Below are positions 1 through 64,000 of a stretch of 64,000 bases of DNA, piece by piece (the first letter of the stretch is position 1; each line of letters opens with the position of its first letter). Below the pieces are notes generated by a model. The model was given only the letters and a program-made list of their open reading frames with translations. It was not told the DNA's origin and did no database searches. Position numbers and translations under genes: made by a program. Origin of the DNA: a virus; the IMG/VR virus record IMGVR_UViG_3300034102_002082, positions 65,857 to 129,856 of that record; one strand, written 5' to 3'.

Positions 1-207
1 ATCATTTTTATTGCATAATTCGATTATAGAAAAAATAAAATTGTCTTTCCCGTCTAAATTGTAAGCATTTTGTAAATGTTTGTTGACGTGTATGTTATTA
101 GCAAGATCATTGAAATGTTCATATTTTCGTCTATCCATATCGCTCGATGATCCAATGTAAATTTTCCCATTCTTAATGTTTGTTATTTTATATATTCCAG
201 TGTTCAT
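1..207 (-). CDS. GIY-YIG homing endonuclease, 5' part (runs off the window)
   Basis: Manual translation from ATG at 207: MNTGIYKITNIKNGKIYIGSSSDMDRRKYEHFNDL..., with GIY and YIG motifs; not in the ORF track. Confidence 0.85.
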   Translation of the reverse strand, partial: MNTGIYKITNIKNGKIYIGSSSDMDRRKYEHFNDLANNIHVNKHLQNAYNLDGKDNFIFSIIELCNKND

Positions 208-326
208 ATACTATAAGTGTTACGATCTTACCGAAGAACTCTAAATATTTTGAGATCGATCAAAAATAACTTCCCAATTATAAAAAAGAAAAAACAGAAT
301 CTCATATATACTTATATATATAAAAT

Positions 327-1172
327 ATGGAAACCATACCAATTACAAGACAAGCAGTACAGCAACTAAAAGACCAGTATCCAGAAACAGCAAATGTTCC
401 TGTTACTAAGAAGAACACATTACCAACAATAACGGTAAAGCTTCCTAGTCGTGGATATTTTTATCCATCATCATCCCCGTTGTCATCCGGCACAATAGAA
501 ATACATCAAGCTACAGCAAAACACGAGGATATTCTACAGAATCAACAGTTCTTAAAGAAGGGAATTGTATTGGATGAATTTTTGAAAGCCATGATAGTTA
601 CTGCTGGTGTATCTCTTGATGACCTATTGATTGGTGACAAGAATGCTATCTTTATAGCCACTAGAATATCCGCCTACGGTGAAGACTACTCCGTGAAAGT
701 AAAATGTCCAGAATGTGGCGAGGAGAGCAAAGTAACCGTAGATCTATCGAAGGTAGCTAATAAGGAATATGATTTTAGTGCGTTGAGTAAGGGAGAAAAT
801 AAATTCTCTTTCCAATTACCAGTATCCAAGAAAAATATCACTTGGAAACTCTTAACTCACAAGGATGAATCATTGATTGAGAGTGAAATAAAGTCACTAG
901 CTAAGTTTAATAATGGTGCATCTGCTCCGGAAATTACAACTAGATTAAAGTTCCTAATTGTTTCTATTGACGGTGAAACCGATAAAGGTAAGATTAAGAA
1001 ATTTATCGATGAGTCACTACCAGCAAGGGATAGTCTTGCTTTACGTAAAGAAGTAAAGGACAAGACACCTGACTTGGATATGACCTTTGATTTTGATTGT
1101 TCGAAGTGTGGACACGCAGCTAAGATAGCTATTCCTATGAATCCAGAATTTTTCTGGCCTTCGAATAGTTAA
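327..1172 (+). CDS. T4 gp26-like baseplate hub / tail assembly chaperone (paralog 1)
   Basis: LPSRG N-terminal motif, two CxxC (CPEC, CSKC), ends FFWP; lies upstream of tape measure. Confidence 0.7.
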   Translation: METIPITRQAVQQLKDQYPETANVPVTKKNTLPTITVKLPSRGYFYPSSSPLSSGTIEIHQATAKHEDILQNQQFLKKGIVLDEFLKAMIVTAGVSLDDLLIGDKNAIFIATRISAYGEDYSVKVKCPECGEESKVTVDLSKVANKEYDFSALSKGENKFSFQLPVSKKNITWKLLTHKDESLIESEIKSLAKFNNGASAPEITTRLKFLIVSIDGETDKGKIKKFIDESLPARDSLALRKEVKDKTPDLDMTFDFDCSKCGHAAKIAIPMNPEFFWPSNS

Positions 1173-1176
1173 TAAT

Positions 1177-1977
1177 ATGTTTCCATATGACGCAATAAAA
1201 AATCAACTAATAAGTTTAGTTGAGGTAAATTCCGGTATGCGAGATAGTAAGGGATTTAAAAAAACACTAGATCAAATTTATTCCGATTGTGTTGATTTAA
1301 TTAAGAAATTTCCTAACTTCTCACAACTGGAAGATATTAATAAAAAATACTTGACTACACAATCTAGTATTTTTTATTATCCAATAGGTTCAGATTCTCA
1401 TATGGATATCACATCATCTGATATTGTGTTGGAATTTTTTCCTGCTGAAAATCCTATAGGAGAACCGGAGAAAATAATATTTCCAATAGCTGGCGCAGAT
1501 ATAAATTCTTCTCCGTATAGAATTATAATCGGGTTAAATAAAGAAGCAACAAAAAGAGAATTACTAGAAAAGTTGGATATATTAAAAATTACATTGTCAC
1601 ATGAATTAGTTCATATATTTAAAACGATGTATGGGGAATATCAAAGGACCGGAAAAGAATACTTAGATGCAAAAAACAAAATAAATAAAGAGAAATATAT
1701 AACCAATTCTGGTGAAATTGATGCTTTTATATCACAGTTGATCTCCGAATTAGAAGCAATACATAAAAAAGACAAAAACATAACTCTGGTTGATGCGCTG
1801 AATGGGTCTTTGATTTATAAAAAGTTTTTCGATGAGGTTGACAAAGTTTACGGGAAACATGTATCAGATGACAAATTCAAAGACGGAACTGATAAAAAAT
1901 TGAGAAAAATAAAAAAGCATATGTTATCGAAGGTTGTCAATTTTTGGAAAACAGAAATTGGTGGAAAAATAAAATAA
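1177..1977 (+). CDS. HEXXH zincin-like protein
   Basis: SHELVH followed by downstream EIDAF. Confidence 0.5.
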   Translation: MFPYDAIKNQLISLVEVNSGMRDSKGFKKTLDQIYSDCVDLIKKFPNFSQLEDINKKYLTTQSSIFYYPIGSDSHMDITSSDIVLEFFPAENPIGEPEKIIFPIAGADINSSPYRIIIGLNKEATKRELLEKLDILKITLSHELVHIFKTMYGEYQRTGKEYLDAKNKINKEKYITNSGEIDAFISQLISELEAIHKKDKNITLVDALNGSLIYKKFFDEVDKVYGKHVSDDKFKDGTDKKLRKIKKHMLSKVVNFWKTEIGGKIK

Positions 1978-1978
1978 T

Positions 1979-2887
1979 ATGGAATATGAGGTAATAAGTC
2001 TAGCCTCAGAAGGATGGTTCTATAATAAGGACCATCCTTTTTCGTCGGGTAAAGCAAAGATAAAGCCATTCTGCTTTAATATTGAGAAGATTCTTTGTAA
2101 TCAAAATTTAAAGAAAAGAGGGGAAATTGATAAAGAATTTATTAAGAATATTGTGGTGGAAGACGTTGAATTTGATAGTATCCTTAACTGTGATTATGAG
2201 ACTATTATACTAAATTCTAGAATCCTAAATTATGGAAAAACGGGCAAATATAAGATAAGTTGCCCACATTGTGATGTAGAATCTCAACAAGACATTTCAT
2301 TTCTTTTTCGTGGAAAACCAACACCAAATCCAGTAAAATATGGAGAAAATGGTGTGAAAGTTGGATTATCTGATGGTGAACACCTCGTTCTAAAATTACC
2401 GACAGTTAACGAATATCGCAAATTTTCAGAAATGAACTGGTTGGATTATTTACAGAATATTACCGTGTCATATTCTGGTGGGGATCATGTTTCCTTTATT
2501 GAAAATGGACTAAGCGTAAAGGATAGTAGACACTTGCGGTCACTTTACAAGGATGATTTTCCAGGTTTTATAACCTCGGTAGAACTTACTTGTCCTAGTT
2601 GTGGGGAGGCATTTAAAACTGGTGTCGAGCCAAATATCGACATTTTTGGGTTTTCTCCTGAGTATCGAAAGAGTGTTCAAGAGGAAATGTTTGACCTCTG
2701 TTATCATTCAGAAGGAACATTTCAGATGGACTTTGTTCAAGATATGTCTGTTTCGGACAGATCGTTTTACATAAATAGATTGGTGGAAACCATAAACAAG
2801 AAGAATGAAGCAGAACAGAAGGCAGCGAATGCTGCTAAGAGTGGTGGAGGAAGTAGGACGGTTTCTCCACCACCGAGAGTTAAGTAA
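1979..2887 (+). CDS. gp26-like tail assembly chaperone paralog 2 with fused C-terminal extension
   Basis: LASEG, CPHC and CPSC align by eye with 327..1172; extra C-terminal FGFSPEYRKSVQEEMFDLCYH...MSVSDRSFYINRL. Confidence 0.65.
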   Translation: MEYEVISLASEGWFYNKDHPFSSGKAKIKPFCFNIEKILCNQNLKKRGEIDKEFIKNIVVEDVEFDSILNCDYETIILNSRILNYGKTGKYKISCPHCDVESQQDISFLFRGKPTPNPVKYGENGVKVGLSDGEHLVLKLPTVNEYRKFSEMNWLDYLQNITVSYSGGDHVSFIENGLSVKDSRHLRSLYKDDFPGFITSVELTCPSCGEAFKTGVEPNIDIFGFSPEYRKSVQEEMFDLCYHSEGTFQMDFVQDMSVSDRSFYINRLVETINKKNEAEQKAANAAKSGGGSRTVSPPPRVK

Positions 2888-3241
2888 TTACTTGCTTGAT
2901 TTATCCGTTCCTAGAAATCCACGAAAGAACGATTGCAATGCTCCAAGTAAGAGTCCAGCGGTGATGATAACGAGTAGGAGTGCAAGAATAGCAACCACGA
3001 AGAAAGCGATCATGGAAAAAATCGTAACTATTGGTATGAATACTTCTGGTATCGTTGTGTTATTTCTGATCATGTCGGCAGCTTTACGATATGAAGGAAT
3101 AAGAAAAACCGCAAAACAGAATAGGAAGAATGGCGCTAATACAATAAATATAATTAACGTGTGTGGTAATTCGGTATTTTCTACGAGGAATCCACCGATA
3201 GCAAATAAAACGAACATTATTGGGAATATTAGGAGGTGCAT
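2888..3241 (-). CDS. small membrane protein (about 3 TM helices)
   Basis: Hydrophobic stretches; fills the gap exactly; minus-strand TTGACA upstream near 3273-3278. Confidence 0.6.
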   Translation of the reverse strand: MHLLIFPIMFVLFAIGGFLVENTELPHTLIIFIVLAPFFLFCFAVFLIPSYRKAADMIRNNTTIPEVFIPIVTIFSMIAFFVVAILALLLVIITAGLLLGALQSFFRGFLGTDKSSK

Positions 3242-3319
3242 GATTTTCTTACTTTGATTACTTTTCGATGAATGTCAAGAAGTTTCTCATATTTTCGATT
3301 ATTTTTATATTTATAGATA

Positions 3320-6025
3320 ATGGCAACAGACGACACAGACCTATCGAAAGACCAATTAGACTTGGCTAAACAACTTGTTTTAGAAGCAAATAAGTCAAAA
3401 AAGTATAGAGATGATGAATTGGATGGTTTGAAAAAAATAAACGATCTCAATAAACGCATATTGGAAAGTAGAAAAAATCAAAATAGGGCAGAAGAGTTAA
3501 GGACAGCACTATCAAAAAAGAATCCAGCGGAACTACAAAAAGAAATAACAGCGCAGAAGAAGTTGATGGATATTGCGCAACAAGCTGTTGTTTCTAGGCA
3601 ATCGGAAATACATATAGAAACAGGGAAAATAAAAAGTATAGAGAATGAACTTTTAACCAGTAAACATATACAAGACATACGTAAAAAAGATCTAGAATTT
3701 CAGCTACGATTGGCTAAAAATAGACTCATAGCGAATAAGGATGATTTATCTTACTTAACAAAAACGCAGCGTCAATTATTGATTTCGCAGAAAGAGAAGA
3801 AAAAAGATCTTTCTGATATAAGAGAAATCCAGTCGGAATTAAATGGATTGCTATTAGAAAATACCAAGGAACTAGAAGAGCAATTAAAGAAGGAAGAAAA
3901 AATATATGAGATATCGAAGGGATTTAAGCAAGTAATAGATAATATCACATCTCCAATATCTCTATTAATAGGATTCGTAACATTAGGATGGAAAAGATTT
4001 GTTGAATTAGATTCGGCAGCAAAAGACTTTAGAAATACAACGAAATTAACTAAAGACCAGACGGAGGAGTTAACGAATCAAGTAGAATCAATGAGTCTAG
4101 AGTATGGTAAATTTGGTATTGGAGTAAAAGAAGGATATGATGCTGCTGCTGCATTGACATCTCAATTCGGCATCATGAATAAAGCAGTTATGGAAAACAA
4201 GAATTCTGTAGCATTACTTACTGCTAATCTAGGAGTTACAAATGAAAATGCCGCAGGATTTGTTCGTTATATGGATCAAGTTGGTGGGATGACGAAAGAA
4301 CAGATTGCGAATACTGCTGGATTTGCTAAGAATTTATCTAAGGCATCGGGAGTCCCGTTGGATAGAATTATGGAGGATGTTGCTCATGCATCCGAACAAG
4401 CTCGCACCATGACTGGTGGAAGTGTCATAAATCTAATCAAAGCATCCGCACAAGCGAGAAAATTTGGTGTTGATTTGAATAAAGTCGCCGCTGCCGCTAG
4501 AGGTATGCTGGACTTTAATGAAAGTATAAATTCTGAATTGGAAGCGTCTGTTTTACTTGGTAAAAACCTTAGCTTCATGGATGCTCGTCGATATGCGTTC
4601 GCGGGACAATTAGAAAAAGCACAAGAAGCTACATTAAATCAGGTAGAAAAAATGGGCGATTTTAATGCTTTAAATGTTCTCCAACAGGAGGCATTAGCAA
4701 AAGCATCTGGGTATTCCGTCTCTGATTTACAGAAGATGATAAAGATGAAAAAAGATTTCAATTTGTTAACGGGGAAAGAAAAAGATGATTATAACGCATT
4801 GATGAAGATGAAGGAAGTGGACATAAAGAATAACAATTCTGCTCGCGATGAACTTAAAAAGATGCAGATGCAGTCAACGATGGATACATTGAATAATTCA
4901 TTATCGACACTGAAGAATTCTCTTGCTCAATTATTGATACCAATTCTGAAATTATTAACACCAATTGTTGAAGGATTCTCGATAGTTGTTGGTAGTGTGG
5001 GAAAGTTGGTCGCAATATTCCCATCATGGGTACAAGGTCTTGCTGGTGCGGTTACTCTTGCTGCTCTATTAGGAGCAAGTTTCTTCGGTATAAGTGCATC
5101 TATATCAAAAATAATATCAATGAGTGGAAAGCTTGCTGGTGCGTTAAGTAGGGGTGTTGTTGGTGAAAATGGTCCGCAACAAACCGGTATGATGGGAAAA
5201 CTTAAAGGTTGGGTGAGTGGAAAATTTGGAAAGACGACAGGAGACATAAGCAAAGCTGCCGATGGTGCGAAACCAAAATCGGGTGAGGCTTTTAAGGATT
5301 TCATGACAAACTTCTCACTTGGTGTGCAACAAATGGACATAACGAAAACTTTCAAGGGTATCGCTGGTATGATTGCATTGGCTGTTCCGGTATATACTCT
5401 TGGACTTGCTCTAAAATCTTGGGAAGGAATATCGTGGAAAACAATAGGTGTTGCTGCTGTTTCGCTAGTTGCTTTGGCTGGTGCTGCATTTGCATTGGGG
5501 GCATTAGTGTCTGGTCCACAAGCCGCTGTATTTGGTGCTGGTTTATTGGCTCTTGTTGGTCTAGGATTGGCTTTGCTTCCGTTGGGTATCGCCGCGAAAA
5601 GTGCAGGAGAAGGCATGAACCTTATTGGTGACGGGTTGGGAAAAATAGTACCACAATTATCGACGTTGATTGGTATGAGTGTTGGGTTATCGACAGTAAC
5701 CAAATCAATAATCGAACTGGGTAACGCTTTTAATAGCTTCGGAGTAGGATCTTCTGATGGTCTTGGTAAATTACTAGATACTAGAGTTTCTCAATTGCAA
5801 AAATTAGTCGATGTCGGTCCACAATTACAAGTTACTGCTAACGCAATAAAAACAATTAGTAATCCATCAGCAGATAATTCATCGACATCAACGAGTTCTG
5901 CCACATCAAACGAAGCGGTAGTCAAGAAACTGGACGAATTAATCGGATTATTAAAATCTGGTGCAATTGCTGTAAACTTGGATGGAAGAAGAGTATCTTC
6001 TGGTCTTGCTGCTGCTGTAAGTTAA
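3320..6025 (+). CDS. tail tape measure protein
   Basis: 901 aa; helical coiled-coil N-terminus, Ala/Gly-rich hydrophobic C-terminal part, ends VNLDGRRVS; follows chaperones. Confidence 0.8.
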   Translation: MATDDTDLSKDQLDLAKQLVLEANKSKKYRDDELDGLKKINDLNKRILESRKNQNRAEELRTALSKKNPAELQKEITAQKKLMDIAQQAVVSRQSEIHIETGKIKSIENELLTSKHIQDIRKKDLEFQLRLAKNRLIANKDDLSYLTKTQRQLLISQKEKKKDLSDIREIQSELNGLLLENTKELEEQLKKEEKIYEISKGFKQVIDNITSPISLLIGFVTLGWKRFVELDSAAKDFRNTTKLTKDQTEELTNQVESMSLEYGKFGIGVKEGYDAAAALTSQFGIMNKAVMENKNSVALLTANLGVTNENAAGFVRYMDQVGGMTKEQIANTAGFAKNLSKASGVPLDRIMEDVAHASEQARTMTGGSVINLIKASAQARKFGVDLNKVAAAARGMLDFNESINSELEASVLLGKNLSFMDARRYAFAGQLEKAQEATLNQVEKMGDFNALNVLQQEALAKASGYSVSDLQKMIKMKKDFNLLTGKEKDDYNALMKMKEVDIKNNNSARDELKKMQMQSTMDTLNNSLSTLKNSLAQLLIPILKLLTPIVEGFSIVVGSVGKLVAIFPSWVQGLAGAVTLAALLGASFFGISASISKIISMSGKLAGALSRGVVGENGPQQTGMMGKLKGWVSGKFGKTTGDISKAADGAKPKSGEAFKDFMTNFSLGVQQMDITKTFKGIAGMIALAVPVYTLGLALKSWEGISWKTIGVAAVSLVALAGAAFALGALVSGPQAAVFGAGLLALVGLGLALLPLGIAAKSAGEGMNLIGDGLGKIVPQLSTLIGMSVGLSTVTKSIIELGNAFNSFGVGSSDGLGKLLDTRVSQLQKLVDVGPQLQVTANAIKTISNPSADNSSTSTSSATSNEAVVKKLDELIGLLKSGAIAVNLDGRRVSSGLAAAVS

Positions 6026-6074
6026 TTCATATTGATTTCTGCCGAATTTATAAATAAGTTACATATTTATAGAG

Positions 6075-8315
6075 ATGACATCGTTAAATCCCACACCTGT
6101 TGGTAGCTCAAGTAGACTGACATCATTATTGTCTACATCATCGGATTATTATGTTTTTAAGAACAAAACCGACAGCACAAAAACCATACAGCAATTATCG
6201 AGTGGGCCATTGTTAAGTCACGCATTGAGTGGTGGTAACAACAAATCTATAGAGACTAATTTTAATGGAAACGCATCTGCGATTTATAAGAAGATATCAC
6301 CATATACCCATAACGGTACTGGTTTACTTGGGTTCGGCCCAGATCAACCATATGTTTCCGTAAATCCAGATAGCAAGACTAAGAGAATAAAAAGATACGA
6401 CTCCGTTGGTTTTCCTATCGGAAGTACTATTCAAGATACTATCAGAATAGCAAAATGGAGCGTATCTGGTAAAGGATTATTATTCTACGGAAAACAATTT
6501 TTATTACAAGCACAAGCTGCCCATAACGAAACAGGAATATACAACCCATTAAGCGTTCTACAGGCAACTGTTCGTCCAGCTACATTAGGCTTAATTCCTA
6601 GACCAAAGAGACACATTGATACTGGTGGAAGTTTTTTGGCTGGATTATTGGGTGCAATGGGTATTAAAGATAACTCAGGTGAGCCACCAAAGGGCACCGC
6701 TGGTGCCAAGGATAGATCAACATTACCAGAAAGCGGTCAGAATAACGGCAAGGGAAATATAAGAGCTAAGACTGGTTTCGATGCTCATCAAAAGTTATTA
6801 CTGAAGTATGGTGCATCGACACCATCTAAGAAGACTGGTTTCTTGTCTGGGTTAATAAAGAGTTTGTTACCATCAATAGGAACTCAACCAGACCAATTTA
6901 AGAATTTAACAGGCGCACACAAATATAGAGCAGATCAAGATGCTTACGATTTAATGTTATCTTTCCATAAAAAGCAATCTGAAAGTCATCCAGTTTTATA
7001 TGGAAACTATTACAGCAAAAATTATTCTGATAGTTCATTGACTAATCAAGGAAAAGCCGCAGGTGTTATGCCGGATGGTGATAATATGTACATTTCATCA
7101 TACATATCATCTTCCGGTAACACTGGTTTGGAACAATTATATTCTGATTTGGTTGCCGGTAAATTCACCGGAAAGAGTGTTTTCTTCTACAATTCACCGT
7201 TAAATGATAATTTCAAATATACCCAAGGAATCGTTGGTGGACTACCAGAAAAAATAGAAAATACAGGAGATATCGATGTAGGAACTATTCGTAAATTAAA
7301 AGCCAATGGTATACAGTATTTTGCGTCGAAATCAGCAATCCAATATTCTCAATTAATAGGCGGAAAAGATCAAAGAATAGGAAGATATGAGGATATAATA
7401 GATACTAACGAATCAAGTAATATGTTGATAAAATCCAAAGGTTTTTCTACTAGTTACAAATCGGATAAAATAGGAGAGACTTCTGTTGTCGAAGGTTCCT
7501 ATTTTATAAAAAAGCAGAGTAATGGAAGTATAATAGAAGGGCAGTCTGATCAAATCCCGTTCTGGTTTCAAGATATAGTTAATGATAAATATATCCAATT
7601 TAGAGCAATAATATCAGGAATATCCGACAACGAATCAGTTGATTGGGAAGAGATACGATATCTAGGAAAACCAGAATCGGTATATAATTATAAGGGATAT
7701 TCCAGATCGTTATCTTTTAGTTTTACTATCGCTGTTACTTCTGTTAAGGAATTGCATCCTACATGGAAAAAGATAAATTATTTGAAATCAATGAGTAGAC
7801 CATCAAATTATTCTATGGGTAAATTTATGGTTCCGCCCTTAGTAAATTTGCGTATGGGCGATATTTATTATAATGTCCCGATTATAATGCAATCTATAAA
7901 TATAACTATACCAGATGATGCTATTTGGGAAACATTACCGGATGGATATAAAACATATGAATACGCTGGTGGTAGGATATCAATAGATAATGTTAGGGTT
8001 GGTCAGTTTCCTACTCGTGTAGAAGTGTCAATCACAGCATACGTACTTGAGAAGGAAAAATATCCAAGAATTGGGTCAACTGTTTTTGGTATAAATGAAG
8101 AAGAAAATAAGGGCAACTTCTTATTGCGTGAGTATGATACAGATAGTATATTAGATGATGGTATGCGGAATAAGATATACACAGGACCACCAACAACACC
8201 AAAACCAAAAGCAAAGGAATATATCGATACTCCATATAATTTTAATTCTACGACTGCTGCTCCGCAACCAACTTCACCTTTCGCGGTGAATACATCATTA
8301 ATATCGAATAATTGA
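6075..8315 (+). CDS. baseplate / tail tube initiator-like structural protein
   Basis: C-terminal FRAIISGISD...YLGKPESVYNYKGYSRSLSFSF...PPLVNLRMGD, typical of contractile-tail tube-initiator domains; position after TMP. Confidence 0.55.
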   Translation: MTSLNPTPVGSSSRLTSLLSTSSDYYVFKNKTDSTKTIQQLSSGPLLSHALSGGNNKSIETNFNGNASAIYKKISPYTHNGTGLLGFGPDQPYVSVNPDSKTKRIKRYDSVGFPIGSTIQDTIRIAKWSVSGKGLLFYGKQFLLQAQAAHNETGIYNPLSVLQATVRPATLGLIPRPKRHIDTGGSFLAGLLGAMGIKDNSGEPPKGTAGAKDRSTLPESGQNNGKGNIRAKTGFDAHQKLLLKYGASTPSKKTGFLSGLIKSLLPSIGTQPDQFKNLTGAHKYRADQDAYDLMLSFHKKQSESHPVLYGNYYSKNYSDSSLTNQGKAAGVMPDGDNMYISSYISSSGNTGLEQLYSDLVAGKFTGKSVFFYNSPLNDNFKYTQGIVGGLPEKIENTGDIDVGTIRKLKANGIQYFASKSAIQYSQLIGGKDQRIGRYEDIIDTNESSNMLIKSKGFSTSYKSDKIGETSVVEGSYFIKKQSNGSIIEGQSDQIPFWFQDIVNDKYIQFRAIISGISDNESVDWEEIRYLGKPESVYNYKGYSRSLSFSFTIAVTSVKELHPTWKKINYLKSMSRPSNYSMGKFMVPPLVNLRMGDIYYNVPIIMQSINITIPDDAIWETLPDGYKTYEYAGGRISIDNVRVGQFPTRVEVSITAYVLEKEKYPRIGSTVFGINEEENKGNFLLREYDTDSILDDGMRNKIYTGPPTTPKPKAKEYIDTPYNFNSTTAAPQPTSPFAVNTSLISNN

Positions 8316-8316
8316 T

Positions 8317-8613
8317 ATGAACCGTTATAATTACACAAAAATAACAAAAAGATTCGATGGTAAGAGAATCTATACTACAACATACTACCCATCAATCCCA
8401 TTTGATGATTCCGATATGTACGTTACTACGAACATATCATCTATGTTGGATACGTTGGCAAATCAATATTATAAAGATCCATCATTATGGTGGGTCATAT
8501 ATCGCGCAAACTCTCTCCGTGGCGGTGGGTTGGGTGTTCCTGCCGGTATGCAATTGAGAATACCAATTAACGTACAACCGATACTAGATCAATTCGCTAA
8601 AATGAATAAATAA
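8317..8613 (+). CDS. LysM-like baseplate wedge protein (gp53/tail X type)
   Basis: LDTLANQYYKDPSLWWVIYRAN...GMQLRIP. Confidence 0.75.
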   Translation: MNRYNYTKITKRFDGKRIYTTTYYPSIPFDDSDMYVTTNISSMLDTLANQYYKDPSLWWVIYRANSLRGGGLGVPAGMQLRIPINVQPILDQFAKMNK

Positions 8614-8614
8614 T

Positions 8615-10942
8615 ATGGCTGATACCATACAAATAAAGCCCGCTTTTTATTGGGACTTGAATGACTTCTCCCCGACTATCCGAGGAGAATTAAATAGGAG
8701 AGGTAAAATATCCGGAGATAACTTTACATATTCACCGGGTATATCCGTGGGTTCCCAATATACACATCCATTATCCCCATGGGTGCGTGTGTGTTCAAAT
8801 TCTGCTGCGAATGATAAGAATGGGTTTATATTAGGTGGAATGACTACATCCGGTTTTAAAACTACATATGGATTCTTAAAAGATTCAAATGGTAGAGTAA
8901 TTGGCTATTCGGCTACGGGAGAACCACACAGTATAAGCAATGAGAAATATACCCACAGACCAGCACCAGGAATAATGTCGATAGAAACAGAGTTGAGTGG
9001 TGGTGATGGCAAATTTAGAATAACAACAATAAAATGGGTGTGTTGGTCATTGGATCAATTACATTATATGACCCCGTATTTCTTGACTGCTGGTGTATCT
9101 ATGAGCGTTGAATTTGGATGGAATAATTTTGACGGTGCATCTTTGTTGCCTTTATCTAATAGTAATGAATTACTGAAATATTTTTACAATGACTCTGATG
9201 TTAATATACGATCATTGGTAAATAAATCATTGGGAAATTATGATGGTTCTATAGGCATAGTATCAGATTTTGAATATAATTTTAGATCTGATGGTGGATT
9301 TGATTGTACTACGGTTGTTAAAAATATCGGAGGATTTTATTCTGGTGTATATTCTAGCGGAAGATCATCACCACAAACAAGTGATCCAGAATCCACAACT
9401 AAGGAATTTAGGACTTTCATGAAGTCGTCCTTTAATGCTATAAGTAGTCTAGCAAAGAAAAAACATACTGGTGATCCGTATAAGGCAAATGGCGTGTACG
9501 TAAATAGAGTAAGTAAAGTTGGCGGAAACGCAATATCAAAACAGGTTTTTTATGGCAGGGACGGCAATAACTTTGATAGGTTAACTTCTCAGGGAAGACC
9601 GAAAGATTATGACTTTGATAATACGAGTGATAATTGGTGGATGTCATTCGGTTATCTTATAGAAGTACTCAATAAGAAGTGCGCAATAAAAACCGGAAGT
9701 AGAGAATTATTTAATATTGATATATCAAATACGGTGATTAATGCTCATCCAAATTTGACTACCAATAATGGTAATGTATTATTAATTCCTAGTACAATAT
9801 TACCACAGTTTAGAATTACTTCCAATGAAGATACAATTATATCGGAACAAATTCGCATGAATGATAGTGGGAATCCAGATTTAGTAAAAGCCAATGAAAT
9901 ACTTAAGAGTAAAATTAAAAACTTCTCAAATTCTGGTGGAGCACCAATTTCGATAAGCAGAGTAAACGCAAACAATATAATAAATTGGTGGTCAGATAAT
10001 GCTGGTCCACTTTCTTTTCCTGCATGTGCTGCCGATGATAGAATAAAGAAACCATATACTTCCGGATATCTGAAGAATTTGTATGTGAGTAAGAAAACTA
10101 TTATTGATGCTGTTGATGCAAATAATACATTCAGAGACACGTTAACTGCTATATTGGAACAAATGAGTAAAGCTGCTGGTGATTACTGGCATTTTGAAAT
10201 TGTTCCATTAGATCCAGACGGTAATGATAATTCCACATTGACTATTATCGATAAAAATTGTAGCAATTCGTTTAATCCAATAAACTTATATGACTTCAAA
10301 ATTAATGAGGTAAGTAGTATAGTTAAAGCCGTTTCATTTAACGTCAAGAATTCTAATGCTATGTCTGTTCAGACGTTGATGACGAATGGAAAAAAAGATA
10401 CAAAAAACCCAACGGTGTCGAAAGTAGTTTCTACCGATGGTGGGATACGACAGGAGCATACTATCTCATTGACTGGTCTTCTGCGCAATGATAGGTTAAT
10501 TAAAAACGTAGAGCCTATCGAGGAAAAACTAGAAGCAGAAAGTATACAAAAAGTAGATCCTTCCGCCAAATTGAAATTAATCAATAAGAGAATACCAGCA
10601 AAGGAATCTGCTGAGTATTTCTTTTATACTAAGAACGATAAATTGACATACTTATTGGCAGAACCCGAGGATGAATTACAAAAAGGGTTATTACATGAAG
10701 AAGGTAAGCCAGATCCATCGATATACTCAAGCGTACAACCGGGTATATCATTGGAATTAACTATACAAGGTATATCTGGTATGGTTAACTTAAATTGTTT
10801 TACTGTTTCTGAATTACCAAGTCCATATGGGGACAAATGTTATTTCCAAGTAGAAAATGTGAAACACGTTGTTTCTAATGGAAACTGGGAAACAAAAATA
10901 ACCGCTGGTGTTAGGTTGATACCGGATAATTCCCCACAATGA
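8615..10942 (+). CDS. baseplate hub-like structural protein
   Basis: RPAPGI..., EFGWN, C-terminal LTIQGISG...FQVENVKHVVSNGNWETKI; module position. Confidence 0.55.
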   Translation: MADTIQIKPAFYWDLNDFSPTIRGELNRRGKISGDNFTYSPGISVGSQYTHPLSPWVRVCSNSAANDKNGFILGGMTTSGFKTTYGFLKDSNGRVIGYSATGEPHSISNEKYTHRPAPGIMSIETELSGGDGKFRITTIKWVCWSLDQLHYMTPYFLTAGVSMSVEFGWNNFDGASLLPLSNSNELLKYFYNDSDVNIRSLVNKSLGNYDGSIGIVSDFEYNFRSDGGFDCTTVVKNIGGFYSGVYSSGRSSPQTSDPESTTKEFRTFMKSSFNAISSLAKKKHTGDPYKANGVYVNRVSKVGGNAISKQVFYGRDGNNFDRLTSQGRPKDYDFDNTSDNWWMSFGYLIEVLNKKCAIKTGSRELFNIDISNTVINAHPNLTTNNGNVLLIPSTILPQFRITSNEDTIISEQIRMNDSGNPDLVKANEILKSKIKNFSNSGGAPISISRVNANNIINWWSDNAGPLSFPACAADDRIKKPYTSGYLKNLYVSKKTIIDAVDANNTFRDTLTAILEQMSKAAGDYWHFEIVPLDPDGNDNSTLTIIDKNCSNSFNPINLYDFKINEVSSIVKAVSFNVKNSNAMSVQTLMTNGKKDTKNPTVSKVVSTDGGIRQEHTISLTGLLRNDRLIKNVEPIEEKLEAESIQKVDPSAKLKLINKRIPAKESAEYFFYTKNDKLTYLLAEPEDELQKGLLHEEGKPDPSIYSSVQPGISLELTIQGISGMVNLNCFTVSELPSPYGDKCYFQVENVKHVVSNGNWETKITAGVRLIPDNSPQ

Positions 10943-11337
10943 ATACTAAGCTAATATTAAATTATAATGCACTAAATGGGAAATCACCGTTGAGTGTGCC
11001 TGATGAGATATATTCACCAATCGGAATTATTGTATACCCAACTAATGCGGATTACAAAAACGGAACGTTTACTAGATACTTTGTAAAGAAAGTAAACTCA
11101 CATGTTTGTTTGGAAACATCAAAATCGGAGACTAAAATAGTAGATAAGAAATATTACGTTAGTGTGGAAATATCTTGGAAATTGACTGGTCAATTGACTT
11201 CTACTACTTCACAATACGGAGAAAAAACAGTAGGGGTAGAAGAATATAACAACAAACAAATTGAGATTGGTAGCAGGGTTATACCAGAGATTGTTGATAT
11301 TTTGAAAAATAAATCTCAATTTTATCGAGGAACTTGA
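10939..11337 (+). CDS. conserved tail-module hypothetical protein
   Basis: PTNADYKNGTFTRYFVKKVN...ISWKLTG; overlaps previous stop. Confidence 0.5.
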   Translation: MNTKLILNYNALNGKSPLSVPDEIYSPIGIIVYPTNADYKNGTFTRYFVKKVNSHVCLETSKSETKIVDKKYYVSVEISWKLTGQLTSTTSQYGEKTVGVEEYNNKQIEIGSRVIPEIVDILKNKSQFYRGT

Positions 11338-11352
11338 TATATATACATATAT

Positions 11353-11940
11353 ATGGAACCACAGAAATTTTCACTATCGGTATTACAGGAAGATCCAGAT
11401 TTTGCTTTACTATTCAAAAAGAAAGTAGAAAATGTTAAAGAGGACAAGCGAGTATTATTAAATAACGCAAAGACCTACACCTCACAATTCCAGAGGGAGA
11501 TCGATGAAGGAACGGAGAAAAGGAAGCTATTGATAGAGAACGGAAGGAGTAGAGGAATGACTGAGGACGAGGTATTTAAGAGTTCTCAATTATTTATACC
11601 AAATAAAGATACACCAATTATGAATTTCTTGTATTTCATAACAAGAGAATTTGAAAGTGTAGATAAAGAATTAAAACTATTATCAGAACAGAAAGTTCAG
11701 CAAGATAAAGAATTTGGTGGATTTACCCATAATAAAGATGAGAATTATGGCGCGGAGAATACGCAGGATATGGTAACGTACATTTACGCCAACGTCACAT
11801 TGGATACCTTCAATAAACTAAAGAAATTGAAGGCATTGGCCAATAGTGACAATGAAGAAGAGGCTGACTTGGCTATGAAGAAATGCAGAGAATTATGTAA
11901 GAAGTACAACTTGGAATATTCCAAGTTGCCCGTTACTTAA
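11353..11940 (+). CDS. hypothetical protein with C-terminal DUF2786-like helix pair
   Basis: LKKLKALANSDNEEEADLAMKKCRELCKKYNL. Confidence 0.45.
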   Translation: MEPQKFSLSVLQEDPDFALLFKKKVENVKEDKRVLLNNAKTYTSQFQREIDEGTEKRKLLIENGRSRGMTEDEVFKSSQLFIPNKDTPIMNFLYFITREFESVDKELKLLSEQKVQQDKEFGGFTHNKDENYGAENTQDMVTYIYANVTLDTFNKLKKLKALANSDNEEEADLAMKKCRELCKKYNLEYSKLPVT

Positions 11941-12943
11941 TCTTTTCCAGTAGTTGTATTATAAGGGACATGAAATTTATTTCTTTGTCCGGTACCACTG
12001 AACTCTTATATTGCATTTCAGCTAAGATAAGAATACAATCTGCTGATTTTCCACCCGACCAATCATCGACACTATCAAATAGATATTTGTAGTGACCATC
12101 AAAGCTGGTTGTTGAGTTATCCGCTAATAGCTGTCTAATTTGTGTGAATGAATCCCCACTGTCGTTTTTCAGTAGCTCTGCTATTTTTAGGTGAGTATTT
12201 CCATCTAAAAGCTTTTCCTCGTCCAATATTAGCGTCTTGTCGGTCTTGGAGAATTGCTGCGCCGTTCCGATGATTTTTCTTATGTCTGGATAGTGAGCAT
12301 TAACTATCGTAACAATGTCTTTTAATTGGAAGGAAACACCCTCTGTGGTCAATATATTAGTGAGGTGTTTAGCTATGTGTGCTTTATTTGGTGGAATCAC
12401 CTGTTCTACCTGACATCTCGATATAATTGGATCATATATTTTCTCTAGGTAATTGCTGGTAAGGATGAATCTAGTATGGTTTGAATATATTTCCATCGTA
12501 GCTTTTAATGCTGCTTGAGCATTAGTAGTCATATGACTTGCTTCGTCTAAAATAATAACTTTCAAGTCATTAAAACCAGCAGAACAAGCAAATAATTTTA
12601 TTTTTTCTCTGATCACATCAACGCTATTTTCATCGGACGCATTGATATATAACAAATCACAATTTACTGAATTTGCTATCATCTTAGATATTGTAGTCTT
12701 TCCCGTTCCTGCTGGACCATACAATAAAATATGTGGAATATCACCAGAATCAATATGTTGTTTCATGCGAGACTTAAATTTCTCGTCACCTACATACTCA
12801 GAGATTCTACGAGGTCTATATCTTTCGACCCATAATGTATTCCGTAGATTCGACTCATACGCAGAATCGATCTGATCTTCGTTGCGCTTTGATGCAACTA
12901 TATGTTCTTGGTCAACTTCCTGTTCTTCTTCAAAAAATGACAT
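11933..12943 (-). CDS. clamp loader AAA+ subunit (T4 gp44 / RFC small)
   Basis: LWVERYRP, GPAGTGKTT, INASD, ILDEA, SRC; likely start MSFFEEE at 12943. Confidence 0.92.
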   Translation of the reverse strand: MSFFEEEQEVDQEHIVASKRNEDQIDSAYESNLRNTLWVERYRPRRISEYVGDEKFKSRMKQHIDSGDIPHILLYGPAGTGKTTISKMIANSVNCDLLYINASDENSVDVIREKIKLFACSAGFNDLKVIILDEASHMTTNAQAALKATMEIYSNHTRFILTSNYLEKIYDPIISRCQVEQVIPPNKAHIAKHLTNILTTEGVSFQLKDIVTIVNAHYPDIRKIIGTAQQFSKTDKTLILDEEKLLDGNTHLKIAELLKNDSGDSFTQIRQLLADNSTTSFDGHYKYLFDSVDDWSGGKSADCILILAEMQYKSSVVPDKEINFMSLIIQLLEKIK

Positions 12944-12947
12944 ATAT

Positions 12948-13709
12948 TTATCGATTTGATACAGGCACAAAGTAATAAACACACTTAAAGTCGTCAGTGA
13001 CGAATGAAATAGCAGCACCCTTTTCTGTTATTCTAAAATAGTTTACTGTTTTTTCGTCAACGAAATATGCTTTATTTACCGATAATACATCATTTAAGAA
13101 TTCCGCCGAGAACGTTACTTCTTTATCTAGTGTTTCTTTCCCTGCTTCTAGTATAGTATCTAATTTAATTTTATTTGAATTTGCGCTTGGTGAATATCCA
13201 ATGATAAATTTAACGCTATCATCTATCGAAACTAACGTAAAATACTTTTCATCGTTTAATGCGGTTTTCGCTTTATTCAGTGCCTTGCAGAACTCTTGGT
13301 TTATACTCATACCGAACTTAAAAGAAGTTATTTCCTTTACTACTGGTACTTTCGGGATAGCAGACAATTCTGCTGCCATACAATTTACTTCTACTTTACT
13401 GTCGGCCAGTCTTATCGCTATTACTTTACCGCTGACCTCATTCTTAACCAATGTCATATCTATTTCATCGTCGGTGAGTACTTTTAGTAAGTTATTAAGC
13501 TTACTTGTATCGTATACACCAACGTCAATTGTTTCTTCTGCCTGTATTCCGTTCATTTGTACTTCCGCCAATACTAACTTATCTCCGGATATTGCTTTGG
13601 TGGATATTGTCCCTAATTCTTTATTAAAAGAAAACTTAACGGATTCGTTTTCTTTTTTTAGGCTGTATCTACTGATAAATGCTTCTAATTTTGATTTTTT
13701 AATCTTCAT
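12948..13709 (-). CDS. sliding clamp (T4 gp45-like)
   Basis: About 250 aa beta-rich, GVYDTSKLNNLL; between polymerase and clamp loader. Confidence 0.7.
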   Translation of the reverse strand: MKIKKSKLEAFISRYSLKKENESVKFSFNKELGTISTKAISGDKLVLAEVQMNGIQAEETIDVGVYDTSKLNNLLKVLTDDEIDMTLVKNEVSGKVIAIRLADSKVEVNCMAAELSAIPKVPVVKEITSFKFGMSINQEFCKALNKAKTALNDEKYFTLVSIDDSVKFIIGYSPSANSNKIKLDTILEAGKETLDKEVTFSAEFLNDVLSVNKAYFVDEKTVNYFRITEKGAAISFVTDDFKCVYYFVPVSNR

Positions 13710-13750
13710 TTGTGTATGTTATTGATATCGTTGGTTTAGTCAAGTTATAA

Positions 13751-14152
13751 TTAAAGGTTTTGAATAGTTCCGGTCAAATGTATTGGTTGTTCTTTTATCC
13801 AATCTGTTATCGAATTTGAGTCTTTTGGTTTCCCTCCTCCATTTACATTAACGGCTATGGTTACATGCGGAAACGCATTATTTGTTGGTCCTTTATAACC
13901 ACTAACCTTTACAGCGAATGCCTTATCTGATTTTCCATAATGTGTTACCAATAAATTTACTGGAGTTCCGACCAAATCTTCTCTGACTAAACCAAATGGA
14001 TCAATTGTTTGGTGATGTGCGTATATCTTCCAATCAGAAGGAAATTTATCTTTGTAATTTTCGATCAATAAATTTTTACTTTTATCGTCGAGCAATACCG
14101 CAGAATATCTTGGTGATTGTCCAATTTCTTGTAATATTTTTTTAAGTTTCAT
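13751..14152 (-). CDS. 2H phosphoesterase (tRNA-ligase CPD-like)
   Basis: Two HxT motifs, HHQTI and PHVTIA; likely start MKLKKILQE at 14152. Confidence 0.75.
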   Translation of the reverse strand: MKLKKILQEIGQSPRYSAVLLDDKSKNLLIENYKDKFPSDWKIYAHHQTIDPFGLVREDLVGTPVNLLVTHYGKSDKAFAVKVSGYKGPTNNAFPHVTIAVNVNGGGKPKDSNSITDWIKEQPIHLTGTIQNL

Positions 14153-14153
14153 T

Positions 14154-16772
14154 TTATTCTTCGAAAGTAAAAAATTCCTCGGCATTTGCTAGGTTCTCAT
14201 TAAAAATTTCCCAATTAAGCGCAGAGTATAAGTTCTCTAATTTCTTAAACAACTCTTTATCGAATATCTGGTCTTTGTCAACATAATTAGCGATAAAATC
14301 TATCACCTCTACCGGATCAGTTCCATCAGACTTGAAACCTATTTGATCTAGACCATATGGATTGTCCTTTAGATATACCCATTTCATTTTTGCGCCCTCA
14401 TAAATTGGCTCAACAATATCTCCTAGACCTATGGATTTCAACATATCATTATATGCTAATGTAGCTTTCCCGTTCGCAATTGTTCCTTTTATAAATTTAA
14501 ATGGTTCTCTACCTTCTACGTCATATATAAATAATGGATTTTTCTTTGATCTGTATGTCGCTGGTGCGTTCTTTGCTATTTCTACTACCTGTAGTTTACT
14601 CATATTCTTCTTGAAATCTATGATAGTGTTATCGATATCTTTCTTTGGTTTATATGTTAACATCCCAACTATTATATTTTCCATCAACTCTTTAAATTTA
14701 ATAGGGAAGGATGTTCTGACTATATCTATTCCCTTCGCATCTAATTTGTAATCTAGGTCTTTCTGCTTTTCCATATCATATACCTTATGCATTACGTACT
14801 TTTTCTTAGCTAACCATATCGCACAACTAGCTATGACATCCTCCGCAATTTTTATTCTATGTGATTTGGTATTGAAGAACTTTGGCATCATTACATTGTA
14901 AAATGAGTTTATCGATGATGCGAACATTGCGCAGGTTTTTATCGTATGTGCTTTTGCTGCTACGTGATCTTTTGGGTCGATACCTTCATGCACCATTAAT
15001 GCATAAGCACTTATATAATTACTATCCGTGTCAACATATGTAACATAATCAACGCCAGTCGTATTTACTTTCTTGTTATAAATCGTGTTTACGAAGTTAG
15101 CAGTTGTTTTAATTATGTTCTGACCAGAAATAGTTACAGCCTCTGCGTTTATAAGATTGGAAAATCTCCAAGAATTCAAACCCAAAACTCCGTACAAGCT
15201 ATTGAGTAGAATTTTTTGTACCATCTGTCTAAGATTGTAAAATTGTTCGACTTCTTTATTTTTCTCATCCGATGCTTTTTTCCCTAGTTTTTTGAATTCT
15301 ACACGTTCAGCATACCATTTAACCAATATAGTTTTTAGTAGTCCATCTACATTCAATGTATATAATGCGCCATTAGAAGCAATCGCTAAGTTATTATCTT
15401 CTACGTAGGAATTAAATTCATCAATTTTCATATCGATAGATTCTTGATTATTGAATATATCTACATGTACATTTTGTATATTTCCTTTTGCGTATGCATC
15501 TGTGCTCCACTTACCAACTTGACCAATCAATGTCTCTGGTGAAATATTGAGACTCATAATTGTTGATGGGTATAGAGAATTAATATCGCAACTAAATATC
15601 CAATCATATCTTCCAGGTATTGGTTGTTTTACGTAAGCACCCTCGAAGCCCTTCTCATCATCTTCAGCGTCATCTTCCTCTGGTTCTTCACCCTCGTCAT
15701 ACTCCTTGATATAGGTCGATAATATACTATGTTCTTCCTTCGGTTTATTCGGTGCGACTAAATTATTTTTTCTTAGATACGTTAACAACGCACCTTCCAA
15801 TAATCTAGATGATACCTCGAAATCTTCGTACGCAACATGACCGACATGAGCAAGAGCCATTGCTAATTCGATGAATCTGTTTACTCTATCAATACCTACT
15901 ACAAGGAATACGTCATTGATATTATACTCCACGAATTTTTTAATATCTTTTCGTAGCAAATCACCTAAACTCCCCTCATACTTTAACTTTCTAAGTTTTA
16001 GTTCTTCGTATGCGACGGTATCTAATCGATAATTCGGCAGTCTTTTTATACCAACTGTAAATTTCTTGTATAATACTAAATAATCCAATAGGCTGATACC
16101 AGCGACTGTTATTTTGCCCGTCTTGTCGTCTCTCCTTACGATACCGATTGGTGATAGTTTGTATGCATATGAATCACCTAGAACCTTCTTGATTCTATTG
16201 AACATATACGGTATATCGAATCCGTTGGTATTCCACCCACTGATAATAGTCGGATTTAGTATCTTGTATCTATTTAGGAAGTCGATGAGCAATTCATTCT
16301 CCGTTTTAAACGTAAGAACAATATTATCATCCTCTTCATAACCAGAAACTTCTCCTGATATATCCAGCACCATACATATATACTTCTTGATCGTATAATC
16401 ATATAATGCTATAGCCGTTATCGGTTGTTGAGCGATATCAATCTTTGGGAATCCACCAGCTGTCTCCGTTTCTATATCTAGATATAGAACTCTATGGTTT
16501 TTTGATATTTCGTCAGAATCACCATAACAATCGATCAATACTCTGGTTGCTATTGGTACGTCAGTCTCAAAGTAACCATCGGAACCATAACCAAATCCAC
16601 TAGTTACCCTATCTAGTTTGTCACCAAACATAGATGTATACTTACCATTAGGATTCTTTTTGTATGCGTAAGGTTTGTAATCTGACACAATTAACCCAGC
16701 AACGTCATCCCACAAATAAACTTTACTCTGTCTGGTTATCTTGTTAGTATTTACGTAGATATTTTGATACAT
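14154..16772 (-). CDS. family B DNA polymerase (T4 gp43-like)
   Basis: Exo DIET, GWNTNGFDIPY, YNIND; Pol DINSLYPS, KILLNSLYG, YVDTDS, KKKY. Confidence 0.96.
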   Translation of the reverse strand: MYQNIYVNTNKITRQSKVYLWDDVAGLIVSDYKPYAYKKNPNGKYTSMFGDKLDRVTSGFGYGSDGYFETDVPIATRVLIDCYGDSDEISKNHRVLYLDIETETAGGFPKIDIAQQPITAIALYDYTIKKYICMVLDISGEVSGYEEDDNIVLTFKTENELLIDFLNRYKILNPTIISGWNTNGFDIPYMFNRIKKVLGDSYAYKLSPIGIVRRDDKTGKITVAGISLLDYLVLYKKFTVGIKRLPNYRLDTVAYEELKLRKLKYEGSLGDLLRKDIKKFVEYNINDVFLVVGIDRVNRFIELAMALAHVGHVAYEDFEVSSRLLEGALLTYLRKNNLVAPNKPKEEHSILSTYIKEYDEGEEPEEDDAEDDEKGFEGAYVKQPIPGRYDWIFSCDINSLYPSTIMSLNISPETLIGQVGKWSTDAYAKGNIQNVHVDIFNNQESIDMKIDEFNSYVEDNNLAIASNGALYTLNVDGLLKTILVKWYAERVEFKKLGKKASDEKNKEVEQFYNLRQMVQKILLNSLYGVLGLNSWRFSNLINAEAVTISGQNIIKTTANFVNTIYNKKVNTTGVDYVTYVDTDSNYISAYALMVHEGIDPKDHVAAKAHTIKTCAMFASSINSFYNVMMPKFFNTKSHRIKIAEDVIASCAIWLAKKKYVMHKVYDMEKQKDLDYKLDAKGIDIVRTSFPIKFKELMENIIVGMLTYKPKKDIDNTIIDFKKNMSKLQVVEIAKNAPATYRSKKNPLFIYDVEGREPFKFIKGTIANGKATLAYNDMLKSIGLGDIVEPIYEGAKMKWVYLKDNPYGLDQIGFKSDGTDPVEVIDFIANYVDKDQIFDKELFKKLENLYSALNWEIFNENLANAEEFFTFEE

Positions 16773-16775
16773 GTT

Positions 16776-16937
16776 TTATAGAGACGAACTGATTACTTCT
16801 TCGTATGTGTAAATAGGAAATATTCCAAAAAAATACAAAGTTGTTATTTTTAACGTTAAAGTGTACGAATTTCCAGTAGTTCTACTTTTAGATAGATACC
16901 CAAATTTTCGCGCATATATTATTTTTTTGTAGAGCAT
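16776..16937 (-). CDS. small hypothetical protein (53 aa)
   Basis: Manual translation MLYKKIIYARKFGY...YFFGIFPIYTYEEVISSSL; fills the gap between genes. Confidence 0.5.
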   Translation of the reverse strand: MLYKKIIYARKFGYLSKSRTTGNSYTLTLKITTLYFFGIFPIYTYEEVISSSL

Positions 16938-16938
16938 A

Positions 16939-17358
16939 TTAATCCGAGAAGGTGAATTCTATCTGTCTATCTTCTTGCGTATATCCGTTTCTATTTATCG
17001 GCGATAAACGATTTATTGAAAATATCTTAGACATGATGATATCGGCTAACATGTTTGAATCTACGTGTGATATCTTTTGCTTGGAACCATCGGATATAGC
17101 CATAGCTATATTTGCTTGGAATACATCAGCGTAACTATCATCGCCTTTTAATCTATTTACCAATTCGTCGTATGGATTATATCCATTAGAATCTATCACT
17201 CCAACTTCACCATCAAAAATGTATCCACATCCACGTAAAAATTCACCAAAATTACTAATTACATCATCCAACACTTCTGCCGAAAATGTTTTCGTTGTTT
17301 CTGTTCCATAACCATCACATGTAAATTTATATTTTGTCATATTATCAATATAGTTCAT
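16939..17358 (-). CDS. hypothetical protein
   Basis: ORF track; FSAEVLDDVISNFGEFLRGCGYIFDG resembles a common phage small domain. Confidence 0.55.
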   Translation of the reverse strand: MNYIDNMTKYKFTCDGYGTETTKTFSAEVLDDVISNFGEFLRGCGYIFDGEVGVIDSNGYNPYDELVNRLKGDDSYADVFQANIAMAISDGSKQKISHVDSNMLADIIMSKIFSINRLSPINRNGYTQEDRQIEFTFSD

Positions 17359-17375
17359 TAATCACTTTAGTCAAT

Positions 17376-17410
17376 AAAAAAGACGGATACTTATCTCGTA
17401 TCCGTCTTTT
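17376..17410. terminator. intrinsic terminator (bidirectional)
   Basis: AAAAAAGACGGATAC-TTATCTC-GTATCCGTCTTTT. Confidence 0.85.
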
Positions 17411-17417
17411 GTGTATA

Positions 17418-17666
17418 TTACTTTTCTAACAATACCGCTCCGCGCTTCTTGACTTCTTCTTTTGTATTTTGGTCAACTGGACATTTACAAAATATGATCT
17501 TTGGTCTACCGAGTTCTTTCTGTGTTTTGCCTACTTGCGTAATAACCCCACGAGAAATAGCTTGGTTGATTTTATATCTCAGTGTAATATTAACCACATC
17601 TGGGTTCAATTGCTGTAGCTCATCGATTGTGAATAATGTTGGAAATTTTACTGATATGTTTTTCAT
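17418..17666 (-). CDS. small winged-helix-like DNA-binding protein
   Basis: ITLRYKINQAISRGVITQVGK...LGRPKIIF. Confidence 0.5.
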   Translation of the reverse strand: MKNISVKFPTLFTIDELQQLNPDVVNITLRYKINQAISRGVITQVGKTQKELGRPKIIFCKCPVDQNTKEEVKKRGAVLLEK

Positions 17667-17668
17667 AT

Positions 17669-18742
17669 TTATAGCTTGTTGTTTTCGTATCCGTTTCTGT
17701 ATCCGCGCATGTATCGTTTAGAGTCCGAGAATCGGGGAGAGTAACCATCGCCTAACTTCTTGTCATGTTGACCATCATCTCTACCGATAAAATAGTCGTC
17801 ATCGGTAAATGTTAGGTCTTCTGGTGTATAGTCTGCTTGGTTTGATTCCTCACAACTGCACCCACAAGAACTATCGCAGCACTCATACTCATCCTCACAG
17901 TCTAGATTATCGGAGTCATTCTCATAATCGAAATCTGTCTCTAGATCCGGTTTCATCTCCGTTGCATTAGCTGTATACACAACACCATCGAGAATCTTCT
18001 GTAGATCCTTGATTTCTCCTATAACTTCATACTTACAAACTCGCAGCTTAGTACAACCGTGGTCTTCTGGGACACATACAGCATCCGCTGGGTTTACCTT
18101 TACAATCATTAATCGATTGTGACCCTCTCGGATTTCTCCTTCACCGAAATGTCCATATTGCTTGACGTAAGAAATTGCTCCTACATGAAGACCAGAAGAA
18201 CAGTGGCGAGCTTTATCTTCGTCAACAGAATTTCTTGGTACTTCTGGCTTACTTCCAATTGAATTATCGAAAGTTCCGGAATAAATATCCTTATAGTTGT
18301 TTTTAACTGCTTTATATGCCAAGAAACAACCATCTTCTGTGATTGGCATAGACTTATGTTCCAAGAACTTATAAAGCTCTTGTACTGCTCGATATGAAGG
18401 ATTATTTTGTATGTGCGCAATAAAGTTTAATAGATGTTTAAATTCAAATCCTTCCTTCATTAGCGACATGATTCTAACGGTAATAGCATTGTCAAGAACT
18501 TTTCCTTTATACATGACTACACCATCAACTAATTCAACATCGGAATAAGCCGATAGGTATTTCTTAACATTTGCGGTGATATCTAGCAACTTTGGAACAA
18601 TTTCCCAGTTCCCATTCTTGATAGCTTCCTTAATCTTTGTGAAATTTTGGTGGCTTGAATTGATTGGTGGATATAAAGTTCCGTTGTAATAAACGGAAAT
18701 GCTATTTTCTGTGATTGACGCTGTTGGTTTATTTTGGATCAT
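17669..18742 (-). CDS. rIIB: RIIB-like protein
   Basis: NPSYRAVQELYKFL, ITEDGCFLAYKAV, CSSGLHVG, VKVNPADAVCVP, KLRVCKY. Confidence 0.85.
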   Translation of the reverse strand: MIQNKPTASITENSISVYYNGTLYPPINSSHQNFTKIKEAIKNGNWEIVPKLLDITANVKKYLSAYSDVELVDGVVMYKGKVLDNAITVRIMSLMKEGFEFKHLLNFIAHIQNNPSYRAVQELYKFLEHKSMPITEDGCFLAYKAVKNNYKDIYSGTFDNSIGSKPEVPRNSVDEDKARHCSSGLHVGAISYVKQYGHFGEGEIREGHNRLMIVKVNPADAVCVPEDHGCTKLRVCKYEVIGEIKDLQKILDGVVYTANATEMKPDLETDFDYENDSDNLDCEDEYECCDSSCGCSCEESNQADYTPEDLTFTDDDYFIGRDDGQHDKKLGDGYSPRFSDSKRYMRGYRNGYENNKL

Positions 18743-18792
18743 AATTTGATTTAGTTATAATATATACTGTTTATGTTGATTGTCAAGTTAAT

Positions 18793-20961
18793 TTACGCTA
18801 CGCTCTTGACGAAAGATTTTATTATTTTCTTGTATCTTGGTTCCGTAACTGTGTCTCTGATATGCCAATATGCATTATCTGGTGTCATCAATATTTCAAA
18901 TATTGGATACTCTTGGATAATTTTCTGAGCAGCATCCGATACGCATTCGTAGGTAGACTTCTTCTCGTCTAATTTTATCATGTGTCTAAACCGTGACGGA
19001 ATTTTTGTTAGTTTATTTGTATTTTTTTCTCTAATGTCTAATGAGTTTTTGTAATTAATAAAAAACGATTTTAGTTTACCCTCATTAAAATCAGAAGCAT
19101 CAACAACCTTCATGGTAGCAACGAGAATAGGATTAATCTTTTCGTGGTCTTCTTCTATTTTTGTGTGATCTACAAACTTCAAATCGTTTATTTTCTTCTG
19201 CATCAATTTGTAAAAAGAATCAAAGAAGTCGTGCCAATTGGCTGGTATCTTTTTCATATTTTTAGATGGAGTCAATGCATATAGCTTTAGATCGTCACCA
19301 GTGATTGATTTGTACTCAGTGAAATAGTCAGATAAATTATGGATTCCCATCGACTCATTCTTATGTACAATCTCATTAAATGTCATGTTTACATAAAAAT
19401 ACTCTCCGTTATTTATATCTACATCTTCCGTAGAAGTAAAAATACGATTGCTACTATTTATATTCAGTTTCTTCAAGTTCCTGATGTTTTTAGGTCTTGA
19501 TACTCTAGGAGCAATATTTTTTACCTTTACTACTTTTGGTGGGAGAGATAAACTAGAAACCAACGTGAACATGGATATATCCAATCCTAGCTGTGAGAAT
19601 AGGAATTTCCTATAATCATCATCTACGTTACGGAAAACGAATACGTTCTTTTGTATCTGTGCGGCAGCTAGATGGTGTTTTAATTTTTTATTCGCTATTT
19701 CTGCGCACGGTTCATCGTTTATGAATAGTTCTGTATTTTTCGAATAAAAGAATATTTGCGCAAACCCAGAATGGATCTTTTTAATTAGTCTTCCTCTTAC
19801 CGATACTTCTTCCATATAATTCAGATATTTATCGGCGTGTTCGTATCTATTGTATGTCTGATTATTTTTAATGAAAAATCTTTTTATGATTGGTTCAATC
19901 TCTTCGTTACACGAAGTAATCTTTTTTCCATCATATTCAAAACCTACAGCTTTTAGGATAGATTGTAGCTGCCAGTTATAAACACCATCCTTGAATATTT
20001 CGGTATACTGCAATCTTGCAGCGTAATAACTAGTCGCAGTTTCTATCTGTGCCTTTGCTATTACCGATAGCTCCTTTTTTACCAATTGTAGCTTTTCTTT
20101 GATCTTTTTATTTGTTTCTTGATCGTATTGGATTTCTTCTCTGGAAACGGTTGGCTGTAATTCACCAATATTAAAAGTGATTTCGATTCCGGTGTTAATT
20201 AGATCATGCAATTCAGAATCATAAGACAGACCTGATTTATATGAGTCTAGTGGATATCCGATATTTCCCATTACCAGAAATGATTTATTTGAATCCTTGC
20301 GCATCTTCCAGTCACTACCAGTAAATAGATATTCAAAGTTAGTTAGTAAAAAGTTATTGCACCCGATTACTTTTGGTTTATTTACGAAACGGGAATATAC
20401 GTTCTTTGCCGTGTCAACAAATCGACCGATGTCTCCCGATTTTACCGGAAAGGATACCTGCACACCGTTCTTTTCGTCTGTTTGATCTTCGGCAAACTTA
20501 GCCAAGCGTGGCTCACCATCCTCAAGAAACGCCGTATAAATGTATTTAACGCCATCAAAATATGAAATTACGGTGAACGTATCACTATAACAGAATGGTG
20601 TCTTAGAACCCAAACCAAACGCACCTGTGAAGCTATTTGAGTTGGTTCTAGTAGATTCAAAGTAATTGCAATAAACTTTATATACTGACTCTTCGGACAT
20701 TCCGGTACCAAAATCCCGAATATAGAAGAATGGTTCAAGTTCATTTGGTAGGTGAACGATGAATGGTTCGGTAGTCCCAGCTTCTGTGTGGGAGTCTGCT
20801 GCGTTTGTCGCCAATTCACGAATCGGCGCGGCGATTGGGTCTGGATAGATAGTGCTGGATAGCAACTTAAAAGCCTTTGCTGATGCTTTAATTCCGAATT
20901 TCCGCTCTTCGGCGATTGCGATTCTGTCTATCGGTTTGCTGGTAGGTTCTGCGATAATCAT
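18793..20961 (-). CDS. rIIA: RIIA-like protein (GHKL ATPase N-terminus)
   Basis: IRELATNAADSH, IRDFGTGMS, GAFGLGSKTPF; adjacent to rIIB. Confidence 0.85.
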   Translation of the reverse strand: MIIAEPTSKPIDRIAIAEERKFGIKASAKAFKLLSSTIYPDPIAAPIRELATNAADSHTEAGTTEPFIVHLPNELEPFFYIRDFGTGMSEESVYKVYCNYFESTRTNSNSFTGAFGLGSKTPFCYSDTFTVISYFDGVKYIYTAFLEDGEPRLAKFAEDQTDEKNGVQVSFPVKSGDIGRFVDTAKNVYSRFVNKPKVIGCNNFLLTNFEYLFTGSDWKMRKDSNKSFLVMGNIGYPLDSYKSGLSYDSELHDLINTGIEITFNIGELQPTVSREEIQYDQETNKKIKEKLQLVKKELSVIAKAQIETATSYYAARLQYTEIFKDGVYNWQLQSILKAVGFEYDGKKITSCNEEIEPIIKRFFIKNNQTYNRYEHADKYLNYMEEVSVRGRLIKKIHSGFAQIFFYSKNTELFINDEPCAEIANKKLKHHLAAAQIQKNVFVFRNVDDDYRKFLFSQLGLDISMFTLVSSLSLPPKVVKVKNIAPRVSRPKNIRNLKKLNINSSNRIFTSTEDVDINNGEYFYVNMTFNEIVHKNESMGIHNLSDYFTEYKSITGDDLKLYALTPSKNMKKIPANWHDFFDSFYKLMQKKINDLKFVDHTKIEEDHEKINPILVATMKVVDASDFNEGKLKSFFINYKNSLDIREKNTNKLTKIPSRFRHMIKLDEKKSTYECVSDAAQKIIQEYPIFEILMTPDNAYWHIRDTVTEPRYKKIIKSFVKSVA

Positions 20962-21032
20962 GTGTTATGTTTGGTTTGAGTTGTTAAACTTCCACTAACC
21001 ATGCACGAACTATAATATATGTCAAGCGTTTT

Positions 21033-21452
21033 TTACCACGCACCAATTTCTCTTAGCGTTTCTTCAAATAAAAACCAATCGGTAGAACCATCCCAGCCAG
21101 CCTTGTCATCCAAAACTAAATTGAAATAAAATTTACCATTAAAGTCACACAATTCGGTATTTGGACACTCTGGATTCTCGTTAATGTAATTAAACTTTAC
21201 ATCTTGTGCTTCCATAATAGTTAGTATATCGCGTATTGGTCCAATGTGAGATGATGTCCATAAAATTAGACATATATCAGACCTATTTGACAAATCCCTG
21301 AGAACTTCAATCGAATTAGGAAAGAAATTTGCCCCATCATTATTTAAATTGTACTTTCCTTCAATGATGGTGTCGTGTAAATCTATAGCGATATAGATTT
21401 TACTCCACCCCCTCTTAATTTTATCCGCAAAAACTTTTTTAACGTGTTTCAT
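21033..21452 (-). CDS. HAD-superfamily phosphatase-like protein
   Basis: IAIDLHDTII, LILWTS, YINENP, LDDKAG. Confidence 0.7.
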   Translation of the reverse strand: MKHVKKVFADKIKRGWSKIYIAIDLHDTIIEGKYNLNNDGANFFPNSIEVLRDLSNRSDICLILWTSSHIGPIRDILTIMEAQDVKFNYINENPECPNTELCDFNGKFYFNLVLDDKAGWDGSTDWFLFEETLREIGAW

Positions 21453-22464
21453 TTCTTATTTGGCTAGAGGAAATTTTATTGTCGTAATCAATTAAACTAG
21501 AATGGAAAATCAGAATCTTTTCGTGCTTTTTATGTTCTTCATCAGATACCCATTTACAATGTCTACCAAATACCAAGAATTTCACGCTCCCATTAGAACC
21601 AAAGTATTTTTTATCTTCGTCTGATATTCTGTCCCACGTATCTACCCCACAAACAAAATTTACATTCGTTAGATTTGGATAGTTTTTTGCTAACCATTCA
21701 TATTTAGAAACAAATGTTCTGTTATATGATAATATAACGTCTTCTCCAATCTTATCTATCCTAGAATTTACATCATCGAGATTTATCGCTTTCTTATCGA
21801 AATTTTTTATGCTTATTTCGAGATAAGTTTTATTTCCCGTGATTTCTTCCGACAATTTCTTTATTTCTCTATGGGCATCATGTATGGGGTTAAAGCTACC
21901 GGGATATACATTTATAGAACTTTCTACAATAAATCTAGCGGGAATATACTTAATCTCATATTCAGTAGGAACCAGAACACAACCACTTACTATAATTAGA
22001 TATGCTAATTTTATCATTTCCTCCGTGTGTCGCAGTATGTCGTGTTCTTGTGCATGTCTACGATCACCAGTAAATCCACCAACGTAATTGAATTTTATGG
22101 ATTTGGATATTTCAAAATTGTAACCAGTAATTACGATATTGGCTAAATTTACTCGCCCCTCTCGTTCATTATTAGCCGCCAAGGAGCAAGCAATACCAAT
22201 ACCGAAATGTCTATTGCCATTTTTACCAAATTCTTGAGATACTACGGATAGCTCTTTAGCCGATTCGTAACTGGCGTATTTACTCCAACTATCGACATGG
22301 ATATATTTATTAAACATATCCATGTCGTTTATGAAGTTTGCGCCCAAAATGATCGAACTTCTTCCGGAAACGGAGCAAATATTTGATATCGTAATAGTGC
22401 CTCCACCAGCAGTAGATATGTGGAAAGTTGCGCCTATTTCTTTTAGTTGTTCAATCGTGTGCAT
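21439..22464 (-). CDS. CinA-like domain fused to NadD/NMNAT-type nucleotidyltransferase
   Basis: YPGSFNPIHDAH (HxGH-type), VCGVDT, ISSSQIR; N-terminal TAGGG...VSGRSSII; next to NAMPT. Confidence 0.7.
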   Translation of the reverse strand: MHTIEQLKEIGATFHISTAGGGTITISNICSVSGRSSIILGANFINDMDMFNKYIHVDSWSKYASYESAKELSVVSQEFGKNGNRHFGIGIACSLAANNEREGRVNLANIVITGYNFEISKSIKFNYVGGFTGDRRHAQEHDILRHTEEMIKLAYLIIVSGCVLVPTEYEIKYIPARFIVESSINVYPGSFNPIHDAHREIKKLSEEITGNKTYLEISIKNFDKKAINLDDVNSRIDKIGEDVILSYNRTFVSKYEWLAKNYPNLTNVNFVCGVDTWDRISDEDKKYFGSNGSVKFLVFGRHCKWVSDEEHKKHEKILIFHSSLIDYDNKISSSQIRNETR

Positions 22465-22471
22465 TGGGTAA

Positions 22472-23875
22472 TTAACCTTCCTGTATATTTTTCTTGATAT
22501 CAGCTAACGTGTATTCTTTCATGATCTCGCCATTTTCAAATACAGTTACTAATTCATCACCAATTTCTGGATATTCATGTAGCTGGACAGTTTTGTATTC
22601 TCCGTTGATTTTGATCAATTTTATTTTGCCTTTCTTCGAACGCTTACCGCTATCTGTTATTGGATCTTTAAAGATATCGATCCATTTTCCGTCTACCTTT
22701 GCGGCACATGCCTTGAACGCAAATTTACACGTATCGCGATCTACATTTTTAACAAGTAAGCCACCACCAGAACCAACGGTTAAATTATCTGCACTCCAGC
22801 CCAATTTAACTATATGTTCATACAGGGAATTAATCGTTGTGGGTTCCATTCCATCTCCCTGTATTACGCCGACATGTGGATCTAATACCTTATAACCACC
22901 AGTGTTGACTGTTCCTCCAAATTTATTCCATAAGATTTCGAGAACCTTCGGGATGACATCAAAGAAATCACCCGAATCTGGTCGAATTACTAGCTTACCA
23001 TTGCGGTTAATAACTTCATCTCGCAATACACCGCCCCAGATGTTTTCACAGCAGTTATAGATATTATATGTATCACTAACACATGCTATCGGTCCTTCTG
23101 GATACTGTTTTAGGAAATTTCTACACGCATCGACCTCATGCTCTCGACCAAAAGAACATAGAACCGAGTGTTCTGTTGCTGGTATAGAGAATCCACACAT
23201 ACCGGAACTGTAATTCTTTTGTAGCATTCGCACGCCGGATACGGTATCTGTTCCCATAAATGACAATAAATGAGCAGCAGCACCGATTGCAGAATGTTCT
23301 TCGCAGGTTGTTCCACGATAGGAAAAATCGTGACAACGGAAATCAATAGATTCCGGTGTTCCAGATTGTTTCAAATGATTGACGATATCTTGCTTGATGT
23401 TATTAGACTGTGTTGCGATTGTTATGGAATACCAAATCTTCAGTAACAATGTCTCGATGAAATTAGTTAACCAGTAACATTTTTCGTCTGTATTTTCTAC
23501 TGTTACCAATACATTTCCGGTCGCGATAATCGCACCTTCCTTTACTGCTTTTATACGTAATGGTAGTTTTCCTCCACAATTATCTCGGATATACTCCCAT
23601 GCTGCTCGGTTGAATACATCCTTTCTTCCAAAGTGTTCTTCCCAGAATGCCTGCGCCTCATCAATTTTCTCCGTAGTAACTTGTACACCAGAAATTATCT
23701 TCAGGTAATACTGAAGCCCAAAGAAGACCGTTTTATTAAATCTTCCTCCACGGGACTCTAGGTAACTTAGCATTATCTCAAGTTTTGGACAATAAGCATT
23801 AATGTGGGATATTTTATAGCTATCCGTACAAAGCAAGAGGTTAATATTTTCTTTATTTTTATATGTAGTTGTCAT
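22472..23875 (-). CDS. nadV: nicotinamide phosphoribosyltransferase
   Basis: TDSYKISH, FFGLQYY, HDFSYRG, SIPATEHS, VSDTY, IRPDSGD, IQGDG, KDPITD. Confidence 0.95.
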   Translation of the reverse strand: MTTTYKNKENINLLLCTDSYKISHINAYCPKLEIMLSYLESRGGRFNKTVFFGLQYYLKIISGVQVTTEKIDEAQAFWEEHFGRKDVFNRAAWEYIRDNCGGKLPLRIKAVKEGAIIATGNVLVTVENTDEKCYWLTNFIETLLLKIWYSITIATQSNNIKQDIVNHLKQSGTPESIDFRCHDFSYRGTTCEEHSAIGAAAHLLSFMGTDTVSGVRMLQKNYSSGMCGFSIPATEHSVLCSFGREHEVDACRNFLKQYPEGPIACVSDTYNIYNCCENIWGGVLRDEVINRNGKLVIRPDSGDFFDVIPKVLEILWNKFGGTVNTGGYKVLDPHVGVIQGDGMEPTTINSLYEHIVKLGWSADNLTVGSGGGLLVKNVDRDTCKFAFKACAAKVDGKWIDIFKDPITDSGKRSKKGKIKLIKINGEYKTVQLHEYPEIGDELVTVFENGEIMKEYTLADIKKNIQEG

Positions 23876-23895
23876 GATTTCTATCACTACACCAA

Positions 23896-24867
23896 CTATC
23901 GTGATATGTCAAGTGTATTTTTGATTTCTGTTGCGTACCATCCCTTTGATGGTCCACGCAAAACTCTTCTTCCTACTTTTCCGGCATTTGTCAATAATGT
24001 TGGGTGCTTTATTCCTCTCGATTTACAAAATTCAACTAAATTACCATCAACAAAATACACATTGTCGTTGTTATCTACTATTTTCCATTTTTTTGCTTTT
24101 GGGTTTTTGCTTCCCTTAAATCTACCCAATTCCTTTAATTTATTTGATATATGAATTTTTTCTTCGGTTGTACATTTTCTTCCAAGAGTCGGGTGACCAT
24201 TTTTAGCAAATGCTTCTCGTAACTTTCTTTTATGTTCCTCCGAAGAATTTCGTTTTATGATTTTATTTGTGTGTTCCGCTCTCTCTGCTTCCGATAATGT
24301 TGCATACCAGTTCTTTACTTTCTCAGAATGTAACTTTTTTTGTTCATCTGTCCACTTTTTTCCAAACATTGCATTTTTATCTCCGATATGGGATAGTCTT
24401 TGTAATTCTAGATGTTCCGGTGTTCGTTTATAATAATGTGCTGGATGTAGTTCCCCTTTTAGTCCGTACATACTATTTTTTTCTCCTGATGTGTCTGGTC
24501 TAAAGTCCCCACCATCTGTTAGATTAGTTAACGGACCCATATTTAAATCTCGTCTTCCTATTTTCGATATAAGCTCAATCTCTATACGTTTTGACTCATC
24601 TACTGTCAAATTCTCGTGGATTTTTATTATTATCGGATCGACGCCATATGAAAGGATGCTTTTTATTCTATAGAACTTATGAAAGTTTCCTGTTCTTATT
24701 GATTTTTTTCTCTGTGCTTCTACTAGATGGTCTTTATATCTATTTCTTTTTCCTATACCAACATAAAATGGCTCATATTGGTATTTTAAATCTTGATATT
24801 CGAAATTTCCTGTTTTTGTCGGATCGAAATAAATATAAACGTAATTGATATTGTCATTAATTGTCAT
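23896..24867 (-). CDS. GIY-YIG-type homing endonuclease with NUMOD3 repeats
   Basis: YVYIY...PFYVGIG...R, NLTDGG, repeated GEKNSMYG / GDKNAMFGKK. Confidence 0.85.
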   Translation of the reverse strand: MTINDNINYVYIYFDPTKTGNFEYQDLKYQYEPFYVGIGKRNRYKDHLVEAQRKKSIRTGNFHKFYRIKSILSYGVDPIIIKIHENLTVDESKRIEIELISKIGRRDLNMGPLTNLTDGGDFRPDTSGEKNSMYGLKGELHPAHYYKRTPEHLELQRLSHIGDKNAMFGKKWTDEQKKLHSEKVKNWYATLSEAERAEHTNKIIKRNSSEEHKRKLREAFAKNGHPTLGRKCTTEEKIHISNKLKELGRFKGSKNPKAKKWKIVDNNDNVYFVDGNLVEFCKSRGIKHPTLLTNAGKVGRRVLRGPSKGWYATEIKNTLDISR

Positions 24868-24899
24868 ATATGATAAATATATGACAATCGTAGATTATA

Positions 24900-25346
24900 T
24901 CAATAATTTTTTAAAAATGGTATTAACATATCCATTAAATGTTTATGTTCATGTACAACCATATCGGTTGATAGGTCATAAGTACTTTCCCATTTTACGG
25001 ATTCGATATCGTCATTTGCTACTGGCTCTCCTCCTTTATATTTGCATAGATAAAATATTGTCTTTATGCAATCTTGTGTATTTCGATATCTTTCATCGTC
25101 GATTTTAGCAGTACCCAAATAAATCAAATCTGAAGTAGTTACGATTAATCCTGTCTCTTCTTCTAACTCTCGTACTGCGTCGGCTTCGAACGAGTCATTT
25201 TTTGGATCAGAAAATCCACCAACGAACCTATATAAATTTTGTTTTGGTTTTTTTGCTAGAAGTACTCTATTAAGGACATGATCATAGACGGCGATATCTA
25301 CGGTAGTAAAACAAGTTGGGTATTTAAAAATTTTAGTATTTTCCAT
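24900..25346 (-). CDS. Nudix hydrolase (ADP-ribose pyrophosphatase-like)
   Basis: Nudix box GGF...EADAVRELEEETGL; TVDIAV and ANDD as in NadM-type Nudix domains. Confidence 0.88.
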   Translation of the reverse strand: MENTKIFKYPTCFTTVDIAVYDHVLNRVLLAKKPKQNLYRFVGGFSDPKNDSFEADAVRELEEETGLIVTTSDLIYLGTAKIDDERYRNTQDCIKTIFYLCKYKGGEPVANDDIESVKWESTYDLSTDMVVHEHKHLMDMLIPFLKNY

Positions 25347-25376
25347 ACACCAACGTTACCAGTAAAAGTAAAATTG

Positions 25377-27155
25377 TCAAGAAACTTTTTTATTCCGCAA
25401 TATTTTGTTGGTGATTGTTTTCGAAACTGTTATAATTTCTTTAACGTCTATGAAATTAGAATCCTTCCCATACATCATAGAAAAAGCTAGTCTTTCTGCA
25501 TTATCTTCCCCTATATAATAACACAACGAGAGTAAATTCTTATCTCGTTGCATTCTGGTAAAATATTGTTTCGTCTTTGCTATTGCTTGTGCTCCACAAA
25601 AATTAATTCCAGTTTTTTGGAAATATGGCATACCATCAGAAAAATTTATAAAAATAGAATCTAATTCGTGATTTGATTCCGGTATTACCGATGATATTAA
25701 TGGGAATAATAATCCTTCGGGTGTACCCCCACCTGGATGTAATAGAGGGAATAAAGAGTAAACTTTATTGAACTTGTCTTTTCTACTATCGTATGCGATA
25801 ACTAAACACGGATAATTATCATCCCTCTTTATCGTGGTTCTAAAACTAATTACGACTTCTACATTTTCCGTTACCGATGTTGCTTTCGCTATCGCTACCG
25901 CACATATGATTGAATTTTTCCATTTCCCATAATCATTTTCACTCATAGATCCACTGGCGTCTATTGATATATGGATATGACATTTTTTGTAAGATTCTGT
26001 TTTTGATCTGGTGAATATCCTATCATTCCCAGTTCCGACAGAAAATAACAACCTCTTATCTATTTTTCCGGATACCTGTCTATTGGTCAATGTTTTATTG
26101 ATTTCCCCTCGTATTTTCCATTTGCTTGCCAATATTTTTCCCAAAACTATTCCGCTATTAACGGATTCTATTCCTATGTTTCCTTTCGAGAAACTAGAAT
26201 ATTTTGCGATAGGCAAATCCAATGATGATAAATTTCCAGCATTTATATTTTTTATTAGTATGCATTTTATGTCATTTTCTAATTTAAATTCATCTGAATA
26301 TTTCGATTCCTTTTGTTGTGGTTCTTTATCTGTTGGTTGTTTATCTTCTCCATCTTCTAGTTTTTCGTAATTACCCTCGACCCATTCTTCACACTTATTT
26401 AGTATATCGCCACTATCTCCACCATTACTTTTAGATTCAGATTCTATTTTTTCTATATTTCGTAATAGTATCAATAATATATTTTTGGCTACGTCCAAAC
26501 GATCTATCGGTTTTATTAGTCTATTTATATTATCCAAATCCAATTCATTGTAAATTTCTTCTAGCCCATTCAACGCGGATAAGTCGGTAGATTTGTTGGT
26601 TAGATTTATTATTCTGAACATGTATGAATCTATCGATTCATCACGGAATTCGTTTGAACTTAGTGTCATTCCTATTTTTTTATTATTCCAGAATCTGTTA
26701 TATAAATCTACGTAATATCCTCGATATCCTATAAACTTATCATACGCCCAATTATCTATAAACCTATCTTCAACATAATTCAGTAATTTTTTATATATCT
26801 TAGAAATTTCCCCAATATCTATTTTCTTCTCTTTTGCTATTTGTGATGCTTCTTTTGGTATTTTCATCCATAAGGTCTTGAATATATCAAAATTCGTATG
26901 GAGAATATGACAAGATTCATGTAAGATTATACCTACTGTAGAATCCAAACTATCAACACTAAAATCCTCGTCTATCCATATACTTTTACCATCAGTATAA
27001 TTTTTCTCTCCCTTGAATTGGACGGGTATTTCTTTTTCCGTTATTATCTTTACGAAGTTTTTTATCGCTGATCGATATAGTTCTCTACGATTTTCAATGG
27101 GTATATCTTCATTAAATATCTCATCACTTATCCAGAAATTTGTTTCCGAATTCAT
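25377..27155 (-). CDS. CobT-like protein: N-terminal HEXXH domain plus C-terminal VWA
   Basis: YTDGK, LHESCH, NYVEDRFID; MIDAS DASGSM, GGTPEG, FSDG. Confidence 0.85.
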   Translation of the reverse strand: MNSETNFWISDEIFNEDIPIENRRELYRSAIKNFVKIITEKEIPVQFKGEKNYTDGKSIWIDEDFSVDSLDSTVGIILHESCHILHTNFDIFKTLWMKIPKEASQIAKEKKIDIGEISKIYKKLLNYVEDRFIDNWAYDKFIGYRGYYVDLYNRFWNNKKIGMTLSSNEFRDESIDSYMFRIINLTNKSTDLSALNGLEEIYNELDLDNINRLIKPIDRLDVAKNILLILLRNIEKIESESKSNGGDSGDILNKCEEWVEGNYEKLEDGEDKQPTDKEPQQKESKYSDEFKLENDIKCILIKNINAGNLSSLDLPIAKYSSFSKGNIGIESVNSGIVLGKILASKWKIRGEINKTLTNRQVSGKIDKRLLFSVGTGNDRIFTRSKTESYKKCHIHISIDASGSMSENDYGKWKNSIICAVAIAKATSVTENVEVVISFRTTIKRDDNYPCLVIAYDSRKDKFNKVYSLFPLLHPGGGTPEGLLFPLISSVIPESNHELDSIFINFSDGMPYFQKTGINFCGAQAIAKTKQYFTRMQRDKNLLSLCYYIGEDNAERLAFSMMYGKDSNFIDVKEIITVSKTITNKILRNKKVS

Positions 27156-27156
27156 T

Positions 27157-27894
27157 TTAAAATAACTTTTTAGGTAACTTTTTTCCGCTTACATATTTCT
27201 GACAAAGTTGTTTTATAAAAGTTCTTTCGCTAGTATCACCACCATCACCCGAGAAAGTTGAATAAACTACGTTTTCCAATACTTCACTCACAGAGAATCC
27301 ATCGTCTAACATCTCACCCATTTCTACGGATGTTCTCGTTGATATGTAGCTAGTTATTCTAGAGTCTGGTTTTTTAAATTCTGCGCGTATTTCATAGCTA
27401 ATTTGTGATATGCATTTTATATCTTCTTTATCTAAATCGGGATATTTAGAGAATAGTAAATCATACTCTTCTTCAGCATCCAAGGTTTCAATCTCAATCT
27501 TTACTGGAAATCTATCCATTAATGCTCTATCCATTATTCTGGTAGATGTGTATTCAGTTCCTATATTCGCCGTACTGATAAATGATACACCTTCAGCTAC
27601 TTTTACCAATTCGGAATCTTCCTTTTCATCCAATCGAACGCATCTTTGGATTGGATCTAGTATAGGAAGAATTATATTCCAACCATCTGGATGGCATCTG
27701 CTCAATTCATCAAGCAATATTACTGCTCCTTCTGTTCGTATAGCCCGTATGAATGCAGACTCGTTAAATAGGGTTCCTTGGTCTTTAACAAGGTGAGTGT
27801 TACCAATCAGTACCGATCTAGGGTCTTGAGTACTTCCTAAGTTTACACACATTAGATTTTTTTTTATTTTATATCGTATTTTAAATTTTTTCAT
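27157..27894 (-). CDS. MoxR/CobS-type AAA+ ATPase, C-terminal fragment
   Basis: NLGSTQDPR, Walker B ILLDELSR, TANIG, DRALMDRF, ISTR; no Walker A; start MKKFKIRYK at 27894. Confidence 0.88.
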   Translation of the reverse strand: MKKFKIRYKIKKNLMCVNLGSTQDPRSVLIGNTHLVKDQGTLFNESAFIRAIRTEGAVILLDELSRCHPDGWNIILPILDPIQRCVRLDEKEDSELVKVAEGVSFISTANIGTEYTSTRIMDRALMDRFPVKIEIETLDAEEEYDLLFSKYPDLDKEDIKCISQISYEIRAEFKKPDSRITSYISTRTSVEMGEMLDDGFSVSEVLENVVYSTFSGDGGDTSERTFIKQLCQKYVSGKKLPKKLF

Positions 27895-27912
27895 TATATT
27901 TATATAAATATA
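27895..27912. promoter_or_regulatory. palindromic bidirectional late-type promoter
   Basis: Perfect 18-bp palindrome TATATTTATATAAATATA carrying ATATTTAT on both strands, between divergent starts at 27894 and 27927. Confidence 0.65.
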
Positions 27913-27926
27913 GACTAGGAACGAAA

Positions 27927-28676
27927 ATGACACAATATATTATTTACGCTTTATTAGATACCTCTAGACCTATTAATTTGACGTTAGGTGAATTCATATT
28001 TGATTATGTTCCTATCTACATAGGAAGAGGAATTAGATTATCTAGACCATACACACATATTAGACGAGCATTAAATGGTGATACGAGAACAAAAATTAGA
28101 GCAAAGGTAAAGCAATTGGTAGACAGTGGTGTGGAAGTAAGACCCGTGTGTTTAAAAACCCAATTAAATAAAAAAGCCGCAGATGATATTGAAGTTGACT
28201 TAATATTTAAACTTAAAAGAGTAAATGAAGGTGGTACTTTATATAACGTATGTGACGGTGGGGATGGTGGTGACACATTTACAAATAATATAAATAAAGA
28301 AGAGATTAGAAAGAAACTTATGGGGAGAATGCCATGGAACAAGGGACTGACAAAAAATACAGACGACGTTGTTCGTTCCGTATCAATAAAGAATAAGAAT
28401 AATTTAATAAATGGGAATCTGGTTGCGCCATCGTTTAAGGGAAGAAAACATTCACAAGAAACAATAGATAAGTTGAGTAATATGCGAATTGGTGTAAAAT
28501 TAGGAAAATATAAACCACGAGTAAGTCTTAAGAAATATATTTTAACATCTCCCACTGGAGAGACTATAATATCAAATGGACAAAAAGAATTTTATAATTT
28601 ACTTACTAATATGAATTTAAGTATATATAAATTAAAACTTGGTAAGCATGTCGGTTGGACATTAACTACCAACTAA
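27927..28676 (+). CDS. GIY-YIG-type homing endonuclease, antisense inside the AAA+ gene
   Basis: YIIYAL...IYIGRG...R, LYNVCDGGDGG, PWNKG, FKGRKHSQETIDK (NUMOD3). Confidence 0.85.
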   Translation: MTQYIIYALLDTSRPINLTLGEFIFDYVPIYIGRGIRLSRPYTHIRRALNGDTRTKIRAKVKQLVDSGVEVRPVCLKTQLNKKAADDIEVDLIFKLKRVNEGGTLYNVCDGGDGGDTFTNNINKEEIRKKLMGRMPWNKGLTKNTDDVVRSVSIKNKNNLINGNLVAPSFKGRKHSQETIDKLSNMRIGVKLGKYKPRVSLKKYILTSPTGETIISNGQKEFYNLLTNMNLSIYKLKLGKHVGWTLTTN

Positions 28677-28921
28677 ATTTCTGTTTCTTCTATTATTTCT
28701 ATCGATTTATCTAATTTCATTTTCATAAGTTCATCTTCAGTAACTATCTTCTCGTGAATTATATTACTGATAGCTTCCGCCGCTTTTATCGCTGCTAATG
28801 TTTTTCCAGATCCACTCATCCCATATAATAATACATTTTTTCCTTTATTGATTGCCCAAATAAGGTATTTCCAGTGTGCCTCATTTATTTTTAGATCTTT
28901 TGGTATCGGTGGAATTTTCAT
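28673..28921 (-). CDS. MoxR/CobS-type AAA+ ATPase, N-terminal fragment
   Basis: WKYLIWAINKGKNVLLYGMSGSGKT (Walker A), then a 30-aa non-AAA tail. Confidence 0.85.
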   Translation of the reverse strand: MKIPPIPKDLKINEAHWKYLIWAINKGKNVLLYGMSGSGKTLAAIKAAEAISNIIHEKIVTEDELMKMKLDKSIEIIEETEI

Positions 28922-28938
28922 ATATAGTGTATAAATAT

Positions 28939-28972
28939 AAAACCCGCTCCTTTTGAGAGCGGGTTTCTTTTT
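28939..28972. terminator. intrinsic terminator
   Basis: AAACCCGCTC-loop-GAGCGGGTTT with flanking A/T runs. Confidence 0.8.
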
Positions 28973-28986
28973 GTTTGGTTTATATG

Positions 28987-29231
28987 TTATTTAAATATTG
29001 AATCTAACGTGTTTATAAAATCTAAAATATCATTCTTAAATTGATTTTCTCTGGTCTTGTCAACTTCTAATTCGTCTAGATAATTCTTTAGCATTGGCGA
29101 TACTGTTTCCTTATTAAACTTTAACATGTATGGAACATATTGTTTATACTTTTGGTGTGATTTATATGATATGATCTTTTTATTTAGATAATCTAGTAAT
29201 TGATTAACTGATTTTCATCTTCTAGTAACAT
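28987..29231 (-). pseudogene. small ORF with a one-base frameshift near its 5' end
   Basis: MLLEDE in one frame, continuing KSVNQLLDYLNKK...LDSIFK in another; span 245 nt = 3n+2. Confidence 0.45.
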
Positions 29232-29232
29232 A

Positions 29233-31071
29233 TTAAATGTGTCCCTTACTTTTCGCATATTCTTTCATTTCTTTTGTTATATCTCTACCTCTCTGCATTA
29301 TTTTATCCATTTCATTGCCTCTACTATCCTCATTTATTCTCGAATTGAAACGACGCATCGGTTTATTTTTTGTCTCATTTTCTAGAGTATCATCAATTTT
29401 TCTTAATTGTTTTTCTGTGAGTTCAATTATCGGATTTACTGTTTCAATATCATCCTTTATTATTGGGTACCACTTATCCTGTATTTTTACGTTTATATTA
29501 TGTACTTCGAAACCAAATTCTTTTTGTGTACCAAATGCATGGTCAAAAGAATCATTCGTTATTTCTCCGTCTCCATTATATTCGATTTCATATTCATCGA
29601 ACGTTGGAAATACTAATTTTAATTTGTCTACTTGTTCGTCTGTTAATTCTATGTATTTTTGATTATTTGCTTCGTTGATCTCTTTTTTAGTATCAACACC
29701 ACCGTCTGTAGAATTACCGGATGATGGATTTCCATATTTTTCTTCTAGATCTTCATACATCATTTTAGCGAAGTCATCATCTTCTGTTTCTATTCCGCGA
29801 GATAGTCTGGATGGTTTATATGGAGAACTACTTAAAACTGAATATAAGTTACTTGCTTGGCCGTTATAATAATGAGTAGCAAACCAGTATATAGCGACCT
29901 CTGCGGAATCTTGTTCGTATCCGAGTCCAGCATATCTCGCCTTTAAGAATTTCACCATTTCTTCTTTTGTCGGATCATCTATTCTCCATGATGATTCTTT
30001 GATGTTTTTATTCTCACCAAATCCAGCAAACGGAGAATTTTTAAGTTCCAATGCAGATTTTATTGCTGAATTTATATCCGAGAAGTAAAGTGTTTTTGCT
30101 CGTTCGTCGTTAATTCGTTCATTATCAAAAAACTGCTCTACTGCTATTTTATTTTTCTGTTTGTCTTTGCGTACTTGTATGGTCATCGATCCATCATAAT
30201 ATTCTGCATACCCGTACTCTATCTTAAATCCTTTGCTCTCTAATGGTTTTAAGCTGTTTACGAACGTGTCGTTTATGTTCGGTTCTTGTCGTTGGCTAAA
30301 CGATTCTTTAATTTTTTTACTGGCAGTTTCTTTTAACATCTCACGGATGCTTTTCTTGATTTCTTCCTTCAATGCTTTCATTTTAGAAGTACCATCCATT
30401 TTCTGTGTTAATTTTTCTTCCGAATTATTTTTCTTATCGGATTTTAATTTAACCTTATCTTTGGATTTGATATCTACTTGCTTCTCAAATTTTGTAGAAT
30501 CCTTCATACCAGCAGTTCCTTTTACTACTTCTTCTATATCACGATCTTTAACATCAACTGGCTTATGATCAATTTGCTTTTTTAGTTTCTTTCCGTCAGC
30601 TTCCTTTGATTGATCCGCATCTTTTTCGCTCTTCTCTTCTACTTTCTTTTCCTCTTTTTCTGGAATTGCACTCTTCTTATATGCCTTTTCTGTATAAGAT
30701 GAACCTTCTTTTCTTCCCTTTAATGTCTCTTTTATCAATTTCTCAATATTTTCGAATTTTGTAGCAGTTAACGAAAGTCTCTCTGATCCATCTAACATAG
30801 CTACTACATTGAATAAATCACCATTACGTGTAACTTCTATAGTAAATTTCTTTCCAGCATCACTATCAACTATTTTAATTTTGCCATTTTCTTGATTAAA
30901 AATAACCTTGGCGTCAGAATCGACGCTCTCTATACATTTTTCTAACTTTTTTACCAATTCTACAGGCTCAGGATTAACCTTAGATGCCTTTGCTGCGTCC
31001 ATTGTTATTTCTTGTAGGACTAATGGGCGAAGTATTTCTTTTAACTTTTCTTTGAGAATTGATTTTTTCAT
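29233..31071 (-). CDS. Lys/Glu-rich multidomain protein, probable internal virion protein
   Basis: Repeated L/I-x-E linkers (ILKE, VLQE, LKEE, IRE, IKES, INEA, INED); late-type motif upstream. Confidence 0.55.
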   Translation of the reverse strand: MKKSILKEKLKEILRPLVLQEITMDAAKASKVNPEPVELVKKLEKCIESVDSDAKVIFNQENGKIKIVDSDAGKKFTIEVTRNGDLFNVVAMLDGSERLSLTATKFENIEKLIKETLKGRKEGSSYTEKAYKKSAIPEKEEKKVEEKSEKDADQSKEADGKKLKKQIDHKPVDVKDRDIEEVVKGTAGMKDSTKFEKQVDIKSKDKVKLKSDKKNNSEEKLTQKMDGTSKMKALKEEIKKSIREMLKETASKKIKESFSQRQEPNINDTFVNSLKPLESKGFKIEYGYAEYYDGSMTIQVRKDKQKNKIAVEQFFDNERINDERAKTLYFSDINSAIKSALELKNSPFAGFGENKNIKESSWRIDDPTKEEMVKFLKARYAGLGYEQDSAEVAIYWFATHYYNGQASNLYSVLSSSPYKPSRLSRGIETEDDDFAKMMYEDLEEKYGNPSSGNSTDGGVDTKKEINEANNQKYIELTDEQVDKLKLVFPTFDEYEIEYNGDGEITNDSFDHAFGTQKEFGFEVHNINVKIQDKWYPIIKDDIETVNPIIELTEKQLRKIDDTLENETKNKPMRRFNSRINEDSRGNEMDKIMQRGRDITKEMKEYAKSKGHI

Positions 31072-31109
31072 ATAATATATTAGTATAAATATGCGGAATT
31101 ATAGATTAA

Positions 31110-31262
31110 TTACTTTTTTCTGGTCAAAATTTGTTCTATGTACGGAACGCATAATTTACATTTCGTCGCACATATCTTTAATTTCTGTAACTCCTCAACG
31201 GAGGCAGCTTGTTTTACTGCCTCCGTTAGAGAAATGTTATGACATATACACTTGATGTCCAT
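31110..31262 (-). CDS. BFD-like [2Fe-2S] ferredoxin (50 aa)
   Basis: Manual translation MDIKCICHNISLTEAVKQAASVEELQKLKICATKCKLCVPYIEQILTRKK: CxC ... CxxCxP. Confidence 0.75.
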   Translation of the reverse strand: MDIKCICHNISLTEAVKQAASVEELQKLKICATKCKLCVPYIEQILTRKK

Positions 31263-32017
31263 CACTTAAAGTTTTCCGCTATCGATTTACAAAAGTCAAT
31301 AAATTCAAGTTGGGTGAATTTATTTTTCATTATATTTACTTTACTATGAACCCATTGCACATTTCCTTCTATATAACCAATAGATGAATCTATACGATCA
31401 AGTGAAGCAGTTGATGGTGATGTATTTGACTCTGGGAAATATATGTCTCTTCCACTAAGGGCACATTTTTTATTTTGTAATATATATAAATCCCACACGT
31501 ATTCAATCGTTATGGAAAATTCCATCTTTCTTTTTCTTGCTCCATTCTTTATATTATTCCAGAAATCTCCAGAAATTTTTCCAACTCCTGTCCATTGTAT
31601 ATGTTTATCACCTTTGCTTCTATTGGTGAATGACTTAGTATTTCCTCTCAACAAATGGGTAGACGCTACAATTTTTTCAATACCTGTGTCTTTTTCTTTA
31701 CAAAACCACATGGTATGTCCACTATTAGTTGTTGGTGCCCTACGTAAAACCAATAGATGACCAAATTCTGAACCAGATAGATCTTTGAATCTATCTGATT
31801 CTATTTTTAGCCCATCGAAATTAATATTTAGCTCAACCATTCTAGCAAATAATAATCTTCTCTTGTTATTTTCGTTTTTGATATTTAATTTTACCAGAAT
31901 ATTTCCTATATACTCACATTCTGGTAAAATTTTTTCTATATCATTTTTAGATAAACTCCTTATTTTGTCACAAGGAGTTACATCTACCAAGTTTCTTTTA
32001 TATCCTCTGTACTTCAT
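31262..32017 (-). CDS. HNH/Endo VII-like homing endonuclease
   Basis: KDLSGSEFGHLLVL, QNKKCALSG, ASLDRIDSSIGYIEGNVQWVHSKVNIMK; likely start at 32017. Confidence 0.8.
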   Translation of the reverse strand: MKYRGYKRNLVDVTPCDKIRSLSKNDIEKILPECEYIGNILVKLNIKNENNKRRLLFARMVELNINFDGLKIESDRFKDLSGSEFGHLLVLRRAPTTNSGHTMWFCKEKDTGIEKIVASTHLLRGNTKSFTNRSKGDKHIQWTGVGKISGDFWNNIKNGARKRKMEFSITIEYVWDLYILQNKKCALSGRDIYFPESNTSPSTASLDRIDSSIGYIEGNVQWVHSKVNIMKNKFTQLEFIDFCKSIAENFK

Positions 32018-32025
32018 GTTGGTTA

Positions 32026-34359
32026 TCAAGCAAGAGTACATGCCCCACCAGCGCACGCTTGGCCCGCCAAGCTATCTGCATTGACAAATGTTTCGGTGTC
32101 CTCAATTGCCTGTGTCCAGTCAATCTCTTTATATTCTCGTTTTAGATCTAACCATAATTTGAACGAATATACGTGCTTTAAACAATGACACATCTTTCTC
32201 TTGTCACCATTGAAATATCTATCAGCGAACTGTATTGCTCGGCGAACCCAATCCTTTTTCCTGTAACTTGTGTTAAATATATCTTTATCTTGGTAAAAAA
32301 TACTCAACTCAATACCATAATTTACGAGAGCAGAAGAAAATTCTTTCTCCGTCTTATAGTCTTTTCTGCGTGGTTTATTTGGTTGTGTTGGTTCATTGAT
32401 ATCACCATCAAGAACTTCACCGATACCATTTAAAGTATCACATGCTGCCCATAAGTTATTATTAAATATATAAAGACCATCAACGATTAATCCACTAGCA
32501 AGTAAGGCACCTTGACCATATTCTTCTACTAATTCCTTTTCATTAAGTACCGAAGTAAAAGGAGCTTGTGGATAATCTAAATCACCGGAAGCGGATAGAA
32601 GAGAAATACCAGCGAACCATTGTCTATTTGCATAGATATAATCACGAACTTCGTCCCATTCATTATCCTTAACAGTGATAGTGTTAGATACGTTATGTCG
32701 AGTATTTGGTAGCAGACAGAGTTCTTTATTGGTACCAAATTCAACCCAATTTTGTTGTGTTAGTCTAACTTTATTTAGTAGATCAACAGCACCAAGATTA
32801 TTCTTAACTATCGCGCTCTTAGGAACTTCACATAGGAAAGAAATGACATCATCTGTACCATTAGTTGACCATACCGATTTTTCCACTGCTAATGGATTTA
32901 TCTTCTTGAAGTGTTGAACAGGAAATTCATTCTTATTTGCTTGTACTCGACGAATATACCGCTTGGCGTGATGTGGGTGAATTCCGCTAGACGATGATAG
33001 GACGCAACTAGTTGACCCTGCTGGTTTAACGCAAGTAGTTCTTGCTGCTTGATTAATACCTATTAGGGCAGCTATTTTCTTATTTGTTTCGCGAATTAGT
33101 GTTGCTCCTTCTTTTTGTACTTCTGGATCGAGCAGGATATCTGGATTATCCATTATACCGGTTATTGAACAGCCAAGTAACGCTTCTTTTTCTGTTATTT
33201 CTTGTGTTTCTTTGGCTAGATATTTAAACTTAGTATATCCAGCTTGCATTGTCCCGATAATGGCGGATGCTCTGCATGTTTCTAAGAATTTTTCTTTCGT
33301 ATCGCAATATTTTCCGTTGATTTCTGTGAGATTACAAAATTGCCAACCGCTTCTTCCGTCAACAGTTTGTGGGTAAAGTCCGATCTCAACACATGGATTA
33401 TATCCTATGTCTTCGCTATCACTAAATACAAAACCAGGTTCACCGAAAGCACGAGTAGATTCCATAATCTTATCGAATTCTGGTTTAGTTACTTTATCTT
33501 TTATTAGTAATACCGAATTATTTGACCGTCCACGTTGCGGATTTTTAATATACCAATCTCCAGTCTTAGCTGTCATCATTTCTTGGTCTTCCTTAGAAAA
33601 TAAGCAAATGGTAGCTGATCTACGCACACCACCAGAAAGAACCGCATCTGATAGATGCATTATAATATCATAAACATCAATCGGTCTTAATGTTGTATGT
33701 CCACTACCGATTCTGTCTTCTATTAATTCTTCGATCTTTTTTAGTGAATTATTTAATCCAACAGAACCAGGTGCTTTAAATTGATCGGCGATCAATGAGC
33801 CTTCTGGTCTAATTTTTGAGAGATCAAATTCAACAGAATGTCCTTCATATTCGGGAAATACTCCCCCACCAACAAGATATGATGACATAATCGCAGCAAT
33901 ACAATCAGACCATCCTTCTATGCTGTCATCAGCAACAAAGGTTTTTACTCCTTTTACTCTTTTTTGTATATTCGGAAGTTTGGCTACATGTTTTGTTTGT
34001 ACGGAGAATCCTACTCCGCAACCACAAAGAAGTAGATACATGGCTTCATTAAATGCAGCAGCACGATCAATATATCCATATGAACAATTAAAAACTTTGG
34101 CATTGTGCTTAAATATCGGTGCTCCACCGAATTGAAGGATTCTCTGCGCACCCAACACCCTCTTCTTTTTTACCATATCTTTGGCGAAATTAAATTCCTT
34201 TTCAAATTCTGGATTTTTTAGTGCCTCGGAATATTGCTCGGAATGCATTTCGAATACTCGATCTGCCATTTCTGACCATACTTCTCTGCGTTTTTTTTCT
34301 TTATCGTATCTTCCGTAACGACTGAAAATAGTGTAATCTGATAGTGCTTGTAGTGACAT
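32026..34359 (-). CDS. nrdJ: class II (adenosylcobalamin) ribonucleotide reductase, monomeric type
   Basis: FNCSY, CGVGFSV, GGVRRSA, NPCVEI, FCNLTEI, TTCVKPAGS, C-terminal ACAGGAC; no nrdB adjacent. Confidence 0.88.
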   Translation of the reverse strand: MSLQALSDYTIFSRYGRYDKEKKRREVWSEMADRVFEMHSEQYSEALKNPEFEKEFNFAKDMVKKKRVLGAQRILQFGGAPIFKHNAKVFNCSYGYIDRAAAFNEAMYLLLCGCGVGFSVQTKHVAKLPNIQKRVKGVKTFVADDSIEGWSDCIAAIMSSYLVGGGVFPEYEGHSVEFDLSKIRPEGSLIADQFKAPGSVGLNNSLKKIEELIEDRIGSGHTTLRPIDVYDIIMHLSDAVLSGGVRRSATICLFSKEDQEMMTAKTGDWYIKNPQRGRSNNSVLLIKDKVTKPEFDKIMESTRAFGEPGFVFSDSEDIGYNPCVEIGLYPQTVDGRSGWQFCNLTEINGKYCDTKEKFLETCRASAIIGTMQAGYTKFKYLAKETQEITEKEALLGCSITGIMDNPDILLDPEVQKEGATLIRETNKKIAALIGINQAARTTCVKPAGSTSCVLSSSSGIHPHHAKRYIRRVQANKNEFPVQHFKKINPLAVEKSVWSTNGTDDVISFLCEVPKSAIVKNNLGAVDLLNKVRLTQQNWVEFGTNKELCLLPNTRHNVSNTITVKDNEWDEVRDYIYANRQWFAGISLLSASGDLDYPQAPFTSVLNEKELVEEYGQGALLASGLIVDGLYIFNNNLWAACDTLNGIGEVLDGDINEPTQPNKPRRKDYKTEKEFSSALVNYGIELSIFYQDKDIFNTSYRKKDWVRRAIQFADRYFNGDKRKMCHCLKHVYSFKLWLDLKREYKEIDWTQAIEDTETFVNADSLAGQACAGGACTLA

Positions 34360-34486
34360 TTTTTATTTCTCTTAGTTTAAATTTTTAGGGAATGATAAAT
34401 ACTTTTCAAACAAATATTTCATCCGAAATTTATTTTAGTTTATTTTTTCGTTGCTGAATTATTATAATTGTTGCTCAATAGTAATA

Positions 34487-35869
34487 TTATTGTTTACCCG
34501 CTTGCATTTCTCTGAACTTAGAGTGTAATTTCTTCTTTACTTCTAGTTCATCATTTTCTTCGGTTGCGTCCATTAGATTTTGCAACGCTATTCCTTCCGA
34601 GGAGTCTGCGTCAAATAGCTCTAGTTGACCATTAGAAGCATTTAGTTTAGCGGGGAATACCAATCCATCGGCACCGAATCTATTCTTGACCAAATGGAAT
34701 CTAGCGGTGCCAGCTATTTTATCTTCTCGTTGACGAGATATAGATATCAATACATCCGCAATCATCAACTTTTGAAATGAGTCTGCTAAGTCGTGACCTT
34801 CTGCGATTTTACTCTGTGAGCCAGATCTATTTAGTTGCGATGCACCAGCACATGGAATCTTATATTCACCAGCCAATCCGCGTAATTCTGTATATATATC
34901 ACCAGCATCAGAATATGATGAGCCATTTCCGGTAGCGGTAGATAATTTCAATAAATCTGGGTAATCGACAATGAGTAAATCAACTTTATGTCCAAGCGCA
35001 TCTAGACGATCTATTAAATTCTTTATCGTTGTAGTTGATGCTGACTTTGGTGGATAATACTTTACTATCAACTTACCACCTATCTCGGAAATCGCTTCTC
35101 GTATTTTATCCTCGTTCTTTCTAATATCAATAAACGGTATTTTTGTATTTATTGAATCGTAACGTAGGCCAGTATAATCTTCACTTAATTCTAGAGTGAC
35201 ATGTAATACTGTCTTGTTCTGTTTAAGTGCTGCGGCACCTAGTATTTGCAACAACCAACTCTTACAGGAACCAGGCCCACCAGCGAATATAAGTAATTCA
35301 CCAGACCCTATACCACCATCAAGTAATGCATCTAATTGAGGTATTAATGTTTTAACGCAATTTCTTGCTGCCATTGTCATTCTATTTGAAATATTCTCGT
35401 CATATATGTGACCGATATTTCTCTCCATGCCAGCTTTCATCGCGTGGTCAACTACTTGCTTAATTCTATCATATTCTCCAGAATTAAGATGTTCTACGCT
35501 ATCCAAGATAGCCTTCTTCAGAATTTGATTTTTACAAAATAGTAAAAATTCTTCTTTTACGAAATTTAGATCGTCTGCTGTAACTTTAGAATATACTTGT
35601 TTCAATGCGTCAACGTATGACATTTTAAGCGTCTCGTTGGTTATAGCATCAATTTTTACCTTAAAAACTGTCAATGTTGGTACAGACTTGTATTCACTAA
35701 AGTAGTTTATTGTTTCTTTACATATCCATTGGTAAGCGTCGGTTTCGAAGAAATGGCACTCAATAATATCAGATATTCTTTCTATGAAAGCTTTGTCGGA
35801 TACCAATGCGGAAAGGCATTTATGTTGAAAGTCTGCCCCGAACTTTTTTAAGTTTTCTATTTTTTCCAT
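34487..35869 (-). CDS. DnaB-family replicative helicase (T4 gp41-like)
   Basis: GGPGSCKS, TLELSE, IVDYPDLL, ASQLNR, KNRFG. Confidence 0.92.
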   Translation of the reverse strand: MEKIENLKKFGADFQHKCLSALVSDKAFIERISDIIECHFFETDAYQWICKETINYFSEYKSVPTLTVFKVKIDAITNETLKMSYVDALKQVYSKVTADDLNFVKEEFLLFCKNQILKKAILDSVEHLNSGEYDRIKQVVDHAMKAGMERNIGHIYDENISNRMTMAARNCVKTLIPQLDALLDGGIGSGELLIFAGGPGSCKSWLLQILGAAALKQNKTVLHVTLELSEDYTGLRYDSINTKIPFIDIRKNEDKIREAISEIGGKLIVKYYPPKSASTTTIKNLIDRLDALGHKVDLLIVDYPDLLKLSTATGNGSSYSDAGDIYTELRGLAGEYKIPCAGASQLNRSGSQSKIAEGHDLADSFQKLMIADVLISISRQREDKIAGTARFHLVKNRFGADGLVFPAKLNASNGQLELFDADSSEGIALQNLMDATEENDELEVKKKLHSKFREMQAGKQ

Positions 35870-35936
35870 ATTATATGTTTACATCGTAACCATACACTAT
35901 GGACTGTTCAAGTCAACTTATAAAAAGTCCGTTCAT

Positions 35937-37004
35937 TTATTTTGAATAATAATCCAAAATACCAAAACTTTCTCTGAGCCAATTACTTAACAATGGGAAC
36001 TGATCATGTATTCCATCATAGGTAAACCTCTGTGTTATTTCTATAATATTACATTTTCTAATTTCCATTTCTACTCTAGCAGATATTCCATGTTGGTGAC
36101 ATACGGCAAAATCTGGTTCTCTTAGCTGCATTAATTTGTAATTTCTTTCAACTATTTCCCATTCTGACAGAACATTCTCATATAGTTTGTATTTTCCGGA
36201 GGTGGCCTCCGCATGATCTTTCAAATATTCAACATTTAAAGTTTTCTCTTCCGATATTTGCGGAAAGCATTTTATGACAGTTTTTGCTCCTGCTCCTTTT
36301 ATACCGTCGATATTGTCCGATGTATCACCATCAAGACACCGGAATAGAACGAAGTTATGTGGGTGAATACCGTATTCGGAAACTACTTCGGATACACCAT
36401 ACAACTTCTTTTTTGTTGGACTCCACACACGTACCTGCTTATTTACTAATTGTAGAAAATCTTTATCCGCGCTCATTATCGTTACATTATTTTCTGGTTT
36501 ATTGAAAACTGTAGTAGCCAGATAAGCAATAGTATCGTCCGCTTCAATGTTATCTACTGAGATTAGTGTTATTGGTAAACAATGCAAGTAAGCAATAAAT
36601 TTTGCTAATTGTTCCTTCATGCTCTTCTCTTCCATATCGGGGGTGTTAACCTCGGCATACATCCTATTTACACGAATACGGTTCTTTCTTCCGGATTTAT
36701 AATCTGGATAGATTTGTTTTCTTCTCTTTGATCCACCAGCACCATCAGCGACAACTATACATCTAGTTGGTTTTAATTCTCGTATAGCATATGCCAACGA
36801 CTTTAAGCTACCAACTAGACCACCCGATAGGTTTCCGTTTTCGTTTGTGTTTGGAAATACTGAATAACATCTAATAAAAAGATTGAATAAATCGACTATC
36901 AAAACATCGGAGTTCAATGTTTTTTGTGGTCTATTCATTATTTCATTTTTATCTAAGTTCTCGAACAATGAAAATAATCTTTTTTTGTTAATTGGTTCGT
37001 TCAT
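35937..37004 (-). CDS. 5'-3' exonuclease / RNase H (T4 rnh-like)
   Basis: LIVD, YPDYKSGR, EADD, SADKDFLQL, GDTSDNIDGIKGAGAKT. Confidence 0.92.
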   Translation of the reverse strand: MNEPINKKRLFSLFENLDKNEIMNRPQKTLNSDVLIVDLFNLFIRCYSVFPNTNENGNLSGGLVGSLKSLAYAIRELKPTRCIVVADGAGGSKRRKQIYPDYKSGRKNRIRVNRMYAEVNTPDMEEKSMKEQLAKFIAYLHCLPITLISVDNIEADDTIAYLATTVFNKPENNVTIMSADKDFLQLVNKQVRVWSPTKKKLYGVSEVVSEYGIHPHNFVLFRCLDGDTSDNIDGIKGAGAKTVIKCFPQISEEKTLNVEYLKDHAEATSGKYKLYENVLSEWEIVERNYKLMQLREPDFAVCHQHGISARVEMEIRKCNIIEITQRFTYDGIHDQFPLLSNWLRESFGILDYYSK

Positions 37005-37837
37005 ATTAATTCTCTCTCGACTGCATCTACTCCGATTTCTTTCACTTTGTTTATTAACCATTTTATATCTCTACCAGGTACAGAATCCCACTTCACCTTC
37101 AATATATACCAATTCAATATATTTGACCAACTATAAATTCCAGAAGTACTACCCACAATAAATTGTGATCCTTTAGTATATAGACAAGGATATATGCATT
37201 CGATGATACTACTATTGATAAATTCACATTCGTCTATGAAAATAGTAGAAAAGCTTTTTCCACGGACACTAGAACCTTTAGACGAAACCGATATAAAATC
37301 TATAGAGTTTCCACTGTTAGTGGATATAAACGATCTATTTATCGTTCTAAATATATTTTTATCTACCAATGAACAATTGTCCAACATTTCATATATAATT
37401 TTTCTTATGTTTTCATTGGAATTAAGATTATGAGACATCACGACAATTGATTGCTTTTCTGTGAATAGAAACTTCCAAACCAAGTATGCACATTGGATCG
37501 TAGTAAATCCTACCTGTCTAGGTTTTTTTACGAAAATTCTGCTTTCTTTTTGTGTGTTGTTGATGAAATCCTTTTGCCAATCATATAAAATAAAAGGAAT
37601 ACGACCACTTGATGGAGTGTTTATCGTTATATATTTTTCGATAAAATATATAGGATCTTCTTTACACATATCAATTTCGATTTCTTCCGGTGATGGCTTA
37701 ACTAATGTTAAACCATATTGCGCCATTGATCTTATGCATCCAATTTTTTCTATTAATGATTGATCGAATCTTTTAAGATCGAAGCTATTATCATATATTG
37801 ACTGTAATACTTCTCGTATTTTTTCTTTATTTTCCAT
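37001..37837 (-). CDS. terminase-large-subunit-like ATPase domain only (no nuclease domain)
   Basis: CKEDPIYFIEKY, PFILYDWQK, KPRQVGFTT, VRGKS, IFIDECEF, WDSVPGRD; about 278 aa. Confidence 0.75.
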   Translation of the reverse strand: MENKEKIREVLQSIYDNSFDLKRFDQSLIEKIGCIRSMAQYGLTLVKPSPEEIEIDMCKEDPIYFIEKYITINTPSSGRIPFILYDWQKDFINNTQKESRIFVKKPRQVGFTTIQCAYLVWKFLFTEKQSIVVMSHNLNSNENIRKIIYEMLDNCSLVDKNIFRTINRSFISTNSGNSIDFISVSSKGSSVRGKSFSTIFIDECEFINSSIIECIYPCLYTKGSQFIVGSTSGIYSWSNILNWYILKVKWDSVPGRDIKWLINKVKEIGVDAVERELI

Positions 37838-37841
37838 GGTA

Positions 37842-39092
37842 TTAATCTTCGAAAGTTTCTGAAAATTCTGCATCGTCATTGCCATCTTGACTATCATATA
37901 CAAATATTTTCTTTTTGCATATTTTCATATATAGGAAATCTTTTATTTCTGGTCGATCTTGAAGAAGAGTTAAGAAGTTTTTTCTTTCAAATTGCACAAC
38001 TTCCTTTACTGTTACTAGATCACCTTCTTTTGTGTCGAAAGTCTCATCAGTATAATCGAACTGGAAATTTTTCTCCTTCTTCAATGCTGCTCTTTCCAAT
38101 TCTAATTGGACTTTTGTTTTCTTCTTTCCCGTGCTATCAGTTGTTTCAACTTTTGCGGTTTTGAAAACTTTATATTCTTGTAATCTTTCCAGCCAATTTC
38201 CATAATTGTCGATACCACTTCTGAAATATATATCAAATTCTGCTTTTCTGAATGGTGGCCCCATTCTATTTTTGACTACCTTAGCAATTGTTTTCATACC
38301 TATTGCTTCATTGTCTTTGTTTGTTATTTGTCCACTCTTTTGCAATCTAATTCTTACTGATGCGTGAAATGGTAATGCCTTCCCACCAGGAGTTATCCAC
38401 TTATCACCAAGACCAACGAAACCGATCTTTTCTCTCAACTGATTGGTACAAATAAATAGAATTCTTTGTGTTCCTATCAATCCTGTTATTTTTCTGAATG
38501 CCTTGGATAGCAAGTAAGCTTTTGCTGTACCGAATCCCTCTTTCGCGTATGACTGTTCTTGCTCATCCTTTGTAGTCATTGCGGCAATCGAATCTATTAC
38601 TACTGTTACCAATTGATTCCCATTTCCTTCACGTAGCTTTGCTATTAATTTTTCAATAGAATTAAAAATGTCTTCGACTGTATTAAGAGAAACAACTAAC
38701 AATTCACTTACGTCAACTCCTATAGCAGTTAGGTATTCTTTAGATAATGCGGTTTCTGTATCAAATAATATTGCAGTTCCTCCCTTTCTTTGTGTATCAG
38801 CTAAAGCGTGAGCAACTAGCAATGATTTTCCGCTGGCTTCTTCTCCGGAAATTTCTATAATTCTTCCTACGGGGAGACCACCATTTGGTCTATTGCTTAT
38901 AGCTAAATCTAATTCGGAGTTACCTGTGCTAATCCAGTCAGTTACATTGGATGGATCATCTTCCTTATCTAAGAAAAATGCCACCTTCCCTTGGTCAGTG
39001 ACTGCCTTATTTATAACATCTACCAGTCCTGCTAGTAGATCAGATTTTGACGTTCCGGTTTCTGCCTTAGTTGATTTTGTTGATTTTGCCAT
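37842..39092 (-). CDS. recA: RecA/UvsX recombinase
   Basis: ISTG, GLPVGRIIEISGEEASGKS, DTE, VIDSIAA, NQLR, TPGGKALPFHASVRI, KNR. Confidence 0.95.
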   Translation of the reverse strand: MAKSTKSTKAETGTSKSDLLAGLVDVINKAVTDQGKVAFFLDKEDDPSNVTDWISTGNSELDLAISNRPNGGLPVGRIIEISGEEASGKSLLVAHALADTQRKGGTAILFDTETALSKEYLTAIGVDVSELLVVSLNTVEDIFNSIEKLIAKLREGNGNQLVTVVIDSIAAMTTKDEQEQSYAKEGFGTAKAYLLSKAFRKITGLIGTQRILFICTNQLREKIGFVGLGDKWITPGGKALPFHASVRIRLQKSGQITNKDNEAIGMKTIAKVVKNRMGPPFRKAEFDIYFRSGIDNYGNWLERLQEYKVFKTAKVETTDSTGKKKTKVQLELERAALKKEKNFQFDYTDETFDTKEGDLVTVKEVVQFERKNFLTLLQDRPEIKDFLYMKICKKKIFVYDSQDGNDDAEFSETFED

Positions 39093-39170
39093 ATAATTTG
39101 TTTGTATTAACGTAAATGAGTACATTATGGGAGTATTTCATCCCATAATATAATTCTAAAAAGAAGTATA

Positions 39171-40004
39171 TTACTTCTTCTTGAACATTTCATCGAAAGC
39201 ATTTTCTACATCTTGTGTAGATGCGGCTTTCTTTACTTCAGACTTTGGTTCATCCTTTTTCGTGGATGATCTTACTGGTGGTTCTTCATCAACTACCTCA
39301 GTATTGACTGGTGCTGATGTTGTCTCTTCTGATTGTTCATCCGAAGAACCTGAACTTAGCCATTTTTCCAAGTTTTCTGATAGTTCATCATATGTTGGTT
39401 CTTTGTAGATTTCCAATATATTCTTCTGATTCTTCAGTTTTTCCATTACAGCTTTATTGCTTGGATCGATAACCATCGAAGAATTTGGTTTAACTCTTAT
39501 TGATGTTTCTGGATACTGTTTTTTTACTGTCTCTTCCTTTGGTATGAATTCGATTGTGATATCTCGACCACTCTTTGGATCGGCGATATCTCCATAATCT
39601 GGATCTGCGATAATAGAAATAAGTTCAGCATAAGTTTGTTTACCAAATCCCCAAAACTTAACACCGGCATCTTCTTCTCCCCTTACGAGAATAGGAACAT
39701 ATACGCGCATTTTTGGTTCTAGAATCTTTGCTTGTTTATAGTCTTCCTTATCGCCAGTTTTCTTTAGTTTATTTACCAATTCTACAATTGGATCTGGGCG
39801 ATCAAATGTTGATGGTGATAGGAATGTCTTGCCGTTTAGACCGTAATGGAACTTTAGTTCGATAAACGGGTTATCCATACAATGGACATATGGAACAATT
39901 CGGATAATGTGCTTTCCGGATGGCTTCCAAATGAAGTCCTTAGTTGAACTCTTATTATTAAGAGTGCCTAGTCGTGCTTTTAGTTTATTAATATCTATTG
40001 CCAT
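39171..40004 (-). CDS. single-stranded DNA-binding protein (T4 gp32-like)
   Basis: IRIVP, VKFWGFGK, DYGDIADP..GRDI, acidic C-terminus AFDEMF. Confidence 0.85.
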   Translation of the reverse strand: MAIDINKLKARLGTLNNKSSTKDFIWKPSGKHIIRIVPYVHCMDNPFIELKFHYGLNGKTFLSPSTFDRPDPIVELVNKLKKTGDKEDYKQAKILEPKMRVYVPILVRGEEDAGVKFWGFGKQTYAELISIIADPDYGDIADPKSGRDITIEFIPKEETVKKQYPETSIRVKPNSSMVIDPSNKAVMEKLKNQKNILEIYKEPTYDELSENLEKWLSSGSSDEQSEETTSAPVNTEVVDEEPPVRSSTKKDEPKSEVKKAASTQDVENAFDEMFKKK

Positions 40005-40096
40005 AATCTTTATTTAGTTGTTTAATGTTTAATGCTTGAGGACATTAATTCATCCTCATACCATAAATATACGATAACGTCATAAAAGCAATCTAT

Positions 40097-40130
40097 AAAA
40101 AAGCCCGACTACTTTTTATAGTCGGGCTTT
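40097..40130. terminator. intrinsic terminator
   Basis: AAAAAAGCCCGACTA-CTTTTTA-TAGTCGGGCTTT. Confidence 0.85.
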
Positions 40131-40154
40131 CGATATTAAATTTAATATTAATAA

Positions 40155-41072
40155 TTACAATTTTTGGCCAGGTAATCTTTCTTGTCTCTTCTTATCCAAC
40201 CATTGTCTAATACTTACTCTATCTTGTTCAGTTGCTGGGACAGCTGATCCATCTATTCCTATTACGGCACGTAGTGTTCCGTTACTATCGTAGTAGTTAC
40301 CATTATCTCGCTTTTCCCATTTTTGATTATGTGCCCATTCAAGTGAAGGATCTTTATATGCTGAGAAATCTGTAAGATCTAATGGCGTTCCTTCTGGTTC
40401 ACCAGTACCATACGAAACCGGATCTTTCTCCTTTTTTGATAATTGCGAAATTGGTTCAGATTTACTTTGTGGATTTTGTTGAACTGGTAATTTATTGACT
40501 TCCGGTTTTACTGGTGCTTCTGCTCCATTACTCGCTGGTTCCGGTAATGTTGGTTTTGGTGCCGCCTGTTGACCCGATGTATCTGGTGAAGTTTTTATTG
40601 CTTGTTCTGGTTTTTGTGCATTAACGTCTTCTGGCTTCTGTATTGTCTGTGGTTTCTGTGGTTCAGAAACTGTTGGTTGTTCAGGCTTAACTACTTGTGA
40701 TGGGTCTTGTACGGCACCAGTAGGCTCCATTGCAGACGGTTTGGCTTTTCTTACCAAATGCATTCCACCCTTTCCGCTGGTAGGATCATAATTAAAATAT
40801 TCTCCCGATGATAATGCTTGAGCTTTATAGTCTGGAGTAGGAAATGTAACTAAAAATCCTTCTTTATTGTACGCTTGTCTTTCTGGAAATTTACCCTCTA
40901 CTATTTTATTAGTAAATTCTTTTATATCTTCATGTATAACATTCATTTCCGATAATTTTTCGATAAGAATATTCATATGTTCCTGTATTAGTGGATTGAA
41001 CATTCCATCGGCAATTCTATTATCTAATGAGCACTCTGTAATTAAATGGTCTATTATTTCAAATTTTATCAT
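40155..41072 (-). CDS. hypothetical protein with Pro/Gln-rich linker
   Basis: ORF track; late-type motif upstream. Confidence 0.6.
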   Translation of the reverse strand: MIKFEIIDHLITECSLDNRIADGMFNPLIQEHMNILIEKLSEMNVIHEDIKEFTNKIVEGKFPERQAYNKEGFLVTFPTPDYKAQALSSGEYFNYDPTSGKGGMHLVRKAKPSAMEPTGAVQDPSQVVKPEQPTVSEPQKPQTIQKPEDVNAQKPEQAIKTSPDTSGQQAAPKPTLPEPASNGAEAPVKPEVNKLPVQQNPQSKSEPISQLSKKEKDPVSYGTGEPEGTPLDLTDFSAYKDPSLEWAHNQKWEKRDNGNYYDSNGTLRAVIGIDGSAVPATEQDRVSIRQWLDKKRQERLPGQKL

Positions 41073-41087
41073 ATATACGAATAAATA

Positions 41088-42470
41088 TCAACTATTATCA
41101 GATATCGCACCAATTAATTCTATTTTTGTCATTTCATCGAAGTTGTGCCCTACCTTGATAGATACCTTGAATCCACCATCGGTCATTAAGTTATTTATCC
41201 CAATTAGACATTCTTTACCATCATTTTTATTGAAATCAAATAATATACTATCATATCCATATAAGATAGGAATCGTTATTTTGTCCGATAAGAATGTATA
41301 TAAGTTTTCCATCACCAGACAATTTCTTTCTGTTTCGTATGCTTGTAGAATATAATTAGTTACTTTATTTGGATTTGGGTTATCTAAATGCTTATCAGAT
41401 ATAGATCTAGAAAAAATTGGTGTGTCTACATATCCGTTATTTTTAAAGTATACCCACCTATTTTTAATAAAATCGTCTACTGTTTTGTAGAATGGAATCG
41501 GTAAATATTTTTTATCGATATGACCATATAACTGAGTAAATACTTCCCCTTTTAGACTCTCTTGTTTATCTGTAGAAATTTTTGCCATTTCTCCGGTCAA
41601 CCAAACGTATAAATCCGTAAATTCCGGAAATGTAAAGTTAGTTAACTTACCGAGTAAATGTGGATGGTACGCTTTAAAATCAAACAAAACTAACATACCA
41701 TCATTACCAAACCTTGATGTGATTATTTTTCTCTGCCCATCATTTTTATGTAATGCTGCAAAATTTATACCATGAATAGAATTACTTGGTCTACCAGTTG
41801 CACTGAATATATTGTAATTATTGTAAAATAGTCCGTTCTTAGTATATTTCAACTTTTCGTATCCAAAGTGCGTTTTGAATTCTTCTTGGTCAATATTTAA
41901 TCCATGCCGTTCTATCTTGAATAGGAATGGTATAATTCTACGCACCAATGATAAGTAACCAGGTTCATATAACCCGATGTATTCCTGTGACAAGTGATCT
42001 ATTGATATATCTCGAAATTTCTCTACGTGTTTGGTTATAGGAATTATTATATTTAATCCGGAAGAATTCCTATCTCGGTAGAAAAAAGTATTTTCGTGGT
42101 TATTATCTTCTGGGATTATACCGTTATGTGAATAGTTATAAACTTCTCTATCATGGAAATTTATATTTATGAAATCGGGAAAGTAATGTAATGACTTTTT
42201 TAATTCCACGATAAAATTAAATTTATTCTCCCTTATCTTTTCCGATAGCTTATAAAAGAAATCGTCCGATTTTATCTTGTAATATTCGTCATGTAAATGA
42301 TTAACTACATAGATATTATTTCTACCTATAGAAAATATAGAAATAACTGGTCCGGTTATTTGGGGGTGAAACAAATCGTTTCCACCAATAATTTTCAATA
42401 AAAACATTTCATTTTTCGGAAATGTTAATTTATCTAAATCATCCAGACTCTTTAGGTAATTGATAACCAT
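41088..42470 (-). CDS. compact family A (PolI-like) DNA polymerase
   Basis: SATGRPS, motif A LVLFDFKAYHP, motif B K..VF..LYG, NYILQAYET, motif C variant YGYDSILFD. Confidence 0.75.
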   Translation of the reverse strand: MVINYLKSLDDLDKLTFPKNEMFLLKIIGGNDLFHPQITGPVISIFSIGRNNIYVVNHLHDEYYKIKSDDFFYKLSEKIRENKFNFIVELKKSLHYFPDFININFHDREVYNYSHNGIIPEDNNHENTFFYRDRNSSGLNIIIPITKHVEKFRDISIDHLSQEYIGLYEPGYLSLVRRIIPFLFKIERHGLNIDQEEFKTHFGYEKLKYTKNGLFYNNYNIFSATGRPSNSIHGINFAALHKNDGQRKIITSRFGNDGMLVLFDFKAYHPHLLGKLTNFTFPEFTDLYVWLTGEMAKISTDKQESLKGEVFTQLYGHIDKKYLPIPFYKTVDDFIKNRWVYFKNNGYVDTPIFSRSISDKHLDNPNPNKVTNYILQAYETERNCLVMENLYTFLSDKITIPILYGYDSILFDFNKNDGKECLIGINNLMTDGGFKVSIKVGHNFDEMTKIELIGAISDNS

Positions 42471-42471
42471 T

Positions 42472-42720
42472 TCAAACTTCTTCTATTGTGTATTCGAATT
42501 TAACAGTTCCGTCGCTATTCAATAATTGATACCCAAATTCGGTTGAGTATATTTCCAATTTAAGCATATCAGAATCATTTTTTACATATCCGTATAAAAA
42601 TTCAAATGCAGACAATATACCAGTTGGGTTTTCAAATGTGATCAACTCTTCCTTCTTTGTTTTTGTTTTTAATTTTGTAATTTTATTAATTACAAGTTTT
42701 GTCGATATTTTTTGATTCAT
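42472..42720 (-). CDS. hypothetical protein
   Basis: ORF track; TTGACA upstream on the minus strand. Confidence 0.5.
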   Translation of the reverse strand: MNQKISTKLVINKITKLKTKTKKEELITFENPTGILSAFEFLYGYVKNDSDMLKLEIYSTEFGYQLLNSDGTVKFEYTIEEV

Positions 42721-42850
42721 TTCAGATTTATAGCTGATGTTTCGTTGATGTCAACAAAAAATTGAACGGAAATCGATTATGGTTCATATTTATGTATCGA
42801 AGTCGAGCATTTGGCTCGCTAGATTAGAAAAATCCAACAAAGGAAAAACT

Positions 42851-43702
42851 ATGATTAAAAATACACAAGAAATTAACGTGCTCGTGAACGGGAACGCAGT
42901 AAAAGAATATGTTCATCAAGAACATACATACATCGAAGCTAAAGACGGTTCAAATTTTAGCATTAGATTGAAAAATAACGGAGGAAGCAGGGTAATGGCT
43001 ATTATCTCTGTGGATGGTATCGATGTAATAACCGGAGAAAAAGCATCAGATACCCAATCTGGATATGTCTTAACTCCATATTCATCAACAGAAATAAAAG
43101 GATTCAGAATTGATTCTGAATCAGTCGCGTCTTTTAAATTTACCGAAAAAGGTAAATGTAATGGATACGCCGAAATCAAAGGAGATGCATCTAATGCTGG
43201 AGTAATTGGTGTAAGAATTTATTCGGAGAAAGAAAAACTATTAACATCAAGTGAAGTTTTTAGACTTACAAAATCATTTAAAGATAAAACTTATGGTAGT
43301 TTAGGTGATCAAATTACCTGTGGTGGCTTTGTTAATACCAACTATTCTGGAGAAGTAAACTCTATGGATTTATCAACATTAAATTCATCTTTATCTTCAA
43401 TGTCTATGAACTGTAGTTATTCTACAGGTGCCAATGTATTGAGATCCGTAAATCTTTCGGAAAATACTGAAGTAAAAGGATTTGATACAGTAACAGAATT
43501 CGGAGCAAAGGCTGAGAGTAAAGTAGTTACAACGGTATTTAAAATTGGTAAATTAATATCAGAATTTTCGTTTTTATATGCGAGCAAAGAAAGTTTAAAA
43601 CAAATGGGAATTCAATTTCAAAGAATAACTGAAATTAGATTACCAGATGCATTTGATAAAAATATGAAATTTTGTACACCACCAGCTAACTGGAAGGGAT
43701 AA
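42851..43702 (+). CDS. conserved hypothetical protein
   Basis: YIEAKDG, ISVDGIDVITG, IKGFR, AGVIGV, FCTPP; AAAGGA before ATG 42851. Confidence 0.65.
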   Translation: MIKNTQEINVLVNGNAVKEYVHQEHTYIEAKDGSNFSIRLKNNGGSRVMAIISVDGIDVITGEKASDTQSGYVLTPYSSTEIKGFRIDSESVASFKFTEKGKCNGYAEIKGDASNAGVIGVRIYSEKEKLLTSSEVFRLTKSFKDKTYGSLGDQITCGGFVNTNYSGEVNSMDLSTLNSSLSSMSMNCSYSTGANVLRSVNLSENTEVKGFDTVTEFGAKAESKVVTTVFKIGKLISEFSFLYASKESLKQMGIQFQRITEIRLPDAFDKNMKFCTPPANWKG

Positions 43703-43728
43703 AAATTCAAATTATTAAATACACAAAC

Positions 43729-43762
43729 AAGTCCATTCTGAGAAATTAGAATGGACTTTTTT
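43729..43762 (+). terminator. intrinsic terminator
   Basis: AAGTCCATTCT-loop-AGAATGGACTT followed by a T run. Confidence 0.85.
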
Positions 43763-43771
43763 ATTTTTCGC

Positions 43772-43800
43772 TTGACAACTTTACCGTCGATTCATATAAT
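43772..43800 (+). promoter_or_regulatory. consensus sigma70 promoter
   Basis: TTGACA-N17-TATAAT; a second TTGACA-N17-TATTAT at 43850-43878. Confidence 0.85.
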
Positions 43801-44012
43801 GAATAAAATGTATTATAAATAATAAAAAGAAAAAATAAATATTATATTATTGACATAATATACCCGGGTTTATATTATTATTTAATAACCGGGTTATTAT
43901 ATATTCTTTATTAATATCTTTTTATTTATATATTATTAGTAATTAATACATTATATTAATATAATAATTAAGTATTGACATATGGTTATTTTTATGATTT
44001 GGTTGAAGAACT

Positions 44013-45065
44013 ATGAGAAAATTAGCATCAATTCAAAAAGTTTTAGAAATTAATCCAATAAAAGGAGCGGATAAAATCGAAGTCGCGAAAATATTGGGCT
44101 GGGAAGTTGTCATAAAAAAAGGTGAATTCACTGTCGGTGATTATGTGATCTACCTAGAAATCGATTCCTTGCTACCTAGAATGCCTTGGAATCAATTTTT
44201 ATTTAAGGATGACACGAAAGATACCTACCGACTAAAAACTGTTAAATTACGTGCGCAGATAAGCCAAGGATTGCTATTGCCTATTTCTGTTTTAAGTCAA
44301 TATGAAAATCCACCGAGTATCGAAGAAGGCTTGGAAGTAACTGAATTGTTAAAAATAACTAAATATGAACCATCTATTCCCGCTGAGTTACATGGGTTGA
44401 TTAAAGGTCAGTTTCCGTCCAGAATTCCGAAAACTGACGAACCGAGAATCCAAAATTTTCCTAATATCGTAACTGAGTGTTATGGTGTCGAGATGGTTGG
44501 AACATCTAAACTCGATGGAACTTCTGTAACTTTCTACTTGATTGATGGTGTTTTTGGTGTTTGTTCTAGAAACTTGGACTTAAAACCAACGGAAGGAAAT
44601 ACATACTGGAAAATGGCATTGAAGTATGATGTCGAAAATAAAATGAGACAAGTTCAAGAAACGATTGTGTCGAGTACCAGTGAATTTGCTAATTTCTCTT
44701 GTGCTGGTGAAATATTCGGAGAAGGAATCCAAGGAAACCCAATGGGTATAAAAGGCCAAGAATTAAATCTTTTCAGTTTGTATGATATCGATAACGCAAA
44801 ATACAAGTCACATGAAGTATTAAAACATTTCAGTGCATTAACCGGAATACCAATGGTTCCAGTTGTAATTGAAACTATTTTTGGTGATACTTTTACTGCG
44901 AAATATTTACTAGAATTTGCCGATAAATTAAACTATCCAAATGGTAGTCCAATGGAAGGAATTGTTTGGCGACCAAAGAACAAGGAAATGTATTCTGAAA
45001 TACTTAAAGGAAGATTGAGCTTCAAAACAATATCAAATTCTTTCTTATTGAAAAATGGAAATTAA
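44013..45065 (+). CDS. RNA ligase, Rnl2/DRB0094 family
   Basis: MRKLASIQ, SQGLL, KTDEPRIQN, KLDGTS, GEIFG, EGIV, FKTIS. Confidence 0.9.
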   Translation: MRKLASIQKVLEINPIKGADKIEVAKILGWEVVIKKGEFTVGDYVIYLEIDSLLPRMPWNQFLFKDDTKDTYRLKTVKLRAQISQGLLLPISVLSQYENPPSIEEGLEVTELLKITKYEPSIPAELHGLIKGQFPSRIPKTDEPRIQNFPNIVTECYGVEMVGTSKLDGTSVTFYLIDGVFGVCSRNLDLKPTEGNTYWKMALKYDVENKMRQVQETIVSSTSEFANFSCAGEIFGEGIQGNPMGIKGQELNLFSLYDIDNAKYKSHEVLKHFSALTGIPMVPVVIETIFGDTFTAKYLLEFADKLNYPNGSPMEGIVWRPKNKEMYSEILKGRLSFKTISNSFLLKNGN

Positions 45066-45895
45066 ATAAAACAAAATCCGATACCGGCTTTTGTTAATGT
45101 TTTTGTATCTTCATAATTTATGAATAATCGAGAACATTGATTTCTCGTAAATCCTCTATTCAGATTATGTAAAAATTCATTAGTAAGACCATATTTCTTT
45201 ATAAATACAGAATGAATAGGATATAGATTTCCCAAATGATCTCTTAAAATTTTTTTATTTCTTTGTCTACTCAAAGAAAACGCGGCTTTATGTGCGTCAC
45301 TTTTAGGTTTATTTTTTAATGCTGCTGATACATTTTTACCATGTGATGCTACTTTCTTTATACCTTTTAAGTTTACTGTACACTTCCTCCCCCGCATTTT
45401 GTCAGAATGACTCTTCTTTCTTTCCGGAGTCCAATATTCAGATTTCAATCTAATAGATTGTTCTAATTTCCTCGCGTCGGTCCATTGAGCCTTATGAATG
45501 GACTTCATTTTATCTCGAAATCCTTCCTTGTTCCACAGTAATATGCTAGATTTAGAGGCGTGTTTCTTTTGTTCTTCAGTGTATACATATCCCTTACCTC
45601 CTTTTGGTTTTCCATCTAATCCATTTTCCACTATTAAATTTGCCCAATCATCTGATTTTTCAATGTTGTTTTCTTTGGAGAAATTGATAGCAAATTTTTC
45701 ACATTCTGTTTTATCATAAAAAGTTCCTTCTATTTTCGTATCAACAAAATTTCCATGTTTCTTTAGATGTCTTTTCCAGAATAAACCAGAACCTTTATAT
45801 TTAAATGGATCTCTACAAGTTTTTCCGAAGTATTTTAATCCAGTAATCTTATGAGTTTTTACATATAAATAAATAGGTTCTTGTTCGTATTCCAT
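45062..45895 (-). CDS. GIY-YIG homing endonuclease
   Basis: YLYVKTHKITGLKYFGKT...YKGSG, ENGLDG; NUMOD3-like C-terminus. Confidence 0.85.
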   Translation of the reverse strand: MEYEQEPIYLYVKTHKITGLKYFGKTCRDPFKYKGSGLFWKRHLKKHGNFVDTKIEGTFYDKTECEKFAINFSKENNIEKSDDWANLIVENGLDGKPKGGKGYVYTEEQKKHASKSSILLWNKEGFRDKMKSIHKAQWTDARKLEQSIRLKSEYWTPERKKSHSDKMRGRKCTVNLKGIKKVASHGKNVSAALKNKPKSDAHKAAFSLSRQRNKKILRDHLGNLYPIHSVFIKKYGLTNEFLHNLNRGFTRNQCSRLFINYEDTKTLTKAGIGFCFI

Positions 45896-45989
45896 GTAAT
45901 ATACATATGATATCGAATAGATTTCTATTAAAATATTTTTTTAATGATGTCTGTTTTCGGAATTTTTATCACAAATTGAATACATTAAA

Positions 45990-46173
45990 TTACTTTTCGT
46001 TCAATAATTCAGAGATAATTTCCTTTATTATCTCTTTTAATTTTCTATTGGCATAATATGCCCTAACACTGGCAAGTGCTTTCTCTTTCGAGTTATGATG
46101 AGAAACCACTTTACCAGTGTTTTTTGTTTACTTTTACCCACTTTTTTCCTTGCTTTTTTATAGAATATGGCAT
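45990..46173 (-). pseudogene. small late gene with a +1 frameshift in an A6 run
   Basis: MPYSIKKQGKKWVKVNK | TGKVVSHHNSKEKALASVRAYYANRKLKEIIKEIISELLNEK; span 184 nt = 3n+1; ATATTTAT motif upstream. Confidence 0.55.
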
Positions 46174-46186
46174 AACGTATAAATAT

Positions 46187-46765
46187 ATGAAATTTAAAGA
46201 TTTTTACGTAGATGATAGGCTCGAAGAGATAAAATTGATGGTAGAGTCTCCTATGATAATGAATAGATATGACGTTGACCAATTACAGAGTATGGGGGAG
46301 AATTTTAGATTCACACAAGCAGTGACAGAGAAAATAAAATCCCCTACCGATGAATTTAACGGATACAATATTTACAGTTATATTGCAAAAGAACAAACAC
46401 ATGACCTATTCGTAAAAGATAAAATAACTTATGCATTTTTTTCATACGTCATTAAAGATGATTCAATAATAGGAAAAAAAGTCTGGCAGGAGCATTTACA
46501 TCACGGTTTTTGTAGAAAAATATTAAAAGAATTTTACTTACCAAAATATAACATAATTTCAGATGAAATATTTTCAAAAATGGGATATGGATATTACAAA
46601 AAACTTGTGTCCGAACTATTGCGAGCCGGACATAAGATAACCTGTTTTGATTACAAAACAAATGAATTATTGGAGGATATTACCGAAGTTGAACAAATAG
46701 ATAAGTATTTTGGAGATTCATCAAATAAGTTTTTCGATTACAGATTTAAGATATTTAAAAAATGA
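46187..46765 (+). CDS. hypothetical protein, possible GNAT-like fold with virion-targeting N-terminus
   Basis: Start MKFKDFY...LMVES; HHGFCRKI...IISD..FS..G...Y. Confidence 0.5.
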   Translation: MKFKDFYVDDRLEEIKLMVESPMIMNRYDVDQLQSMGENFRFTQAVTEKIKSPTDEFNGYNIYSYIAKEQTHDLFVKDKITYAFFSYVIKDDSIIGKKVWQEHLHHGFCRKILKEFYLPKYNIISDEIFSKMGYGYYKKLVSELLRAGHKITCFDYKTNELLEDITEVEQIDKYFGDSSNKFFDYRFKIFKK

Positions 46766-46932
46766 AAAAATTGTGGTCAATATGGGCAAAAACAATGGGA
46801 TCTAAAATCTCGGATAATGATAAGGAAGCTGATATATCAGCGATAATTAGAACTTTATTTTTCTTGCTTAATGTAGTAACTTGTGTTCTAATCATTATGA
46901 ATAACACAAAACAATTAGGATACTGGAAGTGA
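46762..46932 (+). CDS. small membrane protein (56 aa)
   Basis: Manual translation MKKLWSIWAKTMGSKISDNDKEADISAIIRTLFFLLNVVTCVLIIMNN... Confidence 0.65.
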   Translation: MKKLWSIWAKTMGSKISDNDKEADISAIIRTLFFLLNVVTCVLIIMNNTKQLGYWK

Positions 46933-46936
46933 ATTT

Positions 46937-47590
46937 ATGCAAATAAGATACAATTTTAAACAAAAACCAACAAGCAAGGTATGGTTCGTTTCCGACTTAC
47001 ACGCTGGACACGAGAAGGATTTTATTTTAAATCCTCGTGGGTATAAGACCGCTAAAGAAGCATATGAGGATATCTTTAACCAATGGAATGCCGTTGTAGC
47101 TCCAGAAGACATCGTTTTCAATTTAGGTGACTTAGTTGTTGGTGCCGGAACTAATAGCGAACAGGTTGCAAATGAAATGATACATGGTTTAAATGGTAAC
47201 TGGTTCTTCATTTTCGGAAATCATAATGCCGGTATAAAACAAATATATCGCAAGGAATTAAAAGAACAGTTTAATTTAGATTCCGATTATCGAGAATTAT
47301 TCCCTCTTTGGACAAAAGATGAGAAAATAACTTTCATTGGTGATTACGCTGAAATTATAGTTGACGGTCAGTTTATTATATTGGGCCATTATCCAATTGA
47401 AAGCTGGAACGAGATGGGTAAAAAATCGATCCATATTCATGGTCACTGTCACCGAAATCTACCTATTAATAAAAATCTACGTAGAATTGACGTAGGTTGG
47501 GATTATAAGAAAAGACCAGTTTCGTTCGATGAAATAAAAATCGAAATGGATAAGGTTGAATTTAAACCAATAGATCATCACGGTAAATAA
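46937..47590 (+). CDS. calcineurin-like metallophosphoesterase
   Basis: SDLH, LGD, GNH, HYP, HGHCH, DVG. Confidence 0.9.
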   Translation: MQIRYNFKQKPTSKVWFVSDLHAGHEKDFILNPRGYKTAKEAYEDIFNQWNAVVAPEDIVFNLGDLVVGAGTNSEQVANEMIHGLNGNWFFIFGNHNAGIKQIYRKELKEQFNLDSDYRELFPLWTKDEKITFIGDYAEIIVDGQFIILGHYPIESWNEMGKKSIHIHGHCHRNLPINKNLRRIDVGWDYKKRPVSFDEIKIEMDKVEFKPIDHHGK

Positions 47591-47594
47591 TATT

Positions 47595-48260
47595 ATGAGT
47601 AAGCCCAAAAATATATTTTTAGTCAGACATGGATTGTCAATTGGGAATGTGGACAGAAACGCATACAAGATCAAACCAGATTGGAAAATAGAATTAGCTG
47701 AGAAGGGACACGTACAAGCAAAAGAAGCTGGAATAAAATTAGCAACATTGATAAATACCAATGTTGCATTTTATGTATCTCCTTATAGGAGAACAAAGCA
47801 AACATTGAAGGAGATACTTGAGAGCTTCGATTCAACCTTGATATACTCTATAAAAGAAGACCCTAGATTGCGTGAGCAAGAATATGGTACCGGTAGATCA
47901 ACAAAGAGTGAACTTGATTTTGATGTGGTAGAAAAAGAAAGGATAGATTGTGGACCTTTTTTCTATCGATTGGCTGGAGGAGAGAGTCCATGTGACGTTT
48001 ACGATAGAATGACAACGTTCCTAGATACATTACATAGAGATTTCCAGAAACCAGATTTCCCAGAAAATGTTGTTATAGTTACACACGGAATGGCTATGAG
48101 AGTATTTCTTATGCGTTGGTTTCATTGGGACGTTGATTATTTTCATAGAATACGAAATCCAGAAAATTGTGGAATTGCACATATGCAGTTACAGGGAAAT
48201 GGTAAATTTTTACTAAAAACCGAAATGCAACTGAGAGAAGTTAATGAAACGGAAATGTAA
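47595..48260 (+). CDS. histidine phosphatase (phosphoglycerate mutase family)
   Basis: RHG, SPYRRTKQT, LREQEYG, GGES, THG. Confidence 0.92.
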   Translation: MSKPKNIFLVRHGLSIGNVDRNAYKIKPDWKIELAEKGHVQAKEAGIKLATLINTNVAFYVSPYRRTKQTLKEILESFDSTLIYSIKEDPRLREQEYGTGRSTKSELDFDVVEKERIDCGPFFYRLAGGESPCDVYDRMTTFLDTLHRDFQKPDFPENVVIVTHGMAMRVFLMRWFHWDVDYFHRIRNPENCGIAHMQLQGNGKFLLKTEMQLREVNETEM

Positions 48261-49131
48261 TAAGTTATTAATTCTACACAATAGGTTAACTGAATATTGT
48301 TTAGACATAGAAAAAGTAGCCAAATCCCATGGATGGGATACTTGGCGTGGAGTTGCTTCTGATGATTATATTAAAGTTTGTGAAGGATACGAAACCGTAA
48401 GATATTACGGTAACTATATCCACGCAGAATGGTTGATAAATGATTGTTCGTTTAAATTTGATTACCGACCAATCACATTATTACATTACAATACAAATGA
48501 AAATATTACTGGTAGAAAAGTTCATCTATGTGATTCTGACCAAATAGAACATACATTCACGGTAGATATTTTTGTTAAGTGCGCATTCCAAAAAAAGTTC
48601 GATCCGAGAATATTTAAAGATGGTGAAAGTCTACCACAATTCGACGAAGTAACCTCTTTATATTTACAAGAACCTATATATGATATCGATGAAGAGATTA
48701 GATGTTTCGTTGATAATTGCGAAGTAAAGACCGCTAGTTACTACGTAATATCACATGGACATTGGAATAAAGTACAATATAAAAACATAGATGATAATAT
48801 TCCACAATCCATAATAGATAAAACTAAGGAAGTTTGTATTTCTCTTGGTATTAATAATGGAATATGTTTAGATTTTTATAGAAGAAAAGGACAAGATACT
48901 TGGTTTTTACTAGAAGCTAACATACCTGCATTTTGTGGATTATATGATTGCAATGTGGAAAAAGTATTTGATGTAATAATTAATAGTCAGATAGATACGG
49001 TAGCAAACATACCATATTCTCAATTTATTAACCAACCAACATCGGAATCTGTTAGTTGGTTGAGTAAGAGAACAGGAATAACAGATATTGACACTTTAAA
49101 AAAATTAGGTAGAATACTTAACAAAAAATGA
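48244..49131 (+). CDS. ATP-grasp-like protein (DUF4343 type)
   Basis: IFVK...K, EIRCFV, CLD, LLEAN...CGLY. Confidence 0.6.
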   Translation: MKRKCNKLLILHNRLTEYCLDIEKVAKSHGWDTWRGVASDDYIKVCEGYETVRYYGNYIHAEWLINDCSFKFDYRPITLLHYNTNENITGRKVHLCDSDQIEHTFTVDIFVKCAFQKKFDPRIFKDGESLPQFDEVTSLYLQEPIYDIDEEIRCFVDNCEVKTASYYVISHGHWNKVQYKNIDDNIPQSIIDKTKEVCISLGINNGICLDFYRRKGQDTWFLLEANIPAFCGLYDCNVEKVFDVIINSQIDTVANIPYSQFINQPTSESVSWLSKRTGITDIDTLKKLGRILNKK

Positions 49132-49376
49132 AAGTTATTAAACAATTAAAATGCCCATGGTCAACGGGATTGTGGCACGCTTTTGCTGGTGTCCTTGGCT
49201 ACGATGATGAATTTAAACCAATTCGAGAAGAATTGTTGAAGCAGGGTATGACTGAACATGATATATATCATATACATTTTAAGAATTGGATAGATGAAGA
49301 ATTTCCAAAACGCACAGCTAAGATAGAAGCCGAAACCGGATTACCAAACGGATATTATTGGTCAGATACACCATAA
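49128..49376 (+). CDS. hypothetical protein
   Basis: ORF track, tight packing. Confidence 0.5.
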   Translation: MKVIKQLKCPWSTGLWHAFAGVLGYDDEFKPIREELLKQGMTEHDIYHIHFKNWIDEEFPKRTAKIEAETGLPNGYYWSDTP

Positions 49377-49443
49377 AACAAATATCGCGTCATTACTGAT
49401 TTTCTGTTGACAAACGGAAAATATCCATTACATTTCGGTTGAA

Positions 49444-50559
49444 ATGAAAACCGCTTTATTCACAGGATCTTTTGATCCGGTAACCAAAGGACATCTGGAT
49501 CTAATAAAAAGATCATCCGAAATCTTCCATAAAGTAATTGTTGGTGTCGGAATAAACCCAACGAAGAAATATACATTTTCAATAGAACAGAGAGTAAATT
49601 TCATAAAACACAACACGCTTATGTTGAAGAACGTAGAAGTGTTAGCAATGGAAGACGGAAAGCTTTCTGCTGATATGGCGTATGAACACCAAGCCGTTAT
49701 AATAAAAGGAGTAAGGATAAACGCAGATTTTGATTATGAACGATTAATGGATGATATCAATAAGCTACATTGTCGCGGAGTCGATACTATGATATTCCCT
49801 TGCAGACCAGAACTAAGCCATGTTAGTTCAAGCGCAACCAAAGAGGTATGTAAGCTAAATGGGAACACGGAAGATTTTGTTACGTTGGGTGTAAAGGACG
49901 CACTAGAACAGTCAAATGGACAATTTAGAATCGGGTTGACTGGATCTATAGCTTCTGGAAAATCTACGTTAATGCGTGAGATCGAGAAAAAATTAGGAGA
50001 TAAAGTATTTAATGTTGATTTGGATATAATAGCACATGATATATTATTTCTAAGAATAGAACCGATTTATTTAAAAATAAGGAGCGATCTACAGACAAAA
50101 TTTGGGATATCCGAATGGAATAAGAGAAGTCTTGCGGAGGTAATATTCACAGACCCAACCAAAAGAGAATATCTAAACTCGTCAATCAGACAGTCTATAT
50201 TTACGAGAATACGGTCTGAATTACATAATAAGAAGGGACTAATAGTATTCAATAGCGCACTTTTAGTTGAGGCTGATATGTTGGATTTTGTTAATAATAA
50301 TGTGGTTTTCACAAGAACTCCATACGAAGTTCAGCTAGAGAGACTATTAAAACGAGGCCACGATAGAAATCAATGTGTACAAAGATTAAATTCGCAGTTG
50401 TCATACGATTCTAAAATGGAAAGAGCATTGGATAAAATAGATAACGATAGATATGGAAAAGTTATAACAATAGACACATATGAAACACCAGAATCCGAAT
50501 TGTGTGTTGTTGTAGATTTAATATTAAAGTTTTTTAATTACGATATAAAACATGAGTAA
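49444..50559 (+). CDS. phosphopantetheine adenylyltransferase - dephospho-CoA kinase fusion (CoaD-CoaE)
   Basis: TGSFDPVTKGH, KGVR...DFDYE, VSSS; then IGLTGSIASGKST, DLDIIAH, LAEVIF, ALLVE, RLNSQ. Confidence 0.88.
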   Translation: MKTALFTGSFDPVTKGHLDLIKRSSEIFHKVIVGVGINPTKKYTFSIEQRVNFIKHNTLMLKNVEVLAMEDGKLSADMAYEHQAVIIKGVRINADFDYERLMDDINKLHCRGVDTMIFPCRPELSHVSSSATKEVCKLNGNTEDFVTLGVKDALEQSNGQFRIGLTGSIASGKSTLMREIEKKLGDKVFNVDLDIIAHDILFLRIEPIYLKIRSDLQTKFGISEWNKRSLAEVIFTDPTKREYLNSSIRQSIFTRIRSELHNKKGLIVFNSALLVEADMLDFVNNNVVFTRTPYEVQLERLLKRGHDRNQCVQRLNSQLSYDSKMERALDKIDNDRYGKVITIDTYETPESELCVVVDLILKFFNYDIKHE

Positions 50560-51286
50560 AACGATTAACGAGAAATCAAACTACCGAAATGAACCTCAAT
50601 TAACTCCATTAGAGTATACCTTTCAGCTTTCTCCAGAACGTAAATGTAAAGTATTTTTGAATGCAAATTGGATTGTTAGGCTTAGTGAAGATCATAAACT
50701 TATTGAAGAGAACAAATTAAGGAATAAATTATGATACCTTACTTAAAATTTTATGAAATTATTCACATCATGTCAGTAGAAGATTTTGAAATACCCGTAT
50801 CACGAGAAGAATTCGATCTATTTCGTAGCACGTTCGGTGTACGTGGAAAAAGTCACACGGACGAAGATTATTATGACTATACCCAATGCATTAAACAAAT
50901 TAACTTTGGTATAGAAAAAGATATAGGAAAAGAAAAAATTCTATGTAAAAAAGTAATGGTTGGAGAGAATACAGATTTAACAATAATAGAAAAAGAAAAG
51001 GGATTCGTAAAATGGATAACTTAAAAAGTAAATATAGAAATACAATAGAATTTTAAAGAAAATGAATAACGAAATTAAATTAACAAGTTCCGATTGGAAT
51101 TCAAAATTATGTAAAAAACTTGGAGTTCTCCATGTTATTAATAACCCAGATGGGTGGGATAGAGCAAACTTCTCAAGATCATATTACGAAGAAAAAGTCA
51201 CAAAATCAGAATTTATTGCTAGACTTTCGGTATCAACTCTGATAGGTTCTCCTTTAGAACTAACAAAAGCACTAGACGAAATCTAA
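50552..51286 (+). other. three small hypothetical ORFs (50552-50734, 50731-51024, 51062-51286)
   Basis: ORF track, co-directional tight packing. Confidence 0.5.
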
Positions 51287-51289
51287 AAA

Positions 51290-52438
51290 ATGAATAAATT
51301 ATCTACGTTATTTTCCAGAACAGCTACCGGAGCTATCCAACAATGGGATATCGAAGTCACAGATAACAGATTTAGAGTTATTTGTGGGCAAGTAGGTGGT
51401 CAATTAGTTACTAGCGAATGGAGCCAATGTGAAGGAAAGAACATCGGAAAGAAGAATGAGACTTCACCGGAAGGACAGGCATTCCTAGAAGCAGAATCAA
51501 AATGGACAAAGAAGGCTCGGATGGGATATACCGAGGATATAAGTAAAGTAGATAACTGCATGGCTTATATCGAGCCAATGACAGCGAAAAAACTTGTAGA
51601 TCGACTCAAGAAAATCGACTTCAAGAAAGGTGTTCTTGTTCAGAACAAATATAATGGCCACAGGTGTGTTGCAAGAATGGAGGGAGGAAAAATCATCCTT
51701 AGAACCAGAACAGGAAAATTATATTATTGTGTTCCGCACATTGCTAAAGACTTGGAAGAGTTCTTTACCAAATATCCAGAATCTATACTTGATGGAGAGC
51801 TATTCAATAATGACCTGAGAACAAAATTGAATGAGATTAGTAGCTTACTCCGTAAAGGTGAGGATGTTACTGCGGAAGATCTTGAAAAGAGTGAACGATT
51901 GATAAAATTCTACGTTTATGATGGATATAATTTTGACGAAACTCTGGATCAAGACTCTGATTATATTCTTAGAAAAACATTTATTGATACAAATATTTCG
52001 GAGTTATGTGATTTCTGCGAAATTGTAAAAACTGATATTGCTTATTCTATGGTAGAAGTCGATAAAATTTATAATGAATATTTAGCTGATGATCAAGAAG
52101 GTGCTATTATTCGACTCCCAAATTCACCATACGAAAATTCCCGTTCTGCTAATCTCCTGAAATACAAGCCTGTTGATGATAGTGAATGTGAAATATTGAG
52201 CTTACATGAAGGTACTGGAAATTGGGCAGGAACAGCAAAAACTGCAACGGTGAAATGGAACGATAAAATTTTCGACGCGACATTTAAGGGATCTTTGGAA
52301 CTAGGAAGAGAGCGATTAAAGAATCCAACACCATGGATAGGAGCCACTGTAACTTTTCTGTATAATGGATTGACAGGACTTTCCGTACCAAATTACGCAA
52401 GAATCGATCCAGAGAATTGCTTCACTGGAGACAAGTGA
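51290..52438 (+). CDS. ATP-dependent DNA ligase with WGR-like N-terminus
   Basis: QNKYNGHRC (KxNG motif I), LDGELF, FYVYD, QEGAIIR, LLKYK. Confidence 0.9.
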   Translation: MNKLSTLFSRTATGAIQQWDIEVTDNRFRVICGQVGGQLVTSEWSQCEGKNIGKKNETSPEGQAFLEAESKWTKKARMGYTEDISKVDNCMAYIEPMTAKKLVDRLKKIDFKKGVLVQNKYNGHRCVARMEGGKIILRTRTGKLYYCVPHIAKDLEEFFTKYPESILDGELFNNDLRTKLNEISSLLRKGEDVTAEDLEKSERLIKFYVYDGYNFDETLDQDSDYILRKTFIDTNISELCDFCEIVKTDIAYSMVEVDKIYNEYLADDQEGAIIRLPNSPYENSRSANLLKYKPVDDSECEILSLHEGTGNWAGTAKTATVKWNDKIFDATFKGSLELGRERLKNPTPWIGATVTFLYNGLTGLSVPNYARIDPENCFTGDK

Positions 52439-52459
52439 TAAATTATATTAATACGGAAT

Positions 52460-54151
52460 ATGAAAATTAATTACGGGTTGATTGCATATCTACCATATCA
52501 AGATAAAGATGGTAATATAGACATATTGCATTTTTGTGGATATGAACAAAAACCATCAACATATGATATTGAGTCTCTACGTGAGGAATTTAAGAATGAT
52601 AAAGAATTTGGACTCACTGAAATTTCCGATGATATCATCATACAATTAGCAACAGAATCTATTTTAGAATATTATAAAAGACAAATAAATACACATGAAC
52701 AAGTATAAATTAATTGAACGAGAACTAATATCAACAGAAACCGAACTTGGTGATATCAATATAAAGGTTTTTATCGCAATAGAAAAAGACGGTAAACAAA
52801 TCAAAGGGAATATAGACAGTGATACATTGAAAACTCTCGCTCAACACCACGGTAGAATGGTTGCTGGCGATACGCTACTAACAATGGTCGAGATGCTAAT
52901 ACAGGGAAAATTACAGGGAAAATAAATACACATGAATATACACGAAACAATAAAAAATATTATTGAATACACATTGAAAGATTGTGTTTTTCTTACTAAG
53001 GTAGGAGCAGACAATAAAGTTATAGACATACTCAGTATTTTAATTGATAATGGGAAGTTTAGGTTGGAATCTTCGATGGAGGGAACAACATACAGCGGAA
53101 CGGTTTATTATCAACTACCAAGACAATATGAATTTAAATGTATTAGTTTCGTATTGCGTGGGGAAAGCTGCTCATTTTCTGATACCGATAAAGTTAAACC
53201 TTTTAATTTTGATATCGTCAATAGACCATTAAAACAATTAGGTGTGATGGTTGATGGGTTATTGATATATAATCAAGTGGGTGGATATATATCATTAGAA
53301 AAATTACATGAAGATTTGGCCGATTTAAATTATTTCATGAAGAAAGTAAACGCAGCAGCAAAATATGAACCAAAGTAAATCTAAATTTTACAAGTGCTCC
53401 TGTAGCACCCATCTACTAGAAATAGATACATCATTTAGAGATGAAGCGGAGGATACTTATTTTTCTATATGGGAACTCGGGAGATCGTCTGGTAAAATGA
53501 GATGGACAGAACGCATTCGTTGGTGTTTCCGTATACTAAAAACTGGCAATCCATGGTCAGATAGTGTGTGTTTAAGCAAAGAACAAGTTAATGAAATAAT
53601 CGAACAATTAAAGCATGATTGAAGCACTCATAACAGTAAAAGTTAAATCAAACCACATGTCGAAAGATGATTTTGACATGGTGCGTGGATACAGTGGAAA
53701 ATGTATGTGGAGAGATTATGAAGAATATTTTTGGTCAATAAAAGATCCAATATTCAGTGGGCATACCACCGGACCAATAAGATTTGATACAGATGATATC
53801 GAAGTAGCCAAATTCTTACTCACAAAAGTAGAAGGATTGGTCACTGTTCACAGTATCACATTTATATAACACATCATGAATTGGAATCAAGAAACCCCTA
53901 ACCATTACTATTACATCGCCGCGCTATTCAATGCTAAGTTTTATGGATATTGCTCATGGTCAGTAACAGGAGATAAATTATCATTTTTGATATCACTCAA
54001 TGATGTATTTGTTCCAGCAGCAGATGCACAAGAAGTAGAACCAGAAGAAATGGACGAATATTATGATTTATTATGTGTTGACGACAGTGAAAAGGCTGGT
54101 TATGATCGCGTCATTCAACTAATAAAAAATAAAAGAGGATATACGGAATGA
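52460..54151 (+). other. run of six small hypothetical ORFs (52460, 52695, 52932, 53365, 53615, 53876)
   Basis: ORF track, overlapping start/stop packing. Confidence 0.55.
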
Positions 54152-54861
54152 GCGTAAATAATATAATGTTTTCTGGTGGGTTCGATAGTACTGCACTACT
54201 GCTTTCCAAATACGGAGAATGTAAAAATTTTCCACAAAATTATAACGTGATATCTGTCTATCATGAACTTATAACAAATAAAGACGAAGACAAGAAAGCC
54301 AGAGATAGAATTAAAGAAATATTAAAAGATCACCCACATAATAAATATTTCAATTTCGTCGAAATAAATGTCTCTGGTGGATTAGGTGCTTCTGGTCAAG
54401 CTTCTATTTGGCCTCAATATGCACTTGAAGGAGCAGTGAGTACATACGAAAGATCTGAATGTAATATATTTTTTGGTTACATAAAAGGGGATGATTTCTT
54501 CCACTTTAAAGGTGAATACATGGATTTATATAAATCATATGAAAAAGTAATACGAGGATATGAAAATATAACAGATTTCAAGATAAATCCAATTTTTCCA
54601 TTTGAGTGGTTCACAAAGAGAGAATTGGTTTACATGTACTCAACAATACCCGAAGTATTTTATGCTATATCATGGGCTGGAGACACTGTTACGTGTAAAG
54701 CAAAGGAAAAAGAAGAAATTGAGAACATATTCGAACAAATAAAGTTAGGGCTAAGAGCAAATGAGCGCGGAGAGAAAAAGGTAGCGTGTGATGATTATCG
54801 CGTCGATAAAGAAGAAAGAAAAGAAGTAATTGATTTAGATCAATATGTTTATGAAATTTAG
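54148..54861 (+). CDS. QueC-like PP-loop ATPase
   Basis: MFSGGFDST, FGYIKGDD, FPF...KREL; C-terminal Zn-binding Cys cluster absent. Confidence 0.6.
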   Translation: MSVNNIMFSGGFDSTALLLSKYGECKNFPQNYNVISVYHELITNKDEDKKARDRIKEILKDHPHNKYFNFVEINVSGGLGASGQASIWPQYALEGAVSTYERSECNIFFGYIKGDDFFHFKGEYMDLYKSYEKVIRGYENITDFKINPIFPFEWFTKRELVYMYSTIPEVFYAISWAGDTVTCKAKEKEEIENIFEQIKLGLRANERGEKKVACDDYRVDKEERKEVIDLDQYVYEI

Positions 54862-54910
54862 AAAAATCGGTTATTGACAATTTTGGTGATAAGACGTAAT
54901 ATATCGGGCA

Positions 54911-55318
54911 ATGAAATTTCAGATAAAAACTACTTACGGAAGTCACTATGATTATGACAACGTAAGCCCATACACGGTTTTCGATGGTAAATGGGGAGGA
55001 TTCGGAATGCAGTCATGGTTTCGTGGAATTGATAAAGAAAATCCGAATAATGTATTCGAAACAGCATCAAAATGTAGCGAGGAAGAGTTAATTATTCGTA
55101 GTTGGTATTTTAGAGTCTTCGATATTAAACTCGATAAGTGGAGAGATTTAACAAAAAAAGAAAGCAATAAATACAGGATACCAGATAGAAAATATGTAAA
55201 ACCAGACTTCTCGAAAACTGTAGTGACAATGACAATAATGAAACGACCATTTGCCGACATTGATCTTAAATCTATTATGCTGGTTCAACCAATGAATGAT
55301 GGTGCTAATATAGAATAA
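54911..55318 (+). CDS. hypothetical protein
   Basis: ORF track; TTGACA upstream. Confidence 0.5.
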   Translation: MKFQIKTTYGSHYDYDNVSPYTVFDGKWGGFGMQSWFRGIDKENPNNVFETASKCSEEELIIRSWYFRVFDIKLDKWRDLTKKESNKYRIPDRKYVKPDFSKTVVTMTIMKRPFADIDLKSIMLVQPMNDGANIE

Positions 55319-55326
55319 TAAATTAT

Positions 55327-55788
55327 ATGGACAACGATAAAACAATAGTTGGTAAACTCGAAACAATAAAACACATTCACAAAGTTCGTGAGAATCTTTC
55401 CAAGGTAATTGAACTTCTTGATGAACGGGCTAGATTACATGATCTATCCAAGTTAGAAAGCCCAGAAGCTGAGATTTTTGGTGAGCATACACCTGAACTA
55501 GCTAAAGTTGAATATGGGTCAGATGATTACAAGAAGTTACTCGAAAAAGTAAAACCTGCTATAGATCACCATTATTCAAAAAACAGACATCATCCAGAAT
55601 TCCATGTCAATGGTATAAATGATATGGACTTAATAGATATAATCGAGCTTTTATGCGACTGGAAGGCTGCAACCGAAAGAAATAAAAATGGTAATATTAG
55701 AAAGTCTATAGAACATAATACTGGACGATATGGAATGTCTGAGCAAATGGCAAAGATAATGCAGAATACAATCGATAGACATTTTTAA
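55327..55788 (+). CDS. HD-domain protein (DUF5662-like)
   Basis: HI..V, LHDLSK, HHY..NRHHPE, IELLCDWKAA. Confidence 0.75.
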   Translation: MDNDKTIVGKLETIKHIHKVRENLSKVIELLDERARLHDLSKLESPEAEIFGEHTPELAKVEYGSDDYKKLLEKVKPAIDHHYSKNRHHPEFHVNGINDMDLIDIIELLCDWKAATERNKNGNIRKSIEHNTGRYGMSEQMAKIMQNTIDRHF

Positions 55789-56000
55789 TGAGTAATAGGG
55801 ACGGAAAACATACGAAACTTAGGCACAAAATATTTTCCGATTTCCCTAAGTGGTTTCGGGAAATTAGACCATTTAAATGTTGGTTTCCAAAAGGTAACTC
55901 TGTTCATCCATATGATTGGGATTTTCGCGATTCGAAAAATATGAAAACCAAATATCAAAATAAGAAAATAAAGGAAATTATTAAAAATGAAAGTGATTAA
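55788..56000 (+). CDS. hypothetical protein
   Basis: ORF track. Confidence 0.45.
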   Translation: MSNRDGKHTKLRHKIFSDFPKWFREIRPFKCWFPKGNSVHPYDWDFRDSKNMKTKYQNKKIKEIIKNESD

Positions 56001-56511
56001 TTTATTCGCTGGTCCATCGTCGGGTAAATCAACAACCGCAACTGGTATATTCTATACTTTAAAAAGTAAATATAACATAAATTGTGAGTATGTTTCCGAG
56101 TATGCTAAAGTATTAGCATGGGAGAACAATACAACAATAATTGGTGATCAATTATATGTTACAGCAAAACAGAATCGCGGTCTAGAAAGGTTGCGCGGTA
56201 AGGTTGATTATGCGATAACAGATTCACCATTATTGCTTGGGATACATTACTCTACCAATTACTTCTTGAAGAGCTATGAAGCTATGGTAGTTGATTTATT
56301 CAATAGCTACGATAACATCAATTTTTTCATTAATAGAAAAAAGGAATATAATCCACATGGAAGATTCCAAAATAAAGAACAAGCAATACAAGCAGACGTT
56401 GCTATAAAAAATTTGCTGATCACTAAGAGTATCATGTTTACGGAAGTGGACGGTGATATTTTTGCTGTTGACAATATCATAAAAATGTTAGATGATGTGA
56501 GACTGAAATAA
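55987..56511 (+). CDS. NadR/AAA_28-type P-loop kinase
   Basis: INLFAGPSSGKST, EYVSEYAK, ITDSPL, GRFQ. Confidence 0.8.
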   Translation: MKVINLFAGPSSGKSTTATGIFYTLKSKYNINCEYVSEYAKVLAWENNTTIIGDQLYVTAKQNRGLERLRGKVDYAITDSPLLLGIHYSTNYFLKSYEAMVVDLFNSYDNINFFINRKKEYNPHGRFQNKEQAIQADVAIKNLLITKSIMFTEVDGDIFAVDNIIKMLDDVRLK

Positions 56512-56515
56512 AAAT

Positions 56516-57010
56516 ATGAAAACTTTGACATACAAAACTGGAAATGTCCTCACCGACGAAAATATACAAGTCGTTATTCACCAGACAAATACTATGGGTG
56601 TGATGGGTAGCGGAATCGCCCTATCCGTGAAGAATATGTACCCACAAGCGTATGAAGCTTATAAATTAACCGAGAAAGAGAATAAGCTAAAACTCGGTGA
56701 AATTAGCTATGCTGGTATGCAACGAAATGGAAAACCATTCGTAATTATAAATGTAAATGGACAAGGAAATTTTGGTGTTGGTGTTAGACAGACTAACTAC
56801 GAAGCACTTTTTGTTGGGTTAGAACGCGCAAGAAAGATTTGCGATTTGGCACAAATGGAGCCAAAACCAACGGTAGGTTTACCATTTAACATAGGGTGTG
56901 CTCGTGGTGGCGGACAATGGGAAATAGTTGAACGTTTGATAGAAGTAGCCTTTGATGGATACTCTGGCGATGTAGTTATTGTAGACTATGACGGTGTAGA
57001 AAATAAGTAA
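56516..57010 (+). CDS. macrodomain ADP-ribose hydrolase
   Basis: GNV, HQTNTMGVMGSGIA, PFNIGCARGGGQW. Confidence 0.88.
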   Translation: MKTLTYKTGNVLTDENIQVVIHQTNTMGVMGSGIALSVKNMYPQAYEAYKLTEKENKLKLGEISYAGMQRNGKPFVIINVNGQGNFGVGVRQTNYEALFVGLERARKICDLAQMEPKPTVGLPFNIGCARGGGQWEIVERLIEVAFDGYSGDVVIVDYDGVENK

Positions 57011-57011
57011 C

Positions 57012-58203
57012 ATGAATACGAGAAAACATATATTTGGTAATTGGGAACAGACACAGATATATAATTTCTATACGGAGGAGGAAATTAAATCTCTATATGG
57101 TGGCGTATTGAAATATATTATAATATATGAATACCCAGCTGAAATAGTTGATAATAAATCAATCTTCGCAGTTTCTCGTAGATTCGACTCTGAACAAGAA
57201 ATGTTTGAATGGGTGAGTAAAAATGTTATTGGTATTCTTAACCTCATTAAACCGAGTGAACTACATCCATATTATATTGCCAGAATATTCCCCGAGGATA
57301 AGGCTACGTGATTAAAAATACGCCACAAGAATTAACTGATAAGTGGGAACCAACAACAAAACTAGTTGTTGGTATTTCTGTAGATGATAAATATATATTA
57401 TCGGTTCAACTAGAAGAACTGAAATCGGAATGTGAATCATCTGGAAAAAATTCCGATAATATATTCTGTATATTGCTGGTAGTATTGTTGCATTCTTACA
57501 GAGAAAAGTTCAATAACAAAATACCAAGTATGCTGTGGTTATATACCGATTTTTGTTCCAGCTTTAATTATGACTTTATGATGAAGGAGATAAATTCATT
57601 TTATGCGATGGATTCTCAATGTGAACTAGGAAATATGTATATCGATATATTGAAGGAAAGATTTTCAAAATGAAATATAAAGACGAGTACGTAAAAGCTA
57701 AGGTTGGACTCATGTCTCTTATAGGTGTGGGTGAAAAACTCCCCACCTCGTGGGGTAATTATTTTTGTATTTACGATGGTCCGCGCATCCTGAATATGTG
57801 GGCCGAGAACTTAGAGGATGCTGTAGAAAAGTTCCTACTCGATGGTCTCGTTAAAATTCGTAATTATGGTGAAGTTGCTATCATTATTGACGACAGAATT
57901 CCCCATGACTATTTCTATAACAAATGTTGCTTCACAAGTACTAGATGTGTAAGTTTAGAAATTGCGCAGGATATTTATAAAACTCTCGGTGATCCCACTA
58001 ACGAGTTATTACGATTTATAAACCCAAAAGAATATCATGAACTGCGAGGAGAAACTTACAAGGTATGCGACAATGGAATGATTCTCATAGGAACACCAAT
58101 AAAAGCAGGAAACAGAAAATTATCGAGTAAATGGAAATGTGAACTAAAAGAAGACGTTGTGATGTTATTTTCCCCATCTATACGTATAACCAAAAAACAA
58201 TAA
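57012..58203 (+). other. three hypothetical ORFs (57012-57311, 57308-57673, 57670-58203)
   Basis: ORF track, overlapping packing. Confidence 0.55.
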
Positions 58204-58695
58204 ATGAACTTAACTGATACAAAATATAAATTATATCTTGATGATATAAGAGACCCAACACAAACATATCCCGATACATTATTTTCGCAATGGGTAATTG
58301 TCCGCAGTTATGATGAATTTTGTAATTTCATAACGATGTATGGTATACCAAACTTTATATCGTATGACCACGACCTTGGTGAATCTCATTATAACCCAAA
58401 CATAGACCCAAAAGACTACAAAGAGAAGACTGGATATGATTGTTGCAAGTGGTTAGTAAATTATTGTATTGATAATAATAACCCACACCCAATGTGGAAA
58501 GTTCATTCGATGAATCCAGTTGGTAGAAAAAACATAGAGTCTTACATCAGAAATTTTGAAGATTCGTTGGTGATATATGGAACAAATTATAATACATATA
58601 CACAAACAATAAGTGACATTCAACCACCAGCCGGATTGGAAAAATGTGTGGAGATAATAGATAAACTGATTGACAATTTGAAGAAATCTATATAA
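58204..58695 (+). CDS. cyclic-phosphate-processing receiver-like domain protein
   Basis: LYLDDIRDP, ISYDHDLG, KTGYDC, VHSMNPVG. Confidence 0.8.
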   Translation: MNLTDTKYKLYLDDIRDPTQTYPDTLFSQWVIVRSYDEFCNFITMYGIPNFISYDHDLGESHYNPNIDPKDYKEKTGYDCCKWLVNYCIDNNNPHPMWKVHSMNPVGRKNIESYIRNFEDSLVIYGTNYNTYTQTISDIQPPAGLEKCVEIIDKLIDNLKKSI

Positions 58696-58705
58696 TAAGG
58701 TATAT

Positions 58706-59296
58706 ATGGAAACAGACAACAATACTTTTAAGATGTACCATGGTGGAAAGCGGTGGTCATTCATACCAACAGAAATTCAACCATCCGCAAAGAATAGATA
58801 TGAAGCTGGTGTTGGGATTTATTTTACAAATTATTACGATACTGCTAGTCGGTATTCTAAAGGTGGCAGAGTTATCCATCTCGTAGATATAGATAAAAAT
58901 TTCACAAAAATAGACGATGTTAGTGTAGAAGTAAGCGAATTTGTGAAGGATATAAAAAATATCTCCGGTCTAAAACTTAGAGAGAAGATAACACAAGATA
59001 TTATAAATTACGCAACTAAGACAAACAAAACATCGGTTCCTCTTAGTGTGTTGAATAATTTAGTAGTAAACTACGAAGTTGGTTCTGGACAAGTTGGTGT
59101 AAAAATAGCAAATTACTTCGCATCAAAAGGTGCGGACGCAAACATAGAACAACAAGGGGCAGGAGAATATTGGTTAGTAGTATTTAACCCAAAAATAATC
59201 AAGAAGGTTAAGATAGTAGATCAGAGTAAAGTATCTGAACCAGATTACTTAATTTCGCTAGATTTCTTAAAGAACAAGTACCGTGGAAATAAATAA
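58706..59296 (+). CDS. ADP-ribosyltransferase-like protein
   Basis: MYHGG, GVGIYFT...ASRYS, EYWLVVFNP (H-Y-E type). Confidence 0.6.
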   Translation: METDNNTFKMYHGGKRWSFIPTEIQPSAKNRYEAGVGIYFTNYYDTASRYSKGGRVIHLVDIDKNFTKIDDVSVEVSEFVKDIKNISGLKLREKITQDIINYATKTNKTSVPLSVLNNLVVNYEVGSGQVGVKIANYFASKGADANIEQQGAGEYWLVVFNPKIIKKVKIVDQSKVSEPDYLISLDFLKNKYRGNK

Positions 59297-60026
59297 AATT
59301 TACAACGAGTCTTGTCAAGAAACACTAAAAAAGTTTCAAGACTCATCAATAGACCATTGTATTACTAGTCCTCCATATAACATGAATCTTCGTGTTACGG
59401 GGAATAAGTATCATTCTAGACAAATAGTAAAAGAGTTCTCCACTAAGTATAATGGATTCAACGATAATTTACCACAGGAGGAATATTTCCAATTACATAA
59501 GGAAATTCTAAAAGAAATGCTTCGGGTAACCAAAGGGTATATCTTTTATAATATACAAGTAGTAACTGGAAATAAGCCTTCTGTTTTTAGGTTAATGGGT
59601 GAATTCCACAATCAGATAAAAGAATTGATTATATGGGATAAGGACGTAGCACAACCAGCCATGCAGAGTATGGTAATGAATAGTCAATTCGAATTGATAA
59701 TAGTATTATCAAATAATTCACCAATAACAAGACAATTCAAGGATGCTAATTTTTCTCGCGGAACACTATCGAACTTATGGAGAATAAAACGAGGGAAGAA
59801 AATATCTAAAGACCACGGAGCAATATTTCCAGAAGAACTAATCGAAAAGATAGTAACAAACTTTACGAAAGAGAACGATCTTATTTATGATCCATTTTTC
59901 GGAACAGGTACTGTCGGATTCGTTGCTAAGAAATTTAACAGAAATTATCTAGGAAGTGAATTATCAACAAATTACTGCAATATAGCAGAAACAAGAATTG
60001 GTGCGTCAAAATTTTTCGAGGAATAA
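59283..60026 (+). CDS. DNA amino-methyltransferase (N4-C/N6-A, beta class)
   Basis: ITSPPYN, HGAIFP, DPFFGTGT, GSE. Confidence 0.92.
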   Translation: MEINKIYNESCQETLKKFQDSSIDHCITSPPYNMNLRVTGNKYHSRQIVKEFSTKYNGFNDNLPQEEYFQLHKEILKEMLRVTKGYIFYNIQVVTGNKPSVFRLMGEFHNQIKELIIWDKDVAQPAMQSMVMNSQFELIIVLSNNSPITRQFKDANFSRGTLSNLWRIKRGKKISKDHGAIFPEELIEKIVTNFTKENDLIYDPFFGTGTVGFVAKKFNRNYLGSELSTNYCNIAETRIGASKFFEE

Positions 60027-60027
60027 T

Positions 60028-60516
60028 ATGCAAATAATACAAAGAAGTTTAAGAACAAGATTAAAAGATCTATCGAAGGAACTACAGAGAAGTTCACATG
60101 ATTCAGCAAAATCATATGAGAAATTGATTGATTTTAGAAACAAATCTGGATTGAATATAACGTCTATCGGAGAATTGCATAAACTATTAAAAACAAATAT
60201 TTCTGGTAGAATATTATATAGAATATCAAATGCCGCAAAAAAACGAGGAATGATTGTAGAAGCAAACGAGTTTATTGTATTGCATTCGATACTAACTAGA
60301 AAAGGAATTTATAAAGAATTACCGATACATTGCCCTAGATTTGATTATAGGGACATTCCATTCAAGAAGGTAACAAGCAAGATAGTAATCGAAAAACATA
60401 TCGAATCAACTGTAACCTTGTTTGGTTTTGATGGAAAACCGATGACAAAAGAATTAATTACTAGATATCCTGTATTCGATAGACAGGAAGAAAATATCGA
60501 AGAATCAATTTCCTAA
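60028..60516 (+). CDS. hypothetical protein
   Basis: ORF track; likely start MQIIQ at 60028. Confidence 0.5.
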   Translation: MQIIQRSLRTRLKDLSKELQRSSHDSAKSYEKLIDFRNKSGLNITSIGELHKLLKTNISGRILYRISNAAKKRGMIVEANEFIVLHSILTRKGIYKELPIHCPRFDYRDIPFKKVTSKIVIEKHIESTVTLFGFDGKPMTKELITRYPVFDRQEENIEESIS

Positions 60517-61074
60517 GAAAACTATCTCTTTTACGAAATTCTGATACTTCTTTGGTAGTCTATCATATTTTTCAATCAAGAATACCCAAAATTCATCTAA
60601 GTTAGAAATGGCATAATCACCGAAATATTGATACCAATTTTTTTCCTTCTTTACTCCCTTTCTAACTTCTTCAATTTTATTTTTTATCTCTTCTGATTGG
60701 TTAAACAACCATTGATGTGACCATTCATGGACAATGGTATCAACGATAAAAGCAGGATCGCTATCCGGTGAAATTATTATTAAATGGCTTGAAGCACCAC
60801 CCGCTGGCTTATTTTTTAAATTTCCTGGTGCATAATCGGTAAAAACCAATGCTGTTCTTTTCCATCTAAAACCGATTTTCTGAATTCTTGCCCTTGCTTC
60901 ATCTATCCATTTCTTGTAATTTGATCTTATTTTGTAGACCTTCTTAATCATGTCCTTCTGAGTAGGTGCGGTCAATTTGAAGTAGCCAACCGTAAAACCA
61001 TTGTAAGTACCCAATTTAACGAGTTCTTTCTGAGATACGTTGAATGTTGGTTTTGCTGCTTTTTTTGAGATCAT
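60505..61074 (-). CDS. HEXXH zincin-like protein
   Basis: VHEWSH ... YA..N.DEFW; late-type motif upstream. Confidence 0.6.
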   Translation of the reverse strand: MISKKAAKPTFNVSQKELVKLGTYNGFTVGYFKLTAPTQKDMIKKVYKIRSNYKKWIDEARARIQKIGFRWKRTALVFTDYAPGNLKNKPAGGASSHLIIISPDSDPAFIVDTIVHEWSHQWLFNQSEEIKNKIEEVRKGVKKEKNWYQYFGDYAISNLDEFWVFLIEKYDRLPKKYQNFVKEIVFLGN

Positions 61075-61193
61075 CGGTAAAACAATAAATATTTAGAAAA
61101 TTAAATTAAGTCTAGAATTTGCAAACAAATAATTGGAAGTCAACTAAAAATACGTATTTCTCCTATGAGAATCAAGATTTCCTAAAAAGAATG

Positions 61194-61221
61194 TTGACAA
61201 ACGAAAAACTTCTGATAAGGT
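61194..61221 (+). promoter_or_regulatory. sigma70-like promoter upstream of the tRNA-array leader
   Basis: TTGACA-N16-TAAGGT; late-type ATACTTAT also at 61283-61290. Confidence 0.55.
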
Positions 61222-61301
61222 AGTGGAATAGTAAATTTTGATTGCGAACGAAAAATAAATCGAACGTTTTTGAAATTCACATATACTTATATATACCGAC
61301 A

Positions 61302-61433
61302 ATGATACAATCAATTAAAACAGTCAAACAACCAAGACCGAGTATGTGGGCAACATCCCATAATCTCCTGTCTAATTGTGCGACCGTAGGCGAACGTTCA
61401 TTTAGCTATAATTTAGGAGATAAGGGTATCTAG
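61302..61433 (+). CDS. putative attenuator leader peptide (43 aa, all 20 amino acids)
   Basis: MIQSIKTVKQPRPSMWATSHNLLSNCATVGERSFSYNLGDKGI; 36 distinct codons; 3' end overlaps a candidate antiterminator strand. Confidence 0.65.
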   Translation: MIQSIKTVKQPRPSMWATSHNLLSNCATVGERSFSYNLGDKGI

Positions 61434-61468
61434 CAAGAAAAAATCTAAAAAATCTTTTCAAGCTTGAC

Positions 61469-61497
61469 ACCCTAAGACAAAAATCTTAGGGTTTTTT
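61469..61497 (+). terminator. intrinsic terminator of the leader (attenuator)
   Basis: ACCCTAAGA-CAAAAA-TCTTAGGGT followed by T run; 5' arm alternatively pairs with 61423-61434. Confidence 0.85.
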
Positions 61498-61853
61498 AAT
61501 GTTAGTTTTTCGGTGTTCTTTATAAAATTTAAGTTAGTTTTCTCTTCTCGAAATAAAAATCGAGAAAGAAATAAAAGTGCTTGACAAAAGATAATTCTTC
61601 TGCCAACGTCACGAAATCACTTTTCTGATGTCGTAAAAAACATCGGATTTATTCTTTGAAAGTCTATTTAAGGTTCTGGTAACAAGTCGGCCAAAAGCTT
61701 GTTATATATGTAATTGCATACTCAACGGTCTGATGCCAATGACGATAAATACATATTAGATTGCAATATCATCAATAATTGACGTTATTGATGGGAGAGT
61801 GTTAGTTTTAAAAACGTACGTAGGAAGATAAAAGCTCCTACGTACACAATTCC

Positions 61854-61929
61854 GGTCATATGTTGTAGAGGTTCTGCATAGAAAGTTGTCAACTTTCGGG
61901 TCAGGGATCGTGCCCCTGTATGACCGCCA
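61854..61929 (+). tRNA. tRNA-Asp(GTC), atypical T loop
   Basis: Acceptor GGTCATA/TATGACC, G73, CCA; anticodon arm GAAAG-TTGTCAA-CTTTC; T loop ATCGTGC. Confidence 0.85.
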
Positions 61930-61994
61930 TTAAAATATGAGTTTAACTTCGTTTATTTTCGCCAGAAAGTTGTGGTTCGTATATATTTATATAC

Positions 61995-62861
61995 ATGAAA
62001 CATAAAATAGATTTGGGTAAGTTGGATTTCAGTAAAACGATATCCGAGTTGTCGAGAGAGCGGAATATTCCATTCACAACGATGAAAAGGATATTGAAAG
62101 ACAATAATCTTTTTTCTGATTTCAAGTCCGTTCCATTGCGGAACAAAAATATAGAACGATATAATTTAAACAAGAAAGTTTGCGTCCGATGTAATAAAGT
62201 ATTGGAATATGACCAGAGGAATAATAAGTTTTGTGGACATAGTTGTTCCAAGAACCATCAACCAAAGAGAGAAATATCCGAAGAACAAAAAATCAAAGTT
62301 AGGAACACGATGTTGGAGAAGCACAGGAACGGTGTGTTGTATATACCAATACCACCGAAGAAAGATAAAATTAAATGTGTATGTATTACATGTAATGATA
62401 TATTTGAAATCTTACCGTGTTACTCAAAAATTCGGAAATATTGTTCAAAAGAATGTTCGGATAAATCGCTTATTCGTGGTGGATATAGAAAAGAAGCAGG
62501 AACCAGATACTCTGGTTGGTATAGAGGATATTTTTGCAATTCGTCTTGGGAACTTGCTTGGATTATATTCTCATTAGAACATAATATAAAATTTTCTAGA
62601 AATTTAGAAGGATTCGATTATAATTTTGGTGGATCGATACATAAGTATTATCCCGATTTTTTATTGGAAGATAGTACATTTATAGAGGTAAAGGGATACG
62701 AAACGGAACAATGGAAAGCAAAATTACAACAATTTCCTAAAAAATTAACAGTAATATCGAAAAAGGAGATGAAGCCTATATTGGCTTACGTTAGATCAAA
62801 ATACGGAAAACAATTTATTAACTTGTACGAAAAGATAAATAAGGTTAATGAGAATTTTTGA
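61995..62861 (+). CDS. Zn-finger plus PD-(D/E)xK endonuclease (homing-type) within the tRNA array
   Basis: CxxC...FCxxSC repeats; SSWE, YYPDF, IEVKG; ATATTTAT upstream. Confidence 0.8.
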   Translation: MKHKIDLGKLDFSKTISELSRERNIPFTTMKRILKDNNLFSDFKSVPLRNKNIERYNLNKKVCVRCNKVLEYDQRNNKFCGHSCSKNHQPKREISEEQKIKVRNTMLEKHRNGVLYIPIPPKKDKIKCVCITCNDIFEILPCYSKIRKYCSKECSDKSLIRGGYRKEAGTRYSGWYRGYFCNSSWELAWIIFSLEHNIKFSRNLEGFDYNFGGSIHKYYPDFLLEDSTFIEVKGYETEQWKAKLQQFPKKLTVISKKEMKPILAYVRSKYGKQFINLYEKINKVNENF

Positions 62862-62880
62862 TAGATTCTAAATCTATATG

Positions 62881-63026
62881 GGTCTGGGACAACCTCGTAC
62901 TGGTGACTACGTTAATGTTCTGTAATTTTGGAGGGCTTGCCCGTAGGGGAGTCCTTAAACCGCCACTCTTGGGGTCCACATTAATTTTCCTACTAGCGTG
63001 TAAGCACGTATTGAATTGTGTTACCA
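62881..63026 (+). ncRNA. GC-rich structured RNA candidate
   Basis: TGGTGAC/GTTACCA closing stem, GAGGGCTT..CCC-GTAG-GGG..AGTCCTT hairpin, CGTG-TAAG-CACG hairpin. Confidence 0.4.
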
Positions 63027-63055
63027 ATTAAAATAACCACAAAAACTTTTGAAAA

Positions 63056-63126
63056 TTGGGTTGGTGTTAGAGTGGAGTTACTTCTTATTAAACGAAAAAA
63101 CCGCTCCATTCAATTGTTCCACCCAA
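63056..63126 (+). ncRNA. structured RNA motif copy A (TTACTTC motif; possibly Y-RNA-like)
   Basis: TTGGGT(T)GG/CCACCCAA outer stem, GAGTGGAG/CTCCATTC inner stem. Confidence 0.55.
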
Positions 63127-63137
63127 AATATTTATGC

Positions 63138-63218
63138 TGGTCTGTTGAAAGAAATCGGTTACTTCTTATGGCGAAACGCAGGGTCAAACCTGCTCTCCGA
63201 TTTCAAATGTTACGACCA
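63138..63218 (+). ncRNA. structured RNA motif copy B (TTACTTC motif with T-arm-like hairpin)
   Basis: TGGTC/GACCA outer stem, GAAATCGG/CCGATTTC inner stem, GCAGG-GTCAAA-CCTGC. Confidence 0.55.
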
Positions 63219-63226
63219 CAATTTTC

Positions 63227-63331
63227 CGGTGAGTAGAGAAATTAATATCGGCCTACGAAAAGTAGGTGGCCCTATGTCATGAACTAGTGAAAACATAGCA
63301 ACTGTTGGTGCAAGCCCAACTTCACCGACCA
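63227..63331 (+). ncRNA. tRNA-like RNA with non-canonical anticodon loop and very long variable arm
   Basis: CGGTGAG/TTCACCG-A-CCA; T arm GTTGG-TGCAAGC-CCAAC; internal hairpins GCCTAC/GTAGGT and CTATGT/ACATAG. Confidence 0.65.
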
Positions 63332-63466
63332 TTTTATCGTTGTGAATATCGCCCATAGTTGGTATATAACATAGTCCAACGTGGTATCGATAACGATGTT
63401 GAAGATATGAATAGATGTTATACTGTTTGTGTTAGAGTCGGTTTCTACGATAAATTAATTTTTTAT

Positions 63467-63542
63467 GGGTTCGTCGGCAATAGACAGTCAATCTCACTTC
63501 TAATGAGAATTAGTATGGGTGCAAGTCCCATCGAACCTACCA
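63467..63542 (+). tRNA. tRNA-Arg(TCT)
   Basis: GGGTTCG/CGAACCT-A-CCA; TCTCA-CTTCTAA-TGAGA. Confidence 0.88.
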
Positions 63543-63548
63543 TTTTAC

Positions 63549-63625
63549 GGGAATATAACTCAACTGAATAGAGTGTTTGTCTTCGAAACAAAAAGTTGCA
63601 AGTTTGAATCTTGCTATTCCTACCA
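63549..63625 (+). tRNA. tRNA-Arg(TCG)
   Basis: GGGAATA/TATTCCT-A-CCA; TTTGT-CTTCGAA-ACAAA. Confidence 0.88.
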
Positions 63626-63706
63626 GAGCGTTTTGGTAATTTTGGCATTGGATAAAATTATCTGAGTTTACTATAAAAATATTCTCATTAAAAAATGTTT
63701 TTCAAT

Positions 63707-63794
63707 GGTGTTATTCCCTTAGCAGCGAAAGGTTTGGCCTTTTAAGCCAACGATTAAAAATCCATCGGGGGTGCAAGTCCCTCTAACACCACCA
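63707..63794 (+). tRNA. tRNA with Lys anticodon (TTT) and long variable arm
   Basis: GGTGTTA/TAACACC-A-CCA; TTGGC-CTTTTAA-GCCAA; 16-nt variable region; T arm GGGGG-TGCAAGT-CCCTC. Confidence 0.8.
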
Positions 63795-63798
63795 TTTT

Positions 63799-63873
63799 TA
63801 CCTGTTAGCTCAGTGGCAGAGCAAGATGCTGTTAACATCAAGGTCCGTGGTTCGACCCCACGACAGGTAGCCA
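63799..63873 (+). tRNA. tRNA-Asn(GTT)
   Basis: TACCTGT/ACAGGTA-G-CCA; canonical D and T arms; GATG-CTGTTAA-CATC. Confidence 0.93.
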
Positions 63874-63886
63874 TTGTCAGTTATAT

Positions 63887-63964
63887 CGGTGCGTAGCGTA
63901 ACCTGGTTATCGTGCTCGCTTTGGAAGCGAAAAATTGTGGGTTCAAATCCCACCGTACCGACCA
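63887..63964 (+). tRNA. tRNA-Pro(TGG)
   Basis: CGGTGCG/CGTACCG-A-CCA; TCGC-TTTGGAA-GCGA; GGTTCAAATCC. Confidence 0.9.
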
Positions 63965-64000
63965 ATATATTTTTAGTTCAAACCATATTTTTTCGACCAT

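Follow-up and report, generated by a model that had tools for sequence, protein, structure and literature searches.

Results

The stretch of DNA analysed here (the window, 64,000 nucleotides) belongs to an uncultured T4-like freshwater phage, in which the gene for a NorQ/CbbQ-type (MoxR-class) AAA+ ATPase is split by an endonuclease cassette. The features of the locus are collected in Table 1. Inspection of the open reading frames bore out the original prediction of a Walker A half and a Walker B half placed around an opposite-strand reading frame, both Walker motifs being visible in the translations. A megablast search of positions 25000-31000 against cultured phages gave no match.

Table 1. 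Features of the split ATPase locus, with positions in the window
Feature	Position	Strand	Basis or remark
Candidate vWA-like partner gene, 592 aa, directly downstream of the ATPase gene	25377..27155	-	neighbour conserved in L002 and at the IMG/VR loci
C-half ORF, 245 aa from ATG	27157-27894	-	AAA_5 match 1.2e-8, 35.5 bits
Native C-half, residues 19-245: Walker B, sensor and arginine region, lid domain	27157..27840	-	
Cassette-derived basic head, C-half residues 1-18	27841..27894	-	unalignable with L030
Whole inserted cassette, 929 bp	27841..28769	.	blastn of L030 against the window; 31 nt of the uninterrupted allele replaced
Perfect 18-bp palindrome: two divergent TATATTTATA copies	27895..27912	.	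one copy faces the endonuclease, the other the C-half
Free-standing GIY-YIG-like homing endonuclease, 249 aa	27927..28676	+	phrog_314 homing endonuclease 8.8e-8
N-half ORF, 82 aa, Walker A GMSGSGKT	28673-28921	-	ORF list
Cassette-derived acidic tail, N-half residues 51-82 and stop codon	28673..28771	-	unalignable with L030
Native N-half, residues 1-50: helix alpha0, strand beta1, Walker A (GMSGSGKT), helix alpha1	28770..28921	-	
Terminator-like hairpin (28939-28967), then TATATTTATA (28930-28939), 8 nt before the N-half ATG	28930..28967	-	

Alignment to uninterrupted homologues, which had been proposed for locating the breakpoint, fixed both borders of the cassette from the DNA of an uninterrupted allele (L030) that aligns to its two flanks. 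In the metagenome scan such DNA came from L030 alone; L031 (51% identity) and the 16-residue matches L032-L045 were set aside. The native part of the N-half aligned to positions 155-370 of L030 at 80.5%, with 23 synonymous and 5 non-synonymous codon differences, and that of the C-half was 97.4% identical to positions 402-1157, with 19 synonymous differences and a single non-synonymous one. The GC content of the cassette is 29%, in comparison with 35-36% in the native halves, and a search of its ends revealed neither direct nor inverted repeats. Apart from the endonuclease ORF, the cassette comprises only 179 nt. The insertion exchanges 11 native residues for two added peptides, an acidic tail of 32 residues at the end of the N-half and a basic head of 18 residues at the start of the C-half. 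The added peptides are real, but their borders had to be shifted from those first proposed, the non-native residues being 51-82 of the N-half and 1-18 of the C-half. All invariant columns of the family alignments are retained in both halves, which are intact as the prediction had it.

The cut site is the loop between helix alpha1, which follows Walker A, and strand beta2. In the model of the uninterrupted homologue P0008 (pLDDT 87.6), from which the secondary structure of the N-half was read off, this loop comprises residues 51-56, between a helix at 40-50 and a strand at 57-61. Three uninterrupted homologues of 288 residues (P0007, P0008 and P0009) show about 90-99% protein identity, and P0007 and P0008 carry at the cut site a six-residue loop (MGKKDK) and beta2 only. 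The finding named in advance as contrary evidence, namely the same residues present as a loop in uninterrupted homologues, was looked for, and the extra peptides are absent from these proteins.

Uninterrupted genes were found at 20/20 IMG/VR loci, in L001 and L002, and in the best 120 of 1,933 database relatives (E<=1e-20), which are 276-425 aa long. The split form is rare, with one cluster of split N-halves against these 1,933 relatives, the best 120 of which are listed full-length. The uninterrupted P0008 matched AAA_5 over the entire profile (positions 1-139 of 139), with 51.3 bits against a cut-off of 22. A Foldseek search with the uninterrupted homologue retrieved NorQ (9qh8_A, 2.1e-16, TM 0.79/0.88) and CbbQ2 (6l1q_A, TM 0.78/0.84). 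These proteins belong to the MoxR-vWA pairs NorQ/NorD and CbbQ/CbbO (PDB 9qh4, 9qh8 and 6l1q), which share the fold of the uninterrupted homologue (TM 0.78-0.88) and probably the adjacent gene for a vWA-like partner with a MIDAS motif, whereas their sequence identity to the phage ATPase is only about 20%. The PHROG label of the phage ATPase, 'porphyrin biosynthesis' (CobS-like), is an annotation only. In the candidate partner protein of the phage, the MIDAS-type motif D-x-S-x-S...T...D (D399, S401, S403, T478 and D507) is invariant, as is an HExxH motif; its Pfam signals are weak (VWA 0.016 in the L002 homologue, CobT_C 0.0085 in 1/9 members).

The catalytic motif set of GIY-YIG endonucleases consists of two Tyr motifs, an Arg, a His/Tyr, a Glu and an Asn. 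In the endonuclease of the cassette, residues Y7, Y31, G33, G35, R40, H44, E89 and N107 are invariant among 7 sequences. The protein remains under the Pfam cut-offs (PF22945, 18.4 bits vs 27; NUMOD3, 16.1 vs 20.4), and its N-domain aligns at 7e-8 to a paralogue, the second endonuclease of the window (23896-24867), which passes PF22945 at 40.8 bits. An intact copy of the endonuclease, P0128, is identical at 206 of 249 residues (83%) and differs at 43. Comparison with PDB sequences gave no meaningful match, and in IMG/VR there were 4 weak loci only. In a tblastn search of L001, L002 and L006-L045, neither endonuclease had a match at 1e-3, so that no 'home' site was found beside the uninterrupted genes of these loci.

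The split allele occurs in three genotypes with three different N-halves, each of 82 aa and each keeping all invariant residues. Identical short contigs, with no variants among them, were present in 4 further lake metagenome runs from 4 studies, and both junctions were spanned by X4 record 21 and X5 record 28. The same split allele is found in lake samples from several studies and years. The cassette was observed in two exon backgrounds. In comparison with L030, 21% of bases are changed in the N exon, and 13% (first 60 nt) and 1.9% (beyond) in the C exon, where 8 of the 20 base differences lie in those 60 nt; to judge from the sequence, this raised divergence beside the insert looks like a signature of mobility. 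Over 228 residues, the C-half differs from the uninterrupted allele at one. The entry of the cassette into this backbone may therefore be recent, in which case intact halves would be weak evidence of selection.

The original prediction also held that a perfect 18-bp palindrome supplies a late-type promoter motif to both the endonuclease and the C-half. The palindrome is indeed perfect, although barely beyond chance (3 palindromes of at least 18 bp in the window vs 0.7 expected), and a gene-start motif does face both genes, but the late-type reading of TATAAATA had to be abandoned. The TATAAATA motif is weakly enriched (23 vs 14.4, with 2/100 shuffles reaching 23). On the other hand, TATATTTATA is enriched and linked to gene starts (7 vs 1.2), and for ATATTTAT 10 of the 29 copies precede an ORF start by at most 30 nt, where 0.4 would be expected. 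As a T4-type late promoter of the C-half, TATAAATA was rejected, as it ends 2 nt before the ATG; with the geometry of T4 late promoters, transcription would begin inside the C-half ORF. The TATATTTATA motif is located 8 nt before the ATG of both the N-half and the C-half, and ahead of the N-half it is conserved in L030 together with the hairpin. With the endonuclease on the opposite strand, the C-half cannot be simply the next cistron, and it has its own copy of the gene-start motif. An alternative GTG start at 27933 (258 aa) was discarded, since a C-half beginning there would run into the endonuclease start and the GTG does not have the spacing to the motif that is common to the C-half and N-half ATGs. 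A search at this locus for RNA pairing between start and stop codons revealed no duplex above shuffles (z -0.2 to +1.1).

The acidic tail contains the 9 D/E residues originally counted and has a net charge of -5, a value matched by 0.7% of open non-coding-frame peptides. Its DNA has 25% GC, and its stop codon overlaps that of the endonuclease by 2 nt. A long read-through is not unusual, as 16.6% of non-annotated-frame positions are open for at least 30 codons. The tails of P0002 and P0004 differ at 3 of 30 positions (two of them radical) and their native parts at 0 of 52 (p=0.046), which indicates that the tail is not tightly constrained along its whole length. A search for the same adapter pair on other split phage genes had been suggested; the 32-residue tail, a short query of low power, retrieved only its own cluster among 1.84 billion representatives. 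Within the record of the phage itself, tail and head DNA matched only themselves and short AT-rich chance sequences.

The 7 K/R residues claimed for the head were confirmed as well, with a net charge of +7 in 12 residues, a value found in 1 of 17,608 such windows of the phage's proteins and in 49 of 66,544 six-frame windows (0.07%). A single sequence of the head is known. The MAFFT alignment treats it as 8 residues inserted into native sequence that has diverged. By the DNA alignment to L030, the last residues of the head must stand in for strand beta2. The DNA of the head and promoter region has 16% GC. The lysines of the head come from an A-tract that, read on the opposite strand, forms the T-rich stretch preceding the start motif of the endonuclease, and the charge may be a by-product of this A-rich regulatory DNA of the cassette.

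A model of the complex of the two halves, suggested as a check of the prediction, gave a score of 0.69, the best of 3 controls reaching 0.00, and placed both head and tail in the interface. Of 157 solved complexes 116 attained the score mark, as did 2 of 215 mismatched pairs, a rough calibration since own alignments were used. The runs shared at least 95% of contacts, with a partner pLDDT of at least 85. The model rebuilds the AAA+ sheet, beta1 lying between C-half residues 105-108 and 129-133, a core result that was to be expected from the likeness to solved AAA+ structures. The modelled interface includes head residues 1-14 and 16 (15/18) and tail residues 51-62, 65, 68 and 73-82 (24/32), with a direct contact between head Y8 and tail H56 at an expected error of 0.6 A; such a model readily juxtaposes chain ends that emerge from a fold next to each other. 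Variation of the tail among genotypes affects 1 of 24 interface positions vs 3 of 8 outside the interface (p=0.039, post hoc). For the proposed docking module the outcome is mixed, in that the model puts the two peptides in the interface, whereas their charge may be a by-product and the tail has radical substitutions. Folded alone, the C-half had a pLDDT of 62, with residues 1-45 below 50, a result from an 11-row alignment that is not comparable with that of P0008 (41 rows).

Both readings of the locus in which the interruption is removed by splicing had been denied from the outset, and the searches agree. In Rfam, positions 26500-29500 gave no intron match at E<=1 on either strand, and in Pfam the ORFs of the locus gave no Hint or intein match. 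Neither a Cys/Ser at the start of the tail nor a His-Asn followed by Cys/Ser/Thr at the end of the head was found, and the room is too small for either element.

Discussion

A cassette with defined borders and free of splicing elements is inserted in the ATPase gene of this phage and has persisted in several genotypes and samples. We consider that there is slightly better than an even chance that the two halves reassemble non-covalently into an AAA+ module and that pairing of head and tail adds affinity. A 929-bp GIY-YIG-type cassette, made up of the endonuclease gene, the palindromic double gene-start motif and AT-rich flanks, has inserted in the reverse direction into a NorQ/CbbQ-like MoxR-class ATPase gene, at the surface loop between alpha1 and beta2. 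The N-half now consists of beta1, Walker A, alpha1 and a 32-residue acidic tail read from the cassette, and the C-half, starting at a cassette-borne ATG behind the same gene-start motif as the N-half, of an 18-residue basic head followed by Walker B and the remainder of the protein. The two polypeptides would most likely rejoin without a covalent bond into one AAA+ module, which would work with the adjacent vWA-like protein. By analogy with the tails of Aeh1 NrdA-a/NrdA-b, head and tail would probably pair at the cut loop and add affinity. Expression of both halves and their reassembly are our inference, and a role of the tails is something to which we give just short of an even chance. With the central strand and the P-loop confined to a piece of 50 residues, the split is a demanding one, which counts against reassembly.

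An unlikely explanation, but one that keeps appreciable weight, is that the ATPase gene has lost its function or is losing it. A selfish endonuclease cassette would have entered a dispensable accessory gene, the two pieces would look intact only owing to the recent date of this event or of its transfer into the present backbone, and the tail and the head would be incidental read-through and a chance ATG. The near identity of the C-half to the uninterrupted allele and the rarity of the split form are what this explanation would lead one to expect, yet the same allele appears in lake samples of several studies and years. Read-through of the length of the tail is not rare and the tail shows radical substitutions among genotypes, whereas the three N-halves keep their 82 codons and the invariant residues in a cassette whose age has sufficed for its endonuclease to diverge at 43/249 positions. 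The charge of the head is extreme even among random frames, the start motif of the C-half and its distance are those of the N-half, and the complex model is confident including head and tail; all three argue against decay of the gene.

The halves might also reassemble and work with head and tail uninvolved, the composition of these peptides stemming from the purine richness of one strand of the cassette's regulatory DNA, which we regard as rather improbable. The low GC content of the head/promoter and tail DNA would fit this, as would the location of the palindrome and the T-tract where the upstream promoter region of the endonuclease would be and the lack of relatives of the tail on any other protein in a search of low power. 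On the contrary, most tail and head residues are in the modelled interface with low expected error, substitutions avoid the interface residues of the tail, and the joint charge pattern is improbable. The Aeh1 system speaks on both sides: the a/b heterodimer is described as forming without the tails, and deletion of the tails as lowering activity about 2000-fold (PMC3045599). Removal of the interruption as a group I intron or a (split) intein is highly improbable, for although split-intein halves with a GIY-YIG gene between them are described for fractured phage genes (PMC2677866), those are three ORFs on one strand and the endonuclease here is on the opposite one, the locus gave no Rfam intron match at E<=1 and the cassette beyond the endonuclease ORF is too short for an intron, and tail and head together (50 residues) are too few for a Hint fold, with no Hint match and no signature residues.

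Non-covalent reassembly admits a stronger, tentative version to which we give a modest chance: the cassette could be a self-sufficient 'invade and repair' unit that brings a palindromic double promoter restarting the downstream half of any gene that it cuts, a start codon and matched zipping peptides, in the form of a basic amphipathic strand and an acidic strand-plus-helix. If this were true, an endonuclease could settle in a globular P-loop core without splicing, and tails of the Aeh1 kind would be a general, portable trait of free-standing endonuclease cassettes. Confirmation of the reassembly would show how a selfish gene lives inside a protein core without splicing, and would provide a small natural peptide pair and a permissive alpha1-beta2 split site for the design of split AAA+ proteins. 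The near-identical uninterrupted alleles are built-in controls.

The idea of charged peptides that compensate for a split, put forward in the original prediction, is not new: it had already been demonstrated for Aeh1, where mobE splits the gene into nrdA-a and nrdA-b (Friedrich et al. 2007, as cited in PMC3045599). There, oppositely charged, element-derived tails are essential for activity and dispensable for the heterodimer itself (Crona et al. 2011, PMC3045599). With one proven case, that work predicts further cases and proposes that charged tails may be a general neutraliser of gene fragmentation by mobile elements, a proposal for which the present locus is a clean natural candidate. As in Aeh1, a free-standing homing endonuclease splits an enzyme gene within a folded domain, between secondary-structure elements, with neither intron nor intein; each half has a unique AT-rich, element-derived extension of opposite charge and without database matches, and among numerous homologues that are contiguous the split form is the exception (PMC3045599). 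The two differ in several respects. The endonuclease is GIY-YIG-like here and HNH in Aeh1, and the charge polarity (N acidic, C basic) is reversed. The host enzyme is a MoxR-class AAA+ ATPase instead of NrdA, its P-loop fold being cut between the two Walker motifs, and both activity and a role of the tails are predictions here. The endonuclease gene here is on the strand opposite to the halves, whereas mobE, taken as antisense in the original prediction, is on the same strand, with all three cistrons read from one mRNA (PMC3045599). We consider this same-strand layout a variant feature, not a defining one, of the Aeh1 nrdA type. Enzyme class, position of the cut, nuclease family and orientation are what the present locus would add to Aeh1.

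Intein-less pieces with a free-standing endonuclease are also described for Aeromonas phage 25 (43A / seg43(25) / 43B, the endonuclease being of GIY-YIG type) and for T4 (gene 39 / mobA / gene 60); the halves of both are said to co-purify and to be active, and gp39 and gp60 to carry extensions that resemble tails and in which charge is distributed in a similar way (PMC2988022, PMC2677866, PMC3045599). Their host enzymes are a DNA polymerase and a topoisomerase, and no cut of a P-loop domain between Walker A and Walker B is reported for them there. Our search of the openly accessible literature found no paper on a MoxR/CobS-type gene split by a homing endonuclease. Fractured genes with split inteins likewise have an endonuclease, often GIY-YIG, between two halves of a phage enzyme gene, and the interacting strands of the halves are oppositely charged; their Hint-domain halves ligate the exteins and the three ORFs share one strand, neither of which applies here (Dassa et al. 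2009, PMC2677866). T4 segD is a free-standing GIY-YIG gene oriented against its neighbours, as here, but it lies between genes 23 and 24 and not inside a gene (PMC2988022). Taken together, we infer that this locus is a well-supported further case of the intein-less split of the Aeh1 type, with predicted functions for its pieces and tails.

Interruption of a MoxR-class ATPase gene by an insertion

The three open reading frames (ORFs) of the original prediction, namely the N-half and C-half of one AAA+ ATPase and an endonuclease gene between them on the opposite strand, were present exactly as stated and are listed in the table below. The uninterrupted homologue is a MoxR-class AAA+ ATPase, with a fold resembling those of NorQ (9qh8_A, TM 0.79/0.88) and CbbQ2 (6l1q_A, TM 0.78/0.84) and sequence matches to midasin AAA domains (4.5e-19) and NorQ (3.8e-6). 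Its PHROGs group holds CobS-like 'porphyrin biosynthesis' proteins (3.4e-21), a label that is annotation only, and the AAA_5 match of the C-half is limited to profile positions 39-139. The partner protein carries, invariant in 9 of 9 aligned relatives, a MIDAS-type D-x-S-x-S...T...D motif (D399, S401, S403, T478, D507) and an N-terminal HExxH (H79, E80, H83); its Pfam vWA signal is weak, with no family at threshold.

Features of the split ATPase locus and of other genes discussed in the window
Feature	Position	Strand	Evidence
ATPase N-half, 82 aa, Walker A	28673-28921	-	ORF
ATPase C-half, 245 aa from ATG	27157-27894	-	AAA_5 1.2e-8
Opposite-strand endonuclease ORF, 249 aa	27927-28676	+	phrog_314 8.8e-8
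Partner gene, directly downstream of the ATPase	25377-27155	-	conserved neighbour in relatives
Second GIY-YIG endonuclease gene, 323 aa	23896-24867	-	PF22945 2.8e-10, phrog_314 3.8e-13
HNH / endonuclease VII-like ORF	31262-32056	-	phrog_3322 5.9e-25
'Exonuclease' ORF	35937-37061	-	phrog_107 1.5e-38
Terminase-large-subunit-like ATPase ORF, 300 aa	37001-37903	-	phrog_5989 8.8e-33

Identity of the C-half to uninterrupted 288-residue proteins was 94% (P0007) and 88% (P0009), and a third such protein, P0008, differed from it at 1 of 228 aligned residues. The metagenome contig L030, which carries the DNA of P0008, aligned by blastn in two blocks flanking positions 27841-28769 of the window (L030 402-1157 with 27840-27085 at 97.4%; L030 155-370 with 28990-28770 at 80.5%). 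Therefore, 929 bp stand in for 31 nt of the contiguous allele, and the interruption is an insertion. Alignment to uninterrupted homologues, proposed with the original prediction, thus fixed the breakpoint, with borders at 27841 and 28769. At the protein level, 11 native residues (P0008 loop 51-56 and strand 57-61) are exchanged for two cassette-derived segments, an acidic tail (N-half residues 51-82) and a basic head (C-half residues 1-18). The order of helix 40-50, loop and strand 57-61 in the AlphaFold model of P0008 (mean pLDDT 87.6) places the cut inside the AAA+ core, in the loop joining alpha1 to beta2, with Walker A on one side and Walker B on the other. Strand beta2 has to come from the last residues of the head. 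In a MAFFT alignment, the head corresponds to a diverged native stretch plus an eight-residue insertion.

The gene was contiguous in 20 of 20 loci of IMG/VR relatives, whose identity is 50-63% (L023 among them is truncated by its contig end, though past the junction), in the homologues of locus L002 (336 aa) and phage Mel-JY01 (560 aa), and in the best 120 of 1,933 database relatives (276-425 aa each). At its N-terminus, the Mel-JY01 homologue (L001 3023-4705) is extended by about 270 residues, a feature that none of the other relatives has. Because contiguous alleles exist, the split locus is a good experimental system.

Endonuclease, absence of splicing signals and genomic context

By several sequence criteria, the opposite-strand ORF is classified as a GIY-YIG-type endonuclease: its N-domain and the second endonuclease of the window, which passes PF22945, align with an E-value of 7e-8, and Y7, Y31, G33, G35, R40, H44, E89 and N107 are common to seven relatives, while its own Pfam scores fall under the cut-offs. 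Its stop codon and that of the N-half overlap by two bases. The original prediction of neither intein nor intron held: no intron was detected by Rfam on either strand (E<=1), the only matches being leader-like and located on the terminator hairpin at 28939-28967; the cassette has only 179 nt outside the endonuclease ORF; and the 50 residues of tail plus head showed no Hint or intein match in Pfam and lacked nucleophile and His-Asn signatures.

The virus is a T4-like phage (IMG/VR record of 129,856 bases, completeness estimate 57%, 34% GC) with rIIA/rIIB, a gp43-type polymerase, clamp loader, gp41-type helicase, UvsX, ribonucleotide reductase and RNA ligase. Among cultured phages, Microcystis phage Mel-JY01 has the closest DNA polymerase, and the match reaches only 38.7%. 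Within the minus-strand gene block at 11933-42470, the cassette endonuclease is the sole plus-strand ORF of at least 110 aa that is not antisense inside a longer minus-strand ORF. The second endonuclease gene is free-standing, on the same strand as the flanking nicotinamide phosphoribosyltransferase and NUDIX genes. The HNH-like ORF shares sequence with the 3' end of the ribonucleotide reductase gene (32026-34359), which it overlaps; with this ORF, the candidate mobile nucleases of the window would number three. Within the replication module, the terminase-like and 'exonuclease' ORFs overlap by 61 nt in different frames and could represent a frameshifted or two-piece terminase-like gene. In Synechococcus phage ACG-2014f (KJ019091.1 and others; matches H6-H13), the DNA polymerase query matches as two joined pieces. 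Two features annotated as 'DNA polymerase' and two as 'hypothetical protein' lie under the match, and this may be another interrupted polymerase gene.

A putative gene-start motif shared by the three reading frames

The motif TATATTTATA occurs in 7 copies in the window (1.2 expected). The N-half and the C-half each have a copy 8 nt ahead of their ATG, and the other arm of the palindrome (27895-27912) places one 22 nt before the endonuclease ATG. Its shorter form, ATATTTAT, has 29 copies (e.g. at 3307, 6063, 24873, 31085, 41081, 61085 and 61983), ten of which lie 4-23 nt upstream of a same-strand ORF start (criterion, within 30 nt), with 0.4 expected from position alone; both endonuclease genes are among these ten. 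A copy of ATATTTAT lies 5 nt before the ATG of the second endonuclease gene. This form is unlike the TTGACA-type regions that precede many other genes, and it may be a late or middle promoter of this phage group. The N-half copy comes after the terminator hairpin and is kept in L030, where it is 5 nt nearer the ATG. From motif evidence only, we infer a phage-specific, promoter-like gene-start element, of which the cassette would supply a second copy for the C-half. Regarding the predicted palindromic promoter, the part that stands is that TATATTTATA precedes both endonuclease and C-half; perfect 18-bp palindromes are near chance (3 in the window vs 0.7 expected under a first-order model), which makes the palindrome by itself weak evidence, and TATAAATA is weakly enriched. 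The two further perfect 18-bp palindromes are at 11909-11926 and 16471-16488.

Signs of mobility and persistence of the cassette

GC content is 29% in the cassette overall, 25% in the tail DNA, 16% in head plus promoter and 35-36% in the native halves. Relative to L030, the N exon has 32 base differences in 150, which affect 23 codons synonymously and 5 non-synonymously. In the C exon, the first 60 bases contain 8 differences and the following 624 contain 12, with 19 synonymous codon differences and 1 non-synonymous one. Divergence is higher beside the insert, a pattern that resembles co-conversion in which a diverged donor supplied the flanking exon sequence, with an upstream limit that is not fixable as L030 is unalignable past the conserved terminator. 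Five positions separate the window N exon from P0008, and at four of them it is nearer to P0009. The N-halves of two other split genotypes, P0002 and P0004, are P0008-like at these positions. The cassette is thus present in a minimum of two exon backgrounds. All three different N-halves have exactly 82 residues. An intact endonuclease copy, P0128, is identical to that of the window at 206 of 249 residues, and its location, like that of P0002, on a 2,245-base contig suggests that both derive from one contig. Four further runs on lake water, belonging to four studies, contained short contigs identical to the window (depth 2-3.5); records of two of these runs span the C-side junction (X4 record 21, 27732-27925) and the N-side junction (X5 record 28, 28683-28833).

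Two polypeptides or a dead gene

The main rival explanation is that the ATPase gene is dead, which we consider unlikely. Several observations count against selection on the tail and head: 16.6% of non-annotated-frame positions are open for 30 codons; the lysine codons of the head are an A-tract, on the other strand just upstream of the endonuclease start motif; four tail positions are variable, 59 (I/V), 66 (M/E/R), 69 (K/R) and 70 (L/S); P0002 and P0004 differ at 3 of 30 tail residues and at 0 of 52 residues of the native part (p=0.046); and the window and P0002 differ at 2 of 30 tail and 43 of 249 endonuclease positions, a difference that is not significant (p=0.19). As for charge, the net +7 within 12 residues of the head is reached in 1 of 17,608 windows of this phage's proteins, 0 of 56 N-termini and 49 of 66,544 stop-free six-frame windows, and the net -5 in 30 residues of the tail in 4.8% of real-protein windows and 0.7% of open non-coding-frame peptides.

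Modelled as a complex, the C-half (alignment A5) and its partner, the N-half (A4), gave a score of 0.69, the best of three controls reaching 0.00. Of 157 solved complexes, 116 reach the score mark, as do 2 of 215 mismatched pairs; these counts apply only approximately here because own alignments were used. Runs shared at least 95% of contacts, with partner pLDDT of at least 85. The multimer model, a check proposed with the original prediction, rebuilt the AAA+ strand order, the lowest-error pairs setting N-half 29-33 (beta1) between C-half 105-108 and 129-133; a pass of the core is to be expected when both halves belong to a fold of which many relatives have been solved, so it shows likeness rather than binding. 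The placement of head and tail, the part of the model without solved or sequence relatives, is more telling than the core fit: the modelled interface takes in residues 1-14 and 16 of the head and 51-62, 65, 68 and 73-82 of the tail, with a predicted contact of head Y8 with tail H56 (expected error 0.6 A). Among three genotypes, 1 of 24 interface tail residues varies (the conservative I59V) against 3 of 8 non-interface ones (p=0.039, post hoc, small numbers). Since models easily lay neighbouring chain ends side by side, support for head-tail pairing from the model is only moderate.

Altogether, the observation behind the original prediction was confirmed and its interpretation supported in part. 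A splice-free enzyme of two polypeptides is the best reading, held with slightly better than even confidence, and a role of the tails is plausible, if a little short of an even chance.

Comparison with known split genes

Other intein-less splits include phage 25 gene 43 and T4 gene 39/60 (PMC2677866, PMC2988022), and the review PMC2988022 names segD as the only endonuclease gene of T4 that runs opposite to the genes beside it. The fractured genes of Dassa et al. have all three ORFs on one strand (PMC2677866), unlike the present locus. Arrangement and proposed mechanism are shared with nrdA-a/mobE/nrdA-b of phage Aeh1, as described in PMC3045599. There, the tails are unique, AT-rich, without database matches and oppositely charged (pI 10.4 and 3.8); their deletion lowered activity about 2000-fold, and they were dispensable for the a/b heterodimer and required for the next assembly step. 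Similar tails were predicted on other fragmented genes, with T4 gp39/gp60 pointed to. The same paper describes three cistrons read from one mRNA, so the antisense mobE of the original prediction was mistaken. Compared with Aeh1, the present locus has a reversed endonuclease of a different nuclease family with a palindromic double start motif, the opposite charge polarity of tail and head, and a different host enzyme, cut between Walker A and Walker B.
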